Shown in pieces: positions 1 to 64,000 of a DNA stretch of 64,000 bases. Source of the stretch: Nitrospirota bacterium. Lineage in GTDB: Bacteria > Nitrospirota > UBA9217. The notes under the pieces were generated by a model, which ran no database searches, was not told the origin of the DNA, and worked only from the letters and a program-made list of their open reading frames with translations. The DNA is taken from assembly GCA_963818475.1 (NCBI GenBank), contig CAWFSF010000006.1, forward strand, positions 704,001 to 768,000, given 5' to 3'. Positions within the stretch are counted from its first letter, which is position 1; each line of letters starts with the position of its first letter. The translations under genes and the position numbers were made by a program.

Positions 1-42
1 CTTGGTAGCATATTTTTTAATCTTTAGCAAGCGGGGGGAATC

Positions 43-936
43 ATGAGAAAAAGCAATATTAGTTTCAGCTTATATGTTTTTATCGCACTGGTGCTATTTT
101 TTAACACAACAACGGCCAATGCTGCGGAAGATCAGTACCAGGCTGAAATCTCAGCGCTTTATAATCACCACGAGTCCAGCGACGATTTCAAGATGGACAT
201 TGCAGGCATTTCCGGGGAGTTTTTTTTCTCGCCGGTGAACACGAAAGAGCATCCCTATGCCGAAGCGGCATTTCTGGAGCGGGTCGGCAGTGTGTTTGTG
301 GCAAGCTTCCTGTCGGATATAAAAGGAACAGGTCTGACAGCTGACGGGATCACGTATGACATCGGAGTTAATTTAGCGCAGCCCGGTTTTCCACTTGCTG
401 TCCAACTGGTATACATGACTTCCGATTACGACTATGATCAGCCCAGCGCTTCATTCGAATCAAATCTATATGGAATCAGCCTCGGAAACTATGTTACGGA
501 CAATTTAATGGCTGGTGTTGAATATTCTAGCAGCAAATCCGAGTGGTCAAATTCGCTCTTTCCCACCATGACGTGGAAGTCGAAAGATTACGGACTATTT
601 GCGCGATACGCCGGCGAATTGTCAGAGGGGAAGCATGTGAGCCTTGAAGGAAGCCTCGGACAGAGCAAATCGGAAGACGATATAGAGAGCGAGAAAAACG
701 CAAATATCGGTTTGGCCGCTGACTACTTCTTCAACCGTGCGCTAAGCGCGGGGATCGGCATCGAACGAAGCTCGGGCGATTCTCAAACCGAAGAGGGCAT
801 GACCTACACGGCGAACGTTCGCTATTTCATTACTTCGCAGTTCTCGCTTCAGGCGGCATACGACCGGTTCCTGAACAGCAATGCAGGCGTTGCAAGCGAC
901 TGGTCCTATACGCTTGGTGCTGCTGTCCGGTTCTGA
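43..936 (+). CDS. Putative outer-membrane beta-barrel porin (Porin_7/Omp25-like)
   Basis: Signal peptide (TANA-A), YQAEI and PVNT..PYAEAAFLER segments, amphipathic strands, C-terminal Phe (GAAVRF). Confidence 0.75.
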   Translation: MRKSNISFSLYVFIALVLFFNTTTANAAEDQYQAEISALYNHHESSDDFKMDIAGISGEFFFSPVNTKEHPYAEAAFLERVGSVFVASFLSDIKGTGLTADGITYDIGVNLAQPGFPLAVQLVYMTSDYDYDQPSASFESNLYGISLGNYVTDNLMAGVEYSSSKSEWSNSLFPTMTWKSKDYGLFARYAGELSEGKHVSLEGSLGQSKSEDDIESEKNANIGLAADYFFNRALSAGIGIERSSGDSQTEEGMTYTANVRYFITSQFSLQAAYDRFLNSNAGVASDWSYTLGAAVRF

Positions 937-1076
937 TGATTTCTGGTTACTGCAGGTCCGAATCGGAAAAACATATTGTAGCGATTGACTGAAACCTGGG
1001 AGCTGATCAGCTCCCAGGTTTTCTCTTGAAGAAACGAAACACTGCAGGTTTTAGAAAAAGTATTTTCAATTAGGCT

Positions 1077-1231
1077 TTCCAGATTGAGACGACCGAGTGA
1101 AGATGATCGACGAACTGAACAAAGAGTATGCCGCGAAGGTGCTCGGAATGTTCGGTGACAACAAGTCAAAAGCTGCAGAGGTGCTCGGGATCTCGCGCAC
1201 GAGCCTGTGGAGGATATTGAAGGAAGAATAG
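1077..1231 (+). pseudogene. 3' tail (Fis-type HTH) of an NtrC-like sigma54 activator, copy 1
   Basis: Translates RVKMIDELNKEYAAKVLGMFGDNKSKAAEVLGISRTSLWRILKEE*; no start or upstream domains. Confidence 0.8.
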
Positions 1232-1433
1232 ATGTGCCTGCCGGTAGCCAAACCTGCCCCTGTGGTCCCACCTTTGTAATAAATCAAGGCTTTACCAAGA
1301 ATTTCAATATACCGATCCTGACCCAAGAAAAGTTCATGTCAATTTACAACTTTATGTTGACAATCCAACACAAAGTGGTAGTATGCCGCGCAACATAAAA
1401 AAAGATCACATGAAAACCCGTGGAGAGCAAACG

Positions 1434-2144
1434 ATGAAAACGATGAAAATGATGAAGTTGAATTTACCCCTAGTGTTCCTTTGCGCCTTGGTCTTGGTGC
1501 CCGTGCTGTCCGTTTTGCTTGTCGGATGCGGCGGCGGGGGCGGCGGCGGCGCAGAGGCGCCGCCACCACCACCGTCCATCATCAACGCCAGCTTCGAGGT
1601 GTTGGGCGCGAACCCCGACGGCGGGCAGCCGTACGGGTGGATCCGTGAGGGAATGAACGACTGGAGCCACGACACTCTCGGTGTTCGACGCAAGACGGGC
1701 ACGGGCTTCATGCCCACCGATGGGCAGTACTTCCTGGAGTTTCCCGCGAGCGATGCGGGGACCGGGATTTTTCCCGGGCACTATCCTTTACTGACGGCCT
1801 ATCAGGATGACGTCAATCTCTCGGGCGCTACGAGCCTGGTGTTCGACTACGAGGTCACGGACCGCAGCATCTTCGCCGGGAGCGGTGGGGGGTACGACGG
1901 CGCCGCAACGGTTAGTATCTTCTTTCAGCCCAACGGAGGTGGAAGCGGGACGATCGTGTTGTGGTCTAAGAACTACGGGCCGGGGACCGCCGGGGAGCAG
2001 GTCTTCGACATGAGCGTCCCTCTGTCCAACCTCTCCGTTCCGGGAAGACTGACCATTCAGGTAACCGCTGCTGCCAGCAGGCAGAACAGCCTGGTCTCCC
2101 TCAGCAAGCTCACCTTCCGGATCGATTTCATCGGGGTCCAGTAG
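1434..2144 (+). CDS. Lipoprotein with Gly/Pro linker and beta-rich (carbohydrate-binding-like) domain
   Basis: Lipobox LVGC followed by GGGGGGG/PPPPP linker; IINASFE start typical of CBM-like folds. Confidence 0.65.
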   Translation: MKTMKMMKLNLPLVFLCALVLVPVLSVLLVGCGGGGGGGAEAPPPPPSIINASFEVLGANPDGGQPYGWIREGMNDWSHDTLGVRRKTGTGFMPTDGQYFLEFPASDAGTGIFPGHYPLLTAYQDDVNLSGATSLVFDYEVTDRSIFAGSGGGYDGAATVSIFFQPNGGGSGTIVLWSKNYGPGTAGEQVFDMSVPLSNLSVPGRLTIQVTAAASRQNSLVSLSKLTFRIDFIGVQ

Positions 2145-2254
2145 CAGTAGTAATAAAAGAGTGGTGTGAAGCAAACGGGGGGCATCCGAACTTGTGGGAC
2201 GCAGTGACCGCGGGACCTCCCGTTGGTTCTCAGGGTGCTTTTCCCGTTTCGTTT

Positions 2255-2373
2255 CTAATACAAACGCATTTAGATTTGTTACTGATTTGCCCTTTGTCCT
2301 CTCCCCAGCGGGGAGAGGGTAGGGCGAGGGGGGGCTTTCCTGGATGTAACAATATTTAATTCGTTTGCATTAG
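2255..2373. mobile_element. ~125-bp MITE family A, copy 1
   Basis: 28-bp imperfect terminal inverted repeats (CTAATACAAACGCATTTAGATTTGTTAC / CTAATGCAAACGAATTAAATATTGTTAC) around a CCTCTCCCC..GGGGAGAGG hairpin; other copies at 7002, 26136, 31290. Confidence 0.8.
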
Positions 2374-2499
2374 TACGCACAATGCACGGTGAGCTCGCTC
2401 ATTTTTGATTCCTTTTCCCGCTCCTCCAGCTCCCGCTTCACCGTTTAAAAGGCGTTCAGATCCGAGTGCGGCAGGGGACTATATGGGGTCACCCATTGA

Positions 2500-2664
2500 T
2501 TCCAGATCGAGACGGTAGAACCGGACCGCGTGAAAACGAACGAAGAGCTGAACAAGGAGTATGCCGCCAAGGTGCTCGAAATGTTCGGTGACAATAAGTC
2601 AAAAGCCGCAGAGGTGCTCGGGGTCTCGCGCACCAGTCTGTGGAGGATATTGAAGGAAGAATAG
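2500..2664 (+). pseudogene. 3' tail (Fis-type HTH) of an NtrC-like sigma54 activator, copy 2
   Basis: Translates FQIETVEPDRVKTNEELNKEYAAKVLEMFGDNKSKAAEVLGVSRTSLWRILKEE*; diverged direct repeat of 1077-1231. Confidence 0.8.
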
Positions 2665-3032
2665 ACTTCCTGCAAGAATACAAACCTTCCCCTGTTTCCC
2701 CACCTTCTGATCGCGCAATGAGAAGGCAACCGCCTTCTGTTTTAAAAAAGCCCATTAAAATGCTTCAGAATGTCATTTTGGATAGGCTGCGCAGCTTCCT
2801 CCTGAAATTAGCTATTCCGTTTCTGCATGTTAGTCGTGCTAATATAACTTGGCATCATTTTGTATATTAGTCTTTTTGAACAAACATAGCGATTTCAGGA
2901 AGTTACGTCAAGTTTTTCCATATACTCATTGACCGGATTGCCCGTTCTATGCTACTGTATCCCGAAGAACTAATAACTTGTTAACCATGACTAAATATCT
3001 CCGATAATTTGAAGACGAGAAGGGATTATAAG

Positions 3033-4487
3033 GTGAATATTACCAGTCGTGTAATTTATGTTTCCGTGTTGCTCTTATGTGTCGTTGCTCTAGCTCATTG
3101 CAAAAGAAAATCCGATCCAGTTCTTTACACTCCACCGCCTGAAGCTCCTCAGAACCTAATAGCTACGGCAGGATTGCAGAAAGTCGAGCTGACTTGGGAC
3201 GCCGTGACCAATGCCAGTATCTATTATATCTATTATGTGAAGTCGCCCTTGTCTACGCAATCCGGCATGGGCATGCTCACCAGCGCAGTTACTACGACAG
3301 CTCAACATCTTCATCTGAGCGGAGGTACATACCATTACACTGTAACGGCAGTAGTAAACTCAATTGAAAGCGGACCTTCAAATGTCGCTTCCGCCGGTAT
3401 AAACCTCGTGTCTTTTACTACATCAACGATGGGTTCCGGAGATCTCTCGACTTGGCCCGATGCCGTATCAGCGGGCGCGAAGACGGGCCTGGCAGCTGGC
3501 GACGCTATCTGTCAAAGCCGGGCAGAAGCAGCCGGATTAGCTGGCATATTCAAAGCGTGGATTTCGGATGATTCGGATGATGCTTATTGCCGCATGCACG
3601 GCCTGACCGGCAAGCTTTCTTTAAACTGCGGCTTAAACAGTCTACCGACCAATGCTGGACCGTGGGTCCGCACAGATGGCGCTCCCTTTGCCGATGTTAT
3701 TAGTGTATTAACTGCATCTACTGCAGTCTTAACCCCTGCGGTATATACCGAGAACGGCACACAATCAAATTATGGCTATATGCATTCCGGAACATGGTCC
3801 CAAGGTGTTGGACAAGTTGGGTCCACGTGCAACAACTGGACATCCGGTTCCGCGTCGGATCACGAGATGGTCGGCAGTATACGGTCGACATATAGAGCCT
3901 TGTTTTGGACAAGTAGTCCCTGTAGCAATACATTCCCTTTGCTCTGCATGGAGCTCGGCTCCGGGCCCCCACTCAACAAAAATGCAACGGGCAAAAAGGC
4001 TTTTCTGAGTTCGGCTTCCGGTCCGGGGAATCTCTCGTCCTGGCCTGCTGCAACCGATACCGGGGCTGCAGCGGGAGATGCGATCTGCACCAAGCTCGCG
4101 GCAAATTCCGGATTGACCGGGACGTTCAAGGCCTGGCTTTCGGATGGATCAGTCAACGCTATCGATAGAATTGCGAGCAATGGGCCTTGGGTCCGTCTTG
4201 ATGGAATCAAAGTCTCAGATAGCAAGCAGGATCTTACTGATGACGCTTTATTCACAACGATAAACCTTACGGAACAAGGAACATACGGGAACATGACAGG
4301 AGCAGTATGGACAGGAACAACCCAAAGCGGATTGAAAACGGTAAATAATTGCAATAGTTGGACCGATGGTACTGCAGGCTCGACAGGTACAACAGGCGTT
4401 CTTAGTTGGTTTGATCGTTACTGGTCAAATAATGCAATAACGCAGTGCGATTCTGTTGGATATCTGTATTGTCTTGAAGATGAATAA
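3033..4487 (+). CDS. Lipoprotein with fibronectin type III domain and two endostatin-like (DUF1554-type) domains
   Basis: ALAHC lipobox; PEAPQNL..VELTWDAV..YTVTAV..ESGPS FN3 pattern; twice GDAIC...AGL.G.FKAW.SD...GPWVR.DG...C..WT.G...C....L.C.E; start uncertain (3009 or 3033). Confidence 0.75.
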   Translation: MNITSRVIYVSVLLLCVVALAHCKRKSDPVLYTPPPEAPQNLIATAGLQKVELTWDAVTNASIYYIYYVKSPLSTQSGMGMLTSAVTTTAQHLHLSGGTYHYTVTAVVNSIESGPSNVASAGINLVSFTTSTMGSGDLSTWPDAVSAGAKTGLAAGDAICQSRAEAAGLAGIFKAWISDDSDDAYCRMHGLTGKLSLNCGLNSLPTNAGPWVRTDGAPFADVISVLTASTAVLTPAVYTENGTQSNYGYMHSGTWSQGVGQVGSTCNNWTSGSASDHEMVGSIRSTYRALFWTSSPCSNTFPLLCMELGSGPPLNKNATGKKAFLSSASGPGNLSSWPAATDTGAAAGDAICTKLAANSGLTGTFKAWLSDGSVNAIDRIASNGPWVRLDGIKVSDSKQDLTDDALFTTINLTEQGTYGNMTGAVWTGTTQSGLKTVNNCNSWTDGTAGSTGTTGVLSWFDRYWSNNAITQCDSVGYLYCLEDE

Positions 4488-4586
4488 GAGTTCGGTGAGT
4501 ATCAGGCTGGAAAGTCCACATTAACGTGTTAGCTGCAACAAGTGCGGTTATTCGAACCAATCTTATGGCGGCGCTTACTAAGAAAA

Positions 4587-4642
4587 TTCCAACCATCGCG
4601 TCGTGTCCGTCCGCTTCGCGGCGGTACACGCGAGCGTTGTCT
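4587..4642 (+). other. Solitary integron attC-like site
   Basis: TTCCAAC-catCGCGTCGTG...TACACGCG-agc-GTTGTCT imperfect palindrome with an extra base in the left arm. Confidence 0.6.
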
Positions 4643-4653
4643 CTAAACTTTAC

Positions 4654-5406
4654 ATGATCACTTGCGGAAATTATCGACTTGAGAAGTGGCAACCCGATTT
4701 TTCATCGTCGGGCCAACCCTCGCCTGAATGGATACGAGTAAAATGCGCGGATATACATATCTGTAATTCGCTAGATTGGCTCGAATGGGAGGGCAATCCT
4801 GTCCAGGTTGAAATCTGTGATGCATGCGGTACCCCGGGTTGCGAAAGCGGGGGCTATGTTCATATATCCAAACTGGGTGAGCACATTCTATGGACAAAGC
4901 CGCACATTGATGAGTCTGACGAATGGGCGAGAACCCAATATGAAGCTGCATTTGTTTTGCGCAAGGCAGGGTCAGTAGTGTTACCAGTCTCAGTGCTAAC
5001 TCAGTGGCAGCGCGAAGCACGTAAGAATCGATTCTCAAATTGGTATCCGAGAACTACAAGAGCAAATCTGGCTGCTGCCTGGTTTATGGAGAAATACCCA
5101 TATCTCAAGATGACTTCTATCAGAGATGTTATCCCTTATTTGCGAAAAGAATTGCTCGGTGCCGATACATTGGATGTAACGACTGCGATTGACCGAATGG
5201 AAACGCTAGTTGAGTGGTTTGTTCAGGGGCCAGAACAGGAATTGAGAGGAGAATTAAAAGCCCCATGTTCCGAACTTACAGTTGAGACATTATATTTCGA
5301 CGGTCCTGCTGACAAGGATTGGCCAGCTTTTGCAATTCTTGGAGCCGATGTGTATCCAGCCTTTGGCAAGAATTGGGTTTACCAGTTTAATTCAGATGAA
5401 AGATAA
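4654..5406 (+). CDS. Hypothetical protein (cassette-like), CxxCGxxGC motif
   Basis: ATG 11 bp after the attC-like site; followed by a degenerate attC left arm at ~5423-5445. Confidence 0.6.
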   Translation: MITCGNYRLEKWQPDFSSSGQPSPEWIRVKCADIHICNSLDWLEWEGNPVQVEICDACGTPGCESGGYVHISKLGEHILWTKPHIDESDEWARTQYEAAFVLRKAGSVVLPVSVLTQWQREARKNRFSNWYPRTTRANLAAAWFMEKYPYLKMTSIRDVIPYLRKELLGADTLDVTTAIDRMETLVEWFVQGPEQELRGELKAPCSELTVETLYFDGPADKDWPAFAILGADVYPAFGKNWVYQFNSDER

Positions 5407-5667
5407 TGCTTCTCACTATAAATAACAACCAGCCGTTCCACAGCAACGCGCGGCGCTCTCCTGATTCCCTTGACTAACGAGTTGAGGCGCGGGCGTTCTT
5501 TGAGCATCACGAAACCCGACAGATGCCGTTGGGTTGCACTCAGTTTAACCCAGCCTGCGAACTGGTCCGCTGAGATCCCGCTGCCATCCTGTTGGAGATG
5601 ATACGACATGTCCGAGTTCAAGGCACGATACAAATGGAGGAGGGAGCTGAGTATGTCAGGAGGGTTC

Positions 5668-6240
5668 ATGCAATATTTGAAAATAACGGTAGTTATATTT
5701 GCCTTGGCTTTATCAGCAGCATGTGCTTCCGGTCCGCCGAAGCCGATCCACGTCGACGAAATGAAGGAACCCGGGGTCGGGCTCATCTACGGCCAATTGC
5801 GGATGCCGAACGAGGATTGGAATCACGTCAATTTGGTCATGATCCAGCGCGTCGGCAAGGTGTACGGCGGCATGGGGCTCAAGGGTTTGAGCGAAAAAGT
5901 GCACGTCACGCGCGATGGCCGGTATGTGGCGGCCAACTTGAAACCGGGGAAATACATGCTGGCCGGTTTTGTCATCGGCAGCGAGACTAACTTCCTGGGG
6001 AAAACCGCATTGGACTATACGATCGAGGTAAAGGCGGGAGGCCTTCATTATCTCGGCACCTACAAGTACGTCATTACCAGGGCGAGCAACATGATCCGTC
6101 CCGGGTCCTTCAATCTCGAAAAGGACGAAACCAGGGCCTCCCATGTCGAGCTTCTCAACTGGGTGGAAGAAGGCGTGCGCGCGACAAAGTGGCATGGGCC
6201 GATAAAAAGAAAACTTGCCGGACTTCAGGGCGGGAAGTGA
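5668..6240 (+). CDS. Lipoprotein of unknown function
   Basis: RBS aggagg, signal peptide ending SAAC; NLKPGKY.L beta-sandwich-like motif. Confidence 0.7.
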   Translation: MQYLKITVVIFALALSAACASGPPKPIHVDEMKEPGVGLIYGQLRMPNEDWNHVNLVMIQRVGKVYGGMGLKGLSEKVHVTRDGRYVAANLKPGKYMLAGFVIGSETNFLGKTALDYTIEVKAGGLHYLGTYKYVITRASNMIRPGSFNLEKDETRASHVELLNWVEEGVRATKWHGPIKRKLAGLQGGK

Positions 6241-6371
6241 CGTCGGCTGAAAAAGGGCTGCAGGTGAAGTTGGACTTACCCTTGCTCATCAAAATTAACC
6301 AAAGTTCTATATACGGGAAAGTTGATTTCTGGTAAAGTTATGCATCTCTCTGTTGGCGGAGTAGCCTAATC

Positions 6372-6962
6372 ATGCAACAGAATAAGATGATACCAGTGGC
6401 CGCATGGATCGCAGGCCTCACGATTGCGGCCTATGTGCTTGCCCAGGCTGCGGTCATGATCATGAGCGGGAGCTTTGATGCAGCATTATTGAGGAGCGCG
6501 CCGACCGTTCCGCAAAACCGTTCGGAAAGCGCAGTGCTCCCGCTTCCGGCTCTTGACACATCAGGCAGGAACAAGTCTGCGAGTGTTTCAAAGGGCGATG
6601 CCGGCTACGGCGTGAAGGTGGAGCAAGTTTCAGATACCCGGTGGATCCTGGACAGGGTAGTAATGCCCGCGAACATCCAGGACCTGCCCTCTTTTTTAAA
6701 GCAAGCGCGCGCAGTACCGTACGTGAAGCAGGGCAGGACCGTGGGGTTTCGGATCACCGGGATCTCGCGGGGCGGTTTTTACGAAAAGATCGGACTTCGG
6801 AATGGAGATGTGCTGCTCCGGGTCAATATGCAGAAGCTTGATGACCCTGCAAGGCTCTTCAGCCTTTATCAGGAGATGAGGAGCAAACGGCATATCTCCA
6901 TCCTCCTTTCCCGAAATGGACAGAGCAGACGTTTGAGTATGCTATTCGTTGAAGAGGGCTGA
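6372..6962 (+). CDS. GspC-like PDZ-domain membrane protein
   Basis: N-terminal TM; QARAVPY..G.TVGFRI..I..G.FYEKIGL.NGDVL..VN matches the T2SS GspC PDZ region; orphan with no other gsp genes. Confidence 0.7.
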   Translation: MQQNKMIPVAAWIAGLTIAAYVLAQAAVMIMSGSFDAALLRSAPTVPQNRSESAVLPLPALDTSGRNKSASVSKGDAGYGVKVEQVSDTRWILDRVVMPANIQDLPSFLKQARAVPYVKQGRTVGFRITGISRGGFYEKIGLRNGDVLLRVNMQKLDDPARLFSLYQEMRSKRHISILLSRNGQSRRLSMLFVEEG

Positions 6963-7001
6963 ACTCGCGCAGAGACGCGACGCAGAGCAAGACGCACAAA
7001 A

Positions 7002-7095
7002 ATTTGCCCCTCACCTTTGTCCTCTCCCCAGCGGGGAGAGGGTAGGGCGAGGGGGGACTTTCCTGGATGTAACAATATTTAATTTGTTTGCATTA
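7002..7095. mobile_element. MITE family A, truncated copy 2
   Basis: Near-identical to 2285-2372, left TIR missing. Confidence 0.75.
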
Positions 7096-7124
7096 ATTAC
7101 GATATACCGGAAGGAATTACGACA

Positions 7125-7631
7125 TTGAACGAAGTTCAGATCTATACTGATGGAGCATGCAAACGCAATCCCGGGCCCGGAGGATACGGAGCAGTTCTCC
7201 GCTGCAACGGTCAGGAAAAGATCCTTTCCGGCGGATTTCGCCTGACCACCAACAACCGCATGGAGATGCTGGCCGCGATCGCAGCGCTCGAAAGCCTTTC
7301 CAACGCCTGTGCGGTCACCATTACCAGCGATTCAAAATACGTTGTTGATGCGGTCAGCAAGGGCTGGGCCCGCAAGTGGCGAAGCAACAACTGGAAGAAA
7401 AGTGACGGCCAAAAGGCACTCAACCAGGACCTCTGGATCCGGATGCTGGATCTCTGCGAACGCCACCAGGTCAAATTTGTATGGGTCCGCGGTCATGACG
7501 GGCACCCGGAAAACGAGCGCTGCGACCAGATGGCGACTACTGCAGCTGCCGGAGAAGGCCTGCCCGCGGATGAAGGATATGAACTGATCGGTATTTCCTC
7601 CGATCATCCCGATGCTTTCCAGTTAAGGTGA
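7125..7631 (+). CDS. rnhA: Ribonuclease HI
   Basis: IYTDGACKRNPGPGGYG, TTNNRME, DSKYV, N.DLW, WVRGH.GHPENERCD. Confidence 0.95.
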   Translation: MNEVQIYTDGACKRNPGPGGYGAVLRCNGQEKILSGGFRLTTNNRMEMLAAIAALESLSNACAVTITSDSKYVVDAVSKGWARKWRSNNWKKSDGQKALNQDLWIRMLDLCERHQVKFVWVRGHDGHPENERCDQMATTAAAGEGLPADEGYELIGISSDHPDAFQLR

Positions 7632-7637
7632 TACAAC

Positions 7638-8027
7638 ATGTCCGAGCCCATCTTCTACATCGACAGTTCTGAGATCCTTGAAGGGAAACTGGAGAAACTC
7701 AAGGCGGCCATGAACGAACTGGTCCAGTTCGTTGAGGCGAACGAGCCCCAGCTCATCTCCTATAACTTTTTCCTCAGTGAGGACGACACCCGGATGACCG
7801 TCGTCGCGATTCATCCTGACTCCGCCTCGATGGAGTTTCACATGGAGGTAGCGGGCCCGGCATTCCGCAAGTTCACGGAATTCATCAAGCTGTCGAAGAT
7901 CGAGGTCTACGGCAAGGTGAGTGACAAAGTGCTGGACCAGCTCCGACAGAAGGCACAGATGTTAGGCAGCGGGACTGTGGTTGTTCACAAACTGCACGCG
8001 GGGATCGCCCGACTCGGAACCCGCTGA
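7638..8027 (+). CDS. ABM/dimeric alpha-beta barrel-like protein
   Basis: ILEGKLEKLK..M.ELV.FVEANEP.LISY...HPDSASMEFH pattern. Confidence 0.6.
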   Translation: MSEPIFYIDSSEILEGKLEKLKAAMNELVQFVEANEPQLISYNFFLSEDDTRMTVVAIHPDSASMEFHMEVAGPAFRKFTEFIKLSKIEVYGKVSDKVLDQLRQKAQMLGSGTVVVHKLHAGIARLGTR

Positions 8028-8057
8028 GGGCGAATGCTCTAACACGACGTATTCCGG

Positions 8058-9026
8058 CTACTGTTGCCTGCACTGCACTCCAGCGACGGTCCTTGCGCTC
8101 CCGGCTCCGGACAAAGTACTTTTTCCCTCACTGGCCTCCGACGACATCCGCACATAGCCCTGCTCTTGCGCAAGAGCGTCCAAATGGACCGTTGCCAGGT
8201 CCTCGATCGTGATCATTTCCGCCGGCATGGGTGAAAACGAAGCGATCACCTTGAGATATCCTTTGCATACATCACATACCTCTACCCGCCTGGTATCGCG
8301 CTGACCTTCCGCATACAGGTAGTGCTGCGTTTTGTGGTCCTCGTTCCCGCACTGCGCGCACTCCAGCCTCCTGATCTGCCAATCGGCACCGCATGCGCCG
8401 CACCGTAAATGTTTTGCCTGGTCATTGCCCTGCAGCTCTGCCAGCGTCGCTGGTGCTCCGCACACAAAGCAGATGTCCTTATGCCAGGATACTCCGGCGG
8501 CCTGAGGCGATAGCTGCCGGCACCATGTGCGGAGCGCCGGTGTGAGCGCATACTGCGCCAAAGCCAGGAGCAGACCCGGATCAAGGTCCTGTGCAGCAGC
8601 CTCTGCAGCAACAGCGTCGTGTTTACCCGCTGCGGTGAGAGACAGAACGTATCCGGCGTTCAACGTGTTTTTTTCCAGTGCCGTTTTGATCTTGAGCGAC
8701 TCGGCATGGTTATCAGGCGCGTGTTTTGTCCACGGCAGGAGGAGTGGGAAGGCGCGTTTCTCCGCATCGGCAAGTTTTATCATCAGTTCGTGTGCTGAAT
8801 CGACGTCGATATCAAGCTCCCTGTCAAACAGCAGCGGAATGCCCTGCCGCAGCTTCTCTTGCATCTGATCAGGTGTAAGAAGGATGGGTGCGGCATGAAG
8901 ATCTGCATCGCGAAGCAGCGGAAGAATGCGCTCGTACCGGCGCGCGGTGGAAGCGATGGCGGGTATTGTCTGTGCCAATATGCGCAGCCGTTGTATCAGG
9001 GGATCTATTGTGCCTTTAGTATGCAT
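8058..9026 (-). CDS. fdhE: Formate dehydrogenase accessory protein FdhE
   Basis: C..CG, L.C..C.A.W...R..C..CG, VEVCD.CKGYLK, EDLAT.HLD.LA...GY; start placed outside the upstream MITE. Confidence 0.9.
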   Translation of the reverse strand: MHTKGTIDPLIQRLRILAQTIPAIASTARRYERILPLLRDADLHAAPILLTPDQMQEKLRQGIPLLFDRELDIDVDSAHELMIKLADAEKRAFPLLLPWTKHAPDNHAESLKIKTALEKNTLNAGYVLSLTAAGKHDAVAAEAAAQDLDPGLLLALAQYALTPALRTWCRQLSPQAAGVSWHKDICFVCGAPATLAELQGNDQAKHLRCGACGADWQIRRLECAQCGNEDHKTQHYLYAEGQRDTRRVEVCDVCKGYLKVIASFSPMPAEMITIEDLATVHLDALAQEQGYVRMSSEASEGKSTLSGAGSARTVAGVQCRQQ

Positions 9027-9060
9027 GGCCCTCGAACGAAATGGATAGTGTGATGGGTAT

Positions 9061-9566
9061 GAATCTTCCGGGTTTTGTGTGGGTAGTTTTTCACCCTTTA
9101 TCGATTTTCTTGCATATCCCCTTCGCAGCCTGAATGAAATTTTTGACCCGTCTAAGGCCACATCCGCTCGATCGCGCAAACTCGGCCTTTGGCCTCAGAC
9201 AGTGCGCGCTCGCCCTTGCGGGACGCTTCTTTAGGCCAAGACGGGTGCCCAAAAATTTCATAGGGCCGCTCCGTGGACATGCGGGGTTGGTTTAAATACG
9301 TTGCACCAGAAGCTTCCCATGCGAAAATCCAGGCATGCGACCGAGTCCGAGGGTGAAGCATTTCGGACTGTCTGAGCCCGAAGGGCGAGTTTCCGAAATG
9401 TACCGAGGACGACCGAGCATGCCGTAAAGGATTTTCGCCGGGTGCCTCTTTCGGTTACCTTTCTAGGGCAAGCAAGAAAGGTAACAGAAAACGCGAAAAA
9501 TGGCGCAAATACTGCTTAATAAATCATATAGGCGCTTATTCCACTCACAAGAAAGCCAGAAGATCC
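9061..9566. mobile_element. ISL3-ended structured MITE family B, copy A
   Basis: Ends GAATCTTCCGGGTTTTGTGTGGG / CCACTCACAAGAAAGCCAGAAGATCC; core homologous to 28130-28512. Confidence 0.75.
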
Positions 9567-9577
9567 GATGTATAAGC

Positions 9578-10492
9578 CTAAAGCTGACCCGCCTGCACCA
9601 GGCTGATCCTGAGCATGAGCCCGCCGAAAAGTACCAGTAACCCGACGACCATCACCGCGCTCTCGTTTGCTATGCCGGCTCTGGTGCGTTGCCAGGTGAG
9701 CCAAAGCGGCAGGAGAGCGCCGAGCAGGACCGCACCTCCCAGAAACACGAAGCCGAAAAAGCCTGTCAGAAGGGGTGCAGCGTACCGCCCTGCCACCGCA
9801 AGCATTACCGCGATCAGCGCCAGCTCGATGATCATGACCACGCGGTCGAAGCGCTCCAGATGGTCAAAGGATTCCTGTGCCGCGTTCTTTCGCCATGCCA
9901 TGGTCAGTGCAATGGCTGCTGCGCCCGTTGACGCGGCCGACGCGATAAAGATCGGGCCGTACAGCGGGTCCGTGGCTTCCCAGAGCGGACGCGCCGTGGT
10001 GTTTACCAGAACTCCGGTGTAGCCTGCGACGAAGAAACCGAAAAAGGAACCAACGGCCGCATAGATCTTGTGCGGGATCTTGCTGAACAGCGCGTGAAAT
10101 TTTTTGAGCGTTTCCTGCGTAAGCCTGCCTTCCTCAGCCAGCACATTGAGAAAGGAGAGGAACGACATGCCGCCGTAAACGAGGAGCGCCCAGGTCCCTA
10201 CGGAAAGCGGGGAGGTCAGGTTCATGTACGGGATGCCGTCTTTGGTATACAAGAACAGATGCCAGAACCGCATCGGCCGTCCGAGGTCGGCGATCAGCAG
10301 GATCGGCGTGATGCAGATCAGGGGGAATGCAATGAGATAGGCGGTCCTGCTGATCTCACGCAGCTTTTCCTTGTTCAAAAGTTCGAGAAGCGAGCCGATG
10401 AAGTATGCCCCTGCTGAAATACCGCCGATATAGAAATACAGGGCGATGTAGTACCATTCCCAGTGAGGGGATTGCGATTCGAGGGCTATCAT
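9578..10492 (-). CDS. NrfD/PsrC-family membrane anchor of formate dehydrogenase
   Basis: WEWYYIALYFYIGGISAG, LIADLGRP.RFWH, SPLSVG.W, YTGVL....RPLW. Confidence 0.9.
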   Translation of the reverse strand: MIALESQSPHWEWYYIALYFYIGGISAGAYFIGSLLELLNKEKLREISRTAYLIAFPLICITPILLIADLGRPMRFWHLFLYTKDGIPYMNLTSPLSVGTWALLVYGGMSFLSFLNVLAEEGRLTQETLKKFHALFSKIPHKIYAAVGSFFGFFVAGYTGVLVNTTARPLWEATDPLYGPIFIASAASTGAAAIALTMAWRKNAAQESFDHLERFDRVVMIIELALIAVMLAVAGRYAAPLLTGFFGFVFLGGAVLLGALLPLWLTWQRTRAGIANESAVMVVGLLVLFGGLMLRISLVQAGQL

Positions 10493-10545
10493 AATAACAC
10501 CTCCATTTAACGGCAAGCTCCAACGAACTGACAAGCACCAAGCAT

Positions 10546-10655
10546 CAAATTTCAAATCACAAATAAAACTCAAATTTCAAATTCAAAACGTTTTAGTCAT
10601 TGATGATTGGCAATTGGTGCTTATTTGATATTTGAAGCTTGTAATTTGGAATTTC
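10546..10655. repeat. Inverted pair of degenerate heptamer tandem repeats
   Basis: (TCAAATT/ACAAATA)n facing (ATTTGA/ATTTGG)n in the fdhB-nrfD spacer. Confidence 0.6.
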
Positions 10656-10661
10656 GTGAAT

Positions 10662-11471
10662 TTATTCCTTTTCTTTCTTCATCCCTCGTTCGCGGAAGCT
10701 CATGATCGCTGCCGCGGCAACGGCGATGGCCGTGACCACCGTAACGGCAGTGGACCTGAACAGCCTGCGCTGCGGAACTACGGGATGCTCGGGCTGGCCG
10801 TACACGGCGGGGGCGTCCAGGAACAGGTAAAAGACGTTCAGCCCGCCTGCCTCGTCATACCCGTAGATGTTCGCTTTGGCATGTCCCAGGGCCTTGAGCT
10901 GCGCCAGACGCGCATCGGCATTTTTCTTGAGCTCCGAGACCTCGCCGAAGGAGATGGAACCCGTGGGGCAGGCCTTGGCGCAGGCCGTGCCCAGGCCGTT
11001 ATGGATGCGGTCGTTGCAGAGCGTGCATTTGTGCACCGTGCCGGTCTTTTCACTGAAGGAGATCACCCCGTAGGGGCAGGAGGGGATGCAGTATTTGCAC
11101 CCGATGCAGACATCGTCCTGGACCACCACGTTGCCCATATCGGTCCGCACGATGGCTTTGACCGGGCAGGCGTTCAGGCAGCCGGCGTCATTGCAATGCT
11201 TGCAGGAGTCGCTTGAGAAGAGCCAGCGCGTCTCGGTGCGGTCCTTGTCGAACTGTTCGATGAATCGGACATGGCGCCAGTCCGTTGCGGAGAGATTCCC
11301 GGTGTTGTCGTAGGAATTTCCCGTGAAATTGAACGCGACCGGATAGGGCACGTCGGCAACCTTGTGAAAGTGCGAGGGCTCGCCTTCGAGGCCGTTCCAT
11401 TCCTTGCAGGCGACCTGGCAGGCCTTGCATCCGGTGCAGATGGAGGCGTCTACGAACATTCCCTTTGCCAT
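10662..11471 (-). CDS. fdhB: Formate dehydrogenase iron-sulfur subunit (FdnH-like)
   Basis: CTGCKACQVACKEWN, CKHC..AGC..ACP, CIGCKYC..SCP, KCTLC.DR....TACAKACP; C-terminal TM helix. Confidence 0.92.
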   Translation of the reverse strand: MAKGMFVDASICTGCKACQVACKEWNGLEGEPSHFHKVADVPYPVAFNFTGNSYDNTGNLSATDWRHVRFIEQFDKDRTETRWLFSSDSCKHCNDAGCLNACPVKAIVRTDMGNVVVQDDVCIGCKYCIPSCPYGVISFSEKTGTVHKCTLCNDRIHNGLGTACAKACPTGSISFGEVSELKKNADARLAQLKALGHAKANIYGYDEAGGLNVFYLFLDAPAVYGQPEHPVVPQRRLFRSTAVTVVTAIAVAAAAIMSFRERGMKKEKE

Positions 11472-14400
11472 TATGCCGCACCTCCTCTCTTGCCTGCGCG
11501 GACATTGCAGGTGAAGACCTTGCCTTCATGGATCGAGACATTGGGGTCCGCCACCAGAGCCGAGAGGTTGTTCACCACGTCGCTCTGCGCCCGTCCCTGC
11601 CAGCCCCAGTGCCAGGGAAGGCCGATCTCGTGCACGGTCTTTCCGTTGATCGTGAAGGGCCGCATGCGCTGCGTCACGAGCGCCCGGGCCTGGATCTTGC
11701 CGCGCGCAGTCTCGATCGTCATGTACTCGGCGTTCTTGATGCCCTTCTCCGCTGCCAGCTCCGGCGAGATCTCGCAGAAGAGCTCGGGCATCAGCTCCGC
11801 GAGCCAGGGCAGCCAGCGCGTCATGACCCCGGTCAGATGATGCTCGGTCAGGCGGTAGGTGGACACGACGATCGGATAGTCCGGGTCCGCGACCTTATGG
11901 TAGGGGTTGCCCGGGATCTTCCAGGTCTTTGCCACCGGGTTCGACTGCTGCTTGTACAGCAGGTTCGCAACCGGCGATTCATAGGGCTCGTAATGCGTCG
12001 GCAGCGGACCGTCCACCAGGCCGGCAGGCGCAAAGAGCCAGGCCTTGCCGTCCGGCCGCATGATGAAGGCGTCGTTGCCCGAAAGCCAGTCAAAGCCGAT
12101 GCCGTTGTCCTTGCCGCGAAAAACCGGCGCCTTGGTCGGCTGGAAATCGATGCCTTCGCCGGAAGGGGAGACCCATGAGCCGCGTGTGATTTTGCCGACT
12201 GGGTCTTTCACTTCTTTGTTCGGGTCCCAGTAGACGAGCTTCTTTTTTTCGGACCAGGGTCTGCCTGCTGCGTCCGCGGAGGCGCGGTTGTACATGATAT
12301 GCCGGTTCGCGGGCCAGGCAAAGCCCCAGTTGGGCGAGATCCAGTTGTCGCCCTGACGGCTGCGAGCCCTGTTCACGCCTTCCGCCGGAATGACGCCGGT
12401 ATAGATCCAGGCGCCGCATACGGTGGACCCGTCCTCTTTGAGGTTCGCGAAAGAGGCAAGCGGCTTTCTGTCCTCCCAGGTGTAGCCGTTGATCTCCTTC
12501 AGTACCTTGTACGCCGACGGCTCGTCCTTGATGCGGAAGTTCGCCACCTCGGCGGGCTCGGGTTCGTAATCCCAGAACAGGTTCCTGATCGCCCAATCGA
12601 GGTCCCTTGAAGACGAGGCATACATCGTTCTTCAGCTTCTTGCCCGAGATGGTACGTGAACCAGATGTCGCTTCTCGCATCATCAGGCGGATCGGCTGCT
12701 TTTTCGTGCTGCTGCAGAAGCCGCTGGGTATTCGTGAACGAGCCCTCCATCTCGGCCACCGCCGCAGCGGGAAGGAAGAAGACCTCGGTCTTGATGTCCG
12801 ATGATTTTACCTCGCCCTCCTTGATCTCGGGAGAGTTGCGCCAGAAGGCCGCGGTCTCGGTTTCGAAGAAATCGCGCACCACCATCCAGTCGAGCTTTGC
12901 GAGCGCTTTGCGCTGGAACCGGGCATTCTGGCCGCCGACAGCCGGGTTCTGGCCCATCACGAAAAAACCCTTGATCTTTCCGTTCATCATGTCAACGAAC
13001 ATGGGCAGATGGGAATGGTCGCCGGTGATCTTGGGGTGGTAGTCGTAGCCGTAGTCGTTCTCTTTTGTCGCTGCATCTCCCCACTGGGCCTTGAAGTAGG
13101 ACACTGCGAACTTGGGGTAATTGCCCCAGTAGCTCGTTGAGACCGGCACGGCCTCGGTGAGGATGAAGTCCTTGAACGTATCATGGTTCTTGCGCGCATC
13201 CGGCATGTTCAGATAACCCGGAAGGGAGTGGTAGAGCGTGGCGATGTCCGTCGAACCCTGGATCGTGGCATGTCCGCGGAGCGCCAGCACCCCGCCGCCC
13301 GGCCTGCCGATATTGCCCAGGAGCGCCTGAAGCATGCCGGCCGTGCGGATGATCTGGACCCCGACCGTATGCTGCGTCCAGCCTACGGCGTACGTGATGT
13401 TCGCGGTCTTTTCGCGGCCGGAATTATTGAGCAGCGTGTCGGCAACCTTCAGGAACTTTTCCTTCGGACAGCCGCAGATCTGTTCGACAATCTCGGGCGT
13501 GTACCTGCGATAGTGCCGTTTTACGATCTGAAAGACCGTATGCGGATCTTTCAAGGTTGGATCGGTTTTGGGCCTTCCCGGCACTTTCTGCAGCAGGAGG
13601 TCGGTGAAGGTCTTTGCTTCGGCCACGGAAGGGGCAGGCGCGGGATTCCGCTGATAGGACCAGCTCGCGTTCGAGTATGCCTTGCCGTCTTCCGAAAGCC
13701 CGGAGAAGAGGCCGTTCAGCTCTTCGGTGTCCTTGAAATCGGGATTCACGAGCGTGGCCGCGTTCGTATAATTGAGGACGTATTCTTTAAAGAAGGGGTC
13801 CGTGTTCCAGCGTTTGCTGTTGATCACATGACTGATGATCGCGCCTAGGAACACGATGTCCGTTCCCGCGCGGATGGGGGCGTGGATATCGCACATGGCG
13901 GACGTGCGCGTAAAGCGCGGATCAACATGCATCAGCACCGCGTTGTGGTCCGTCTTTGCCTTGAGCGGCCAGCGGAACGCCGACCGGATGGCATTCCGCC
14001 ATGTTGGAGCCCATGATCATGACCGCATCGGAGTTGACCAGATCGCGCGGAAATGTGGTTGAACCGCCTCTTCCGAAGGAGACCCCCAGACCGGGGACCG
14101 TGGAAGAGTGTCATATGCGCGCCTGGTTTTCGAGGTAGACCACGCCGAGAGCGTGCATCAGCTTCTGATGCGTGTAGTTCCACTCGTTGTCCATGGTCGC
14201 GCCGCCAAGGGACGCAAGAGCGTAGGTGTTCATCACGCGTTTCTTGCTTGAACCGCCCTTGTTCGTCCGGCATGTCCTGGAACTCGTTGAAATTCGCATC
14301 GCGGGTCTTTTTCGTGAGCTCCGCAATCCTGTCCATGGCCCAGTCGAGCGGCTTTTCCTCCCAGTGGTCGCTCCCCGGCGCCCGGTACTTGACCTTGGTC

Positions 14401-14714
14401 CAGCGCTGGTCATTGTTCACCAGCTGGTAGGTGGCCGCGCCTTTGGGGCAGAGGGTGCCCAGGTTGATCGGCGAATCGGGATGGCCCTGGATATCGATGA
14501 CCTTGCCCTGGTCATCGACCATGACGATCTGGGCGCAGCCCACGGAGCAGTAGGGGCAGATGCTCGGCACCTGCTTGCCGGACTTCATCGGTACCGTCTG
14601 CGTCTGCTGCAGCTTGCCTGCATCCGCACCCAGGCTTAAGCCCTCCGCTGCCGCAACCGCGCCGATAGCTCCTGAGGAGATCTTTAAGAACTGCCGTCGG
14701 GTGACATCCTTCAT
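11471..14714 (-). CDS. fdhA: Selenocysteine-containing Mo/W formate dehydrogenase alpha subunit (three apparent frameshifts)
   Basis: Tat signal TRRQFLK; CPYCSVGC..LCPKG; ENQARI-TGA-HSSTVPGLG; ALRGH; TYRLTEHH; frame changes near 14250, 13975, 12635. Confidence 0.9.
14068..14113 (-). promoter_or_regulatory. Sec codon (TGA at 14113-14111) and bacterial SECIS hairpin
   Basis: Minus strand TGA CACTCTTCCACGGTCCCCGGTCTGGGGGTCTCCTTCGGAAGAG: upper stem CCCC/GGGG with GGTCT loop, lower stem CTCTTCC/GGAAGAG. Confidence 0.88.
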
Positions 14715-15066
14715 GGTGATCCGGTCTCCTTTCAGATACAATGACGTAAACACTATTTCTGCTACTAAATTATTCGTAACCGTTATTTTTTCTAATACTT
14801 TGGGTTAATTGCGTATATATATACTATATAAAAAAATGGTAGCGCGATATAAACACACTGTCAAATCCTCATGATCGTCTTTGAGAAGTTTTTGCACGTT
14901 GCCTCAGTTTCTCTCTTGAATCGCAATACGTATAGTCGTACTATTAAAGCAATGCCGGGACCGGTCCGGGTGCATTTCATGCCCGATGACCGGCCGCGTG
15001 ACAGAGCTGTTTATTTCTTATTTACCACAAGCACTCAACTGAAGTGCGGCCCGCAAGGAGTTCAGC

Positions 15067-15699
15067 ATGGGAAAACAAATAAAGGCTGTTTTCGTGTTTA
15101 TCCTCTTTGCCTCGACAGCAGTCGCAGGTGAAAACAGAATCAATGTCGCCAGCATCGATAGAAATCTTCCCTCTAACGGGGGCGCACGAAATGTACCCCG
15201 GCCGATAGTCGTCGAAAAACATGAATACTATGAGGTCAATGGGCGCTGCGAAAAAGACTTGCGGTGCGATATGGCACAAAAGGGCTGCAGGTGGGACGAC
15301 GGGAGTATGTACGATTCCGTCACCAGCTGGAGCTGGCAGTGGGAGTACGGCCATGACCACTCTTGTACTCCTGACGCCGTAATCGTGACCATGGAAATAA
15401 TCTCCCGTTATCCCAAATGGGTACAGACAGCTGGTGCTCCTCAATCCCTGGTGAATAAATGGAATGATTACCTGCAGAGCCTTGTCATACATGAAAACGG
15501 TCACCGGAATATGGCGGTGGAGGCGGCGACTGAGTTTAGCCGTGCTGTAGCAGCATTGCCCTCTGTCCAAAGTTGTTCCGAGCTGGACAGGATGGTGCGG
15601 ACCCTCAGTCGCGAGTGGATGGAGAAGCTGGATGCGGATTCAAAGGAGTATGACCTGGCCACCAATCATGGCGTTACACAAGGCGCCTTGTTTCCCTAA
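15067..15699 (+). CDS. DUF922-family secreted Zn-dependent protease
   Basis: Signal peptide; EYYEVNG, P.W, W..Y...L..HENGH, EYD..TNHG.TQGA. Confidence 0.85.
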   Translation: MGKQIKAVFVFILFASTAVAGENRINVASIDRNLPSNGGARNVPRPIVVEKHEYYEVNGRCEKDLRCDMAQKGCRWDDGSMYDSVTSWSWQWEYGHDHSCTPDAVIVTMEIISRYPKWVQTAGAPQSLVNKWNDYLQSLVIHENGHRNMAVEAATEFSRAVAALPSVQSCSELDRMVRTLSREWMEKLDADSKEYDLATNHGVTQGALFP

Positions 15700-15725
15700 G
15701 GAGTTGAACTCCTTGGCCTGAATTA

Positions 15726-15757
15726 TATGAGGCCGGCCAGAGCTGGCCGACCTCATA
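15726..15757. terminator. Hairpin between convergent genes (probable bidirectional terminator)
   Basis: TATGAGGCCGGCCAG-ag-CTGGCCGACCTCATA, 14/15 paired. Confidence 0.55.
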
Positions 15758-15831
15758 ATCACATCGGGAATTTCAATGCGAGCTGAATGGGCGTCCACGC
15801 GCCGGATCAGTTAATGACCCCGTCTCCAAAT

Positions 15832-16224
15832 TCAATAACCGGAAATTCTGCTCGGGTCGATATAGTTCAGAAAAGTATCAGGCTCAATCCTCGCGCCGCC
15901 TGCCGCCGACCCTCGAAATTCCTTAAATGCTGTTGGCCCCGTGCTGACGACGCCGGTCTCCGGATCAACATAGCCGGGAACCCTGCTCGGGTTGATATAG
16001 TTCATAAAAGTGTCTGGCGCCGTGCTCATCCCGCCTGCAGCCGACCCTCGATCGATGAATAATGCTTGCGGTGCCGGCAGGGTAGCGGCCCCGGTCTCCG
16101 GATCAACATAGCCGGGAACACTGCTCGGGTCAAGCGTGTTGATAAGGGAATCAAATTCCGCATAAGCTGTTCCAAAAGCAAGAACAAACCCTGTTATTGT
16201 TACTATGGCTATTAACTTTTTCAT
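15832..16224 (-). CDS. Small secreted protein with ~44-aa internal repeats
   Basis: Signal peptide (AYA); repeats of D..(I/M/L)N..(D/N)PS.(V/I).GY(VDPETG) separated by RGSAAGG; RBS gaggtg. Confidence 0.75.
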   Translation of the reverse strand: MKKLIAIVTITGFVLAFGTAYAEFDSLINTLDPSSVPGYVDPETGAATLPAPQALFIDRGSAAGGMSTAPDTFMNYINPSRVPGYVDPETGVVSTGPTAFKEFRGSAAGGARIEPDTFLNYIDPSRISGY

Positions 16225-16367
16225 TTTTCGTCACCTCTTTTCTTTCAATTTCCTTTCTTGTGTTAATTATACCGCCCTTATATCGAGAAAAAGATATTGG
16301 CTGACAGTTCGACCTGATTTTTATTCCTGCTACCTCTGGTCCTCAAGCATCTTTCATCCTAAAAGCG

Positions 16368-16528
16368 GCATTTGGACACGGAAGAATCGGAAACATCTGA
16401 TTACCAGAAGTAGGCGCTTCTAAGCGACGCGGATAAATTCTAAAGCATTCACCTGTTGGTGAACCTCGTATAAAAGAAATAATCCGCCGTTATCCGGCTC
16501 TTATCCGTGTTTATCCGTGTCCAAATGC
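16368..16528. repeat. Palindromic element with 9-10-mer tandem arms
   Basis: 15-bp perfect IR GCATTTGGACACGGA / TCCGTGTCCAAATGC with (TTATCCG..)n repeats. Confidence 0.65.
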
Positions 16529-16688
16529 TTTTTTAGGGTTCATGTCTTTGTCCCGGATGATTTTGTGCGTTCAATTTTTTCTGTTCGCCGCCGATCTCGG
16601 ATCAAAGTTAAGTAAATTTCAATATACTGAAAAGTTGATTTCTGGTACACTCATGCATATTTCTGTATAAAAAAGGAGGAGTAGTCTC

Positions 16689-17147
16689 ATGAAAAAAATC
16701 AGCATTGCAGTCCTGTTGTTTCTCATCACCGGTTTTGCGGTCGTCGCCCATGCGGGTCTGGATGATTTTATTCGCCGGGTCAATGATCAGGCCAAAGCTG
16801 ACATAAAAAGCTTTAACACCAAGTTAAGCGCGCAGTTCGGCATACCCGTTCCGAGGGTGGACGAGATACTGAAGGTCGTTGCCGCACCGGCCGATGCTTT
16901 TATGGTCCTCCAACTCGGGCAGATGGCCAACAGGCCGCCCGAAGCGGTCGTACCGACCTACCAGGCGAACCGGGACAAGGGATGGGGTGCCATCGCGAAG
17001 GAACTCGGCATAAAGCCCGGCTCTGCTGAATTCCACGCCCTCAAGAACGGCGATCTCGCCTTCACGGGTAAGGCCGCCGGTGGCAGTCAGGACCATGGCT
17101 CAGGAAAAGGGAAGGGAAAAGGGAACGGCCACGGCCGCAGGAAGTAA
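16689..17147 (+). CDS. Secreted helical hypothetical protein with GKGKGKG tail
   Basis: Strong RBS aggagg; signal peptide; KGWG.IAK.LGIKPGS.EFHALK motif. Confidence 0.75.
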   Translation: MKKISIAVLLFLITGFAVVAHAGLDDFIRRVNDQAKADIKSFNTKLSAQFGIPVPRVDEILKVVAAPADAFMVLQLGQMANRPPEAVVPTYQANRDKGWGAIAKELGIKPGSAEFHALKNGDLAFTGKAAGGSQDHGSGKGKGKGNGHGRRK

Positions 17148-17192
17148 TCTGGATCTTGCCGTACCCGTTTTCCGACTTCTGTGAAGAACCGG

Positions 17193-17244
17193 ACCCTGCA
17201 CGTTGGGCAAAACAATTATGGCTGTCCAACGGCAGGGTTTTTTT
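17193..17244 (+). terminator. Probable intrinsic terminator
   Basis: ACCCTGC-CGTTGG..CCAACG-GCAGGGT stem followed by a T-run. Confidence 0.55.
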
Positions 17245-17339
17245 ACATAACCGTCTATCAGGGAATGACGGCATGTATCCTATAGCGTCGGGGTTCATTC
17301 CCGACGTTCCCGGCTGATACCTAAAAGAAGCGAGGATAT

Positions 17340-18915
17340 TTGAATTTAATCCTGAACAATTTGCGCATAGCTGTTGAAAAAGACGGGAAAGATGAATACC
17401 TAAAAGCAGCTGCACAAAAATTGAACGTTTGTGAGACAGCCATACACATCGTCAAGATGCTGAGCAAGTCGCTTGATGCCGGCGACAAAGAGCAGTTCTA
17501 CTACGAAATATCGCTCGTGATCCATACTCCCGACAGCTTTGACAACAAAGAAAACCTTCCTGTATACACCGAAAAAATACCAAAAGAACGAGAATCAAAA
17601 AACAGCGCAGAGCGGCCGGTCATCATCGGTTTTGGTCCTGCCGGCATGTTCGCCGCTCTTGAGCTTATTGCCTATGGGCTCAAACCGATCATATTCGAAC
17701 GGGGTAAAAAGCTGGAAGAGCGGACCCTTGATGTCCGGAAATTCATGAACGAAAAGGTGCTCGACCCTGAATCGAATATCCAGTTCGGCGAAGGCGGAGC
17801 AGGTTCCTATTCCGACGGGAAGCTTTTTTCCCGGAAAATCAATACGGAATATATCAACAAGGTGCTGGATACGTTCATTCAGTTCGGTGCGCCTGAAGAG
17901 ATAGGGTATATCAGCAAGCCCCATCTCGGAACGGACGTGCTGTGCAGGATCGTCCGCAATATACGGAACCATATCCTCGAGCAGGGCGGGGAGATACATT
18001 ACCGCTCAAAAATGACGGACATGCTTCTGTCGGACAATGCGGTCGCCGGCGTCGTCATAAACGGGGAAAAGGAATATCGTTGTTCAAGCCTCTATCTTGC
18101 CGTGGGGCATTCCGCGCGCGATACCTTTGCAATGCTCCGGAACAAAGGCATCGTCCTCGAGCAGAGGCCGATCTCGGTAGGGGTGCGGGTGGAGCATCCG
18201 GTGGAGGTCATCAATCGCATGCGCTACGGCGATAAATATAAGGACTTCTCCCGCATCGGGGCCGCCACGTATTCGCTGAATTACACGGACCGAAAAATAA
18301 GAAGGGGAGTGTATACCTTCTGCATGTGCCCGGGCGGCGAGGTGATGAACGCCTCATCCGAACAGGGACTGCTGGTCGTGAACGGCATGAGCTATTCCGC
18401 AAGGGCATCGGCATTCTCCAATGCGGCCATCGTGGTGACCTGCCAGCCCGGCGATTACGGATCAGCCGACCCCCTGGCCGGGATCGAGTTCCAAAAGAAC
18501 ATCGAGCGAAAGGCTTTTCAGGCCGGAGGAGGGAATTGGTGCGCGTCCCGCTCAGAACCTGCCGGATTTTTTGAACAGGAAGACCTCGGGCAGTATAAAT
18601 GAAAATTCCTGCGCCACGGGAACGGCAGCGGCGGATATGCATGATATATTTCCCGCCTTTGTAAACGATGCGCTCGTGGCAGCCTTTAGGACCTGGGAAA
18701 AGCCCTATCCGTCATTTGTTTCCCCTCATGCCGTGTTGATCGGTGCTGAAACAAGAACCTCGGCGCCGCTCAGGATCACGCGCAGTGCGAGATTTGAATC
18801 AGTGAACATCAAAAACCTGTACCCCATCGGCGAAGGCTCAGGCTATACCGGCGGGATAACGAGTTCAGCAGCTGATGCGATAAGGGCTGTGGAGGCTGTT
18901 CTGTCATCGCTCTAA
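17340..18915 (+). CDS. FAD-dependent oxidoreductase (HI0933-like/uncharacterised dehydrogenase family), one frameshift near 18550
   Basis: IIGFGPAGMFAA, NIQFGEGGAG.YSDGKL, KPHLGTD, VYTFCMCPGGEV, then ETRTSAP and LYPIGEG.GY.GGI.S.A.D in the next frame. Confidence 0.85.
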
Positions 18916-19109
18916 CACGTGCTGCTGCATTACCGTTTACCGTGTGCGAGCTTGAGAAACTCCGCAGCTGTTGACTTCTTCCAGTACTCGTGGAGTTTCT
19001 GTTCTTTGCAAGAATCTCATTTTCAACTTTTATTTTTCAATCAATATCACCTTCACCATACGACATCCGCCCTATGACACCCCGTTCCATTGCATTACGT
19101 TTCTACGGT

Positions 19110-19265
19110 GGTCATCTGCCGCAAACTCGTGATGTCCCTCAACGGCGGGGCGCCGAACAAGCGACCGTACTCGCGGCTGAATTGGGAGGGGCTCTCGTAG
19201 CCGACCTGAAACGCTGCGGTTGTCGCATCCTGATTTTCGGCGAGCATCAACCGCCGCGCTTCGTT
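19110..19265 (-). pseudogene. C-terminal fragment of an AraC-family regulator
   Basis: Minus strand reads [45 protein letters not shown]. Confidence 0.8.
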
Positions 19266-19269
19266 CGGA

Positions 19270-19547
19270 ACACAGCAGTCAATGATGCAGGCGATCCATG
19301 CTACCCGACCCGGCGGCTATATTGGCTATGTCGGCGTCCCGCGCACGAGCTGTTCTTCGGCCACGTCCACCTTCACGGCGGCCCCGCGCCGGTGCGCCGC
19401 TACCTGCCCGATCTGATCGGCCTGGTGCTTAAGGGGAAGATCAACCCTGGCCAGGTATTCGACCTGACCCTGCCACTTGATCAGGTTGCCGAGGGCTACC
19501 GCGCGATGGACGAGCGCCGCGCGATAAAGACACTGCTGCGGCCGTAA
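19270..19547 (+). pseudogene. C-terminal fragment of a Zn-dependent alcohol dehydrogenase
   Basis: [21 protein letters not shown] then GGPAPVRRYLPDLI..V..GKINPG.VFDLTLPLDQVAEGYRAMDERRAIK. Confidence 0.8.
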
Positions 19548-19627
19548 GTGCAAAAAAGCAGAATTAAGAAGTAAGAAGTGTAAAGTCATTCTTCATAATT
19601 CTAACTAGATTGAAAGGGGAGATGCCC

Positions 19628-19951
19628 ATGTCAGACAGCGATGTAAAAAAAGCGACGGATGAGTTGAAGGCACTGGCACCGGATTATGCGCAATTGACGC
19701 AGGACGTTCTTTTCGGTGATGTTTGGAAACGTCCACCGCTTTCGCAGCGCGATAAAAGTCTGATTACTGTCACCATCCTTGTTGCACTGAACCGTATCGA
19801 ACAGGTTGAATTCCATCTAAAGAAGGCTCTGGAAAACGGGCTTACGAAGGAAGAGCTTGTGGCTGCGATCACGCATATCGCATTTTACGCCGGATGGCCA
19901 ACAGCGGCGTCGGGGCTTAGTCACTTGAAAAAAGTGCTTGATCAGAAATAA
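19628..19951 (+). CDS. Carboxymuconolactone decarboxylase family protein
   Basis: LFGDVW.RP.LS.RD.SLITV..L.AL, FHL..A..NGLT.EEL...ITH.AFYAGWP. Confidence 0.9.
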   Translation: MSDSDVKKATDELKALAPDYAQLTQDVLFGDVWKRPPLSQRDKSLITVTILVALNRIEQVEFHLKKALENGLTKEELVAAITHIAFYAGWPTAASGLSHLKKVLDQK

Positions 19952-20000
19952 GTTAGTTAGTAATTAAGGAATCAAATTTTACTCAAAACGGCAAGAATAT

Positions 20001-20104
20001 TTACCACGAAGAACACGAAGTTCACGAAGAAAAACGTATAAGGCCGTTGTTAAAGACGTTAGCACATTGAATTCCTTCGTGCTCTTCGTGGCCTTCGTGG
20101 TGAA
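20001..20104. repeat. Palindromic nonamer-repeat element
   Basis: (CACGAAG..)x3 facing (CTTCGTG..)x3. Confidence 0.7.
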
Positions 20105-20145
20105 AAGATTTTGGTTCCGGCTTGGCCGGTTAGGAGTATTTCATT

Positions 20146-20679
20146 ATGAATGTAACTAATAAGAAATGCCTGATAGCCTATTATTCCCGGAGGGGACAAA
20201 ATTATGTCAGCGGCAGGCTTGTCGATCTAAAAGTCGGCAATACCGAAGTTGTCGCAAACATGATCCAGAAAATGACGGGCGGCGATCTGTTTCATATTGA
20301 ATCCGTCACAGCCTATCCCAAAGAGTATACGGAAACTACGGAAGTTGCCAAGAATGAACTGCGTACCAAAGCCAGGCCGAAGCTGACAGGACGTGTTGAA
20401 AACATGAAGGGTTATGATGTTATCTTCCTAGGATACCCGAATTGGTGGGGAACGATGCCCATGCCGGTGTTTACTTTCCTGGAAAGCTATGACTTTTCCG
20501 GAAAGACAATTGTTCCCTTTTGCACCCACGAGGGAAGCGGACTGGGCCATAGCGAGAAGGATATTGCCAAAGCATGTCCCAAAGCGAGCGTGCTAAAGGG
20601 AATCGCTATTCATGGAACCAATGCGAGTTCCGCGAATTCAGATGTGTCGAATTGGATTGATGGGCTGAGCTTCCCCTGA
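20146..20679 (+). CDS. Flavodoxin (Flavodoxin_4 family)
   Basis: LIAYYSR.G, GNTEVVA, YDVIFLGYPNWWGTMP, PFCTHEGSG. Confidence 0.9.
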   Translation: MNVTNKKCLIAYYSRRGQNYVSGRLVDLKVGNTEVVANMIQKMTGGDLFHIESVTAYPKEYTETTEVAKNELRTKARPKLTGRVENMKGYDVIFLGYPNWWGTMPMPVFTFLESYDFSGKTIVPFCTHEGSGLGHSEKDIAKACPKASVLKGIAIHGTNASSANSDVSNWIDGLSFP

Positions 20680-20876
20680 TCTCGACAGCAAAAAGGAGTC
20701 GCTATGACCCGCCGTGCAATTGCCTGACCGATCGGTCTTCCCCTAATATCACTGTTCTGAAATAGTACTATAATAATAAACAGAAGGCTAAAACACGAGC
20801 GGTGGTTTCTGATACTTTATGTCCCGAAAGAGCGTTGTTGCATCGGAGAATCGAGGCGTAAAGTGGAGGAGGGATT

Positions 20877-21554
20877 ATGAAACGCATTCTTGTCGCTATT
20901 TCTGCAGTAGTGCTGGTGATCGTCATGAACGGAACTGTTTTTGCCGTCGAACGTACGGGGTTCGAAGCAGGAATCAAAATGTGGTTCAACGACTGGACCC
21001 ACGATGACCCCCTCTTCGGGAGCGTTACCTCGGACATTGCCGTGCTTATCGGCCCCGCGATCAAAGCGGACCTCGGGAGTGCTTTTGTAGAAGCGTCGTA
21101 CCTTGCTGCCGGTTCGAATTACCGGTTCTCCGATCCGGCCGTTGTCGGCAATACGGAACGGCAGGATGTTGATCTCGCGGCCGGCTACAGTATCGTTCCT
21201 GAGTTCAGCCTGCTGGCCGGGTACAAGAATTCCGAGTTCAAAAACCACACTACGTCGACAAAGGCCACGGTGTACGGGCCGTTCATCGGTGTGCGCGCGG
21301 ACCTGCCCATGGACCCGTACCTCGCGTTTTATATCGGGTCGAACTATCTTTTTACCCGATATAAAGATGAGGGACCATCCGGCGATTTTCGTGAAGACAG
21401 CCCGGGATGGATCTTCGAGTTGGGGTTCAAGTTTTCCATTACCAGGGAATTCCGGGGCTCGTTCGGGTATAAATACGAAACGAATACCGGAAATGATTCG
21501 AACGTGCAGGATTCATTTTCCGGTATCACGCTCAGCGGCATGGTCGTTTTTTAA
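20877..21554 (+). CDS. Outer-membrane beta-barrel protein
   Basis: Signal peptide, alternating aromatic/Gly strands, C-terminal Phe. Confidence 0.7.
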   Translation: MKRILVAISAVVLVIVMNGTVFAVERTGFEAGIKMWFNDWTHDDPLFGSVTSDIAVLIGPAIKADLGSAFVEASYLAAGSNYRFSDPAVVGNTERQDVDLAAGYSIVPEFSLLAGYKNSEFKNHTTSTKATVYGPFIGVRADLPMDPYLAFYIGSNYLFTRYKDEGPSGDFREDSPGWIFELGFKFSITREFRGSFGYKYETNTGNDSNVQDSFSGITLSGMVVF

Positions 21555-21709
21555 AGAAGAACGGCTGAGGGCGCAGGTTTTCTGCAGCTCCCGAGCTGCC
21601 CATTATCTTTTGCATTCGAAGCACTTGGCGGGAATTCTCGTTGAAGGTCATGCATTTGCCGGTCGCTGTTAATCTTCTTTTCCGGCCCACTGCAGGCCCG
21701 GGAGGCCAT

Positions 21710-22810
21710 GTGGAGAGCGTACAAAAGGACACTGCGTCGATCGAATATGTGAGAGTGCAGAACTACCTGAACACCGAGCTCTGGATCACGAAGTCCCGGT
21801 GGATCGTTCTGGCATTCCTGTTCCTGTATCAGAATGTGCTCCGGCTCGCGGACTGGCCCCGCGGGCTGGGCAACACACTCCTCCTGATCGCCGCTCTGTA
21901 CAACGGCGCGATCGGTCTGTACATCAGAAAAACGAATTTTTTTTCGATCAAGCTGATACTGCTTTTTCTCTATCTCGACATGCTGGCTGTTGCCGTGGGC
22001 CTGTTTTTCACCGGAGGCGTGGCCAGTCCTTTCCTCTTTATCTGGTATCTGACCCTTTTTGCAACCGGGATCCGTTTCGGGTTCAGGCAGTCCCTCCTGC
22101 TCCTGGTCCCCATGTCTTCATGCTATGCTTATCTCGTGCATCGGGACATGGGTTTCGCAAGCCCTGATTCCGTCAACCGGCTGCTGCTGGGTTTAAGTTC
22201 ATTGCTTGCGGCTTCGGTGTACGGGACCATCTTTTCCCAGGGCGAACGCTTCACCATGAAGGTCATGGAGGATTTTCGCATGGCCTCGATCATAGACAAG
22301 CTCACCGGGCTTTACAATTACGGCTACTTCATGGACAGGCTCAAGCACGAACACTTCCGGACCGACCGGACCAAATCGAATTTTTCGATCATCATTTTCG
22401 ATCTCGATCGTTTCAAACAGGTAAATGACACCTATGGCCATGAAAAGGGGAACGTCCTGTTGAAGGCTGTTGCCGGGATCCTCACGACGAACGCGCGCGG
22501 CATGGACACGGTGGCGCGGTACGGGGGCGAGGAATTTGTTATCCTGATGCCGGACAGCAGGGGCGCGGAGCATGAAATGGCCGAGCGCATCAGGAAGAAG
22601 GTCGAGGAAACGGAGTTTAACGGGATCGCAGAGGGCCCGCTCAGGATAACGATCAGCGCAGGCATCTGCACCTATCCCAATGACGCCAGCTCCGGCGCCG
22701 ATGTTCTCGTCAATGCCGACAGGGCGCTTTATGCCGCAAAAACAGGCGGAAGGAACAGGACGCGCTCGTGCCGTGAAATTAAGGAATCTTTAAAGAACGG
22801 GACTGCGTGA
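21710..22810 (+). CDS. Membrane-bound diguanylate cyclase
   Basis: 5-6 TM helices then D.LTGLYN, DLD.FK.VNDTYGH..G, RxxD I-site (RGMD) and GGEEF; start uncertain. Confidence 0.9.
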   Translation: MESVQKDTASIEYVRVQNYLNTELWITKSRWIVLAFLFLYQNVLRLADWPRGLGNTLLLIAALYNGAIGLYIRKTNFFSIKLILLFLYLDMLAVAVGLFFTGGVASPFLFIWYLTLFATGIRFGFRQSLLLLVPMSSCYAYLVHRDMGFASPDSVNRLLLGLSSLLAASVYGTIFSQGERFTMKVMEDFRMASIIDKLTGLYNYGYFMDRLKHEHFRTDRTKSNFSIIIFDLDRFKQVNDTYGHEKGNVLLKAVAGILTTNARGMDTVARYGGEEFVILMPDSRGAEHEMAERIRKKVEETEFNGIAEGPLRITISAGICTYPNDASSGADVLVNADRALYAAKTGGRNRTRSCREIKESLKNGTA

Positions 22811-22863
22811 AGACGATGACCTCAAAGCAGCGGTCCCGCGCTTCCGCGGTCACGCAAACCGAT

Positions 22864-23559
22864 CTAGAGCGAGCTGATGATCTTGTCCATTGAGGTATTG
22901 AACGATTCCCGCCACTCTTTGATCGATTCCTTATTGACCGCTTTAATGCCGCCGGCGCCCAGCGTTTTCTTGCCGACCGTATCGACCCTTTCCTTGATCA
23001 CCTGTTTTCCGCTGCGGTCCCATGCGGTGAAGACGTTCTTCGTGATCGCCTTCGTCGTGGGGACAAAGCTCCCGGTTTTCGCGCTCCATTCGGAAAAGAT
23101 CAGGACAACGGCATCGACGTTCAATGCTTTGCAGAGCTGTTTGGCCTTTTGTGGTTCTAACTTCCCGCCCTTGATCTCTTTGCTCACCTCGGTAAAGACC
23201 GGCATATCCCTGCCATTGACCTTCGGCACGAACACGGTCAGTGTTTTAGGAACGCCTGCGTTTCGGTAGGCGGCGTTATCGATAAAACCGGACACCTTGG
23301 TTACTGTCCACTTTTTGCCGAGCTTTTTTTCAGCGTCATTCAGCATCCCGGTGACCGTACCTCTTATCAGTTCATGCACTGATGTGCTGCCGACACTGCC
23401 GGCCCGCACCGAACCGGCCACGTCGCTTACGGTGAACGAAACGATAGCAACCTTTTTTATCGACGCTCCTTCTCCAGACAAAGCGGTTGAACTTGAAACA
23501 AAAACGGCCGCCATCGCAAGCATGAATACGAGCGCCAGCTTAACACTGTTTCTTTGCAT
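22864..23559 (-). CDS. Exported hypothetical protein (KKVAIVSF/CsgG-like fold possible)
   Basis: RBS aggag, signal peptide, IKKVAIV and L.VDAV motifs. Confidence 0.6.
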   Translation of the reverse strand: MQRNSVKLALVFMLAMAAVFVSSSTALSGEGASIKKVAIVSFTVSDVAGSVRAGSVGSTSVHELIRGTVTGMLNDAEKKLGKKWTVTKVSGFIDNAAYRNAGVPKTLTVFVPKVNGRDMPVFTEVSKEIKGGKLEPQKAKQLCKALNVDAVVLIFSEWSAKTGSFVPTTKAITKNVFTAWDRSGKQVIKERVDTVGKKTLGAGGIKAVNKESIKEWRESFNTSMDKIISSL

Positions 23560-23825
23560 GTTGTCTCCTTTTTGAAAATTGATCAAGCCAGGTTGGCGAC
23601 ATTGCCGCGGAAGTTATTGAGAACAAAAGAGTGTACTATTTTGTTGCGAAACTGGCAAGAGTAAAAAACGAAAACGGGGCGTATGAAAATCCCGCTTTTT
23701 TGTCATAATACCGAACTCCAAAATACCCCTTTGAAGCCCTTGATTAATTCGCAAATATATAGTACTTTAGTCGCACCGGATCGAGTCTGTCATTCTTTAA
23801 ATCACTGTTCCAAAGGGGGGGAATA

Positions 23826-24722
23826 ATGCTGAAAAGACTTTCTGTAATGCTGGCGGGTATGCTCGTCGCAGTATTCTGTTCGATGGCGCATGCAACAGAA
23901 CCGCAGCCGGGTATGACCGCCGCGGAGTTCGAAGCTTCACTGAAGTATCAAAAGGGGGACATCGTTCTGCCCGGCGGCATGGCAACGCTCAAGATCCCCG
24001 ATTCCTTCCGCTACCTGGATCCGAAGGACACCGAGCAGGTCCTTGTTCAGTCGTGGGGAAATCCGTCAGGCGAAGGGACGCTGGGCATGCTTCTTCCCGC
24101 AAACCTAAGCGCGACCGCCGATAACAGCTGGGGCGTCATAATCACCTATGAAGAGGACGGCTACGTTTCGGACAAGGATGCGGACAGCATTAATTATGAC
24201 GACTTGCTGAAGGAAATGAAAGAAGACATTGCAGACAGCAACAAGGAGCGGCAGAAGGAGGGATACCAGAGCATCGATCTCGCGGGATGGGCGGCAACGC
24301 CGTACTACGACAAGGAGACGCACAAGTTGTACTGGGCCAAGGAACTGGCCTTCGGCGGAGAAAAAAACCATACGCTGAACTACAATATCCGGGTACTCGG
24401 GAGGAAGGGGGTGCTCGTCCTGAATGCCGTCTCCGGGATGAGCCAGCTGGACACCGTGAAAAAAGAGATGCAGCAGGTGCTGGCCTTCACTGATTTTAAT
24501 TCCGGGTTCCGCTATGCGGACTACGATTCCAAAACCGACAAAACGGCGGCCTACGGCATCGCCGCGCTCGTGGCCGGAGGCGTTGCAGCCAAGGCCGGGT
24601 TGTTCGCGAAGTTGTTCGCGGTCCTGATTGCGGCCAAGAAACTGCTTATTGCCGGCGTGATCGCGCTGGGCGCCTTGATCGCAAAGTTGTTCAAGAAAAA
24701 GAACGAGGCTGCGGGAGCATAG
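23826..24722 (+). CDS. DUF2167-family membrane-anchored protein
   Basis: GYVSD.DA..INYDDLL, GWA..P.YD...HKLYWAKEL, LNYN.RVLGR.GV, DK.AAYG.AALVAG. Confidence 0.9.
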   Translation: MLKRLSVMLAGMLVAVFCSMAHATEPQPGMTAAEFEASLKYQKGDIVLPGGMATLKIPDSFRYLDPKDTEQVLVQSWGNPSGEGTLGMLLPANLSATADNSWGVIITYEEDGYVSDKDADSINYDDLLKEMKEDIADSNKERQKEGYQSIDLAGWAATPYYDKETHKLYWAKELAFGGEKNHTLNYNIRVLGRKGVLVLNAVSGMSQLDTVKKEMQQVLAFTDFNSGFRYADYDSKTDKTAAYGIAALVAGGVAAKAGLFAKLFAVLIAAKKLLIAGVIALGALIAKLFKKKNEAAGA

Positions 24723-24779
24723 AACTCCAGGAAGATCGCAACAATTTGCCAATAACCCGTGAACAAGGAGGAACAGGAA

Positions 24780-25235
24780 ATGGATAAGACAGAGAAGCAG
24801 AACCTTGCTTTGGGACTTGCCGCAGGCGTTGCCGCCGCGATCATAGGCGCCGTGCTCTGGGCCTTGATCACTGTAGCGGCCGAATACCAGATAGGCTGGA
24901 TGGCGGTCGGCGTTGGCCTTCTGGTCGGGTATGCGGTGAGGACTTTCGGAAAGGGCGTTGACAGCGTGTTCGGCATATCCGGTGCAGTCATCGCGCTGCT
25001 CGGCTGTATTGCCGGAAATTTCCTGACCGTCGTCATATTGGTTTCACGCCAGGAACACCTGGGAGTGATGGCAGTGTTCTCCCGCCTGACCCCCGGCATC
25101 GCTGTCGATCTTCTGAAAGAGACCTTTCAACCGATGGACCTGCTGTTCTACGGCATCGCCGTATATGAAGCCTACAAATTCTCTTTCGAGCCGGCGGCCG
25201 GGGAAGCGCCCGTGCCGCTCAAGCAGGCCGAGTGA
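24780..25235 (+). CDS. Small membrane protein
   Basis: Four hydrophobic Gly/Ala-rich segments; DLLFYGIAVYEAYK. Confidence 0.7.
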   Translation: MDKTEKQNLALGLAAGVAAAIIGAVLWALITVAAEYQIGWMAVGVGLLVGYAVRTFGKGVDSVFGISGAVIALLGCIAGNFLTVVILVSRQEHLGVMAVFSRLTPGIAVDLLKETFQPMDLLFYGIAVYEAYKFSFEPAAGEAPVPLKQAE

Positions 25236-25287
25236 GGTTCGGAGCGAATGCTGTCAGGGTAAGGAGCCTTTCTGTGTGGGGAACCCT

Positions 25288-26139
25288 ATGAGCAGGGACG
25301 AAGAATATATGCAGCCGGAAGGGGCGGGAGAGGAAGCAGTATCAGTGCCCGAAGCCGCCTCCGAAGGACCGAACGCAAAGACGAAGCGTTCCGGCATCAT
25401 GGCAGCCCTTGCCGTGGCCGGAACGCTTCTCTTGAAATTTTTGAAGCCGCTCCTGATCGGACTGAAAGCCCTCAAGGCCGGCGCCATACTCAAGACCGGC
25501 CTGACCATGGTCTTAAGCATGTGGGCTTACGCGATGGCCTGGGGCTGGGCCTACGGCGCCGCTTTCGTGCTTCTGATCTTCGTGCACGAGATGGGCCATG
25601 TGTATGCGCTCAGGCATTTCGGGATCCGCGCAAGCGTGCCCATCTTCATTCCCTTTGTGGGCGCCTTTGTCGCCATGAAGGAGATGCCGAAGAATGTGAG
25701 CATCGAAGCATGGACGGGCATTGCAGGACCCATCGTCGGCACCGGAGGGGCCATGCTCTGCTGGTCCGCGGCCCTCTATACCGGGAGCTCCTTCTGGATG
25801 GCGGTAGCCTACACGGGATTCTTCCTCAACCTCTTCAACCTTATCCCCATCAGCCCCCTGGACGGGGGAAGGACCGTGGCCGCCATATCGCCGAAGCTCT
25901 GGGTCCTCGGCTTCATCGGTATCCTTATCCTGTTCTTTCGGTCCTTTAATCCCATCTTGTTCTTCATCCTGCTTCCCGCCGGGCGCAATGTGTATGAGCT
26001 CTGGAAAAACAGGCATGAAGCTCCGCAGGAATACTACGAGGTAGACCGCAAAACAAAGGTCCAGATCTCGCTTCTTTATTTCGGCCTCCTGGCCTTTCTG
26101 GCCCTCGCGATGTCGCTGACGCATGTGAAGAGATACTAA
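25288..26139 (+). CDS. Site-2 protease (peptidase M50)
   Basis: HEMGH, AGP, NLFNLIP.SPLDGG. Confidence 0.9.
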   Translation: MSRDEEYMQPEGAGEEAVSVPEAASEGPNAKTKRSGIMAALAVAGTLLLKFLKPLLIGLKALKAGAILKTGLTMVLSMWAYAMAWGWAYGAAFVLLIFVHEMGHVYALRHFGIRASVPIFIPFVGAFVAMKEMPKNVSIEAWTGIAGPIVGTGGAMLCWSAALYTGSSFWMAVAYTGFFLNLFNLIPISPLDGGRTVAAISPKLWVLGFIGILILFFRSFNPILFFILLPAGRNVYELWKNRHEAPQEYYEVDRKTKVQISLLYFGLLAFLALAMSLTHVKRY

Positions 26140-26261
26140 TCCAAACGAATTAAATATTATTACATCCAGGAAAGTCCCCCCTCGCCCTACCCTCTCCCCG
26201 CCGGGGAGAGGACAAAGGTGAGGGGCAAAATCAGTAACGAATCTAAATGCGTTTGTATTAG
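26136..26261. mobile_element. MITE family A, copy 3 (inverted), overlapping the M50 stop codon
   Basis: Reverse complement of 2255-2373 with both TIRs. Confidence 0.8.
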
Positions 26262-26432
26262 CTCTCCCGCTGTTGAAAAAGCTGCTGCCCGTTCTTTCTG
26301 TCGAGCAGGAGTGAACCTTTAGCGCACAGCTGCCGAGATACCCCGTTTTTAATCTTTACTTCGCGACAAGACATCTATAAACTCATATCCTATATAGTTC
26401 ACTAAAAAAACATCAGCACGTCCGGGGTATAC

Positions 26433-27527
26433 ATGGATCCCATCGATCAAAAAGTGAAGGCACTGGAAGCATTCATCGAGAAGAAGGAGCGGCTCAAGAA
26501 GACCACTCCGCTTCAGTATCTCTTCTGGGAAGCCACGCTTCGGTGCAACCTGGGATGTCTGCATTGCGGCAGTGATTGCGTGAAGAACGATGCGGCGCAG
26601 GATGCGGAGCTGGACGGAGAAGCAATAAAGCGGGAACTCCGTGCCATTGCGACGGACTATCGGCCCGAAACTGTCACCTTCGCGATCATCGGGGGAGAAC
26701 CGCTGGTACGCGAGGACATCATCGGCGTCGGGGCCTATGCGGCGGAACTCGGGTTCAACTGGGGGATCACCACGAACGGCATGCTGCTTACTGCCGACAT
26801 GGTCAAGCGGCTCAAGGACGCAAAACTCGCGACGATCTCCGTGAGCCTCGATGGGATCGAGGCAGACCATGATGCCTTGCGGAACTGCAAAGGGGCCCAC
26901 AAGGTCGTGACTGATGCCATCCGGCGTCTTCTTGCAGACCGGTTTTTCCGAACCTTCGACGTGATCTGCTGCGTGAGCAAGATCAATATCGACCATCTCG
27001 ATGCTTTTGTGGACGAAGCGGTGCGTATCGGAATTCCGGCCGTGCGCTTTACCCCGGTGTTCTCACGTGGCAGGGCCTCGAAGAACAGTTCCCTGATGCT
27101 GGATAAGTCCGATTATCTCAGGATGCTGGATTTTATCAAGCAGCAGCGGGAGAAGCAAAAGAACATACAGGTCTATCTCAGCGAAGAAGGCTATTGGGGG
27201 CCGGAATGGGAGTGCGTGATCAGGGACGAATTCCATTACTGCGCCTCGGGGATCCAGATCGGAAGCATCCTGCATGACGGCAAGGTCACAGGGTGCCCCA
27301 GCGTGTCGCGTCAATTCATCGAGGGCACGATCTTGGAGTCTGCCTTCGTCGATATCTGGAAGGGCCAATTCGGTCGGTACCGGCAGGACCGGGAAAAAAC
27401 CTTTTCACTGAAGTGCTCCGGCTGCGAGCACTGGGTCCTGTGCGAAGGCGGCGGTTTTCATCTGCTGGACCAGGAGAATACTTCGGAGAGTTTCTGCTGT
27501 CTTGAAAAAATCGGCACGAGGAGATGA
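26433..27527 (+). CDS. Radical SAM/SPASM protein maturase (rSAM-lipoprotein system/splicease-like)
   Basis: LFWEATLRCNLGCLHCGSDC (CxxxCxxC), GGEPL, SVSLDG, SPASM C.SG....SI..DG.V.GCPS and C..C.....CEGGG.H; ATGA overlap with the next gene. Confidence 0.9.
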   Translation: MDPIDQKVKALEAFIEKKERLKKTTPLQYLFWEATLRCNLGCLHCGSDCVKNDAAQDAELDGEAIKRELRAIATDYRPETVTFAIIGGEPLVREDIIGVGAYAAELGFNWGITTNGMLLTADMVKRLKDAKLATISVSLDGIEADHDALRNCKGAHKVVTDAIRRLLADRFFRTFDVICCVSKINIDHLDAFVDEAVRIGIPAVRFTPVFSRGRASKNSSLMLDKSDYLRMLDFIKQQREKQKNIQVYLSEEGYWGPEWECVIRDEFHYCASGIQIGSILHDGKVTGCPSVSRQFIEGTILESAFVDIWKGQFGRYRQDREKTFSLKCSGCEHWVLCEGGGFHLLDQENTSESFCCLEKIGTRR

Positions 27528-28054
27528 AAGCAATGGGCAGAAATGAATATTCCAGGAGAGAATTTCTGAAAACATTCGCAATGCTATCCTCTGCATCGGT
27601 CATAGGGCTGAGCTTCGGATGCGCTGAGCCACAAGACGGAGCACTCTATGGTCCGGCAGCACTCTATGGTCCAGTAGCACTCTATGGCCCACCGCCCGTG
27701 AACTTAGTTCATCCCGAGGTCACCGCGATCTACTTCATCGACGATCAATCAACGAGAATTCTTCTGCAGAATAACCAGAACGTGCCCGTCCAGGTCGTCT
27801 GCCGCATCGATTTCAGCAAGTCCATGAATACAACAATGCCGGTCACGATCAGTTTTACCGATCCCGCTGAGAATGCAGTCCCGATTTCTCAAGCATGGGC
27901 GAATGACCTGACCTTGATCGTAACGCCAACATCGCAGCTTCTGTTCAATTCAGCATATGCCTTGTCCGTAGGAAATGATGCGGAGGACATTTACGGCAAC
28001 AAGATCACGTTGACTGTGGATGCAACGGTATCGTTCAGGACCGTCAGCGCATAG
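27524..28054 (+). CDS. Tat lipoprotein with (ALYGPx)x3 repeat and SbsA/Big_5-like Ig domain
   Basis: SRREFLK, LSFGC lipobox, GALYGPAALYGPVALYGPPP; VPV....IDFSKSMN...LIVTP...L.FNS.Y.L.V...AED.YGN...FRT. Confidence 0.8.
   Translation: MKAMGRNEYSRREFLKTFAMLSSASVIGLSFGCAEPQDGALYGPAALYGPVALYGPPPVNLVHPEVTAIYFIDDQSTRILLQNNQNVPVQVVCRIDFSKSMNTTMPVTISFTDPAENAVPISQAWANDLTLIVTPTSQLLFNSAYALSVGNDAEDIYGNKITLTVDATVSFRTVSA
27641..27694 (+). repeat. 18-bp tandem repeat x3 encoding ALYGPx
   Basis: GCACTCTATGGTCCGGCA / GCACTCTATGGTCCAGTA / GCACTCTATGGCCCACCG. Confidence 0.9.
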
Positions 28055-28059
28055 TATTT

Positions 28060-28584
28060 GGGTCTTCTGGGTTTGATGTGGGCCGTTTTTATTCTGTTTG
28101 CATCCTTAAGAGGATGAGGTATGCTTTTTTGCACATCCCCTTCGCGTCCTTAATGAAATTTTTGACCTGTCTAAGGCCACATCCGCTCGACCGCGCAAAC
28201 TCGGCCTGCGGCCTCAGACAGTGCGCGTTCGCCCTTTGGGACGCTGCCTTAGGCCAAGACAGGTGCCCAAAAATTTCATAGGTCCGCTCCGGGGACGTGC
28301 GGAGTTTGGGTAAAGATTAGAATCAAAGGTTCTTGGTGTTCCCATGCGAAAATTTAGCCAGGCGACCGAGTCCGAGGGTGAAGCATTTCGGACTGTCTGA
28401 GCCCGCAGGGCGAGTTTCCGAAATGTACCGAGGACGACCGAGCCTGGCGTAAAGAATTTTCGCCGGGTGCCCTTCTTTGGGTCACCTTGCTTGGGCACGC
28501 AAGAAAGGTGACGAAAAAAGCTTGTTAAATAAAATACATCAGCACGTTTACAGTTTACCGACCCACACAAAAGTCAGAAGACCC
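28060..28584. mobile_element. ISL3-ended structured MITE family B, complete copy B
   Basis: TIRs GGGTCTTCTGGGTTTGATGTGGGCCG / CGACCCACACAAAAGTCAGAAGACCC; perfect 8-bp direct repeat TAGTATTT at 28052-28059 and 28585-28592. Confidence 0.88.
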
Positions 28585-28607
28585 TAGTATTTAAAGAGGG
28601 GGGCACG

Positions 28608-29063
28608 ATGATGCAAGATGATTGTTCGCGCAGGGATTTTCTGAAGAAGTTCGCTTTGTTATCCGCCGGGACGTTCGTGCTCGGCGCGACGACCATGGCT
28701 TGCTACGGCCCTATGGGACCGCAGCCTTCGTCTATCGCTACGGTCAGCGGCATGTACTTTCTTGATGCCTCATCGAATTTGCAGCTCCTCAGAAATAGTC
28801 AGGAAGTGCCGGTGGATACGACATTTAAAATTCACTTCTTCAATCAAATGAATACGACTGTAGACGCGACTGTCGAATTTACCGATCAGAACGCCGTTCC
28901 CTTTGGTCAGGCCTGGGACAGCGACTTCATCTTGAGCGTGGCCCCCTCATCGTATCTATTGAACGCTACGGAGTATCGGCTTATCGTGCTGGACGCTGAA
29001 AGCAAAACAGGCGAAAAAATTAACCTGGCTGGCGACGCGGAAGCGACATTCAAAACGGTGTAG
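28608..29063 (+). CDS. Second Tat lipoprotein with CYGP motif and Ig-like domain (paralog of 27524-28054)
   Basis: SRRDFLK, TMAC-YGP; aligned V..MYFLD....QLL.N.Q.VPV...I.F...MNTT...VPF.QAW..D..L.V.P...FKTV. Confidence 0.8.
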   Translation: MMQDDCSRRDFLKKFALLSAGTFVLGATTMACYGPMGPQPSSIATVSGMYFLDASSNLQLLRNSQEVPVDTTFKIHFFNQMNTTVDATVEFTDQNAVPFGQAWDSDFILSVAPSSYLLNATEYRLIVLDAESKTGEKINLAGDAEATFKTV

Positions 29064-29121
29064 CACGATGAAAACTCGAAGGTAGTCAGCAGGCAAAAAT
29101 GTGTACTGAGCCGGTAATACT

Positions 29122-29907
29122 ATGGAGGATAAAAAAATTACGGAAGCCGTGACCATTTTCAGACGAATGGCTATTGCGATCATTCTGGCGGCCCTCCTGG
29201 CCGGCTGCGCAATCGGACCAGTGACCTCAAAAGACTGGGCAGGCAAGGGGTATTCGCGTTTAAAAGCCGGCGACTACGAGGGTTCGATAGACGCCTACAG
29301 CAAATCGATAGAGCTGGATCCCAGCCACGCCGTGACGTATCAAAATCGAGGGGTCAGTTATTCCCGGTTGGGCGACCAGCAGCGGGCGCTCGCTGATTTC
29401 AAAAAGGTCTTGTCGATGAACGACCAGAAGGTGCCGCTCCGTGACACCTATCGTGAAATGGGTGTTGCCTATTACCGGATGGGCAGTATTGATGACGCCG
29501 TTGCCTCCTGGAAGAAAGGCCTGAAAAAGGCGCCCTCCGATGCCGGCGTGCTCAATAACATCGCCGTCGCCTATCTGCAGCAGAAACGGTACGGAGAGGC
29601 GGCTTCAGCCGCGCAGGAGGCGTTTGCTGCAGATCCCTCGATGCCGGAAGTCCTGAATACCATGGGCCAGGTTTCAATGGAAAAAAAGGACTATGATGCA
29701 GCCGCGAAGTATTTCATGCAGTCGATCAAACGGAATCCGAAAGATCCGTCCCAATACTGGAATGCCGCCCTGGCCTTCGAAAAGATGAAGCAATACAAGA
29801 AGGCCTTAAAATACGCGACAAAGTACTCGGAAGTGGTAACGGACGCCGCCTCCCGGGAGAGGGCATCTGCCTATATAGAAGGCCTGCAGAAGATGACGGA
29901 CAGATGA
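29122..29907 (+). CDS. TPR-repeat lipoprotein
   Basis: LLAGC lipobox; multiple TPR motifs (YSKSIELDP...YQNRG..Y). Confidence 0.85.
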   Translation: MEDKKITEAVTIFRRMAIAIILAALLAGCAIGPVTSKDWAGKGYSRLKAGDYEGSIDAYSKSIELDPSHAVTYQNRGVSYSRLGDQQRALADFKKVLSMNDQKVPLRDTYREMGVAYYRMGSIDDAVASWKKGLKKAPSDAGVLNNIAVAYLQQKRYGEAASAAQEAFAADPSMPEVLNTMGQVSMEKKDYDAAAKYFMQSIKRNPKDPSQYWNAALAFEKMKQYKKALKYATKYSEVVTDAASRERASAYIEGLQKMTDR

Positions 29908-30048
29908 AGCGGGTCTGATGCAGTCTGCCACGTCTTGTCGCGGATGAATGCCCGATTCTGTTGCACTTTCCCTTGTCGTTGTATAAAATGGTTGGGCGTA
30001 CTCCTAAAACGCGTTGAGCTTAAATGTAACAATTGAAGATCGACTCCT

Positions 30049-31221
30049 ATGACCCCTGCTACGCGTATTTCTGTGAAAAAAGACAAGCCAATATTCGGGC
30101 TGCGCTACGACGCGAACGAAAAAATCCTGCCCTCCCATGAAGATCTGCGGGTCTTTCTGAAAAACACCCAAGCGCGTCACGGCGATGATCAGAAGGCGTA
30201 TCGCAAGCTGATCGCGGACCTGCAGGCGTTCGAGCAGGGTGGGCCTCACGACGTGCACCTGCATAATATCCGGGACAAAACATACTATCGTGTGCTCGGC
30301 CTGTCCTCCTTCGTCAACCACGCCCTCCTGTCGGCGGTCGTGGAGTATCAATATCACCTGACTACGCTCCTCTCGCTCGATCTCAAAAAACCCGCTGCGT
30401 TCATTCGTTCCGCTGAAGCAGAAATGAAAAGGTTCAATCCGAAAAAGAAAGAGGAAGCGGCCAAACTGGCCAAGCTGAAGGGGATGGTCGAGGACCGGAA
30501 GCAGGCGATCGAACTGCTCAAAAAACAGTGGGCGGTATTAACAACGGAGCTGAATCATATTGCGCGCTACATCCGGGACAATCTGCACAAGGTCGGAAAT
30601 CTCTGCGAGGCATCGATCGTCGTGCTGGTGGGTTTCCAGCTCCAACGCAAACAAGAGGCCCGGCTCATCGAGGACGTCAAATCATACTTCAAAGACGAGT
30701 TGAGGGAATCATTAAGCCAGGGGCCAATTACGAAACTGCACCTTGAGGCGGTAAAAAAAGACGTCGATATGCTTTCGAAAGAGATCTCAGCGCAGGTACG
30801 GGAAGACGTTTACGCGATTTCCGGGATGTGTGAAGCAATTTTCGACCACGTGAAGGGGAAAGCCGGCGAGATCAGCGATCTGATCGCCCGGATCGAGGAA
30901 AAAGCGGGCAGCGGCCCCGAAGATGAGACGCCGCTCTTTGCGCAGCTCGAACGGGTCCTGGTCGCGCTCATTTCAGAATATCAATTCAAATTAAACCTGA
31001 ATGCAGTTCGCACCGAGACGGCGCACAAAACGATCTTTCAGGAAAAAAGGAGAGAGATGCTCGCTCACCTTTTCGAGTTGCTGGAAAGAGAGCGCAGGTC
31101 TCCGCGTGATCGACGGTCGGCAACAGATCGCAGAAAATTCTCTGATGCCGATAGCCGGGGCCTGGAACGGAGAAGAAACGAAGAGAGAAGGACAGGGAAA
31201 AGCCGTCGAAAGGCTGAGTAG
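30049..31221 (+). CDS. Helical hypothetical protein with Arg-rich (E/D)RR tail
   Basis: Long ORF; C-terminus ERRSPRDRRSATDRR..ERRRNEERRTGKSRR. Confidence 0.65.
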   Translation: MTPATRISVKKDKPIFGLRYDANEKILPSHEDLRVFLKNTQARHGDDQKAYRKLIADLQAFEQGGPHDVHLHNIRDKTYYRVLGLSSFVNHALLSAVVEYQYHLTTLLSLDLKKPAAFIRSAEAEMKRFNPKKKEEAAKLAKLKGMVEDRKQAIELLKKQWAVLTTELNHIARYIRDNLHKVGNLCEASIVVLVGFQLQRKQEARLIEDVKSYFKDELRESLSQGPITKLHLEAVKKDVDMLSKEISAQVREDVYAISGMCEAIFDHVKGKAGEISDLIARIEEKAGSGPEDETPLFAQLERVLVALISEYQFKLNLNAVRTETAHKTIFQEKRREMLAHLFELLERERRSPRDRRSATDRRKFSDADSRGLERRRNEERRTGKSRRKAE

Positions 31222-31289
31222 GGGGGCGTGTGCCGGTCTGGGGGCTTCCTTCACTTTTCAAACACGATCTCGTTATATGCGTAGTTCAA

Positions 31290-31414
31290 CTAATCCAAAC
31301 GAATTAAATATTGTTACATCCAGGAAAGTCCCCCCTCGCCCTACCCTCTCCCCGCCGGGGAGAGGATAAAGGTGCGGGGCAAATCAGTAACGAATCTAAA
31401 TGCGTTTGTATTAG
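31290..31414. mobile_element. MITE family A, copy 4
   Basis: Near-identical to 26136-26261. Confidence 0.8.
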
Positions 31415-31487
31415 AAATTGCCGGGCGGGAGTATCGAAAAAACGCTACTGTCCTGGGTAATTCGAAAAAGAGAAGTTGCTTTTCTGG

Positions 31488-31883
31488 CTAGAACCTGTAC
31501 TTCAACACTACCTGGAGATTATTGATATCTTCTATCGGATTGAGACTGAACTTTCTAAGAGTTGGTGCAAGACTCCAAATAATATTACCACCGTCTTTGT
31601 GCAGTGGAATGGCAACAGTTTCTTCCAAGGATTCGTTCATTGAGCCGACAGGCATATCCGGGTGTTCCGGAGCGGTGGTCATTTCCCTGATGTTTTTGAA
31701 ATAGCCTGTTAAGCATTCGCTGGTAAGCCCTCCCGATATTTGCTCATTTCCTGGATGCATCATCTGAGCATCAGCAGCAGACTGCAAACTCAGGTCATTT
31801 GCCGCAGCGAGCGAAGCAGAAGCGCAGAAAATGACGAAAAAGATCGCTGCTGAATATTTTTGGAGACCATTGAATAACGCCAT
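31488..31883 (-). CDS. Secreted hypothetical protein
   Basis: Signal peptide (SLA-A); ends LKYRF. Confidence 0.55.
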   Translation of the reverse strand: MALFNGLQKYSAAIFFVIFCASASLAAANDLSLQSAADAQMMHPGNEQISGGLTSECLTGYFKNIREMTTAPEHPDMPVGSMNESLEETVAIPLHKDGGNIIWSLAPTLRKFSLNPIEDINNLQVVLKYRF

Positions 31884-31996
31884 GTGTCACCCCATCAATG
31901 GTTTTATTATATAATTATGGTGTGGATAGTTCATGTGATTCAAATCACGTTTGTCCGATCGAACGAATCGAACGTTGAGTTGTAAGGGAGGCGCTT

Positions 31997-32512
31997 GTGG
32001 AGCCCGTAAGACCTTATGAAAATTTCCCTTTTTCGATGGTTCTCTTCGCGATCCTGGTGACTCTTTCGATCTATGCCCTTGGCGTGGTCATTCTTTCCGG
32101 CTTCGGGAATATTGCGGCTGCGCTCTATCTGCTTTACTGCCTCGGCGCCGAGATCCATGTTATGAAAATGAGCTGTGTCGACTGCTGCTACTACGGCAAA
32201 TGGTGCGCATTCGGCAGGGGCAAAGTGGCCCCTTTCCTTTTCAAGCAAGGAGATCCGAAGCGGTTTACGTCCAAATCCATGTCGTGGAAAGACTTGCTGC
32301 CTGATATGCTTGTGTTGCTGGTCCCGCTGGTCGGAGGTATTGCGCTCCTGATCCGAGGTTTCTCATGGGGCATGGCGATGATGCTCGCGGCACTGTTGGC
32401 GTTGGCATTCGGCGGCAATTACGTCGTCAGGAGCCGAATAGCCTGCAAATACTGCAGGCAGCGTGAACTCGGGTGTCCTGCGGAGCAGTTTTTCGGCAAG
32501 CAGCGGGCGTAG
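31997..32512 (+). CDS. Membrane protein with Cys motifs
   Basis: Four TM segments; C.DC.YYGK.C and C.YC.QRE.GCP. Confidence 0.7.
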   Translation: MEPVRPYENFPFSMVLFAILVTLSIYALGVVILSGFGNIAAALYLLYCLGAEIHVMKMSCVDCCYYGKWCAFGRGKVAPFLFKQGDPKRFTSKSMSWKDLLPDMLVLLVPLVGGIALLIRGFSWGMAMMLAALLALAFGGNYVVRSRIACKYCRQRELGCPAEQFFGKQRA

Positions 32513-32679
32513 CGAAAAGAGCTGCCGCCGGAACAGCGCATTTGTAAGGAAAATCTCGGGTGTCAACACTGGCTTAACCGGTCCATTCAGTATAGCGCTA
32601 TGGCAAGGTCGGCTGGTCGGGTAGAGCGAAGCAATGCGGGGTGTTTATGCTGGTTGAATCCCCCAAGAGGACGCGTCAT

Positions 32680-33600
32680 ATGCAAACAATACTGGGAGCA
32701 GGCGGCGTAATCGGATCGGAATTGGCAAAAAGTCTCCCTCAATTCACCGACCGGATCAGGCTGGTGAGCCGTCATCCCCGAAAGGTCAATGCGAGCGATG
32801 AGCTCTTTTCAGCCGATCTCCTGAACGCTGAGCAGACGTCGCAGGCCGTGGAGGGCTCCGACGTCGTCTACCTGACCGCGGGCCTCCCGTACAACCTCAA
32901 GATATGGCAAAACCAGTGGCCAACGATCATGCGCAATGTCCTCGACGCCTGCAAGAAGCACCGCGCAAAATTCGTTTTTTTCGATAATGTCTATTGCTAC
33001 GGCCGGGTGAACGGCTGGATGACCGAAAGCACCCCGGTCAATCCTGCAAGCAAAAAGGGCATGGTCAGGGCGCAGATTGCCGATATGGTCCTGGAAGAGA
33101 TAGCACACGGTACTCTTCAGGCCCTTATTGCCAGGTCAGCGGATTTTTACGGGCCCAACACGCCGCTCAGTTTTGTAAACGTCATGGTCTTTGAGAATTT
33201 ACGAAACGGCAAAAAAGCGCAATGGATGATCAACGATACCGTGCTGCACTCGCTCACTTACACACCTGACGCAGGAAAAGCGACCGCTCTCCTGGGAAAT
33301 ACCGATTCTGCCTACGGCCAGATCTGGCATTTGCCGACGGACAGAAACGCTTTGACAGGCAGGGAGATTATCGAAATGGCTGCGCGCGAGTTCAATGTGA
33401 AGCCCGGTCACACCACGCTTCCCCGATGGATGCTGCGGATGGCGGGGCTCTTCAGCGGGGTCATCAGGGAAAGCGTGGAGATGCTGTATCAAAATGATTC
33501 CGACTATCTCTTTGACAGCAGCAAGTTCGACAAGGCCTTCGACTTCAAGACAACAAGCTACGAACAGGGCGTCAAAGAGACCGTGCGTTCCATGAGATGA
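32680..33600 (+). CDS. NAD-dependent epimerase/dehydratase (atypical SDR)
   Basis: TILGAGG.IG, FFDNVY.YG, AR.ADFYGP, YTPDAGKA. Confidence 0.9.
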   Translation: MQTILGAGGVIGSELAKSLPQFTDRIRLVSRHPRKVNASDELFSADLLNAEQTSQAVEGSDVVYLTAGLPYNLKIWQNQWPTIMRNVLDACKKHRAKFVFFDNVYCYGRVNGWMTESTPVNPASKKGMVRAQIADMVLEEIAHGTLQALIARSADFYGPNTPLSFVNVMVFENLRNGKKAQWMINDTVLHSLTYTPDAGKATALLGNTDSAYGQIWHLPTDRNALTGREIIEMAAREFNVKPGHTTLPRWMLRMAGLFSGVIRESVEMLYQNDSDYLFDSSKFDKAFDFKTTSYEQGVKETVRSMR

Positions 33601-33724
33601 TGCCTGTTGCTGACAAAGGGATGAAAACTCATGCCGGGATGAACCCTAAGAACGCACCTGTCATTTCTGACAGGTGACAGCGAGCAATAAATCAGTTACA
33701 ATCATGCAATAAATTGTCGAGGGC
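33414..33724 (+). repeat. Direct repeat 1 (epimerase 3' end plus downstream spacer), partner at 36821-37129
   Basis: ~300 bp clearly alignable, differences in the coding part mostly at third positions. Confidence 0.9.
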
Positions 33725-33929
33725 GCTTTCGGCCCCAAATGCATCAACGTCTCCAAGTCGGTAAGGAAAATATAGGCAACTCAATCTTTAAGTCTCCATA
33801 CGGTCCATACGGTCGAATCAACGTTTCCCATTTTTCGTTCTACGCCCGCCGCTACGCCGCGAGTGACTTATCGTTAAAACATATGAGGTACATCTCGGAA
33901 GGGCCGTATTAGCTACTCCAGAAGGGCAA

Positions 33930-34223
33930 AAGTACGAGGCCTCTTGGGGTGAGGTCATGCAAGTCGTAATCCCGGCTTGTGTACCCGCAGGATCTACATC
34001 ACCTGCCAACTTGGGAAAATTCACATTTGTTGCGAGCGTTGCATCGTCTGGCCTGGTTTCCGATGTCGAAGTGAGGCCGAGCACAGTGGTATCTCGTTGC
34101 TTTGCAGCGCATTTCAGTGGGGCGCAGCTGCCACCACCACCGAAAATGGGAAAAAATGGTGCGCTCTTTCCAATTGCTGACGTGTTGGAAATTATTGCTG
34201 ACGTGTTGGAAATTATTCCGTGA
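33930..34223 (+). pseudogene. Truncated gene remnant containing a 21-bp tandem duplication
   Basis: Open frame lacking a proper start; ATTGCTGACGTGTTGGAAATT x2 at 34173-34214; preceded by an attC-like right half (GTTAAAA at ~33872). Confidence 0.4.
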
Positions 34224-34384
34224 GCTGCGCTCTTCCGCTGGAATAGCGGGGCTGAAATCGCATAGAGATGCGGGTGCAGCGTGGGCTAAAGATTAGATCT
34301 TTGGCTGGAAACCAGAACAGAGACCTTGCATCTCTCAGCGGCTCATCGTCTCTGCGGGAGAAAAGAATTTCATTTAAAAACGCT

Positions 34385-34924
34385 ATGAAGATACACGAAC
34401 ACGCTTCTCTTCTTGATGACATCCTTGAAAGCCGGCGTGAGTCCCTCGACAAAGACTTCGATGCCTATAGGAACCATTGTTATCGCGTCCTGAATTTTTG
34501 CCTCGCATTTTGTGGAGAAAGTGCAGAGACTGAGAGCAAGGTGTCTATCGCTGCGGCATTCCATGACCTGGGGATCTGGGTGAACAAAACCTACGATTAC
34601 CTTGAGCCATCTAAACAACTTGCTCGCGAGTATCTTGCAATAGCGGGTCAGGGCGGATGGACCGAAGAGATCGAATCCATGATCGAGCAGCATCACAAGC
34701 TCAGAAACTATAAAGCCGATCCGGGCTGGTTGGTGGAGCCCTTCCGAAAAGCGGACTGGATCGATGTATCGAGAGGATGGCTAACGTTTGGATTGCCTTC
34801 CGCCTTTGTGGTGGAGGTTCTGTCGAAGTTTCCGAACGCAGGGTTTCATAAACGGCTTGTCGACTTGACCTGGCAGCGGCTTAAGGCTCATCCCTTTAGC
34901 CCTTTGCCCATGATGAGGCTATGA
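34385..34924 (+). CDS. HD-domain-like protein
   Basis: YRNHCYRV, AAAFHDLGIW, HHK, FRKAD.IDV. Confidence 0.8.
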   Translation: MKIHEHASLLDDILESRRESLDKDFDAYRNHCYRVLNFCLAFCGESAETESKVSIAAAFHDLGIWVNKTYDYLEPSKQLAREYLAIAGQGGWTEEIESMIEQHHKLRNYKADPGWLVEPFRKADWIDVSRGWLTFGLPSAFVVEVLSKFPNAGFHKRLVDLTWQRLKAHPFSPLPMMRL

Positions 34925-35011
34925 GCATAACGATGCGCTTTTGACTCCAAGAGGAACCAGGGGGAGTAGAGATGTTTGCCTTTGTGATTAACGAAATGAT
35001 CGTGAAAACCC

Positions 35012-35419
35012 ATGATTGACAAAACAGAGAAAAGGTCACCTGCCCTCGGCTCGCAGGAAGAAACTGACGCAATAAGGCGGGAAAAACGATACAACGTTCC
35101 TGATGCCTGTCAGCAGTACATCAAGTTGCTGGTAAAGCACGGCGACGAATTCGTGCCCGCTATTCTCGGCAACTTCAGCCGCAATGGCATTCTGTTCGAG
35201 TGTCCCGTGTCGTTCGGTCAGGGAGAGCATACAGCGTGTACCATATCGATTTCTTTGTTGCTTGCTCGTGAAATATCATTTGATATTAAGGTCAGGTACT
35301 GCTACGCGGATCAGGTCTCCTATATTATAGGAGCTTCTATTGATACCATTTCAGATGAGATCTGGTTTGATGCCTTTGTTGAAGTGTATGATCTTATCGC
35401 GCTCCGCGGCTCCGTATAA
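35012..35419 (+). CDS. PilZ-domain protein
   Basis: RREKRY (RxxxR) and NFSRNG (D/NxSxxG). Confidence 0.75.
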   Translation: MIDKTEKRSPALGSQEETDAIRREKRYNVPDACQQYIKLLVKHGDEFVPAILGNFSRNGILFECPVSFGQGEHTACTISISLLLAREISFDIKVRYCYADQVSYIIGASIDTISDEIWFDAFVEVYDLIALRGSV

Positions 35420-35626
35420 CAGCCGCCTTTTGGCATGTTCAGAATGACAATTGCCGGGATTCAGTTGACTTTACCCTCTCCCAGAGGGGAGAGGGTTGGG
35501 TGAGGGATCTTTATGGGCATCATTTTCACTCGGACTGATCTGTATTTCCTGTTTCATGCGCCTGCTTCGAGACAAGGTCGACTCGTCTATCGCGGTCGTC
35601 GAACGAGCAGAAAGGCAAAGACAGAA

Positions 35627-36190
35627 ATGCAAAGAGCAAAAGACATGAAAGCAAAACAACGTGAAGAACTACTCAGAGCATTGAAAGCCCGTTTTGAGAA
35701 AAACATGAACCGCCATAAAGGTCTTGAATGGGCTAAAGTACAAGCAAAGCTGGAAGCTAATCCTGAAAAACTGTGGTCACTCAATGAAATGGAAAGAACC
35801 GGCGGTGAACCGGATGTTGTTGGTCATGATAAAAAGACGGGCGAATACATTTTTTATGATTGTTCAGCGGAAAGTCCTAAAGGCCGCAGAAGTGTTTGTT
35901 ACGACCGTGAAGCGCTGGAGTCAAGGAAAGAACATAAACCAGAAAATAACGCTATTGATATGGCAGCTGCCATGGGCATTGAGCTTTTAACGGAAGAACA
36001 ATATCGAGAGTTGCAGAAACTTGGAAATTTCGATACGAAAACGTCGAGCTGGGTGAAAACACCTTCTGATATTAGAAAACTCGGCGGCGCCCTCTTTGCT
36101 GATCGCCGCTACGACCATGTCTTCGTGTATCACAACGGTGCGGACTCTTACTATGGCGCCAGGGGGTTCCGTGGCTCGCTAAGGGTCTAA
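35627..36190 (+). CDS. DUF4256-family protein
   Basis: LKARFEKNM.RH, MERTGGEPDVV, DCSAESPKGRRS.CYD, YHNGA.SYY..RGFRG. Confidence 0.9.
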   Translation: MQRAKDMKAKQREELLRALKARFEKNMNRHKGLEWAKVQAKLEANPEKLWSLNEMERTGGEPDVVGHDKKTGEYIFYDCSAESPKGRRSVCYDREALESRKEHKPENNAIDMAAAMGIELLTEEQYRELQKLGNFDTKTSSWVKTPSDIRKLGGALFADRRYDHVFVYHNGADSYYGARGFRGSLRV

Positions 36191-36208
36191 ATTTTGCGCA
36201 GATAGTCG

Positions 36209-36320
36209 GTAGGGTAGAGGGGAGCGAAACGCGACGGGTTCGCCGATTGATTCCGAGAATCGAGCATCGGTATCGGCCAGCTTAAAGGCGTTGGGTTTCA
36301 CTTTGTTCTACCCAACCTAC
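36209..36320. repeat. GTAG-type REP doublet
   Basis: GTAGGGTAGAG..GCGAAAC facing GTTGGGTTTCAC..TTCTACCCAACCTAC; related fragment near 5510-5558. Confidence 0.55.
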
Positions 36321-36647
36321 CGGCTATCGTGTGGTGTAGTCAATTTACTCCTGAATCTGTTGAAGTTGCACTTCTTTGAAATATAGCATGTTGGATTCTG
36401 TATTCATTGAAGTATCTCATCGTCGTCGTTGCCAAGTCATGACATCAAGCATATATTCCGACCAAGAAACCGTGAGGCTTTACACGAAGACATAAGGTAT
36501 AGCTGTGCGGAAAAATCAAGGATGCCGAATTGAAAAAGTTTATTATTTCATAAACCGGCTCGCGATCGAGTTCAACGGTTAAATTTTGGCCGACCAAACC
36601 TAAGCGATAATAGAATTAATTTTGAAGGCATTCCAGTTTTTATTGGA

Positions 36648-37007
36648 TTGTTCAGCGCTCTTTCTCTTATCCTTTCTGTCATCTATGATTGGGGATATTT
36701 TATCGCTTTAGACATTTCTTTTGCAGAAGCACCCACGTCATTGTCGGATCATATCAAGAGCGCTTTAATTTGGGTGCCCCCTGCAGCCTTGATTATTTTT
36801 ATAGTGGCTGTTATAGAACTGACGCTTCCCCGATGGATGCTGCGGATGGCAGGACTCTTCAGCGGGGTCAGCAGGGAAGACGTGGAAATGCTGTATCAAA
36901 ATGATTCGGACTATCTCTTTGACAGCAGCAAGTTCGACAAGGCCTTTGACTTCAAGACCACAAGCTATGAAAAGGGCGTCGAAGAGACCGTGCGGTCCAT
37001 GAGATGA
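36648..37007 (+). pseudogene. Chimeric ORF: AT-rich membrane-protein fragment fused to a stranded epimerase tail
   Basis: Junction at ~36820; C-terminal TLPRWMLRMAGLFSGV...ETVRSMR matches the end of 32680-33600. Confidence 0.75.
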
Positions 37008-37479
37008 TGCCGGTTGCCGATAAACGGATGGAAATTCATGCCAGATGAGCCCAAGAACGCACCTGTCACTTCTGACAGGTGACAGCGAACAATAAATAAG
37101 TTACAATCATGCAGTAGATTGTCGATGGCACTTCTGCTTGAATTTTTCGACGCAACTTCAACAACAACGTCCCTAAATCGGTCCGGTTCGCGGCGAGTCA
37201 CCGGCACGTTGAGTCTGTAGGAAAACCCCTAAAAGGCACATTTTAGGCCCTTGATGGCAGCAACACAATTTGCCTGATGATAATAAGAATGATACTGACG
37301 GTGATTCTCGGCCCGAATGACGGGCTTTTCCTCGCTTGATGATCATCGCAAGACATCGTTGAAGTTTAATCACGTTAAGCGAAGCCTGGTGCGTTGGTGT
37401 TTGAAAAGGTACTTTTCCTACAGACTCGTTATATCGAAAAAGAAAGAAGATAAATGCCGCAGGCATCTGACCACGGATG

Positions 37480-37781
37480 TCTTATTATAAAGAACGCACA
37501 TTAAGAGGAGGTGTCTTATGAAAGTTAAGAGAAGCGCGAAGGGCCTCAAGAAGATTGGACTGGAAGATATGTATCGGCTGAACCGGCTGTCTGAGGAAAT
37601 AGACGGTAGAGTACACAAACGGCTTCCATACTTCATCGAGCAAGTGTATAATCGGAAACGACTGCATGCATCACTGGATTATGTTCCTCCGTTGAAGACG
37701 AGGCAATGCTGATAAACCAGAATAAAAATCCACCCTGTCCGATTACTCTAAGCTGACTGTCGAAACCTAGGGTGCAGTTCA
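37480..37781 (+). mobile_element. IS3-family remnant
   Basis: RLPYFIEQVYNRKRLHASLDYVPP (integrase-core C-terminus) followed by a right-end-like ...GGGTGCAGTTCA. Confidence 0.7.
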
Positions 37782-38211
37782 GTGTGGGCTTTAGGGGGCT
37801 GTTTCTACAGCTCGTAGATGGGAACAAGATGGAAAGGAGACAATTATGGTCATGTGAAGGATAGTCGACAGCGTCTTACCTTGCCTTCCATCGGAAATCT
37901 TTGCGATGGTTAGGAAGCGAAAGCTGAGAGTCCAGTTACGCGCAATACCATGCGCTACTGAAAACTCTTTGTATGTTAACCGGTCGTCAATTCCGGGAAG
38001 AGGCTGAGAACGTGCAGCGCATTAGCGGGGTAGGGCGTGCAGCAGCAATACCGTCTTCGCCACATAGATCGAGAACGCTCAGAAATTTGCGAGTCATAAG
38101 AGGGAATTCTCGCTTGACCGACTAGCTGGAACCCAGAGAAGACAACCGGGATTTCAATCAGTTTAGATTCGGTGAGAGATAAATATAGAGCGAAATTGAA
38201 TTGAAATAAAA

Positions 38212-38289
38212 CCGTAACAAGCGCATCATTCGGACCTCAAAAAGCTGTGCGCGCTCCGCTTTTGCGTCCGGTTATGCACCTCGTTAATT
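38212..38289 (+). other. Solitary integron attC-like site
   Basis: CCGTAAC-aaGCGCATCATT-CGGAC..GTCCG-GTTATGCAC-ctc-GTTAATT, immediately before an AT-rich ORF. Confidence 0.6.
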
Positions 38290-38306
38290 TTCAAGAGGAG
38301 ATGAAT

Positions 38307-39127
38307 ATGGTAGATAATTCCATAATTAATATAGGTGAGCTATCAAAGCCGGCAACTGTGTTAATCGAGAGAATTTCAGATGCTGTCGGTGGTATTTTCA
38401 AGCCATGTCAAATTAATCCGTGTTGCAAAAGCTGAAATCGAAGCGGATGCTACGTGCTGAATCTCAACTCCAAATTACAGACCTTCATCGACGTGCTCTT
38501 CATCGGTTCTTGGAAGAAGAGGCGAAAAAACAAACTAACATTGAGAAAATAACTCAAAAAGCATTACCTCACGTTGACGAGAATGCAGCACCGGACAAAA
38601 TTGAGGATGATTGGATAACAAATTTCTTTGATAAGTGTCGGCTGATTTCAGACTCTGAAATGCAACGTTTATGGTCACGCGTTCTTTCTGGTGAAGCTAA
38701 TGTGCCCGGCTCATATTCTAAAAGGACAGTCGATTTCTTATCATCATTAGACAAGAGAGATGCAGAAATTTTTACTCGATTATGTACTTTTAAAATTGAA
38801 ATCGGTGATGTAGTGCCGATGGTCTATAACTTGGAAAGTGAAATTTATTCCAGGCACGAAATAAATTTCAATTCATTAAGCCATCTTGAGAGCATAGGTT
38901 TGATTCAGTTTGATGGTATGACAAGTTTCGCACGGTCGAAACTGCCAGAAAAGATAACCGTTCTGTATTACGGTTCTCCTGCCGATCTTGAATTTCCGGG
39001 CGCTGAAAACAACCAAATGATTCTTGGAATGGTTCTGCTCACACAAATTGGCCAAGAACTCGCCCCAATTTGTAATTCCTCACCTGACCCAGGGAACTTT
39101 GGGGACGTCGTTACTTACATTGCATAA
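38307..39127 (+). CDS. DUF2806-family protein (frameshift near 38420-38450, 3' end possibly replaced)
   Basis: KPATVLIE.ISDAVG.IF.P, E..KQ.NIE.I, IEDDW..NFFDK...ISD.EMQ.LW..VL.GE. Confidence 0.75.
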
Positions 39128-39272
39128 CACTTAATGTGTGCATGGTTTGGGAAGATTGGAATCCAGGCAGCAACGCAACGTAAGTAACAACGCTATGTCA
39201 CCAAAGCGCCCCTTATTGAGCTTGTCTTGGCGCGCCTCTTAAATTAACCAATTGGCAGATCTGACCGAATGG

Positions 39273-39287
39273 GCTTACAATGTAAGC
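39273..39287. promoter_or_regulatory. Palindromic operator upstream of mazE-like gene
   Basis: Perfect 7-1-7 palindrome GCTTACA-A-TGTAAGC. Confidence 0.6.
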
Positions 39288-39312
39288 ACATGGTAAAAGG
39301 ATGGTACCTGTT

Positions 39313-39561
39313 ATGAAAACCCATTTGATTCAAGTTGGAAATTCGCGAGGCATAAGGCTGCCGAAACTTTTCATCTCACAGGCCGGATTGACCGATGAAG
39401 TCGAAATTCATATAAGAGATGGTGCAATAGTTATAGAGAACGCATCTTCGCCTCGTGAAGGCTGGGCTAAAGCAGCCAAAGCAATCCATGATCGTGCTGA
39501 AGATGTATTGCTTATGCCATCGAACCCTACCCGTTTTGACGAAAAGGATTGGAAGTGGTAA
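39313..39561 (+). CDS. mazE: AbrB/MazE-family antitoxin
   Basis: LIQVGNSRGIRLPK, VEI....G.IVI, PREGW. Confidence 0.88.
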   Translation: MKTHLIQVGNSRGIRLPKLFISQAGLTDEVEIHIRDGAIVIENASSPREGWAKAAKAIHDRAEDVLLMPSNPTRFDEKDWKW

Positions 39562-39777
39562 TGTCCGATGCCGTGCGCCGTGGCGATGTATTCCTGATCT
39601 CGCTCGATCCAGTATCCTTTCCGAATCGCATGCCGGTTTCAAGGACGTGCAGGCCATATCGTTCTGGATCAGATTCGCACAGTCGATCGCGAGCGTCTGG
39701 TTAAGAAACTCGGCAAACTCTCTGCTTCCACACTATCAAATGTTTTGGCAATTTTGCAGGAGATGTTCGCGCCCTAA
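39555..39777 (+). pseudogene. mazF: PemK/MazF toxin with internal deletion
   Basis: VRRGDVFLISLDP joined out of frame to YPFRI..IVLDQIRTVDRERLVKKLG..LQEMF; the G.E..K.RP..AP.TT segment is missing. Confidence 0.85.
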
Positions 39778-39944
39778 TTGTTTCGGCTCAGACTTGGATC
39801 TGTAGTTATTGTTCCTCCACCCCTCCATCCGTCGCCTTCTCTTTCTCTCGAAACAGCGCTCCTTTGTTTCCTTGTATGTTGATCCCCATGCGATCAGACC
39901 CTCCGATGGTATAATATATACAGGGAAGAAGGAGGCGAACGAAC

Positions 39945-40427
39945 ATGACGAAGAAACCGGCAATTACCCATAAGATCACGCCGCATCTCTGGTTCGACAA
40001 GGAGGCCAGGGAGGCGGCTGAGTTCTACACTTCGGTGTTCCCCAAGTCGAAGATCAAGAGCACAACGACGCTCAATGACACACCGTCCGGCACGGTGGAG
40101 GTCGTCACCATCGACCTCATGGGGCAGGAGTTCATGCTGCTCTCGGCCGGGCCGCTCTTCAAATTCAACGAATCGATCTCGTTCATCATCCGCTGCAAGA
40201 CCCAGAAGGAGATCGACTACTACTGGGAGAAGCTCTCTGCTGTACCGGAAGCGGAGCAGTGCGGCTGGCTCAAGGACAAGTACGGCCTGTCGTGGCAGAT
40301 CGTTCCGGCGGCCATGGACAAAATGATGAAGGACAAGAACAGGGAGCGGCTTGCCCGGGTGACCGAGGCATTCCTCAAGATGAAGAAGTTCGACATCAAG
40401 ACGCTCGAACGGGCATATAAGGGCTGA
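39945..40427 (+). CDS. VOC/PhnB-like protein (3-demethylubiquinone-9 3-methyltransferase family)
   Basis: KITPHLWFD..A.EAA.FY, FKFNESISF, EIDYYWEKL, CGWLKDKYGLSWQIVP. Confidence 0.92.
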   Translation: MTKKPAITHKITPHLWFDKEAREAAEFYTSVFPKSKIKSTTTLNDTPSGTVEVVTIDLMGQEFMLLSAGPLFKFNESISFIIRCKTQKEIDYYWEKLSAVPEAEQCGWLKDKYGLSWQIVPAAMDKMMKDKNRERLARVTEAFLKMKKFDIKTLERAYKG

Positions 40428-40503
40428 CCTGGCAGGAGAAACAGCAGGCTCAGGTTGTTCAATTTACACTGAAGCATGAGAGGACTAGGGGGTCATTTCT
40501 TTG

Positions 40504-40632
40504 CGGGCTGTTGCCCAAACCCAATTTTGTCTCCCTGAACGTAGTGAAGGGTCTGCCATCACGTTGTAAATGCGAGATTCTTCGCTGCGCTCAGAATGAC
40601 ATTTTATGTAAAGTCATTTGAGCAACAGCCCG
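40504..40632. mobile_element. 129-bp MITE enclosing a REP-like hairpin pair
   Basis: TIR CGGGCTGTTGCCCAAA / TTTGAGCAACAGCCCG (15/16); internal CTGAACGTAGTGAAG..GATTCTTCGCTGCGCTCAGAATGAC. Confidence 0.65.
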
Positions 40633-40811
40633 TTTGACCGTGACAATGATGGCAAGGAGAAAGAAGCAATCCCAAAAAAAGGGCTCCAAAAAAGGCATGA
40701 GGTGGTTGCTCGGATCAAGTCCCGCCCATGAAATCTTACCGTCTCCTCATCCGCCCGGAAGCAGAGTTCGACCTTGCGGCGTCAATTCGGAAGTAAGTTC
40801 AACTCTACATA

Positions 40812-40840
40812 TTGACGTCTGCATACTAGCGGTATATAAT
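40812..40840 (+). promoter_or_regulatory. sigma70 promoter, probably giving a leaderless mRNA
   Basis: TTGACG-17 bp-TATAAT, ATG 6 bp after the -10, no RBS. Confidence 0.7.
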
Positions 40841-40846
40841 ATTTGC

Positions 40847-41077
40847 ATGAAAACAACCATCGACACAATCATAGCGGAAGTTCTTTCTCTTTCGCCGCAA
40901 GCGCGTGCCTTTGTGGCGGAAAAACTCATCGAGAGCCTCGATGCAGAGCCCGAGGTTGTTCTGTCTCCCGCCTGGCGAGAGGAAGTGCGCAAGCGTTGCC
41001 GCGAGATAGACGAAGGATCAGTGAAACTGCGTGATGCCGAGGATGTCTTTGCCCGAGGCTACGCGGCGCTCGGATGA
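40847..41077 (+). CDS. Addiction-module antitoxin (TIGR02574-like)
   Basis: LSL...RA..AE.LIESLD...AW..E...R...ID.G. Confidence 0.8.
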   Translation: MKTTIDTIIAEVLSLSPQARAFVAEKLIESLDAEPEVVLSPAWREEVRKRCREIDEGSVKLRDAEDVFARGYAALG

Positions 41078-41370
41078 AACCGGTTCGATTCCACCCTGAA
41101 GCCGATGCTGAGATGATGTCAGCGGCACGTTTTTACGAGGCCCGGCAAAAGGATCTCGGAAAACGTTTCTTTAACGTCCATTCAGGACGCTCTCCACAGA
41201 ATCCAAGTAAACCCCCTCCTGTATCAAGAAATAGAGAAGGCGTTCGTCGCTGCCTTACAATGACGTTTCCTTTCGCTGTCGTTTTCCGGGACATGCCGGG
41301 TCAATTTGTGATCATTGCGGTGATGCACCTGCATCGTGACTCTGAATATTGGAAAAACCGTCAGCCTTAA
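41074..41370 (+). CDS. ParE/RelE-family toxin (compensating internal frameshifts)
   Basis: FHPEA.AE...AA.FYE...LG.RF and GVRRC....FPF.VVF...IIAVMH..R...YW; ATGA overlap with antitoxin. Confidence 0.8.
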   Translation: MKPVRFHPEADAEMMSAARFYEARQKDLGKRFFNVHSGRSPQNPSKPPPVSRNREGVRRCLTMTFPFAVVFRDMPGQFVIIAVMHLHRDSEYWKNRQP

Positions 41371-41386
41371 TCCAACAGCTAAAACG

Positions 41387-42226
41387 ATGAAAATAACCCG
41401 TCGTCAATTTCTGAAGCGCGCCTGCGCATTCGCGGGGATAGGACTTGCCGCTAGCTATCCGTTCTGCATCGAACGCTACATCATTCTTACGAATACCTAT
41501 CGGATTCCCGTGCCCAATCTACCAAGCGCTTTCTCAGGGATCAGGATCGTCCAATTGACGGACCTGCACTACGGGGCACTTGTTCCCCTTGGGGTCATTC
41601 GACATGTTGTAGAGCGGGCAAACCAATTAAAGCCCGATCTTATTGTCTGCACAGGGGACTACGTTCACGAAAAGAATTCATCTGTTCAGATCGATCAGGT
41701 TTGGCCTGTTCTTTCGCAGCTGTCCGCGCCACTGGGCGTATATTCTGTCCTGGGGAACCATGATCATTGGGCTGATACTGAGCGTTCCGATCATTGGTTG
41801 AAACGTACCGGACAGGACCTTCGGCATAAGTCGGTTCGCATAGAACGACAGGGACAGCATCTATGGCTGGCTGGTGCGGGCGACTTCTGGGAAGACCATA
41901 AGAGCCTTGACACGCTCTTGGGCGATCTCCCGGATACCGATTGTCGGATAGTACTTGCGCACAACCCTGACACAGCAGATACGTCATATTCTTCCCGAAT
42001 TGATCTGATGGTATCAGGCCATACCCATGGAGGGCAGGTCAACATTCCGTTCATCGGCCCGCCTGTGCTGCCGGTACAAAATAAGAATTACTCAAGCGGC
42101 TTGAAACGTTCTCCGCGCGGCTGCAGGGTGTTCATTTCCAAGGGCATCGGTTGGGCGATCTACCCTGTCAGGTTCAATTGCCTCCCTGAAATCGTGGTTT
42201 TGGAATTGGTTCCGGGGAAAGCATAA
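41387..42226 (+). CDS. Metallophosphoesterase (YkuE/YaeI-like), Tat-like N-terminus
   Basis: DLH, TGD, GNHD, LAHNPD, SGHTHGGQ. Confidence 0.92.
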   Translation: MKITRRQFLKRACAFAGIGLAASYPFCIERYIILTNTYRIPVPNLPSAFSGIRIVQLTDLHYGALVPLGVIRHVVERANQLKPDLIVCTGDYVHEKNSSVQIDQVWPVLSQLSAPLGVYSVLGNHDHWADTERSDHWLKRTGQDLRHKSVRIERQGQHLWLAGAGDFWEDHKSLDTLLGDLPDTDCRIVLAHNPDTADTSYSSRIDLMVSGHTHGGQVNIPFIGPPVLPVQNKNYSSGLKRSPRGCRVFISKGIGWAIYPVRFNCLPEIVVLELVPGKA

Positions 42227-42262
42227 GAAGGAACCTAAGCGCCGAGACGTGCCTGTCGGTTA

Positions 42263-42394
42263 TTCCCCATGGCACACATGCGCTCCTTGTCACCTTTCTT
42301 GCGTGCTCTAATCCTTACCCCAACCCCGCACGTCCCTGGAGCGGACCTAACACCTAGACAAGTTAACGACCCACATTAAAGTCTGAAGAAACCC
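42263..42394. mobile_element. MITE family B, deleted remnant D
   Basis: Pieces matching 45158-45210 and 45387-45418 plus a TIR-like end GACCCACATTAAAGTCTGAAGAAACCC. Confidence 0.6.
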
Positions 42395-42474
42395 TATTCT
42401 TACCTGCTATACTATTTATTATCCACATGATCCTGTTGGATCACACAGGACGAATACCTTCGTAGGAAATTACC

Positions 42475-43848
42475 ATGGACACACTTGTTCTCTCACGAAT
42501 TCAGTTTGCCGTCACGACCTTATTCCACATCCTTTTTCCTACCTTAACGATGGGGCTCTCGGTGTATCTTGTGGCAGTTGAGTCCCTGTGGCTCTGGACA
42601 AAGGACGAGCGCTATTACCGCATGTATCGTTTCTGGGTGAAGTTCTTTTCCCTCAATTTCGCGGTGGGAATCGTCACCGGCATTGTACTGGAGTTTGAAT
42701 TCGGCACGAACTTTTCCGGCTTTTCCCAAAGGGTGAGCAACGTCTTGTCCCCTCTTCTGTCTTTCGAAGTCATGACCGCCTTTTTTCTGGAGTCGGGTTT
42801 TCTCGGCATCATGCTGTTCGGATGGAACAAAGTGTCCCGCCAGATGCATTTTCTGGCCACCTGTCTGGTGGCAGTGGGAACCATTTTGTCGGCTTTCTGG
42901 ATCCTGGCTGCAAACTCCTGGATGCAAACCCCGGCGGGCTACAGCCTTGTGGACGGAACGTTCATGCTCACCGATTTCACTGCGGCCCTTCTTAACCCTT
43001 CCGCACTGGTGCGCATTACTCATATGACCGTGGCGGCACTCGAGACCTCTGTTTTCGTCGTTGCCGGGGTCAGCTCATACTTTCTCCTGAAAGGGAAACA
43101 GCGTGCTCTTTTCAGACCTTCATTAGGGATCGCCCTGGTGATGGCCGCCCTGTTTGCCCCGCTTCAGGTATTTGTGGGAGATCAGAGCGGCCAGCACGTG
43201 GTCCGCTATCAGCCTGCCAAAGCCGCCGCCATCGAGGCCCATTGGGAGACAAACACGAACGAAGGGGCGCCTTTTTCCCTGGTCGCTCTTCCCGACATGC
43301 AGGCGGAGAGGAATGTCTTCGACCTATCCATACCGAACGGCCTCAGCCTGCTGGCAACTCACACGCTTCATGGCCGGGTGACGGGACTCAAGGAATTTCC
43401 GCCGGAAAACCGTCCGAACGTCCTCGTTCTGTTCTGGACCTTTCGGGTCATGATCGCAATCGGATTTATTTTTCTCCTGGTCATGGCATGGGCGTTCCTC
43501 CTCTGGAGAAAGGGAAAGCTGTATGAGTACCGGCCGTTTCTCTGGACCTTGCTGATCATTCACCCCCTCGGTTTTATCGCGGTCGAGACCGGATGGATAA
43601 CTACCGAGATGGGCCGCCAGCCCTGGCTGGTCTACAATCTGATGCGAACAGCCGAAGGCATCTCTCCCATTCAGGCGGGCAATGTTGTCTGGTCGCTCGG
43701 TCTGTTTCTGCTCATCTTTGCGGCAATTGGTTTGACCTATTCATTTTATATCATGAAGATGATAGGACAGGGTCCGGATGTGTCCAGCCCGATCCCTGAT
43801 GTTCAACGTCCGGCTGGAATGCGTCCGCTCAAGGACGATCGGGAGTAA
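42475..43848 (+). CDS. cydA: Cytochrome bd ubiquinol oxidase subunit I
   Basis: SRIQFA....HI.FP, G.VTGI..EFEFGTN, FFLESGF.G, ANSWMQTP, QPAK.AA.E, GW..TEMGRQPW. Confidence 0.95.
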   Translation: MDTLVLSRIQFAVTTLFHILFPTLTMGLSVYLVAVESLWLWTKDERYYRMYRFWVKFFSLNFAVGIVTGIVLEFEFGTNFSGFSQRVSNVLSPLLSFEVMTAFFLESGFLGIMLFGWNKVSRQMHFLATCLVAVGTILSAFWILAANSWMQTPAGYSLVDGTFMLTDFTAALLNPSALVRITHMTVAALETSVFVVAGVSSYFLLKGKQRALFRPSLGIALVMAALFAPLQVFVGDQSGQHVVRYQPAKAAAIEAHWETNTNEGAPFSLVALPDMQAERNVFDLSIPNGLSLLATHTLHGRVTGLKEFPPENRPNVLVLFWTFRVMIAIGFIFLLVMAWAFLLWRKGKLYEYRPFLWTLLIIHPLGFIAVETGWITTEMGRQPWLVYNLMRTAEGISPIQAGNVVWSLGLFLLIFAAIGLTYSFYIMKMIGQGPDVSSPIPDVQRPAGMRPLKDDRE

Positions 43849-43887
43849 TTGTCGTGTCAAATTCTTCTCAAAATGGAAAGAATAATT

Positions 43888-43992
43888 TCTCGCAGAGGCG
43901 CAGAGCTCGCAGAGGAAAGCTTAAAACATCTTGGGTTAAAACCACGGCATAGGTTTTGCTTTAACTCTGCGGCCTCTGCGAGCTCTGCGAGA
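43888..43992. repeat. Palindromic nonamer-repeat element between cydA and cydB
   Basis: (CGCAGAG..)x3 facing (CTCTGCG..)x3. Confidence 0.75.
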
Positions 43993-44039
43993 GACGATAT
44001 TTTGTTCCGGTTTGTTCGAACAACAACGGGGTACATTAC

Positions 44040-45036
44040 GTGGACATTATTCACATCTGGATCGCCCTTCTTGGCCTGGCCGTCATCCTCTATGTGGTAC
44101 TGGACGGTTTCGGTCTCGGAATAGCGCTCCTGTTCCCCTTCACTCCTGATGAGAAAGAGCGTGATCTGTTGATAAGCAGCATCGCGCCGGTCTGGGACGC
44201 GAACCAGACATGGCTCGTCTTCGGCGGAGCGTCCCTCTTTGTCGCCTTTCCTCTGATGTACGGCGTCCTTTTGAGCGCTCTGTATATCCCGATCGTCACC
44301 TTGCTCTACGGCCTGATCTTCCGCGGTGTGTTCTTCGAATTCCGGGCCAATGCAACACGGAAAAGGTTGTGGGACAGGATCGTTCTTCGTGGGAAGCCTC
44401 GCTGCGGTGGTCGCCCAGGGCTTGACGCTCGGCGGCATTCTCTCCGGGACGAGGATCGTCGGCAGCCATTTTGCGGGCAATTCTTTCGACTGGCTGAACC
44501 CCTTTTCAATAGCCATGGCCGTGGGATTGACCGCCGGCTATGTCCTCCTCGCCTCCACCTATCTCATCATCAAGACAACAGAGACAGTGCAAGAGCGGGC
44601 TTATGGCCTGGCCTTCCGTTCGGCATTGGTCGTTCTTTTTTTCCAGGTTCTCATGGTCGTCTGGACACCCTTTTATTACCCCCAGGCACTGACCAATTGG
44701 CTGAGTCCACCCAGGATCTATTTCGTCTGGATCTTCCCGGTGCTCGGCCTGCTGGCTTTCTATGGGATCATCAAAAGCCTGAGAACCAAGCGCGAGATCA
44801 TGCCGTTCGTATCCAGTGTCATTTTCTTTTTCGCCGGGTACCTGGGCCTCTTCAGTTCGATGTACCCCTATGCCGTTCCGCCCAGCATCACCTTTCATGA
44901 CGCAGCAGCACAGCGGGAAACACTTCGAATCACCCTCTGGGGAGCGGCCATAATTTTACCGGTTGTTCTCGGATACACGATCTATAGTTATTCGGTTTTC
45001 AGGGGCAAGGTAGGCAAGGAAGGGTATTATCACTGA
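44040..45036 (+). CDS. cydB: Cytochrome bd oxidase subunit II (frameshift near 44385)
   Basis: YVVLDGF.LG, I.PVWD.NQTWLV.GG, LIFRGV.FEFR; continues PY.VPPS.T...AAA and Y.VFRGKV. Confidence 0.92.
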
Positions 45037-45157
45037 TTTCCCCAGCGAAACAGGGTAGCCGGTCTTGAAGCAATGCCGGCAGCAAAAGCTGCAGGGTCAC
45101 CCATTTATTGCAGCCGCACGCGTGAGCGGGTTGCTCCTTAATCTGTTATCTCCCATC

Positions 45158-45523
45158 TTCCCCATGGCACATGCGCTCCTTGTGCTCTTTGTCACCTTTC
45201 TTGCGTGCCCAAGAAAGGTGACCCAAAGAAGGGCACCCGGCGAATATTCTTAACGCCATGCTCGGTCGTCCTCAGTACATTTCGGAAACTCGCCCTGCGG
45301 GCTCAGACAGTCCGAAATGCTTCACCCTCGGACTCGGTCGCCCGGCTAAATTTTCGCATGGGGAACTGCTGTGAGGGTCTGACTCACCCAAACCCCGCAT
45401 ATTCCCGGAGCGGCCCTATGAATTTCTTGGGCACCCGTCTTGGCCTAGGTAGCGTCCCGCAGGGCGAACGCGCATGTCTGAGGCCGCAGGCCGAGTTTGC
45501 GCGAACGAGCGGACGTGGTCTTA
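45158..45523. mobile_element. MITE family B core, inverted copy C (no TIRs seen)
   Basis: Reverse complement of 28170-28512. Confidence 0.8.
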
Positions 45524-45562
45524 ATGGCTCGGTAGTATAATATATACAGATGGAGAACGAAC

Positions 45563-45931
45563 ATGTCAAAATTACACGACCCGAGAGTGTTATTCGCAGC
45601 CGAGCGGACATTATTGGCCTGGAATCGAACGAGCATATCGATCATGGCCTTTGGTTTTGTCATAGAGCGCTTTGGCCTCTTTCTGCAGATCACCGGCAGG
45701 GAAGAGTCTAAGCTATTCCACCGTCACCTCTCTTTCTTTGTTGGTGAGTCCTTTATGCTGCTGGCATCATTACTGGCCATTTACTCGATAGTTCAGCACA
45801 AGAAGATACTGCGGTCCATCAACGTCGATGACGTACCTGCTGGTTATAACCTTTCCATGGGAATGATCGCGAATGGAATTATCGGATTCCTGGGGATACT
45901 ATTAAGTGCCTATGTGTTCTGGGGTCTCTGA
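45563..45931 (+). CDS. Stand-alone DUF202/YidH membrane protein
   Basis: DPRVLFAAERTLLAWNRT...MAFGFVIERF; three TM helices. Confidence 0.9.
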   Translation: MSKLHDPRVLFAAERTLLAWNRTSISIMAFGFVIERFGLFLQITGREESKLFHRHLSFFVGESFMLLASLLAIYSIVQHKKILRSINVDDVPAGYNLSMGMIANGIIGFLGILLSAYVFWGL

Positions 45932-46201
45932 CTTAGGATCGCTCCGTGTCCTTGTTGGCAAATATATAACTCACGCGTTCCATATTTAAACACATCCTCA
46001 AATATTCAATCTTCATAATAATCCTCTCTGAAAAAACAAACCGCTACTGATTTAAAGCCCGAAAACAAAGGCCCATATCATCGTTTCGCCCCTGTTTCTC
46101 CACCCCTTATCCGCAGCCAACTGTTCACTACCGTTCATATCTGAAACGCGCAGCTTTCCACTCAAACCAACTTTACTTCAGCAAAACAATGACATACGTG
46201 T

Positions 46202-46217
46202 TGGCACTGCGAATGCA
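46202..46217 (+). promoter_or_regulatory. sigma54 (-24/-12) promoter
   Basis: TGGCACTGCGAATGCA = GG-N10-GC; upstream palindrome-like GTTCATATCTGAAAC (~46133-46147) may be an activator site. Confidence 0.7.
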
Positions 46218-46258
46218 ATATAGTCAGCAACGCAGTGCACCTGCGAAGGAGGGTTTAT

Positions 46259-46813
46259 ATGGGAAAGAGACAGTTGCTGTTCGTCACTTACGGTGGAGAA
46301 AATCTGGAAGAAGGGGTTTCGTACGCCATTGAGCTGGCAAAGGCGATGTACGAGGACATTACGCTTCTCCTCGTTAAAAAGCCGACCAATCTCATGGACA
46401 AGCTCGGGGACCTGATGACGGCGGTCAGCTTTGCCGAAGCTGACGAGCACGAGACGGCGCGGGAGATCATGGCCGGCGATTCGCCGGAAAAGCAGGCTGC
46501 CTACGACGTGAAGCTCGCCGAGCTCATGGCCCGGTGCAAGCAGGAGGGGATCTCCGTGAACGTCCAGAGGACCGATCTGGATACGGTCTCGGGCATCCGG
46601 TCGTATCTCAAGAACAACAATGGCATCGACAAGGTCGTGCTCAGCCCGGTCATGACCGAGTCCGGGAATGTTACGTCCAAGGATCTGAACCGGCTGGTGC
46701 GCACTGCATCGCGTCCGATCGTGACCATGACGCGGCAGGCGGCGGCGTGGCGTAGGGAACAGAGTCAACGGCGTCTCTCGCAAAGGCGCAAAGGTCGCAA
46801 AGGGAATCCTTAA
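46259..46813 (+). CDS. Degenerate USP-like protein
   Basis: LLFVT...EG.SYAIELAK...ITLLLV and DKVVLS..L.RLV..ASRPIV; the C-terminus runs into a repeat. Confidence 0.6.
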   Translation: MGKRQLLFVTYGGENLEEGVSYAIELAKAMYEDITLLLVKKPTNLMDKLGDLMTAVSFAEADEHETAREIMAGDSPEKQAAYDVKLAELMARCKQEGISVNVQRTDLDTVSGIRSYLKNNNGIDKVVLSPVMTESGNVTSKDLNRLVRTASRPIVTMTRQAAAWRREQSQRRLSQRRKGRKGNP

Positions 46814-46961
46814 ATCTACATCTATTTATTTAAACCAAGGACGAGCTTTTCTTTGCGAGCATAACGTCTGTAAAAAATGAGAAGCTTCGGAGACAAAGAC
46901 AAACAAACAGCAACTCAAGGTTTACGCTCTTCTTGGCGCACTTTGCGCCTTTGCGAGAGAC
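46773..46961. repeat. Palindromic repeat element
   Basis: 21-bp perfect IR GTCTCTCGCAAAGGCGCAAAG / CTTTGCGCCTTTGCGAGAGAC. Confidence 0.75.
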
Positions 46962-47009
46962 CGACCTGATCCGTTTTTATGAATTTAATCTGAAAAGGAG
47001 CTTACGTAC

Positions 47010-47936
47010 ATGTACCTGTATTTACCTGTAGCATTGACCAGCATCAACATCCTGATCCCCGTGGGGCTCGGGCTTGCCGTGGGCCTGCTTTCCGGCCTGT
47101 TCGGCGTGGGCGGCGGATTCCTTCTGACGCCGCTGCTTATCATGTTCGGCATACCGTCGACCGTTGCCGCGGCAACGGACTCCAACCAGATCGTGGCAGC
47201 GTCGACCTCGGGCACCTACGCGCACTGGAAGGTCGGGAACGTCGACTTCAAGATGGGGCTCTATCTCCTGGTCGGCGGCTTTGTCGGCGGCATTCTCGGC
47301 GTCCAGTTGATCAAACTGCTCCATGCCATGGGCAACGCCGATTTCGTGATCAAGATGACCTACATCCTTATGCTCGGCATCGTCGGCGTCTACATGTTCA
47401 TCGAGAGCCTCCAGAGCATGCGGAAGAAAAAGAACAGCTGTCGAAGAAGCGAAGGAAGAGAAAGAGTCCGCCGTGGGCAGGTTCCTGAAGTCTCTGCCGC
47501 TCCAGACCCGTTTTGAAAAGTCGGGCATCACCCATTCCATCTTCGTCCCGATCGTGCTCGGCGCGCTTCGTCGGCATCCTCGCGGCGATCATGGGCGTGG
47601 GCGGCGGGTTCCTCATGGTCCCGATCATGGTCTACATGCTCAGGATGCCGATGCACGTCGTGGTCGGCACGAGCCTGTTCCAGATCCTGTTCACCTGCAT
47701 CGAGGTCACGTTCCTGCAGGCCTACACCAACCACAGCGTGGACTTCATCCTTGCGGTGCTCCTGCTGCTGGGTTCGACCGTGGGCGCCCAGATCGGCGCT
47801 GTCCTTCGGCAAGAAACTCAAGGCAGAGCAGCTCAAGATCCTTCTCGCCACGATCGTGCTTGCCGTGACCGTGAAGATCGTTTTTGAGATGACGCTGACA
47901 CCGTCGTTACTTCTTTCCCAGGTTGGAGGACACTGA
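47010..47936 (+). CDS. TauE/SafE (TSUP) family sulfite/sulfur-oxyanion transporter (three apparent frameshifts)
   Basis: LSGLFGVGGGFLLTP, GNVD.KMG, MGVGGGF.MVP..VY, VVVGTSLFQ. Confidence 0.9.
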
Positions 47937-48743
47937 TGAAACATTTTAGATTGCGGATTGCGGATTGCGGATTGGCGGTCATTACCGCTTTTGTATTCAT
48001 GATCACTTTTGGATTTGCCGCTCCGGCGTCGGCCATGCTGACGGCCAAGGCGAACCATGATCATATCACCATCGATTTCTTCTATCACGGAAGCACCGTG
48101 AGCGTAAAGGGCAATCTCGGAGCCGGGAACGGACCTGGTCATCAAGATAACCTCTCCTGAAGGCCATCAGCTCTTGAAGAAGAAGGGCAAGGTCGGGGGA
48201 ATGCTCTGGATGAACGTGGGACAGCTCAAGTTCGAGAACACGCCGAACTTCTACGAGGTCTTCAGCACGAAGAAGCTTGAGGACATCCTGAGCAAGGAAG
48301 AGATGGAAAAGAACGTGATCGGTTTCCCGGCTCTGGCGAAACACGTGGAGATCACGCCGGTCGCGAACGAGGAAGAGAAGGCCAAATGGTTCGATGAGTT
48401 CGTCAAGTTCAAGGAGGACTCCAAGGTGTATACCAGCTCGGACGGGAATATCACGACTAGCAAGAACGCCGAAGGCAAACAGGAATACTTTATCCTGACG
48501 GACTGGCCCTACCAGGCCCAGCCGGGCGATTATCTGGTGACGGTCTATGCAGTGAAGGACCATAAGGTCGTGGAGCAGGCCAACCTCGAAGGTGAACGTC
48601 GAGCAGGTCGGCATGGTCAAGATCGCTGGCAGGCATGGCCAAAGAACATGCCGGCAATGTACGGGTTCCTGTCCATCGGGGTCGCGCTGAGCGCCGGCTT
48701 CGGCGTGAGCATGGTGTTCAGAAAAGGCGGAGGCTCACACTGA
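47936..48743 (+). CDS. TIGR02186-like exported protein partnering TSUP (two apparent frameshifts)
   Basis: I.IDFFYHG..V.V.G, KKKGKV.G.LWMN, WP..A.PG.Y.V, C-terminal YG..S..VAL.AG TM; a heptamer repeat (ATTGCGG)n is inserted in the signal peptide. Confidence 0.8.
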
Positions 48744-49606
48744 TGTATAACTCCATTGTAGTCGGATATGACGAGTCGCTGTCGAGCAAGGCGGCGCTCA
48801 AGGAAGCGTCGCTCCGGATCAAGCGGACTGGGCGGGAAACTTATCCTCGTGCATTCGGTCTTTTTCGACCAGGAGGAGTTCGCCATACTGCCGGCGCAGA
48901 TGGAGAAGCGGTTCGAGTTCGGGACCCGCGTCTGTCTGGATGCAAAGAAGGACCTTCATGACGAGTTCGGTTTGAACGGAAGCGTGGATTCGCTCGTGTG
49001 TCAGGGCGAGCCGCCCGAGGTGCTTATCGATATCGCCCAGGAGAAGCAGGCGGACCTGATCGCGCTCGGCACCTACGGCAGAAAAGGGCTTAAGCGGCTG
49101 CTGATGGGCAGCGTGACGTCACAGGTGATCCTGAACTCGCCCTGCGACGTGCTCGTGGTTAAGAAGCCCTGCTCGAAATGCGCAGGCGCTTACCAGTCGC
49201 TCCTGGTGCCCTTTGACGGGTCGGAGACGAGCAAAAAAGCGCTGGTCCGGGCCTGCGAGCTGTCAAAGATCGACAATTCCGAGATCTCGGTCCTCTATGT
49301 GATCCCCCGGTACGAGGAGATGATGGATTTCTTCAAGACCGAGACCATCACCAAGAGCCTGTTCCAGGAAGCGGAAAAGATCATGGCCCAGGCGAAGGAG
49401 ATCGCTGCTCTGCAGAAGGTGCAGATCAAGGCGGTGGTCCAGGAAGGCCATGCGGCGAGAAGATCGTCGAGATCGCTGACACGTTCAAGAACGATCTGAT
49501 CGTCATGGGTACCCATGGCTGGCGGGGCATGAACAAGGCGCTCATGGGAAGCACGGCTGAGCGGATCATCGCAAATGCCTCGTGCCCGGTGTTGATCGTA
49601 AGATAG
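48743..49606 (+). CDS. Tandem universal stress protein (two apparent frameshifts)
   Basis: IVVGYDES..S..AL, DLIALGTYGRKG...LLMGSVT..V...PCDVLVV; second domain DLIVMGTHG..G....LMGSTAE. Confidence 0.9.
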
Positions 49607-49625
49607 GGCGACAGGCTAGCCTGTC

Positions 49626-49769
49626 GAATTGGAAATTGGGCGTAGCGACAGGAGACTGTCGAATTGGAAATTGAAGATTGGAAATTTAAGATTGGAAATT
49701 TAAGATTGGAAATTGAGCGGTGGATTTTCTAAATTTACAATATACAATTTCCAACTTCCAGTCTTCAAT
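49626..49769. repeat. Inverted pair of heptamer tandem repeats
   Basis: (ATTGGAA/ATTTAAG)n facing (TTTACAA/TTTCCAA)n. Confidence 0.7.
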
Positions 49770-49803
49770 GGAGCGGAGCGACAAGAGAGCGGAGCGACAA
49801 GAC

Positions 49804-50226
49804 ATGAAAGGTTATCGAAAAGTTCTTATAGCATTGAACGGCCACAAGGAAGTGCTGACACAGGGCATCAAACTGGCGCAGGACGAAAAGACCTGGATCA
49901 CGGTCGTCAAGGTGGTGCAGCCTTTTGACGGCGACCTGAACCTGACGGGCATCAAGAACCTGGATGACGTGCTGGACGACGGCGGGAACGCGGCCCTTTC
50001 CGAGATCAGGAAAACCGCGGAGGCAGAGGGCGCCCTGATCAAGACGAGGCTGGAACAGGGTGACGTGCCGCAGCGGATCGTGGAGGTCGCTGAAGAGGAA
50101 CAGTGCGATCTCATCATCATGGGATCGAAGAAAAAGAAGGGCATCTTCAGCCGGCTGTTCGGCGATCACATCGTGGAAAAGGTCATTGACCGGGCTCCCT
50201 GTCCGGTGTACGTCGTCGGGATCTGA
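49804..50226 (+). CDS. Universal stress protein
   Basis: YRKVLIA, G.V...IV.VAEE...DLIIMGS, VE.VI..APCPVYVV. Confidence 0.9.
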   Translation: MKGYRKVLIALNGHKEVLTQGIKLAQDEKTWITVVKVVQPFDGDLNLTGIKNLDDVLDDGGNAALSEIRKTAEAEGALIKTRLEQGDVPQRIVEVAEEEQCDLIIMGSKKKKGIFSRLFGDHIVEKVIDRAPCPVYVVGI

Positions 50227-50344
50227 AGAATCGGGTCCGGTCTGAGGGCGGCAGCAGGGGAACAGAAGAGCACGATACATGGTTGCGAACGCAACCGGTG
50301 CTCTGCTATCTGAAGACATCATAATAAGGGTATGACACATTCAG

Positions 50345-50378
50345 GAGGAGGCAGGCATCAGCGGCCTCCTCTTTTTTA
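50345..50378 (+). terminator. Intrinsic terminator
   Basis: GAGGAGGC-loop-GCCTCCTC-TTTTTT. Confidence 0.65.
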
Positions 50379-50431
50379 TGAGCTTGACCGGGCAAAGCGA
50401 AGCTTAAAAGATCAAAAAGAACAAGACGTCG

Positions 50432-50546
50432 CTCGCAAAGTTCGCAAAAAAAGGCAATTCAAAGGACGCAGAGAAAGACAATATCATTTTGTCTTAAAAA
50501 AGCTGGATGTAAAGATTTCCTTTGCGCCCTTTGCGAGCTTTGCGAA
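50432..50546. repeat. Palindromic repeat element
   Basis: (CGCAAAG..)n facing (CTTTGCG..)x3, same family as 46773-46961. Confidence 0.65.
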
Positions 50547-50586
50547 AAAAATGTTTTTGTCGTTTTGTTTAGCTTTATGCGGAGAT

Positions 50587-52245
50587 ATGGACATGACAGT
50601 ACAGCATTCATACAACAGACTGGTAACGCGCGGTGTCATTTCCCGCACTGCACTGGACCGGCTTATAGCGGAGGCGTCAGGCATCAGGCGCTGCGCTGGA
50701 AGACCTGCTTTTAAGAGCTGGTGTGCCAAAGCATGAGATCCTCTTCTGCCTTGCCGAGCAGTATGACTGTCCTTTTGTGGAATATGACGAGGGCGTCATC
50801 GTTTCCCAGCAGATCGTCCGGCGCATGGACATGGAGCGGTTGAAGCACGCGTCTCTGGCTTCCGCTCTCCATCTCGAAGGAGAAAGCCGAGGTCATTGCC
50901 TGCTCTCCCGGTGATCCCGGGGTATTGGAGGATATCCGCAGCACGCTGGGCGCCGACGAGGTCGCGTTCAAAGTGGCCCTTCCTTCCGATCTCATAAGGA
51001 TCATCGAACACAATCAGGACCTGAATCCCGGTTTCCCTCCCGCAGCCGGCAGAACGCCGCTCGCAAAGGTGCGGACCTTTCTTGCCAATGCGCGCTCCCA
51101 GTTCGCCTGCTACCGCACCTCGCTGGCAAAGGGGAGGACCGGGCTGGCCTTCTTGCGCACCGGGATCTCGTTCGTAACGACCGCGCTTTTGCTGTTCCGC
51201 GTCTTCGGGATGGGCTATCTCACCATTCTTGAAGCTTTGCTGTTCGCTGCCGGCGTCGGGATGGCGGTAGACGGCCTGCGATGGTATCTGCCTGCGCGGG
51301 CGACGGGAAAGAGCCTGCCCGAGTGTGCTTCTCCGGAACCGACCAACGGCACGAGCGTGCTCGCAGCCGGCTTTAAAGGCGATACTCCCGAATTTCACCG
51401 GACAGCAGAGGTCCCTGGTGCCGACACCCTTCGGCAGGGCTGGAACCGGCTTTCACCCGTGATGCGGCGACGATTCCTGGCGAGCGACCGGACCGATCTT
51501 GCCGAGGAACGGACAACGCTGGCATGCTTTCGGACGCTCATGGCGCGGGCACGGACGGGTCTTTCTTTTACCCGCACCGGCATAACGTTTATCGGTCTGG
51601 GCGTGGCTCTGGCGAGGCAACTCCCCGCAGGACCCTGGAGCGTCGTCGATGCTCTGTTCATCCTGGCCGGTGCGGCCATGGTGGCTGAGGGGTTCTTCTG
51701 GTATGTCCCCGGCCGAAGCGCAGGAGCAAAAGGTTTCGATTCAGTGAAGCGTTCCGAGGAAAAACCGCGCATCTGGGACTTTGTGTTTCCTCCTGCCTTC
51801 GCGCTTACTGCCATGAAACAGACGGCAGCAGGCCCTTCCCCTGGTCAGAGGTTTTTCCGAGCCCGGAATCTGGGCCACGACCGGCCTTGCGCTCGAGCGC
51901 ACGCTTCTTGCCGAACGGCGCAACGTGATGGCACGGCTCCGGACGATCATGGCGCGTTCCAGGACCGGGATGGCGATCATCAGGACAGGTATGAGCATCT
52001 CGGCTGTGGGGCTGGGGCTCCTGGTCTACTTCGGCGCTGCGAGCACGCTCTGGACTCTGTTCGATGCAGCCCTGCTGTTGGTTGGCCTGCTGCTCATCGT
52101 TGACGGGATCTACTGGTATCTGCCTGCTGAACGGGCGAGACAGCAGCTTCCCTACTGTTACGGAGAAATGGAAATTGCCATCCCCGATTACGGCGTTCCG
52201 GCCCGCTCCTGGGGCAAGGCGGTGTTCAGTCATGATGACCTATAG
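50587..52245 (+). CDS. GspE-N/MshEN-like domain plus three DUF202 modules (three apparent frameshifts)
   Basis: LVTRGVIS..LEDLL..GV...IL..LAEQY.CPFV..W.P...V.A..P.D; three (RT.LA..)n-RTG + two-TM modules each ending (D/E)G..WY.P; frame changes near 50690, 50850, 51835. Confidence 0.75.
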
Positions 52246-53449
52246 GATAACCTATGATGTAGATGCCGGGCCGCAAGCCGAGCAGTTCCTCATCCTGCTC
52301 GACTGGGGTGTGCTGACGCAGGAGGAATTCCGTTCTGCCGAGCGTGCGGCGGTCGCCCGGGGCATCGATTTCGAACAGGTCCTCATACGGGAATACGGTG
52401 TCCCGAAACAAACCCTGCTGGCAGCGCTTACCGAATACTATCGATGCCCCTCGATCGAATATGACGAACGGATGCCCGTTCCCGCAGAACTGCTGACCGG
52501 ACTCGACGGCGAACGGCTTTCACTGAACCAGTGGTTCCCGATCATCCACGACAAGAACACGGTCATCATCGCGGCTCGTGACCCCCAGAACCCGCTGCTG
52601 TACGAAGAGGTCCGGAAAGCGATCAAGGCGGAACGCTACGAGTTCCGGGTGGCGCTGGACGAGGACATTCAGTGGTTCATCCAGGACTACCTGCATGCAA
52701 AGCCGGGAACGCTGATCGGGACGGAGCGGACAGGCCTCGCGTACTGGCGCAACACCATGGCCCACTGGAGGACGCGGCTTGCCTGCTACCGGAACGATCT
52801 GGCAGAGGGCCGGACCGATCTCGCCTTCCTCCGCTGGGGGCTGGGGTTTGTCGCCCTGGCAGACGTGCTGCTCCGGTCGCAGACCGACGGTATGGCATGG
52901 GCATACTGGGCACTGAGCGCGGCCGGCACCGTGCTCGGGACCTTCGGCCTCCGGGGGTATCTGAAGGTGCGCAGGACGCGCATGAAGACGCCGGGCCAGC
53001 ATACGCTGGTGGAGGTGACCGCGGCGACACTGCAGTTCCTGGAGAAGTACCACGATCTGGACCAGTGCAGCATCGAACGAACGACAAAAGGGACCATGCT
53101 TGCGCGGCTCGGCGATTGCGTCGGCGGATACAGCACCATCCTCTCTCCCTCTCCGGCAAGCAGGGAACGGACCCATCTGGCACGCGAGCGGAACGTGCTG
53201 GCTGCCCAGCGGACCATCGCCGCCGCGTACCGGACCATTTATGCGCGGGCGCGGACCGGCCTCGCTTTTATCAGGACCGGCGTCGCTTTCACGGGTCTGG
53301 GGTTCGGACTCATGCATTATTTCGCCTTCAGTTGGTCAACGGCTTTTGACGTCCTGCTGATCGCGGCAGGGATCTTCATGGCTATTGACGGGCTGCTGTG
53401 GTATCTGCCGGTGCGGAAGGAACAGGCGGAGGTACCGCGGTGCGGATGA
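52232..53449 (+). CDS. GspE-N/MshEN-like domain plus two DUF202 modules
   Basis: LLDWGVLT..EQVLI..YGV...LLAAL.EYY.CP..WFPI...VIIAARDP; two (RT.LA..)n modules each with two TM helices; overlaps the upstream gene. Confidence 0.8.
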   Translation: MMTYRITYDVDAGPQAEQFLILLDWGVLTQEEFRSAERAAVARGIDFEQVLIREYGVPKQTLLAALTEYYRCPSIEYDERMPVPAELLTGLDGERLSLNQWFPIIHDKNTVIIAARDPQNPLLYEEVRKAIKAERYEFRVALDEDIQWFIQDYLHAKPGTLIGTERTGLAYWRNTMAHWRTRLACYRNDLAEGRTDLAFLRWGLGFVALADVLLRSQTDGMAWAYWALSAAGTVLGTFGLRGYLKVRRTRMKTPGQHTLVEVTAATLQFLEKYHDLDQCSIERTTKGTMLARLGDCVGGYSTILSPSPASRERTHLARERNVLAAQRTIAAAYRTIYARARTGLAFIRTGVAFTGLGFGLMHYFAFSWSTAFDVLLIAAGIFMAIDGLLWYLPVRKEQAEVPRCG

Positions 53450-53542
53450 CGCAAAAGGTTGTACCACGGTGGCTAGGCACAAGATAGAACGTATCGAACA
53501 GTTATGAACCTTTAGAAATCCGTGTTCTGCTAGTTATAGAAC

Positions 53543-54968
53543 ATGATCATGAAAATAGAAAACAAACTCATACTCTCGAACATCATGAACGGCGCGTTCA
53601 TCATCCTGATCGGCTTCTTCGCCTTTCAGAACATGAGCCTCGTGCTTACCAAGCTCAGGTTCGTCGAGATCGCCGACGATCTGAACGCATCTTTTCTCAC
53701 GATGCGACTGTCGGAAAAGAACTATTTTCTCTACCACGACCGCAAGGCGCTCGACGAGATACGGGAAAAGATCACGGACACGATGGACACGATCCAGGGC
53801 GAGAAGAAGGACATCATTCCGGCCATCGGCGAAACAGATCTCAAAAAGCTGGAATCGCTCCTGACGGCCTATTCCGATACGATCGAGGAAGCGCGGGACA
53901 AGAGGCAGCCTGATCCGGAACTGGAGGCGCGGATACGGGCGGCGGGAAAAAAGCTGAAGGAATATTCCGATTCCATAACCCAGCTCGAACGGAAACGGGT
54001 CAGCGATATCATCCTGAACTCGAAGCGGATACTGATCTTCTCGTTCTGGGCCATCCTGTTCTCCGCCTTGTTCATCGGGCATTTCATTTCCCAGAAGATC
54101 CTCAGGTCCTTGCGCGAGATCGAGAAACTGGCAAAGTCCATTTCCGGAGGGCAACTTCAACAAGATAGAAGGGTTCAGGTCCAATGACGAACTGGGCGCG
54201 GTCATCACGGCCATCAATTCCATGTCCGAGGAACTGGGCCATCGCGAGGAGGAGCTTATCCAGTCCAAGAAGCTGGCTTCGCTCGGCATCCTGACCGCGG
54301 GCGTGGCGCATGAGACTCACCAACCCGCTCAACAACATCTCCATGATCGCCCAGACCTACGCCGAGTTGTACGAGAAGCTGAGCGAACAGGACCGCATCG
54401 AGTTCATGAACAAGGTCGATGCGGAGACCGAGCGGATCCGGAAGATCGTGAAGAACCTGCTCGATTTTTCCAAACCCAAGGACGCTACGCCGAGCGAAGG
54501 GGACATCAATTCCGTTATCCAGAAGACGCTCACGCTCGTGCAGAACATGATCGATGTGTCGAACATCGAGACATCGATCCACCTCGCCGACGGTTTGCCC
54601 CATGTGTTCGTCGATGAGCATCAGATCCAGCAGGTCCTGGTGAACCTGGTGACCAATGCGGTCCAGGCCATGTCCACGGGCGGCAGGCTGGTCATTATCA
54701 ACGAGGATCGGGGAAGAACGGAGATTCCGTGGAGATAGGCGTTGCTGATACGGGCAAGGGCATCGCCCCCGAGTTCCTTCCCCATATCTTCGATCCCTTT
54801 TTCAGCACCAAAGGCGAAGGCGGCACCGGGCTCGGGCTTTCGGTCAGCTACGGGATCATCAGGAACCATCACGGAGAGATCAGGGTGGAGAGCAAGGTCG
54901 GCGTCGGCACGACGTTCACGATCGAGCTGCCCCGATACAAGAAAGAGGAGACGAACGATGAAGAGTAA
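53543..54968 (+). CDS. Membrane sensor histidine kinase with HAMP domain (three apparent frameshifts)
   Basis: Two TM, R..EKNYFLY, DELG, KLASLG.L.AGVAHE..NPL, QVLVNLV.NA, DTG.GI, IFDPFF.TK..GTGLGL. Confidence 0.9.
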
Positions 54969-55329
54969 CAGGATCATGGTCATTGACGATGAAAAGATCG
55001 TGGGCGACATGGCAAAATTGTCGCTGGAGCAGGAAGGCTATGTTGTGGAGACGTTCCTGAACGCCGAGCCTGCGCTGAAGCGACTGCAGGAGGAAAAATT
55101 TGACGTTGTCGTGACGGATTACAAGATGAAAGGCATCGACGGCATGGAGGTGCTCCGGACTGTGAAGGACCTCTATCCCACGACCCAGGTCATCATGATA
55201 ACCGCCTTTGCCAATCTCGATGCGGCCATCGAAGCGCTCAGGCGGGACGTTCACGATTTCTTCCCCAAGCCGGTCAAGATCAAGGAATTAAAAGCATCGA
55301 TCAAGCGTGCACTTGAAAAGCACGGATAG
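54958..55329 (+). CDS. Single-domain response regulator receiver
   Basis: IMVIDDE, VVTDYKM.GIDG, MITAF, KP. Confidence 0.92.
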
Positions 55330-55354
55330 GGCATGAAGCAGGATCGCCGTACAT

Positions 55355-57897
55355 ATGCGGGCATTGCTGCGCGCCCTCAAGCGGGGGCCACGAAACCGGG
55401 AGTCCTTTGAGCAGGTGTTCGGGAACTTCAGGGAGGTCCTCGACCGGAACAACCGTTCTCTCGAGATCATTACCGACATGGGCGATACGCTGGGCGGGGA
55501 TTATCTGTTCGATATCCAGTATGTGCGGAGGTCCTATGCCGAGCTGTACGCGGCAATGGGCGGGTCCCTCGAAAGCTTCACCCGACTGACGCAGGACCGT
55601 TATCCCCAGCTTGCGGAGGTGCTTGCGGGCATCGACGAACGGATCAGGCATGGCATCGAGGAGACCCTGCCCGAATCGAAGGAACTGGTCCTTCCCTATG
55701 ACCGGATCGCCAGCGACAGGCTGCGGGAGGTCGGCGGCAAGAACGCCAACCTGGCAGAGCTCAGGAACGTGTTAAAGTTCGAGGTTCCCGACGGATTCGC
55801 TATCACGACGGGTGCCTTCGATGCGTTCATGCGTCATAACCGTGTTTTTGAGAAGGCCGGACTTCCTGCTGAGAATGGCCCGATGTCCCGAAGCCATGCT
55901 CCGGGAAGTTGTATGAGCTGGTGCTGCACGGCGCCATGCCTCCTGTACTCAGCCGCGCCATCGAACAGGCCGTTCAAAAGATCAGATCGCAGTGCGCCGG
56001 ATGCAGCATCGCCGTTCGCAGCAGCGCAGGCGAAGAGGACGGGGAGTTCTCCTTCGCGGGCCAGTTCGATACGGTCCTGAACGTGCCGCTCGATGCGCGG
56101 GAGATCGAGAAAGCATACCGGAAGGTGATCGCCAGCCTCTTCTCCGGCAAGTCGTCCCTCTATCAGGCCCGGCTGGGCCTTCATCTCAAGGACATGAAAA
56201 TGGCCGTTGCATGCGTGGCCATGGTGGATGCCGAAGCGAGCGGGGTCATATATTCCCGCGATCCCGGCGGGGACCTGAACAGCATGGTCATAAGTTCCAC
56301 CTGGGGTCTGGGTGCTGCCATCGTCGAAGGACAGGCAGACGCCGATCTGTTCATTGTCAGCAGGGAGGGCGATCACGAATTGGTCGGAACGCGGATCGGT
56401 TCCAAAAGCTCCATGGTCGTGCCGGCCGTTGGTTATGGTGTGGTCACGATCGCCACGCCGGCTGATAAGCAAGAGCGGCCGAGCCTGCTTGCCGGGCAGG
56501 TTTCCGAGCTGGCCCGTCTGGCGCTGCGGGTAGAAAAACATTTCAGGAGACCGCAGGATATCGAGTGGGCCATCGACCGGCAGGGGCAGATCGTGCTTCT
56601 GCAGACGAGGCCGCTGCGGACGATCGAGGACAGGTTGCCTGCTGCAGCAGGGCACGTTGATCCTGCCCGCCAGGTCATTGCAAAGGACCTGGGCGTGGCC
56701 GTACAAAAAGGCGCTGCCGCAGGGAAGGTCTTTGTCCTGAAGAACGAACGCGAACTTGATGCCATCCCGCGGGGAGCCATACTGGTCGCGCGCCACGACT
56801 CCTCTCATTTCGTACGCGTCATGACCGAGGTGTCGGCCATCATCACCGATGCCGGGGCACCGACGAGCCACATGGCGGCATTATGCAGGGAATTCAGGAT
56901 CCCGACGGTGGTGAACGCGGTCACGGCAATGGAACTGCTCTCCACGGGGCAGGAAATTACGGTCGCGGTGAATGGCAACGGCGCAACGCTTTATGCGGGA
57001 GCGGACCAACGGCTCGCCGCGCGTGCCATGCGTGATGAGGCGTCCATGGAAGAGCTGTTCGAATTCCGCAAGAAGCGCTATTTGCTGCGCTATATCGCTC
57101 CACTCAACCTCATCGATCCGCTCCGGGATGAGTTCGCACCCGGCGCCTGCAGGACCATGCATGATATCCTGCGGTTCATCCATGAAAAGTCAGTCTCGTC
57201 TTTGATCGAATATGCCGAATATGGCGTGCACTCCGGCACGGTCAGGCTGGACCTGCCGATCCCTGCGGGGATCATGCTCATCGATATCGGGGGCGGACTG
57301 GTGAATCCCGCCCGCGCCGACCATATTCCTGCTGAGCAGGTCACCTCAGAGCCGCTTCGCGCGATCATAAGCGGCATGACCCATCCCGGGACCTGGCGTT
57401 CTGATGCCGTCCCGATGCAGGTCCAAGACTTCATGTCGAGCATGCTGCGCGTGCCGGACCTCATGTCGGATAGCCGCGGAGGGGTCGAAACGAACATGGC
57501 GGTCATCTCAAAAGAATATGTCCACATGAGCCTCAAGTTCGGCTACCATTTTATCGTGCTGGATTGCTTCTGCAGCACGAACGCCCGAAACAACCATGTA
57601 TTTTTCCGGTTCACCGGCGGAGCCACTGACATGTCCAAGCGATCACGGCGGCTTCAGCTGATCGCCCTGATCCTGGAGCAGTACGGTTTTAACATCGGAA
57701 CCAAGGGAGACCTGATCGTAGCCCGCCTTGCCAACATGCCGCAAGCAGAGATGCTTGCCGTTCTGGACCAGCTGGGCCGACTTATTTCCTTCACCCGACA
57801 GCTGGATGCCGTGCTGAACGATGACCACGCAGTGAAGCGCTACGCGCAGTCGTTCCTCGACGGGAACTATGTGTACGCCGGTTCTCCGCAACACTAG
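55355..57897 (+). CDS. PEP/pyruvate-binding (PPDK_N) plus phospho-His mobile domain protein, no TIM barrel (frameshift near 55900)
   Basis: VGGKNANLAEL, VPDGFAITT, AVRSSA.EED..SFAGQF.T.LNV, PQDIEWA, LQTRP, SHMA.LCREF.IP. Confidence 0.85.
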
Positions 57898-58085
57898 CAC
57901 CGGAGTTGCTCATTATCCATGATTCTGCCCGGTTGATGATACGCCCTTCTCACAATGGTGGCGACGTCGTAAGCATTCCCCGTGGTACTCACTCCAGGCT
58001 GAAGGAAAAACTCCTTCAGCTTTTTTTGTGATTGCACGGAACTGACAACCTGTGTTACTGTGGCCATGTTGCTTAAAAAATGGGG

Positions 58086-58293
58086 GTAACTATTCAGGTC
58101 AAAAGCAAGGCGTCTCCCGCAGAGTCGCAGAGGCGCAGGGAAGTCGTTAAACGGGGGAAGATCAATTTTTAACCTTTCGTTTGTGAAACAAGGATTATAT
58201 CCGTTGCCATCCCCGCGGCTCAGCGTCTCTGCGCGAAAAGGCTTTCAATTTTGACTTGTTGGAGCCAAATACAAAAACGAGCTGAATAGTTAC
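58086..58293. mobile_element. 208-bp MITE-like element enclosing a nonamer palindrome
   Basis: 12-bp perfect TIR GTAACTATTCAG / CTGAATAGTTAC; internal (CGCAGAG)n / (CTCTGCG)n. Confidence 0.65.
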
Positions 58294-58320
58294 AACGGGT
58301 ATGCGCAGATTGTTCAGTAT

Positions 58321-58628
58321 TAAACGGAGGCCGGGAATATCGATGTTCAAGCCTCTATCTTGCCGTGGGGCATTCAGCGCGTCGCGATACCTTTGCCATG
58401 CTCCATACCAAGGGCATTTTTCTCGAACAGAAGCCGATCTCTGTCGGCGTGCGGATTGAGCACCCGGTGGAGATTATAAATCTCATGCGTTATGGCGACA
58501 AATACAAGGACTACTCCGCCATCGGCGCTGCCACCTATTCTCTCAATTACACGGACCGAAAAATAAAGAGGGGCGTGTATACCTTCTGCATGTGTCCCGG
58601 CGGCGAGGTGATGAACCCTTCGTCAGAA
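58321..58628 (+). pseudogene. Internal fragment of a second allele of the FAD oxidoreductase at 17340-18915
   Basis: EYRCSSLYLAVGHSA..VYTFCMCPGGEVMN alignable to 18059-18362. Confidence 0.85.
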
Positions 58629-58889
58629 GAGAACCTCCCTCAGAACATGCTGTTTGTAATATTAGTCAGGTAAAAACTGATATTCCGCTTAATGCATATT
58701 AGTCAGCATTCAAATACTAATGACATCAACCAGTTAAGTCAGGTTTTTTTCTAAAAACATTGACCATAACGACAATCCATGCTACTGTATTTCGTCCCTA
58801 GAATAACTTGTTGGAATAAAACTTGCTCCAACCGGCAATTCGAGACGGGACAAGGCCGCTCGAATATTGGAAGGGAAAGAAACAACGGA

Positions 58890-59094
58890 GATAATAATTC
58901 GATTATTCCTTTACTCCTCGCTTTCATCGCCTTTTTGGGTTGCTCCAAATTTAAAGAAGGTGAATGCATTCAAAATACCGCTGATGGAACCATCTATCGC
59001 ATTACCGCTGTCCACTTCAGTGAATACACACCTTCAAGGGTGGTTCGGTGATAAATGGGGGATTCCTGTAAGCGGCTCGTTCGATGTTATTTGA
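58890..59094 (+). pseudogene. Broken small lipoprotein gene
   Basis: LLLAFIAFLGC lipobox, frame change near 59030, no clear start. Confidence 0.4.
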
Positions 59095-59147
59095 TTCGCG
59101 TTATGTAACGGTAACGTGTCCATATAGTGAGAAGACAATTAAATAAA

Positions 59148-59498
59148 ATGATTTCTGTAAATGATGTAAAGATGATAATTGTAGCATGGGCGAAAACCCT
59201 TCCTTTTAAAGTCAAGATCCATCTTTTCGGCTCTTTTCTGAAAGGAGATAAGATTCCTTCTGATATTGACATTTCTCTTGAATTTCTTGAACCTTTCTCG
59301 GAGGTAGAACGAACACTCCTTTGGATAAAACATCATAAAAACTGGGAAACGTATCTTTCAGAAAGATTCGGAATGAAGGCCGACCTTCAACTTTATGAAG
59401 CCGACAAAAATATTCCAAAGTACCTTGCATCATCTTCTTTATTGCTATTCGATTCACGGGTATCGGAAGCCGAATACGAAATAAATAAGTGCCAATGA
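59148..59498 (+). CDS. Minimal nucleotidyltransferase (MNT-like) cassette protein
   Basis: IHLFGS..KG...SDIDI. Confidence 0.75.
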   Translation: MISVNDVKMIIVAWAKTLPFKVKIHLFGSFLKGDKIPSDIDISLEFLEPFSEVERTLLWIKHHKNWETYLSERFGMKADLQLYEADKNIPKYLASSSLLLFDSRVSEAEYEINKCQ

Positions 59499-59564
59499 TT
59501 ATGCCAAGCTCATGCCCTGCATCAAAAAGTGCATATTTAACTAGTCGCATATCCTAAAAAAATA

Positions 59565-59624
59565 TTCCAACCAGAAGGTCGAGAGAGTCGGGGCTACGCC
59601 CCGCTCCTCACCTTCCTGTTGATC
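59565..59624 (+). other. attC site
   Basis: TTCCAAC-caGAAGGTCGAG...CTCACCTTC-ct-GTTGATC with one extra base in the left arm. Confidence 0.7.
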
Positions 59625-59668
59625 CATATTTAAAAGAGAAAAATTTATTCTGAAAGAAGTAATAGCCG

Positions 59669-60487
59669 ATGACCTTGACAAATGTAAGAAACTACGTAGT
59701 TGAACATTGGCCCATCTTGGTTACCTTTGGTGTTGGGATATCCGGCCTTATAGCCTTCCTAAGGAATCTTTACCAAATCAAAAATCTCCGACTTCAAAAT
59801 AAGAAGCTCACGAATGATAACCTCAACGATGAATCTACGATAAGCAGTGACGAGGAGCGGCCACCCCGCTATAAAAATACTCTTTCTGAGTTAGATATCT
59901 TGTACACTGATGTTGCTCGAAACAGCCTAACATTGTTGCCGCTTACAAAAAATCAATTTCTTAATCTGCTATCGATTGAGTTAAAAGCCACCCGTTGTTT
60001 TCTCAAATAGATTATGAGTCACTCCCTTTACCGTTAAAAGGAGGATACTTTGCGATTGTAACGAAAGCTAGCAATAAAATTACGTTGGAAACGATTTCAA
60101 AAAGTGCCGTTAAAAGAGAGCTATTTTGATGCTTGGTCGCAATTGTCGCAGTTATATTTTCAAGCTTACAGATTACCTTTTCGATCTAATCACAACATAC
60201 TGAGCAACGAGAACGAATTCAAGAGATCTTCTAAATTACTAAACCACCTTATTGTCTCTGCACAAAAATATATTAATCAGACAAGGGTGATAGATGATAA
60301 AAACGTGCGTATAGCCTGCCATGACTTAAAAACACGAGCGGCCGCTGCAAGCTTAAAAGCAGAATTCGAATATTTAAAATATATGGATTCGATGGATTCC
60401 TCTTTGCTAGGCAGTATCGCTGTTCAGATGGATATAATAGTTTCCTCTATACACAAAATTCTTGTTGAGTACAGCGTGCCGAAATGA
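59669..60487 (+). CDS. AT-rich hypothetical cassette gene, split into two ORFs (59669-60010, 60104-60487)
   Basis: N-terminal TM; starts 44 bp after attC; probably one interrupted gene. Confidence 0.45.
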
Positions 60488-60554
60488 TGCTCTTGTTGTG
60501 AAGCAGTTAGCATAATGGCAAATACTAATTCATGCAGTAGCATCAAAACGCGAA

Positions 60555-60986
60555 ATGGGTAAGCCAAAAAAAAGCATTTTGCTGGTTGATGACGAAGAGT
60601 CTATGTGTGATCTGATTAAAGCTTTTCTAGATAGCGATAGTCAAAGCGTTACAGTTGCGCATAATGGTGATGAAGCTCTTACTCTTTTTAAGAAACAATC
60701 ATTCGACCTAGTGATAACTGATGTTAGAATGCCAGGCATGGACGGAATTCAGCTGCTCGCTCAAATTAAAAAAATTGACTCGAAAATTGATGTGTTCATG
60801 CTTACTGCTTTTGGCGACATTAAAACGTACCAAGAAGCGATAAGCTTGGGGGCAGCAGAATACATTAATAAGCCAACAACTATAAATGAGATCAAGAGTC
60901 TTGTGCAAAATTATCTTAGTAGTTCAAGAAGTGCCTATATATCTCGGATAAAATCAAAAATTATTCGGTTTTGGCTTAAATTATGA
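60555..60986 (+). CDS. Response regulator receiver protein (cassette)
   Basis: ILLVDDE, ITDVRMPGMDG, MLTAFG, YINKP; AT-rich codon usage. Confidence 0.9.
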   Translation: MGKPKKSILLVDDEESMCDLIKAFLDSDSQSVTVAHNGDEALTLFKKQSFDLVITDVRMPGMDGIQLLAQIKKIDSKIDVFMLTAFGDIKTYQEAISLGAAEYINKPTTINEIKSLVQNYLSSSRSAYISRIKSKIIRFWLKL

Positions 60987-61018
60987 CTGTGTAATGAAAG
61001 TTTTATCATGCCATCTGA

Positions 61019-61078
61019 TTTTAACAGGCGCGTCCACATCGCCTCGCCAATAAGCGGCGAGTGACGCGCGTGTTAAAT
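61019..61078 (+). other. attC site (best conserved)
   Basis: TTTTAAC-agGCGCGTCCAC..GTGACGCGC-gt-GTTAAAT; complementary R boxes, extrahelical C. Confidence 0.85.
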
Positions 61079-61094
61079 GTCTAGGAGATACAAT

Positions 61095-61463
61095 ATGGAA
61101 GACAAGCTCCTAATAGCAATTGCAGGTGGATTTATTGGTGGTGTCCTTGGGGTAATTGGTACAATTGTCAGTTCTTATTTTGGCCCTAGAAAATTAGAAG
61201 AATGGCGAGAGAAAAGAAAAGCCGAAAAATGGGATGGACCAAGGAAACGTCTTCTGCTTAACATGTTGAATGGCCCGACCATGCAACTGCGGTCAATTGA
61301 AACTCTTTGCAGAGCTTCTGGTACCGAACCAGAAGAATGTCGGCGTCTGCTAATAGAAATTCAAGCAAGAGGTATCCGTCTTAAAGGAAATAGAGAAGGT
61401 TGGGTATTAATAAAAAATAGGCCGCTTGAACAATTAACTGAAGATGAAGAAGCTGCCATTTAA
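61095..61463 (+). CDS. Hypothetical membrane-anchored cassette protein
   Basis: RBS aggaga right after attC; stop TAA lies inside the next ATTTAAC box. Confidence 0.75.
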   Translation: MEDKLLIAIAGGFIGGVLGVIGTIVSSYFGPRKLEEWREKRKAEKWDGPRKRLLLNMLNGPTMQLRSIETLCRASGTEPEECRRLLIEIQARGIRLKGNREGWVLIKNRPLEQLTEDEEAAI

Positions 61464-61517
61464 CAATCGGGTCGAGGCCGACGCGCAAGAAACGCGCGTC
61501 TCACCCGCATGCTGTTC
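61458..61517 (+). other. attC site with degenerate R' box
   Basis: ATTTAAC-aatCGGGTCGAG...CTCACCCG-cat-GCT (GTT expected). Confidence 0.7.
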
Positions 61518-61591
61518 CAGCGGTTGGGAAGCGCCGCTGGAATGCCGGCGATAACTCGCTAATTGCCTTGAAACGTGGCTGAGAAACGCCG

Positions 61592-61655
61592 CAGGAACCA
61601 GGCAATCAACATCGACGCCCGCTGCGCGGGCAGCGAGTTATCGCCGGCATTATGT
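61592..61655 (+). other. Degenerate attC site
   Basis: AAC-caGGCAATCAAC..GCCCGC/GCGGGC..GTTATCGCC-ggc-ATTATGT. Confidence 0.5.
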
Positions 61656-61732
61656 GTTCTAGAAATGATGAGATTCGATCGGGAGCTGACAATGGATTTT
61701 CGCTCTGATCCCATACGTATATAGAGAGTGCA

Positions 61733-62624
61733 ATGAAGTCAGGTTATATATATGTTTTGGTGCACCCGTCCGATCCTGACCTTTACAAGATTGGAATAAC
61801 AATCCGTAAACCCGAACAGCGATTGGCTCAGCACAATAGCGATTACACCCAAATAGCAGGCCATATTGTTAAAGAAACTGGTCAGAAATGGGAATTGAAG
61901 GAATACCATGCCGTCCCTGATCCTTATTGGGCCGAAAGGGTCTTTTGGGGGAACAACACCTTTCGCAGATGTCCCGTATCGATATGGAGTTGAAGTTGAA
62001 AGGATGGCCTGGGATCAAGTACAGCTAGGACTAGATGCAGCAAAGAAAGCGGGTGTCCTGCCAGGACCAGATCCTTTGCCGGATCATGTGTATGCCTATA
62101 CAGCATCGATCAAAAAACGACTGGAAGGCCGTGGCATCACCCTTTTAGGTTACGTGCGAAGTATTATAAGTGGAAAGGCTAACTTTCGATGCAGCAATGG
62201 CCACGAATGGCGGACGACACCCAAGCATGTGGGAGAAGGTCAAGGCTGTCCTGAGTGCGGGATCGGTGAACAAGATCCAGAAGCAATCAGGCAAAGGATT
62301 AAGGCAGGCGTAATATGTCTATTAACGCACCCTGACAAGCCAGGATTTGTAAGGATTGGGCTGGGTTACGGCACACTCGAAGAGGTTTGCAGAGAAAGTC
62401 CTTGGGGCGACTGGGAGGTGCATCGCAATCGAAATGTCGAGGAAGTCGCTTTAGCTGAATCACTAATCTGGGAATTGCTGGGTGAACTCCTACCCCATGG
62501 TAGCGAACCAATCAAAAAGGATTTGAATGAAGCAGAGGATGCCTTCCGCAAATTGATTTACGCGATGCAAGAAGAGATTGCTTTTGAGGAGAGAAGAAAA
62601 GAGGACACTCATAAGACTGACTGA
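61733..62624 (+). CDS. GIY-YIG/T5orf172-domain protein with Zn-ribbon (frameshift near 61950)
   Basis: GYIYVL.....LYKIG.T...PEQR..Q; C.NGHEW......G.GCPEC; second degenerate G.I.LL....PGFVRIG. Confidence 0.75.
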
Positions 62625-62646
62625 ACATAATGTAATGGGAAAAAAC

Positions 62647-62706
62647 ACATAGCAAGCCAACCCAGGCGACGCCAAAGATCTGCACGCCTGGTTTCATTCG
62701 TTAGCA
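62647..62706 (+). other. Degenerate attC site
   Basis: ACATAGC..AACCCAGGCG..CGCCTGGTT..GTTAGCA, 28 bp before the next ATG. Confidence 0.55.
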
Positions 62707-62734
62707 TGCACTACTATATAGGTACAGAGAATCC

Positions 62735-63646
62735 ATGAACTCGCAGGAACCATTAAACAAAACGGAGCAGCAACAGAAATATATTGGATGGCATGTTGTT
62801 GCTATTCTCGATCTGTTGGGACAGCAAGATGCGCTTAGAAATTTAACGGTATTGCCAAATCGCAATAATAAAGAAGAATTTGATGAATTCAAACGTAAAG
62901 TAGAGGAATTTTATAAACCATTCTACGCAATTAGAAAATTCTTTACGAGCAGCATTCAAATATATCAAGCTGGAAAAGATATTAGTCAATTATCACCGGA
63001 CGAACAAGATTTTTTGAAATCATTCAGAAACTCTCCCATCTTCCTGCGACATTTTTCAGATTCATTAATCGCTCACGTTCCCTTGAACAAAGATATCAGC
63101 AAGTTTCCTTGCAGGGCTATCTATGGGGTACTCGCGGCTACAGCCCAAACAATGGTCTCATGCCTTGCAAATAAAATGGCACTGCGTGGTGGAATAGAAC
63201 TCGGGATAGCCATGCACCTTGATGAAAATGAGATATATGGTCCAGCATTGGCAAGGGCACATACATTGGAAAACAAAATAGCTCAATACCCCCGGATACT
63301 TATCGGCGATGAGCTTGTTCGTTACCTTCATGCTGTTGCTGGACAAGATCCTAGTAGCTCTGAAGCAAGAGTGAACAGCGGCTTGGCAGCAAAATCTTTA
63401 GAACTACTCGCTGTGGATGACGATGGCCAGATGTTTCTTGATTATTTGGGACCACACTTTCGAGATGCGCTTCAGCATTTACCGATAAGCAAAGAAGCCG
63501 TTCAAATGGCATATAATTTTGTCATTGAACAGTCCATTAAACATAAAGAGTCTCGCAACTCAAAGTTAGGCTTTCGATATACGTTGCTTCGGAATTACTT
63601 CGAGTCTCGACTAGCGTTATGGGGGCTATCTACCGCACTTGAATAG
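62735..63646 (+). CDS. Nucleotide-cyclase-like (class III fold) hypothetical cassette protein
   Basis: VAILDLLG, FSDS, LRGGI..G, IYGPAL.RA..LE...A.YPRILI. Confidence 0.6.
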   Translation: MNSQEPLNKTEQQQKYIGWHVVAILDLLGQQDALRNLTVLPNRNNKEEFDEFKRKVEEFYKPFYAIRKFFTSSIQIYQAGKDISQLSPDEQDFLKSFRNSPIFLRHFSDSLIAHVPLNKDISKFPCRAIYGVLAATAQTMVSCLANKMALRGGIELGIAMHLDENEIYGPALARAHTLENKIAQYPRILIGDELVRYLHAVAGQDPSSSEARVNSGLAAKSLELLAVDDDGQMFLDYLGPHFRDALQHLPISKEAVQMAYNFVIEQSIKHKESRNSKLGFRYTLLRNYFESRLALWGLSTALE

Positions 63647-63684
63647 CGGTCGAGACGAGCAAGATGATTCCTTAATGTATTATG

Positions 63685-63739
63685 TGCCAACAATCGTTCC
63701 ACGCCGACCGCTTCGCGGCATGTGAACTCATCGTTCAAA
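63685..63739 (+). other. attC site
   Basis: TGCCAAC-aatcGTTCCAC-gccgaccgcttcgcggcat-GTGAAC-tcatc-GTTCAAA. Confidence 0.7.
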
Positions 63740-64000
63740 TGCAAGTTTCAACCGGTAATCGTTAGTTCTTCTGACTAATCGTAACCCACAGTTGCACGTG
63801 TAATCAACATATGATACCGCTACCCGATGGTAGCGGTTGATAAGCATTTTTTTAAGCGAGGCATAGATCCATGAAACAGAGATCTATGCTTTTTTTGTGC
63901 ATTTTTTCTTGACAAAGACGGTTCATTGACTTAAAGTTAAACAGTTGTTTTATAATAGTGGAGGGTTGATGTTATGCGTAACATGCGGTTATTTATAGGT

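Follow-up and report, generated by a model that had tools for sequence, protein, structure and literature searches.

What does a radical SAM/SPASM enzyme do when its gene lies directly upstream of genes for two exported proteins? The question is raised by positions 26,433 to 29,063 of the window, by which we mean the whole 64,000-nucleotide stretch of a Nitrospirota genome analysed here (contig CAWFSF010000006.1, positions 704,001 to 768,000). A preliminary description had read this segment as a candidate protein-splicease system. Splicease chemistry is the loss of 135.07 Da at an x-Y-G site, which leaves a ketoamide. The three genes, the conservation of a Tyr-Gly motif in the two partner proteins and the family placement of the enzyme are established here by sequence comparison. 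We propose that the enzyme most likely alters this motif chemically before the partners are exported, with tyramine excision of the splicease type as the leading, unproven reading.

A maturase gene and two exported partners

The features of the locus are as follows.

26433..27527, + strand: radical SAM/SPASM maturase gene (364 aa; outlying TIGR04133-like; cluster motif C38-x3-C42-x2-C45)
26442..26495, + strand: enzyme N-terminal helix, about residues 4-21, modelled dock for the partner signal-peptide helix
27524..28054, + strand: gene for partner lipoprotein 1 (176 aa; 173 aa with the start at 27533)
27551..27571, + strand: twin-arginine motif SRREFLK of partner 1, from the translation
27620..27622, + strand: Cys33 of partner 1, putative lipobox Cys (LSFGC, non-canonical)
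27641..27694, + strand: three tandem ALYGPx units of 18 bp each in partner 1, putative modification sites
27770..28042, + strand: Big_5 Ig-like domain of partner 1 (Pfam, residues 83-173)
28125..28515, no strand assigned: one copy of a ~400-bp dispersed repeat, separating the two lipoprotein genes
28608..29063, + strand: gene for partner lipoprotein 2 (151 aa), paralogue of partner 1
28626..28646, + strand: twin-arginine motif SRRDFLK of partner 2, from the translation, with weak TAT HMM matches
28701..28712, + strand: Cys32-Tyr33-Gly34-Pro35 of partner 2, in which the motif comes straight after the lipobox Cys
28740..29057, + strand: Ig-like beta-sandwich of partner 2, from a structure model

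All three open reading frames were recovered at their stated positions, 26433-27527, 27524-28054 and 28608-29063. The preliminary description had proposed translational coupling of the first two genes through an ATGA. The overlap exists, with the TGA stop of the maturase gene at 27525-27527 running into the ATG at 27524-27526; however, an in-frame ATG at 27533 (Met4 of protein 1) has a GGAG 9 nt upstream and is the better fit to the N-termini of homologues. Because protein 1 has two candidate starts, the coupled genes either overlap by 4 nt or lie 5 nt apart. The dispersed repeat matches 21 other places of the genome with 80-97% identity; it is an insertion and does not belong to the enzyme/lipoprotein system. 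An Rfam scan of 25900-29400 gave nothing credible (a single match, E 0.39), promoter and terminator scans gave signals at shuffle level, and synteny across four Nitrospirota loci revealed no conserved gene outside the cassette.

The linker of protein 1 had been described as a triplicated ALYGPx, and TRF recovers it as an 18-bp tandem repeat (27640-27691, 2.9 copies, 91% matches). The domain behind it, described as an SbsA/Big_5-like Ig fold, scores above the cut-off of Pfam Big_5 (PF13205; 36.7 bits, cut-off 23.6). Protein 2 shares 41% identity with protein 1 (E 2e-35) and does keep the YGP ascribed to it, its N-terminus reading SRRDFLK...TTMAC-YGP. Pfam gave no match of its own to protein 2; PF13205 is present in 17 of its 19 database homologues, and its structure model predicts an Ig-like sandwich (strands 45-150, pLDDT above 90). 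Fold matches to this model include CopC (6nfs, E 4e-5, TM 0.75 on target), SbsC and the Ig domains of L,D-transpeptidases.

How would these proteins leave the cytoplasm? Both carry a Tat-type S/T-R-R-x-F-L-K motif (SRREFLK and SRRDFLK) ahead of a hydrophobic stretch, protein 2 matches TAT HMMs weakly (TIGR02811, 19.5 bits; TIGR01409, 13.6 bits vs a cut-off of 16.7), and TatC is encoded in the genome (187.7 bits vs a cut-off of 132.7). The Tat routing proposed at the outset fits this locus but is not a requirement of the wider system, as no twin-arginine motif was found in the partners of core TIGR04133 enzymes (loci L034-L101).

The lipobox Cys assigned to position 33 of protein 1 is present, and homologues have canonical LSGC, LTGC and LAAC at the lipobox column; however, the boxes of the partners themselves, LSFGC in protein 1 and TTMAC in protein 2, both lack the canonical Leu at -3. 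Because these boxes are non-canonical, we infer lipidation from the homologues' boxes and from a relaxed lipobox pattern that we take to hold for LSFGC and TTMAC. Could the partners instead be plain Ig-domain proteins that leave by Tat, are cut by signal peptidase I and carry no lipid? The Cys would then be the first mature residue, or an auxiliary-cluster ligand during modification. T-x-A and S-x-G are allowed signal peptidase I sites and fit the two partners, which lack the Leu, and the Cys is absent from some partners in the family. We nevertheless consider this quite improbable: canonical boxes occupy the same column in homologues, the core-family partner TIGR04134 is curated as a putative lipoprotein, and one partner, from an alphaproteobacterium, is recognised as the lipoprotein Pal by its score. 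It touches anchoring only, and fits alongside our main explanation.

Conservation of the Tyr-Gly motif beside the enzyme

The splicease proposal had hinged in part on YG being kept in homologous neighbours, and it is. At the window's locus and at three orthologous Nitrospirota loci, all eight partner ORFs that follow the enzyme gene have YG(P) after the Cys, and Tyr-Gly lies just past the lipobox Cys in 19/19 database homologues; the motif was not used as a filter for either count, and the 19 homologues were collected by similarity alone. In alignment A2, residues C32, Y33 and G34 of protein 2 are kept in 30/30 rows and P35 in 28/30, and in the stretch that separates signal peptide and Ig domain no position other than C32, Y33 and G34 is invariant.

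Scanning genome contigs gave 578 relatives of the enzyme, many of them in loci titled Bacteroidales and from rumen, feces or gut samples. Enzyme/partner pairs occur in loci titled Nitrospirota, Campylobacterota, Alpha- and Betaproteobacteria, Clostridia, Treponema and Fibrobacter, and in many titled Bacteroidales. We surveyed 82 related loci from several phyla with a detector that looks for a signal-peptide-like N-terminus followed by YGx0-1P, on the enzyme's strand and within 3 kb. A positive ORF was found within 3 kb in 62 loci and directly adjacent to the enzyme gene in 54. A looser motif pattern gave 23 matches in the 36,660 frames of the whole genome, which corresponds to about 0.3 expected per 82 neighbourhoods. 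The combination of twin-arginine motif, Cys and YGxP occurs in the 4.66-Mb genome only in the two partner genes and in one match that is not a signal peptide. The detector gave no match in 20 of the 82 loci, which include some with cut flanks and some with motif proteins that lack a recognisable signal peptide; no convincing motif partner was found at L036, L062, L076 and L078.

The residue before the Tyr varies, as predicted for an x-Y-G site (n = 57: E 15, M 12, C 11, K 6, A 5, V 5, L 2, H 1); Y and G are 57/57 in this set by construction, because the detector demands both. Tandem copies of the motif are found in other partners too, and the Cys is absent from the partners at L028, L029, L060 and L065. 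Behind the motif lies Big_5 in this locus; an alphaproteobacterium has Pal/OmpA there, with 142 bits to TIGR02802 against a cut-off of 125, and Bacteroidales, Clostridia and Treponema have a TIGR04134/CarboxypepD_reg-like domain; other motif partners have merely a short tail of 65-90 aa. As judged from sequence, the domain behind YG(x)P is exchangeable.

Family placement of the enzyme

The radical SAM core and SPASM domain that make up the splicease-type layout are both present in the enzyme (Pfam Radical_SAM, 67.9 bits; SPASM, 23.5 bits), and nine cysteines are invariant in its alignment (C38, C42, C45, C270, C288, C328, C331, C337 and C355). Its best NCBIfam family is TIGR04133 (rSAM_w_lipo), with a near full-length alignment (enzyme 7-359 on model 3-348 of 350) and 290.2 bits vs a cut-off of 425. 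The resemblance to this family pointed out in the preliminary description is borne out as a best match but stops short of the cut-off. TIGR04133 is also the best family for 30/30 aligned enzymes. Core members from Bacteroidales, Fibrobacter and Treponema reach 459-577 bits, and the Tat-clade enzymes L025 and L027 reach 300-304 bits. By these scores the enzyme is an outlying TIGR04133 relative that falls under the curated cut-off of every family.

Because it scores far below the cut-offs of the named splicease families TIGR04103 (105.1 bits, cut-off 725) and TIGR03913 (91 bits, cut-off 591.75), it lies outside both, so the HMM search did not make it a member of either, while yielding nothing that refutes the splicease idea. 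Heme-type families score about level with TIGR04103 (AhbD 122, NirJ2 111 bits), and further SPASM families give 100 (MftC), 72 (QhpD), 67.5 (PqqE) and 64 bits (anSME). The closest solved structures are only generic SPASM enzymes (GDGT-MAS 7tol, 2e-10; PqqE 6c8v, 4e-10).

Is the enzyme related to spliceases? In the best maximum-likelihood tree, the TIGR04133-like clade is sister to the TIGR04103 clade (UFBoot 100 / SH-aLRT 94). Their joint clade of 49 rows holds 30 TIGR04133-like enzymes, 8 TIGR04103 members, 10 cyanobacterial relatives and one Nitrospirota paralogue; outside it lie the heme-type SPASM enzymes together with anSME, PqqE and the SCIFF maturase, each of the last three represented by one sequence. 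The tree contains no MftC, no QhpD and no protein above the TIGR03913 cut-off. The 30 TIGR04133-like rows, which include the enzyme and core members, form one clade (100/100), in which 14 rows from Nitrospirota, Campylobacterota, Alpha- and Betaproteobacteria separate as a Tat clade (100/100). The expected kinship with spliceases is thus recovered in the best tree, but AU tests keep a grouping with heme-type enzymes (p 0.137) and one with anSME/PqqE/SCIFF (p 0.14). TIGR04133 is the third-best family in two of three tested TIGR04103-like proteins, and TIGR04103 the second-best in three of eight TIGR04133-like enzymes.

The neighbours of TIGR04103-like enzymes offer a second comparison. Nif11-type precursors lie beside 17 of 20 TIGR04103 loci, and we infer from these Nif11/XYG neighbours and from the family name that TIGR04103 includes PlpX. 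In 29 such precursors, L, M or I precedes the Tyr in 40/44 sites and Pro stands at +3 in 7/44. Beside three cyanobacterial TIGR04103-like enzymes, YG.P is found at 1/1, 4/4 and 5/5 YG sites, and one neighbour protein reads ...MTLSAC-YGTPPP, with a lipobox-like CYGTPPP. The splice tag of PlpXY reads ...PLYGLPI (PMC10533398). The sites of the two families are alike but not identical, because E, K or C often precedes the Tyr in TIGR04133-like partners. A TIGR04103-like paralogue from the same genus (L263:3355-4494) has no evident YG neighbour.

Proposed mechanism, its alternatives and known systems

How might the enzyme recognise its partners? Three modelling runs of the enzyme with protein 2 gave ipSAE values of 0.81, 0.84 and 0.80, with 0.01 for the best control; the calibration mark is reached by 58/80 solved complexes and 2/110 mismatched pairs, and the custom alignments and riding ligands used here were not part of that calibration. 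Partner pLDDT was at least 76 and contact agreement at least 79%. The modelled interface comprises partner residues 7-9 and 11-39, with enzyme residues 7-12 contacting partner residues 12-16, and partner G34/P35 contacting enzyme 31, 84, 111-113 and 134-136. In the model the Tat signal helix packs against the enzyme's N-terminal helix, where A10, L11, E12, A13, F14 and I15 are invariant in four orthologues, and Gly34/Pro35 sit within the barrel. The splicease leader helix likewise docks on its enzyme, with YG in the active site in AlphaFold models, and spliceases act at XYG, the binary types without a Y protein (PMC11414181).

We give an even chance to a cassette in which the enzyme binds the Tat signal peptide and modifies x-Tyr-Gly-Pro by a splicease-type reaction, after which the partner is exported. 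The cytoplasmic enzyme would grip the still-attached twin-arginine signal peptide in the style of a RiPP leader, the helix of this peptide packing against the N-terminal helix and the SPASM region of the enzyme. The x-Tyr-Gly-Pro, 0 to ~20 residues past the lipobox Cys, would be threaded into the barrel and modified before export, with one such site in protein 2 and as many as three in protein 1. Export by Tat, cleavage and presumably lipidation would follow, leaving a membrane-tethered Ig-domain protein with a chemically altered linker. Its downstream role may be, for example, protease trapping or linker protection; ketoamides are described as protease-trapping groups of known spliceotides (PMC11626197). 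In a more tentative extension, export signal peptides, Tat or non-twin-arginine, would double as RiPP-type leaders and the enzyme would make alpha-keto-beta-amino acids at lipoprotein N-termini.

The same architecture could serve a non-splicing chemistry on x-Y-G-P, through another local radical reaction on Tyr or Gly; the residue might, for example, be epimerised, oxidised at C-beta, dehydrogenated or cross-linked over a short distance to the adjacent Cys or Pro. All evidence for the motif as target serves this reading equally, and it gains from an enzyme that belongs to no proven splicease family, from the like scores of other Tyr-directed SPASM families (MftC and PqqE) and from a placement that AU tests leave open. 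We still regard it as unlikely. Because only Y, G and a nearby P are common to all partner types, there is no conserved distant cross-link partner, and the Cys is missing from the partners at four loci. Moreover, a strict Y-G after a variable residue is, to our knowledge, described only for spliceases, and the best tree and the common xYGxP neighbours favour the splicease clade.

Might YG(x)P be no substrate at all, but a structural, sorting or processing element? The enzyme would then have some other target, be it a different residue, a small molecule or a cofactor, and gene linkage would reflect a common function rather than an enzyme-substrate pair. The motif is located where lipoprotein sorting signals sit, and heme-type SPASM families score near TIGR04103. 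However, the motif tracks the enzyme across Ig, Pal/OmpA, CarboxypepD_reg-like and domain-less partners, tandem copies of it occur in short proteins with little besides, the signal peptides in the genome that combine Tat, Cys and YGxP are confined to the enzyme's neighbours, and G34/P35 are modelled inside the barrel (0.81 vs 0.01 in controls). We therefore hold this to be very improbable, and retain chemical alteration of the motif before export as our explanation.

We found no paper on the TIGR04133/TIGR04134 pair, whose curation goes no further than a radical SAM enzyme and a "putative lipoprotein". Scott et al. 2022 (Chem) reportedly collected 3418 rSAM-SPASM candidates from 189 genera, with 27 confirmed pairs and 939 predicted systems, and may list a TIGR04133-type family. 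No literature link of spliceases to lipoproteins or signal peptides was found, including in the accessible part of PMC10885120, and in that of PMC11611037 the number TIGR04134 is used, apparently by a slip, for a T9SS type B C-terminal domain.

The locus resembles this pair in the near full-length HMM match and the shared clade of its enzyme, and in a neighbouring gene for a secreted protein or lipoprotein that has x-Y-G-x-P right past the signal peptide. It differs in the enzyme's score (290 bits against 459-577 in core members), in partners that lie downstream of the enzyme rather than upstream as in the known pair, and in partners that combine a twin-arginine signal with a Big_5 Ig domain and have no CarboxypepD_reg-like domain. 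TIGR04134 (cut-off 39.8 bits) matched neither partner at E <= 0.1, and its best match in the genome, at another locus, reached 13.3 bits; Bacteroidales partners reach 110-116. Our work puts forward the invariant x-Y-G-x-P module as the probable target, gives the signal peptide a modelled leader role and sets apart a Tat-dependent clade whose partners join the module to Ig or Pal domains. It also makes a first, unproven tie of the pair to spliceases, which, if true, would give an orphan pair a chemistry.

The anaerobic sulfatase-maturating enzyme (anSME) and QhpD, both SPASM enzymes, act on whole proteins that are exported afterwards. They share with our system a cytoplasmic radical SAM/SPASM enzyme that would act on a periplasm-bound protein, and differ in motif, chemistry and score; the one anSME sequence in the tree falls outside the clade.

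Spliceases of the PlpX/PcpX type I and RhaX type II (TIGR04103) differ from our enzyme in family score (105 bits against a cut-off of 725), and their sites have L, M or I before the Tyr where E, K or C is frequent here. Their type I substrates carry a Nif11/NHLP leader peptide, whereas the substrate here would be a folded Tat lipoprotein. If the chemistry is splicing, cells would make ketoamide-bearing envelope proteins, and folded exported proteins would be a new substrate class for spliceotides. The products would be membrane-anchored electrophilic warheads, and C-Y-G forms would carry the alpha-keto-beta-amino acid on the lipidated Cys itself. The likenesses to spliceases extend from a radical SAM and SPASM enzyme to an x-Y-G site in a neighbouring precursor, with variable x, repeatable and, as in the binary types, served without a Y protein. 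In models of both systems a substrate helix lies on the enzyme and YG reaches the active site, the two groups are sisters in the best tree, and xYGxP is found beside TIGR04103-like enzymes as well.

The cassette and its partner proteins

The cassette, a radical SAM/SPASM enzyme gene followed by two genes for putative partner lipoproteins, is a real observation and lies far from chance. Its three genes run in one direction:

Genes of the cassette (ORF listing)
26433-27527, + strand: enzyme, 364 aa, Pfam Radical_SAM and SPASM domains
27524-28054, + strand: protein 1, 176 aa, Big_5 domain (36.7 bits)
28608-29063, + strand: protein 2, 151 aa, 41% identical to protein 1

The stop codon of the enzyme gene overlaps an ATG of the protein 1 gene (ATGA). 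An alternative start, the ATG at 27533, has a better placed GGAG and agrees better with the N-termini of homologues. With either start the two genes are tightly coupled, so the translational coupling of a radical SAM-SPASM gene to a twin-arginine protein in the preliminary description stands. Protein 1 consists of SRREFLK, a hydrophobic stretch, LSFGC (Cys33), three ALYGPx units and the Big_5 domain. The units are encoded by 18 bp repeated in tandem (2.9 copies with 91% matches), which bears out the triplicated linker ahead of an Ig domain noted earlier. The paralogue was likewise correctly said to keep YGP: protein 2 (E 2e-35 to protein 1) reads SRRDFLK...TTMAC, with YGP immediately after the Cys. 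Its AlphaFold model (mean pLDDT 83.5) has a confident beta-sandwich at residues 45-150, with a predicted fold like CopC, SbsC and the Ig domains of L,D-transpeptidases, and is disordered at residues 1-40 except for a helix at 9-18.

The 553-bp gap between the partner genes holds no gene and is occupied by a copy of a dispersed repeat. This non-coding repeat of ~400 bp (28125-28515) recurs in the window at about 9106-9491 and 45188-45523, with a fragment at 42307-42349. The 28125-28515 copy has 21 more matches in the genome (80-97% identity; contigs C1, C2, C3, C5 and C6), and Rfam gave no credible match at the repeat. Upstream of the cassette, a gene at 25165-26139 (+ strand) resembles a site-2/M50-type membrane metalloprotease (HEMGH and LDGG motifs read in translation); it is not kept beside the cassette in three orthologous Nitrospirota loci. 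G+C is 0.42-0.46 at 58001-64000 and 36001-40000, lower than the roughly 0.50-0.60 elsewhere in the window.

Conservation of the YG(x)P motif

Each of the three orthologous Nitrospirota loci likewise encodes two twin-arginine proteins after the enzyme, and YGP stands shortly after the Cys in all six (LAC-YGPPP; AGC...AAYGPAALYGP; TAC-YGPMG; IACGE-YGP; SGCA-YGP; TGC...SSYGPPP). A similarity search with protein 2 found 19 more proteins at 45-76% identity, 17 of them with PF13205. All 30 rows of a partner alignment share C32, Y33 and G34, and 28 of them have P35; in the stretch that links signal peptide and Ig domain no other position is conserved. Because nine of the 30 rows were picked by a script that demanded YG, the unbiased counts are restricted to the 19/19 database homologues and 8/8 ORFs from plain ORF listings. 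The proposed survey of homologous neighbours found YG conserved. Across the 4.66-Mb genome, the combination of Tat signal, Cys and YGxP occurs only in these two genes, apart from one match to something other than a signal peptide. A looser pattern, serving as a rough control, matches 23 times in 36,660 frames. One further ORF, on the minus strand of C6 (script offset 1373788, outside the window) and away from the enzyme, has a signal-peptide-like start ending LVAC-FYGP.

How widely does such a partner accompany the enzyme? A detector demanding a signal-peptide-like N-terminus and then YGx0-1P found an ORF within 3 kb on the enzyme's strand at 62 of 82 loci, a few being clear false positives (distant, long, cytoplasmic-looking), and directly adjoining the enzyme at 54. 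The 20 loci without a match include L003, which has two partners but lies in reverse orientation, and six whose upstream flank is cut to <700 bp. The signal-peptide filter missed motif proteins with TKYGVP repeats (L077, L095) or HGCVYGPPPW (L050, L061), and at L088 a short, related ORF that carries VYGPPP; no convincing motif partner was found at L036, L062, L076 and L078. Among 57 adjacent partners, in all of which Y and G are present by construction since the detector demands both, Pro is at +3 in 51, and the residue before Tyr is E (15), M (12), C (11), K (6), A (5), V (5), L (2) or H (1).

Bacteroidales partners match TIGR04134 and carry a CarboxypepD_reg-like domain after the motif (110-116 bits); clostridial partners, at 52 bits, and those of Treponema, at 28 bits and so under the cut-off, are more distant. 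Big_5 follows the motif in the window's clade, some loci having only 65-90 aa tails. The alphaproteobacterial partner L027:5073-5588 has Pal/OmpA there (TIGR02802 142 bits, cut-off 125; Pfam OmpA 78.7 bits). Tat-signal partners with C-terminal Pal/OmpA also occur at L027:5602-6078 and at L029 and L030, and these alphaproteobacterial proteins are, judged by sequence, peptidoglycan-binding lipoproteins bearing a YG(x)P module. Since the domain after the motif varies by lineage and twin-arginine motifs occur at loci L003-L030 alone, the constant unit is a signal peptide, usually a lipobox Cys, and x-Y-G-x-P, and it is this unit that the enzyme accompanies. At three Bacteroidales loci (L093, L096, L099), very short partners of 65-73 aa (L096 also has one of 128 aa) carry QAC-YG[TASV]P and an acidic tail, and a gene for an ABC-transporter-like ATPase is present downstream of each enzyme; these may form a peptide-like subtype.

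Placement of the enzyme among SPASM families

The best NCBIfam match of the enzyme is TIGR04133, which it matches along its full length with 290.2 bits and so falls short of the curated cut-off (425); AhbD (122), NirJ2 (111), TIGR04103 (105), MftC (100) and TIGR03913 (91 bits) follow. The suggested resemblance to the enzyme of the TIGR04133/TIGR04134 pair therefore holds, whereas the two splicease families proposed for the same comparison, TIGR04103 and TIGR03913, score far lower. Only 3 of 40 related genomes have an orthologue, at 66-73% identity; the next-best match there is at 33%. From the 578 relatives that a scan of genome contigs gave, the best 80 were retained.

Identity to the enzyme among the best 80 of 578 relatives
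Nitrospirota: 71-73%
Sulfurimonadaceae, Campylobacteraceae: 59-62%
Alpha- and Betaproteobacteria: 55-59%
Mostly Bacteroidales, also Clostridia, Fibrobacter, Treponema, Polyangia: drop to 34-39%

Enzymes of the 34-39% group are true TIGR04133 members (459-577 bits), and in the closer clade, as for the window's enzyme, scores are near 300 bits. The most fitting class for the cassette is the TIGR04133/TIGR04134 enzyme-lipoprotein pair, of which it would be a new, Tat-dependent variant. Its novelty is bounded: NCBI already curates that gene pair, and a 2022 splicease survey may already predict it.

Spliceases excise tyramine at x-Y-G and leave a ketoamide (-135.07 Da), the chemistry first proposed for the cassette. 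A TIGR04103 search of 401 cyanobacterial genomes gave matches above cut-off in 21, and 20 loci were taken. Nif11-type precursors adjoin 17 of them, with 44 YG sites in their cores, mostly LYGV/MYGV (Pro at +3 in 7/44). Because of the family name and these neighbours, we took the enzymes as the PlpX family. A careful IQ-TREE run of 63 rows (redundant rows dropped, short paralogue fragments L253-L255 left out) comprised 30 TIGR04133-like enzymes and 8 drawn from the 20 TIGR04103 enzymes, together with 10 cyanobacterial relatives that score under the cut-off, single sequences of anSME, PqqE and SCIFF maturase, and 12 out of 19 Nitrospirota paralogues. The paralogues include AhbD, AhbC/NirJ1-like, NirJ2-like and GeoRSP types; nine were typed, two of these (L006, L019) with weaker MftC or WgkB matches too.

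The TIGR04133-like clade (100/100) joins the TIGR04103 group in a 49-row clade (UFBoot 100 / SH-aLRT 94), and a quick tree is concordant. The best tree sets the family apart from the heme-type, anSME, PqqE and SCIFF rows, but the AU test does not reject trees holding it with heme-type enzymes (p 0.137) or with anSME/PqqE/SCIFF (p 0.14; other peptide maturases thinly sampled). TIGR04133 is the third-best family for 2 of 3 TIGR04103-like proteins tested, and nine other SPASM paralogues gave no TIGR04133 match at E <= 1e-40. For 3 of 8 TIGR04133-like enzymes TIGR04103 comes second, and it is among the six best families for every one of the eight. These scores agree weakly with the tree grouping.

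The most telling result for the splicease question is the neighbours of three cyanobacterial TIGR04103-like enzymes. L266:2543-2875 (110 aa; genome G079), directly upstream of such an enzyme (442 bits), carries a stretch resembling a signal peptide that ends in ...MTLSAC-YGTPPP, and a tail rich in Pro and Ser; it has the look of a lipoprotein-type substrate, here from the splicease side of the tree. Four xYGxP sites are present in L265:2196-2819 and five KYGLP sites in L267:636-1241. Together with the PlpXY splice tag, printed as ...PLYGLPI (PMC10533398), these neighbours show the x-Y-G-x-P theme, even in lipobox-like form, on the splicease side as well. A second radical SAM/SPASM enzyme in a genome of the same genus (L263:3355-4494 in G003; TIGR04103 191, TIGR03913 161, TIGR04133 160 bits) also falls on that side; it has no evident YG-bearing neighbour in the surrounding 3.5 kb or so, and a search of the source genome with the window's enzyme as query yielded no orthologue of it.

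The modelled complex and the likely target

The complex was modelled in one job from an enzyme alignment and the partner alignment, with SAM and three 4Fe-4S clusters. Three runs gave ipSAE 0.81, 0.84 and 0.80, and the best of three controls 0.01. Of 80 solved complexes 58 attained this mark, as did 2 of 110 mismatched pairs, in a calibration that excluded own alignments and riding ligands. Partner pLDDT is at least 76, and at least 79% of contacts agree between runs. As a prediction, the model supports binding of the partner by the enzyme. The interface takes in protein 2 residues 7-9 and 11-39: the Tat motif helix packs through F11, L12, F15 and A16 against enzyme residues 7-12 (part of a conserved N-terminal helix), 256-257 and 332-336, and G34 and P35 contact enzyme residues 31, 84, 111-113 and 134-136. 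The latter residues would line the barrel, because in sequence they lie beside the C38/C42/C45 cluster motif and the GGEP motif (residues 87-90).

We consider x-Y-G-(x)-P the likely modification site and the signal peptide the likely recognition element. That the motif is the enzyme's target is well favoured; that it is not is improbable. What is done at the site is less settled. The full splicease reading, with the tree grouping and the cyanobacterial neighbours on one side and the AU results on the other, stands at about even chances. Some other local radical chemistry at the same site is distinctly less probable than splicing. As speculation, the product could serve in protease trapping, as a protease-resistant tether or in covalent capture.

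Splicease types other than cyanobacterial type I are described as lacking a Y protein, and the spliceotide ketoamide as required for protease inhibition (PMC11414181, PMC11626197, PMC9811515). In the AlphaFold models of spliceases reported by Richter et al., a leader or Y-protein helix sits on the enzyme and XYG lies in the active centre (PMC11414181). The model of the cassette's complex parallels this arrangement of docked helix and centrally placed motif.

What the first reader, a model, noticed from the sequence alone, without database searches (positions are those of the whole stretch)
50587..53449. Two GspE-N-like proteins together encode five elongated DUF202 modules: a possible concatenated VTC-like pentameric anion channel
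Seen (after joining frameshifts): protein 1 has three and protein 2 has two modules. Each module is a 7-residue-periodic Arg-Thr ladder of 5-6 turns (e.g. RTPLAKV RTFLANA RSQFACY RTSLAKG RTGLAFL RTG; RTHLARE RNVLAAQ RTIAAAY RTIYARA RTGLAFI RTG) followed by two TM helices. Ordinary YidH, such as 45563-45931, has only about three turns. Both proteins begin with a GspE-N/MshEN-like domain and the genes overlap. Known: DUF202 is the membrane domain of the yeast VTC polyphosphate polymerase/translocase, whose channel is a heteropentamer lined by basic residues of the ANERT-containing helix. Inference: 3+2 modules would let one heterodimer build a pseudo-five-fold channel with a long Arg-lined cytoplasmic stalk for polyanions or oxyanions, gated by the N-terminal domains.
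Basis: partly seen in the sequence, partly recalled or inferred. Interest (0 to 1): 0.8.

Follow-up and report, generated by a model that had tools for sequence, protein, structure and literature searches.

The report
Paired five-module arginine-ladder membrane proteins
Two overlapping genes of an uncultured Nitrospirota bacterium encode membrane proteins carrying three plus two copies of the pore-forming unit of the yeast polyphosphate channel, each lengthened by a ladder of invariant arginines, so together they probably build one five-sided, positively charged channel or tube whose cargo is still unknown.

Summary
P1 (window 50593-52245) has an MshEN-like domain plus three two-helix DUF202 modules. 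P2 (52232-53449, 405 aa, intact) has the same domain plus two modules.

P1 carries three 1-base insertions here. It is intact (546-551 aa) in 17 of 17 relatives read in full. The window has at least 13 such frame changes in about 12 kb, so this is assembly noise.

Across 122 P1 and 136 P2 sequences, 29 of 30 heptad 'a' positions are about 100% Arg. The repeat is R-[T/N/S]-x-[L/M]-A-x-x.

The genes are always adjacent: 44 of 44 P2-bearing genomes among 251 sampled. Of 76 assessable species loci, 71 are exactly 3+2; five have an extra P1 paralogue.

A complex model (ipSAE 0.67, best control 0.00; 58 of 80 solved complexes and 2 of 110 mismatched pairs reached the mark) closes a ring M1-M2-M3-M1'-M2' with arginines in register.

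Two unrelated proteins carry five modules in one chain.

The N-domains lack the c-di-GMP motif (0 of 258).

The pair sits with a sensor kinase, a receiver and a PEP-synthase-like dikinase. That link recurs in Desulfobacterota (11 of 11 loci).

Transport, cargo and gating are untested.

This scan has noted the same family before on other DNA.

The parts
50593..52245 (+). P1 gene: MshEN-like N-domain plus three DUF202 two-helix modules. In this assembly it is broken by three 1-base insertions (about 50679, 50851, 51823). The orthologue is 549 aa.
   Evidence: tblastn and DNA alignment to same-genus genomes; Pfam
50593..51014 (+). P1 N-terminal MshEN/GSPII-fold domain (residues 1-140 of the orthologue)
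   Evidence: Pfam MshEN E 4.1e-8 on the intact orthologue. AF2 model versus MshE N-domain 5htl_B: Z 14.4, rmsd 3.2 A, 138 aligned. Foldseek to PilF GSPII-B 8pfa_A: E 2.6e-5.
51030..51323 (+). P1 module 1 (orthologue residues 146-243): ladder R153..R188 running into TM1, then TM2
51447..51740 (+). P1 module 2 (residues 285-382): ladder R292..R327
51856..52155 (+). P1 module 3 (residues 421-520): ladder T428, R435..R463
52232..53449 (+). P2 gene (405 aa, intact): MshEN-like N-domain plus two DUF202 modules. Its start overlaps the P1 stop by 14 nt.
52706..52993 (+). P2 module 1 (residues 159-254): ladder R166..R201
53147..53440 (+). P2 module 2 (residues 306-403): ladder R313..R348
53549..54962 (+). 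Downstream sensor histidine kinase (HAMP-HisKA-HATPase_c; three frame changes in this assembly)
54958..55329 (+). Stand-alone response-regulator receiver
55340..57894 (+). PEP-synthase-like dikinase (PPDK_N plus PEP-utilizers swivel domain, with a C-terminal domain of about 290 aa that has no known fold; one frame change here)
47010..50226 (+). Upstream conserved neighbours in Nitrospirota: TauE/SafE permease (47010-47933), Alph_Pro_TM protein (48108-48740), tandem USP (48743-49603), single USP (49804-50226)
45563..45931 (+). Ordinary YidH/DUF202 (122 aa, three heptad Arg, three TM helices), used as the comparison

Best explanation
P1 and P2 are made in equal amounts from overlapping genes and form a 1:1 heterodimer. 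Its five DUF202 hairpins stand around one pseudo-five-fold axis in the order P1-M1, P1-M2, P1-M3, P2-M1, P2-M2.

Each module supplies one helix of about 52-55 residues. Its first 30 or so residues project about 45 A into the cytoplasm, and the rest is the inner membrane helix (TM1). A return helix (TM2) forms an outer ring.

The five inner helices make a parallel five-helix barrel. Its 'a' positions carry six stacked rings of arginine (29 Arg plus 1 Thr). These are followed in the membrane by a ring of small residues (T/A, G, A, A, S/G) and an outer ring (R, R, V, R/Q, H). Thr, Asn or Ser sits beside every Arg, Leu or Met at 'd', and Ala at 'e'.

By analogy with the TM1 ring of the yeast VTC polyphosphate channel, I infer that this lumen binds and conducts an anion. 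Given its length and periodicity, a linear polyanion such as polyphosphate, or a file of phosphate- or sulfate-type oxyanions, is the likely cargo.

The two MshEN-fold domains sit at the cytoplasmic tip, on ring positions 1 and 4. They probably act as a cap or docking site rather than as c-di-GMP receptors.

The system is probably controlled by, or works with, the co-transcribed sensor kinase, receiver and PEP-synthase-like dikinase.

Shown: domain content, ladder conservation, pairing and synteny. Modelled: ring order and Arg register. Inferred: lumen-facing Arg, conduction, cargo, gating, and the link to the dikinase.
For: 1. Five modules, all DUF202.
2. 29 of 30 'a' positions are about 100% Arg, 'e' is Ala, 'b' is T/N/S, across 122 P1 and 136 P2 sequences of 53-93% identity.
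3. Each of the five modules keeps its own identity across species, as expected for fixed positions in a pseudo-symmetric ring.
4. Pairing. 17 of 17 relatives read in full have P1 (546-551 aa, 3 modules) directly upstream of P2 (401-420 aa, 2 modules). In 16 of 17 the genes overlap by 8-14 nt.
5. In a sample of 251 genomes of the phylum, all 44 with P2 have P1 next to it. No genome has P2 without P1.
6. 71 of 76 assessable species loci are exactly 3+2.
7. Complex model. ipSAE was 0.60, 0.67 and 0.69 (median 0.67) against a best control of 0.00. That mark was reached by 58 of 80 solved complexes and 2 of 110 mismatched pairs. Runs agree in at least 68% of contacts; partner pLDDT 61-63.
8. In that model P1-M1 touches P2-M2 in register (R160/R320, R167/R327, R174/R334, R181/R341). 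P1-M3 touches P2-M1 (R449/R180). P1-M2 touches nothing of P2. That is the pattern of a closed five-ring.
9. The AF2 model of P1 (pLDDT 81.8, pTM 0.78) has three continuous 52-55-residue helices, each followed by a return helix.
10. Yeast VTC: five TM1 helices line the pore, with two heptad-spaced rings of K/R (passages read).
11. Two unrelated proteins (476 and 487 aa, 49% identical) hold five tandem two-helix DUF202 modules in one chain.
12. A receiver domain fused after TM2 in single-module relatives fixes the N-in/C-in topology, so the ladder is cytoplasmic.
Against: - No coordinates were available, so lumen-facing arginines and a pore radius are inferred from contact lists only.
- The complex model's pLDDT is moderate (61-67). 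Its pass may partly reflect memory of solved VTC structures.
- Thirty like charges in a narrow core are unusual. Arg at 'a' with Leu at 'd' could also pack in a lower-order coiled coil with the Arg reaching outward.
- Five of 76 loci have a second three-module paralogue, giving 3+3+2. One database protein is a two-module P1 variant.
- Single-module relatives carry ladders of 12-20 heptads. A cytoplasmic tube that long is hard to explain for simple ion conduction.
- Modules have two membrane helices, not the three of YidH and VTC subunits.
- No solved VTC chain was retrieved by profile or fold search.
Confidence: 0.5

Rival explanations
1. The same five-helix assembly forms, but it is not a conduit. 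The arginine stalk would be a receptor or ruler that binds a cytoplasmic polyanion (polyphosphate, nucleic acid, an anionic lipid or metabolite), or it holds structural anions. The assembly would pass that information to the neighbouring kinase, receiver and dikinase, or anchor them at the membrane.
For: - Conserved operon with a histidine kinase, a receiver and a dikinase.
- Single-module relatives are fused to a receiver domain.
- Ladder length varies from 6 to about 20 heptads among relatives. That suits a binding stalk better than a pore.
- The N-domains have a ligand- or partner-binding fold.
Against: - In the homologous VTC, the same helix lines a real translocation pore.
- The small-residue ring and the outer basic ring continue the polar line across the membrane.
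- A cyanobacterial relative is fused to an SBF-family transporter, which points to transport.
Confidence: 0.25
2. P1 and P2 do not build one five-module ring. They would assemble in another stoichiometry (for example 2:2 with ten modules, or separate homo-oligomers), and the sum of five would be incidental.
For: - Loci with 3+3+2 modules exist in 5 of 76.
- A two-module P1 variant exists in the database.
- Only a 1:1 model was tested; one complex job was allowed.
Against: - Strict adjacency and overlap of one P1 with one P2.
- The 1:1 model closes the ring using both ends of both chains, with P1-M2 left free of P2 contacts.
- VTC is a pentamer.
- Five-in-one chains exist.
- In the 3+3+2 loci, both paralogues keep their ladders. 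This fits alternative three-module partners for the same P2.
Confidence: 0.12
3. They are accessory parts of a type II secretion or type IV pilus machine, as some database names suggest ('type II secretion protein').
For: The N-domain has the fold of the N-domains of MshE, PilF, PilB and XpsE. Source names were seen.
Against: - No secretion-ATPase domain is present; Pfam finds only MshEN and DUF202.
- None of the conserved neighbours that were annotated is a secretion or pilus gene.
- The name rests on the N-domain alone.
Confidence: 0.03
4. In this particular organism P1 is a real pseudogene and the system is dead.
For: Three frame-breaking insertions in P1 in the assembly.
Against: - At least 13 comparable frame changes occur in seven neighbouring genes, including the kinase and the permease.
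- The three insertions sum to +3 and leave 91-92% identity on both sides.
- Relatives lack them.
- The assembly has 7 contigs for 4.66 Mb. I take that as typical of long reads, which is my inference.
Confidence: 0.05

Closest known systems
Transmembrane ring of the yeast VTC polyphosphate polymerase/translocase (Vtc1 x3, Vtc3 or Vtc2, Vtc4; Pfam DUF202)
   Same: - Same Pfam family for the membrane unit.
- Five units around one axis.
- TM1 is the inner, pore-lining helix.
- Basic residues on TM1 are spaced seven apart and form stacked rings (K24/R31 of Vtc1, K622/R629 of Vtc4, passages read).
   Different: - Here the five units are concatenated as 3+2 on two chains instead of five separate subunits.
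- Two membrane helices per unit instead of three.
- Six Arg rings plus an outer ring instead of two rings.
- A helical stalk of about 45 A in the cytoplasm.
- No SPX or TTM polymerase domain.
- N-domains of MshEN fold.
- Bacterial inner membrane.
- No solved VTC chain was retrieved by my searches.
Bacterial YidH / stand-alone DUF202 proteins (function unknown)
   Same: Same family and same (E/N)RTxLAWxRT-type start of TM1. One ordinary copy lies in the window at 45563-45931.
   Different: - YidH has about 120 aa, one module, three heptad Arg and three membrane helices.
- No N-domain and no tandem modules.
- In the one experimental paper I found (PMC10299036, passages read), E. coli YidH came up in a D-alanine export screen but did not lower cellular D-alanine.
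MshEN / GSPII domains of MshE, PilF, PilB, XpsE
   Same: Same fold: 5htl_B Z 14.4, 2d28_C Z 13.1. Pfam MshEN is above its cut-off.
   Different: - The 24-residue c-di-GMP motif of PMC5013675 (abstract and passages read), strict or relaxed, occurs in 0 of 122 P1 and 0 of 136 P2 N-domains.
- No ATPase follows.
Single-module arginine-ladder DUF202 proteins (receiver fusions in Desulfobacterota; long-ladder forms in Acidobacteriota and others)
   Same: - Same R-T-x-L-A-x-x heptad running into a two-helix DUF202 hairpin.
- The receiver-fused form sits directly before a full-length homologue of the same dikinase in 11 of 11 loci.
   Different: - One module per chain, so presumably homo-oligomers.
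- Ladders of 12-20 heptads.
- No MshEN domain.
- The long-ladder form sits next to a cytidylate-kinase-like gene in 5 of 6 loci, one of them partial.
CorA-type pentameric channels (recalled, not tested here)
   Same: Analogy only, from my own knowledge: a cytoplasmic domain, a long stalk helix continuous with the pore-lining TM1, a second outer membrane helix, and five-fold symmetry.
   Different: - CorA is a homopentamer with an acidic or hydroxyl-lined funnel for cations.
- It is an unrelated family.
- It did not appear in my fold searches.

Membership tests
DUF202 (Pfam PF02656; YidH / VTC membrane domain) | Match to the family model above its curated cut-off | tested here: met
   P2 31.4 bits and the P1 fragment 35.4 bits against a cut-off of 23.4. 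Intact P1 44 bits, P2 orthologue 37.8 bits. 40 of 40 single modules match at E <= 0.01.
DUF202 (Pfam PF02656; YidH / VTC membrane domain) | RT-x-LA-x-x-RT signature at the start of the first membrane helix | tested here: met
   Invariant R36-T37 and R43 with A at +4 in all 40 aligned modules. Same pattern in the window's YidH.
DUF202 (Pfam PF02656; YidH / VTC membrane domain) | Three membrane helices per unit, as in YidH and VTC subunits | tested here: not met
   The AF2 model has two helices per module. The YidH sequence shows three hydrophobic stretches. VTC has TM1-TM3. The Pfam model itself covers only the first two.
VTC-type polyphosphate channel | Five DUF202 units in one ring, with TM1 helices innermost | tested here: inconclusive
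   The count of five is met by sequence (3+2). The ring order is supported by the complex model (ipSAE 0.67, best control 0.00; 58 of 80 solved complexes and 2 of 110 mismatched pairs reach the mark). No coordinates or experiment were available.
VTC-type polyphosphate channel | Heptad-spaced basic residues on TM1 forming rings | tested here: met
   Spacing and conservation. In-register Arg-Arg contacts between neighbouring helices in the model. Lumen orientation is inferred.
VTC-type polyphosphate channel | Attached TTM polyphosphate polymerase and SPX sensor domains | tested here: not met
   Pfam finds neither in P1, P2 or the conserved neighbours that were scanned.
VTC-type polyphosphate channel | Detectable likeness to solved VTC chains | tested here: inconclusive
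   The profile of 40 modules against PDB sequences gave only one chance-level hit. Foldseek and VIA-align of the 549-residue P1 model list no VTC chain. A single module was not folded alone.
MshEN c-di-GMP receptor domain | MshEN/GSPII fold | tested here: met
   5htl_B: Z 14.4, rmsd 3.2 A, 138 aligned. Foldseek E 2.6e-5 to 1.1e-4. Pfam.
MshEN c-di-GMP receptor domain | Two copies of the 24-residue motif RLGxx(L/V/I)(L/V/I)xxG(L/V/I)(L/V/I)xxxxLxxxLxxQ, or its relaxed form | tested here: not met
   0 of 122 P1 and 0 of 136 P2 N-terminal regions match either form. The motif was taken from PMC5013675.
MshEN c-di-GMP receptor domain | Binding of c-di-GMP | not testable with these tools
   Needs ITC or DRaCALA on the purified N-domains.
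GspE/PilB secretion ATPase ('type II secretion protein') | T2SSE ATPase domain after the N-domain | tested here: not met
   Only MshEN and DUF202 are found by Pfam. NCBIfam gives only a weak N-terminal PilB match at 21-24 bits against a cut-off of 676.

The most novel reading that the evidence does not exclude
The operon would be a bacterial counterpart of VTC built from different parts. The PEP-synthase-like dikinase (ATP-grasp plus phosphohistidine swivel, with a C-terminal domain of no known fold) would make or load a phosphate polymer or another phosphorylated polyanion. It would feed this into the 29-arginine tube of P1/P2 for passage across the inner membrane, under control of the sensor kinase and receiver. 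More widely, arginine-ladder DUF202 proteins would be the conduits of a family of enzyme-coupled polyanion exporters. Their partner is a dikinase in Nitrospirota and Desulfobacterota, and a cytidylate-kinase-like P-loop protein in Acidobacteriota and others.
Probability: 0.12. Interest if true: 0.95.

Novelty: new variant of a known kind. Interest (0 to 1): 0.72.

Why it matters
Bacterial DUF202/YidH proteins are widespread, and I found no established function for them. Searches for 'DUF202' (16 papers) and 'YidH' (26 papers) turned up no functional study apart from one negative transport assay. No paper in the library holds DUF202 together with MshEN or GSPII terms.

This pair is a natural concatemer that fixes the number and order of five pore units on two chains. 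That makes the pentameric VTC-like model directly testable in bacteria: co-express two genes, solve one particle of about 105 kDa, and mutate defined rings.

A tube lined by 29 invariant arginines would be an unusual anion or polyanion path. A 3+2 concatenated pseudo-pentamer is, to my knowledge (recalled), not a described channel design.

The conserved link to a dikinase of unknown substrate, seen in two phyla, offers a route to the cargo. It may also point to an unrecognised way for bacteria to move polyphosphate-like polymers.

Tried and rejected
- Solved-structure sequence search with the module profile: only one chance-level hit (3ccy_A, E 0.09) and no VTC chain.
- Foldseek and VIA-align of the whole P1 model. 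The helical part gave only generic helical-repeat or barrel matches (Z <= 10.6, within the noise stated for helical proteins). Neither VTC nor CorA was listed.
- Sigma-54 promoter pattern in the 400 nt upstream of P1 in 17 loci and the window: no match.
- C-terminal domain of the dikinase. No PDB sequence relative. AF2 model pLDDT 78.3. No Foldseek hit at E <= 0.001. Best VIA-align Z was 7.2, on a generic ferredoxin-like sub-fold. The Atlas gave only its own family.
- NCBIfam: no curated family for P1, P2 or the 180-aa upstream gene.
- Sequencing runs: no listed run holds more than 0.10 of the sampled words, and no RNA holder is listed. The assembly's own reads could therefore not be checked, and expression is untested.
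- Homologues of the five-in-one protein: only one relative was found at that tool's sensitivity.
- 'Near' look-up of earlier notes for this genome: nothing.
- Two ERxxLAx coiled-coil proteins among the profile hits (P0337, P0326) have no membrane module and were set aside as unrelated. P0356 and P0378 were also set aside as ladder-like repeats without a module.
- Of the 150 listed profile hits, I parsed 110 in a script and read 8 more. The remaining 32 I saw only as table rows.
- G022 was left out of the 17 loci because its contig starts inside P1.
- My own crude ORF caller mis-called genes in the high-G+C loci L048-L050. I replaced it with tblastn.
Full report
WHAT IS THERE

ORF listing and translation show two co-directional genes on the + strand. 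P2 (52232-53449, 405 aa) is open and complete.

P1 is split over three reading frames. A tblastn of the intact same-genus orthologue (549 aa) covers it end to end in four pieces at 65-92% identity. A DNA alignment with two same-genus genomes pins the breaks to three single-base insertions near 50679, 50851 and 50823+1000, that is 51823.

The same comparison over the neighbouring genes finds at least 13 frame changes in seven genes between 46138 and 57891. Contigs of relatives in other public runs lack a base at each of the three sites wherever they cover them. I therefore read the breaks as assembly indel errors. No run close enough to be the source was on offer, so this is not proven.

DOMAINS

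- Pfam gives MshEN plus two DUF202 stretches for P2, and DUF202 for the P1 pieces.
- The intact P1 orthologue gives MshEN plus DUF202.
- All 40 of 40 single modules cut from eight species match DUF202.
- The assembly has only six DUF202 matches: the five modules and the ordinary YidH at 45563-45931.
- An AF2 model of P1 (pLDDT 81.8, pTM 0.78) shows an N-domain followed by three units. Each unit is one continuous helix of 52-55 residues and one return helix of 29-41 residues.
- The N-domain superposes on the MshE N-domain (5htl_B: Z 14.4, rmsd 3.2 A, 138 residues) and on the XpsE and PilF domains.
- The 24-residue c-di-GMP motif published for MshEN (PMC5013675, abstract and passages), strict or relaxed, is absent from all 122 P1 and all 136 P2 N-terminal regions.

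THE LADDER

Aligning 40 modules gives invariant Arg at five heptad-spaced columns, Ala four residues after each, and three invariant Gly.

On the full alignments (122 P1 and 136 P2 sequences, 53-93% identical to the first rows), the 'a' position of six successive heptads is about 100% Arg in 29 of the 30 module-by-layer cells. The thirtieth is an invariant Thr. The other heptad positions are:

- 'b': Thr, Asn or Ser
- 'd': Leu or Met
- 'e': Ala

The next 'a' layer, inside the membrane helix, is small (T/A, G, A/S, A, S/G). The one after it is R, R, V, R/Q, H.

The window's YidH has three such Arg and three hydrophobic helices. The Pfam model begins only at the fourth heptad of a module.

With Arg at roughly a tenth of residues, 29 hits in 30 fixed positions, held in hundreds of sequences, is far beyond chance.

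PAIRING AND COUNTS

Relatives of the window's genome:
- 19 of 61 genomes, own included, have a full-length P2.
- Three more genomes match only through the N-domain, in 610-816-residue frames.

Loci read in full:
- I fetched 17 of the 18 relatives' loci. One contig starts inside P1 and was left out.
- All 17 have P1 (546-551 aa, three modules) directly before P2 (401-420 aa, two modules).
- With my choice of starts, the genes overlap by 8-14 nt in 16 of 17.

Even sample of 251 genomes of the phylum:
- P2 is found in 44 and P1 in 46.
- All 44 have the two side by side.
- The two extra P1 matches are fragments at contig ends in genomes 65% and 78% complete.

Scan of one genome per species:
- 196 stretches encode P2 relatives.
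- Of the best 80, nearly all are labelled Nitrospirota, Thermodesulfovibrionales or Dissulfurispiraceae. Three carry other labels.
- 71 are exactly 3+2.
- Four are cut by contig ends.
- Five have a further three-module P1 paralogue upstream, giving 3+3+2. Both paralogues keep their ladders.

So the sum of five is the rule but not without exception. Alternative P1 partners for one P2 would explain the exception.

HOW THE TWO CHAINS FIT

I ran one complex prediction on residues 140-549 of P1 and 150-406 of P2 from one relative, with my alignments.

- ipSAE was 0.60, 0.67 and 0.69 (median 0.67). The best of three controls scored 0.00.
- The mark was reached by 58 of 80 solved complexes and 2 of 110 mismatched pairs in the tool's calibration. 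That calibration holds only roughly with my own alignments.
- The runs agree in at least 68% of contacts. Partner pLDDT was 61-63.
- The confident interface is made only by the long helices.
- P1 module 1 lies against P2 module 2, in parallel and in register (R160/R320, R167/R327, R174/R334, R181/R341).
- P1 module 3 lies against P2 module 1 (R449/R180).
- P1 module 2 has no contact with P2.

This is exactly what a closed ring of five helices in chain order predicts.

Caveats: the model supports binding but does not show it. Solved VTC structures may have helped it. I had no coordinates.

RELATION TO VTC

I read passages of two structure papers (PMC9911596; bioRxiv 10.1101/2023.01.27.525886). 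They state that:

- the five TM1 helices line the pore;
- two rings of basic residues, seven positions apart, make the cytoplasmic vestibule positive and are needed for polyphosphate translocation.

The present modules belong to the same Pfam family and repeat that heptad six times. My profile and fold searches did not retrieve VTC chains, so the link rests on the Pfam model.

WIDER FAMILY

A profile of the module searched against 1.84 billion representatives found 3105 proteins at E <= 0.001 and 171 at E <= 1e-10. Among the 150 listed:

- Multi-module proteins are P1-like (three modules) or P2-like (two modules).
- One 399-aa sequence looks like P1 with modules 1 and 2 fused. It comes from a single 5.8-kb contig, so it is either a collapse or a real variant.
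- Two related sequences of 476 and 487 aa carry five tandem two-helix DUF202 modules in one chain, with ordinary three-Arg motifs.
- Many single-module proteins carry 6 to about 20 R-T-x-L-A-x-x heptads before the hairpin.
- One such type, from Desulfobacterales and allies, ends in a receiver domain. This fixes both termini, and hence the ladder, in the cytoplasm.
- A cyanobacterial form is fused to an SBF-family transporter.

CONTEXT

In the relatives the pair lies in a conserved row:

- an unknown gene of 165-196 aa
- a TauE/SafE permease
- an Alph_Pro_TM protein
- a tandem USP
- a single USP
- P1
- P2
- a HAMP histidine kinase
- a receiver
- an 850-890-aa protein with PPDK_N and PEP-utilizers domains

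Each of these was seen in 10-15 of the 18 regions compared. That count comes from my own crude ORF clustering, which undercounts. The window has the same order.

The last protein matches PEP synthase models only over their first ~475 positions. It ends in a conserved domain of about 290 aa for which I found no known fold.

In 11 of 11 Desulfobacterota loci with downstream sequence, the single-module ladder-receiver protein is followed directly by a full-length homologue (about 31% identity) of this same enzyme.

The core that travels together across two phyla is therefore ladder-DUF202, receiver and dikinase. The permease and USPs are seen only in Nitrospirota.

READING

Best explanation (0.5): a 1:1 heterodimer forms a VTC-like pseudo-pentamer with an extended arginine-lined barrel that binds and probably conducts an anion or linear polyanion.

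A heptad rises about 10 A, and each ring offers five positive charges. A polyphosphate chain would place roughly three to four phosphates per ring. This near charge balance is my own inference, not a result.

Rivals:
- the same assembly acting as a non-conducting polyanion sensor or scaffold (0.25)
- another stoichiometry (0.12)
- a real pseudogene in this organism (0.05)
- a secretion-system accessory (0.03)

KNOWN OR NEW

The membrane unit and the pentameric principle are known from VTC. The following I found described in no paper of the library:

- the 3+2 concatenation
- the two-helix module
- the six-ring ladder
- the MshEN-fold heads
- the dikinase operon

Supplementary files were not consulted.

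This scan has already noted the same pair, the operon and the single-module ladders in other genomes. Those notes agree with what I found, but they are not independent evidence.

Noticed in passing
window 46138-57891: At least 13 single-base frame changes in seven genes relative to same-genus orthologues of 80-97% identity. The assembly (7 contigs, 4.66 Mb) appears to carry unpolished indel errors, so ORF-based annotation of this window will be fragmented.
   Followed up: partly
window 55340-57894; L035:11025-13691: PEP-synthase-like protein (PPDK_N plus swivel His domain) lacking the PEP/pyruvate barrel. Instead it has a conserved C-terminal domain of about 290 aa (motif around NNHIYFRF-GGATD--KRSRR) with no PDB sequence or fold match. 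It is conserved next to ladder-DUF202 genes in two phyla.
   Followed up: partly
P0340, P0393 (database proteins, short contigs, no names): Two related proteins (49% identity) with five tandem two-helix DUF202 modules in one chain of 476-487 aa. Only these two were found, and the organism is unknown.
   Followed up: partly
P0363 (named by its source as a Leptolyngbyaceae cyanobacterium protein): Arg-ladder plus three-helix DUF202 fused to an SBF (bile acid:sodium symporter family) transporter domain.
   Followed up: no
L048-L052, about 3105-3946: A cytidylate-kinase-like (Pfam Cytidylate_kin2) gene lies directly upstream of the long-ladder single-module DUF202 gene in 5 of 6 loci from Acidobacteriota, Thermoanaerobaculia and Desulfobacterota-type MAGs. 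It is partial in one locus and not found in L053.
   Followed up: partly
P0345 and two identical-length cluster members: A 623-aa reading frame joins the end of a ladder-DUF202 module, half a receiver domain and a PPDK_N/PEP-utilizers enzyme. It is seen from three sources. It could be a real deletion fusion or a recurrent mis-assembly.
   Followed up: no
L145, L157, L159, L160, L162 (G253-G257): One group of Nitrospirota MAGs has two P1 paralogues in tandem before P2 (3+3+2 modules). The second paralogue aligns only from residue 57, so its N-domain differs.
   Followed up: partly
L035:2534-3073 and orthologues (10 of the 18 regions compared): Conserved gene of 165-196 aa upstream of the TauE permease, with no Pfam or NCBIfam match.
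   Followed up: no
upstream of P1 in L034, L037, L046, L047: G+C-rich hairpins followed by T runs lie between the USP gene and P1. In several species, P1-P2-kinase-receiver-dikinase may therefore be a transcription unit separate from the permease and USP genes. In G048 the gap is only about 15 nt.
   Followed up: no
L052:1103-2845: A SulP-family sulfate permease with a STAS domain lies about 1 kb upstream of a long-ladder DUF202 gene in a Syntrophobacteraceae MAG. This is a single case.
   Followed up: no
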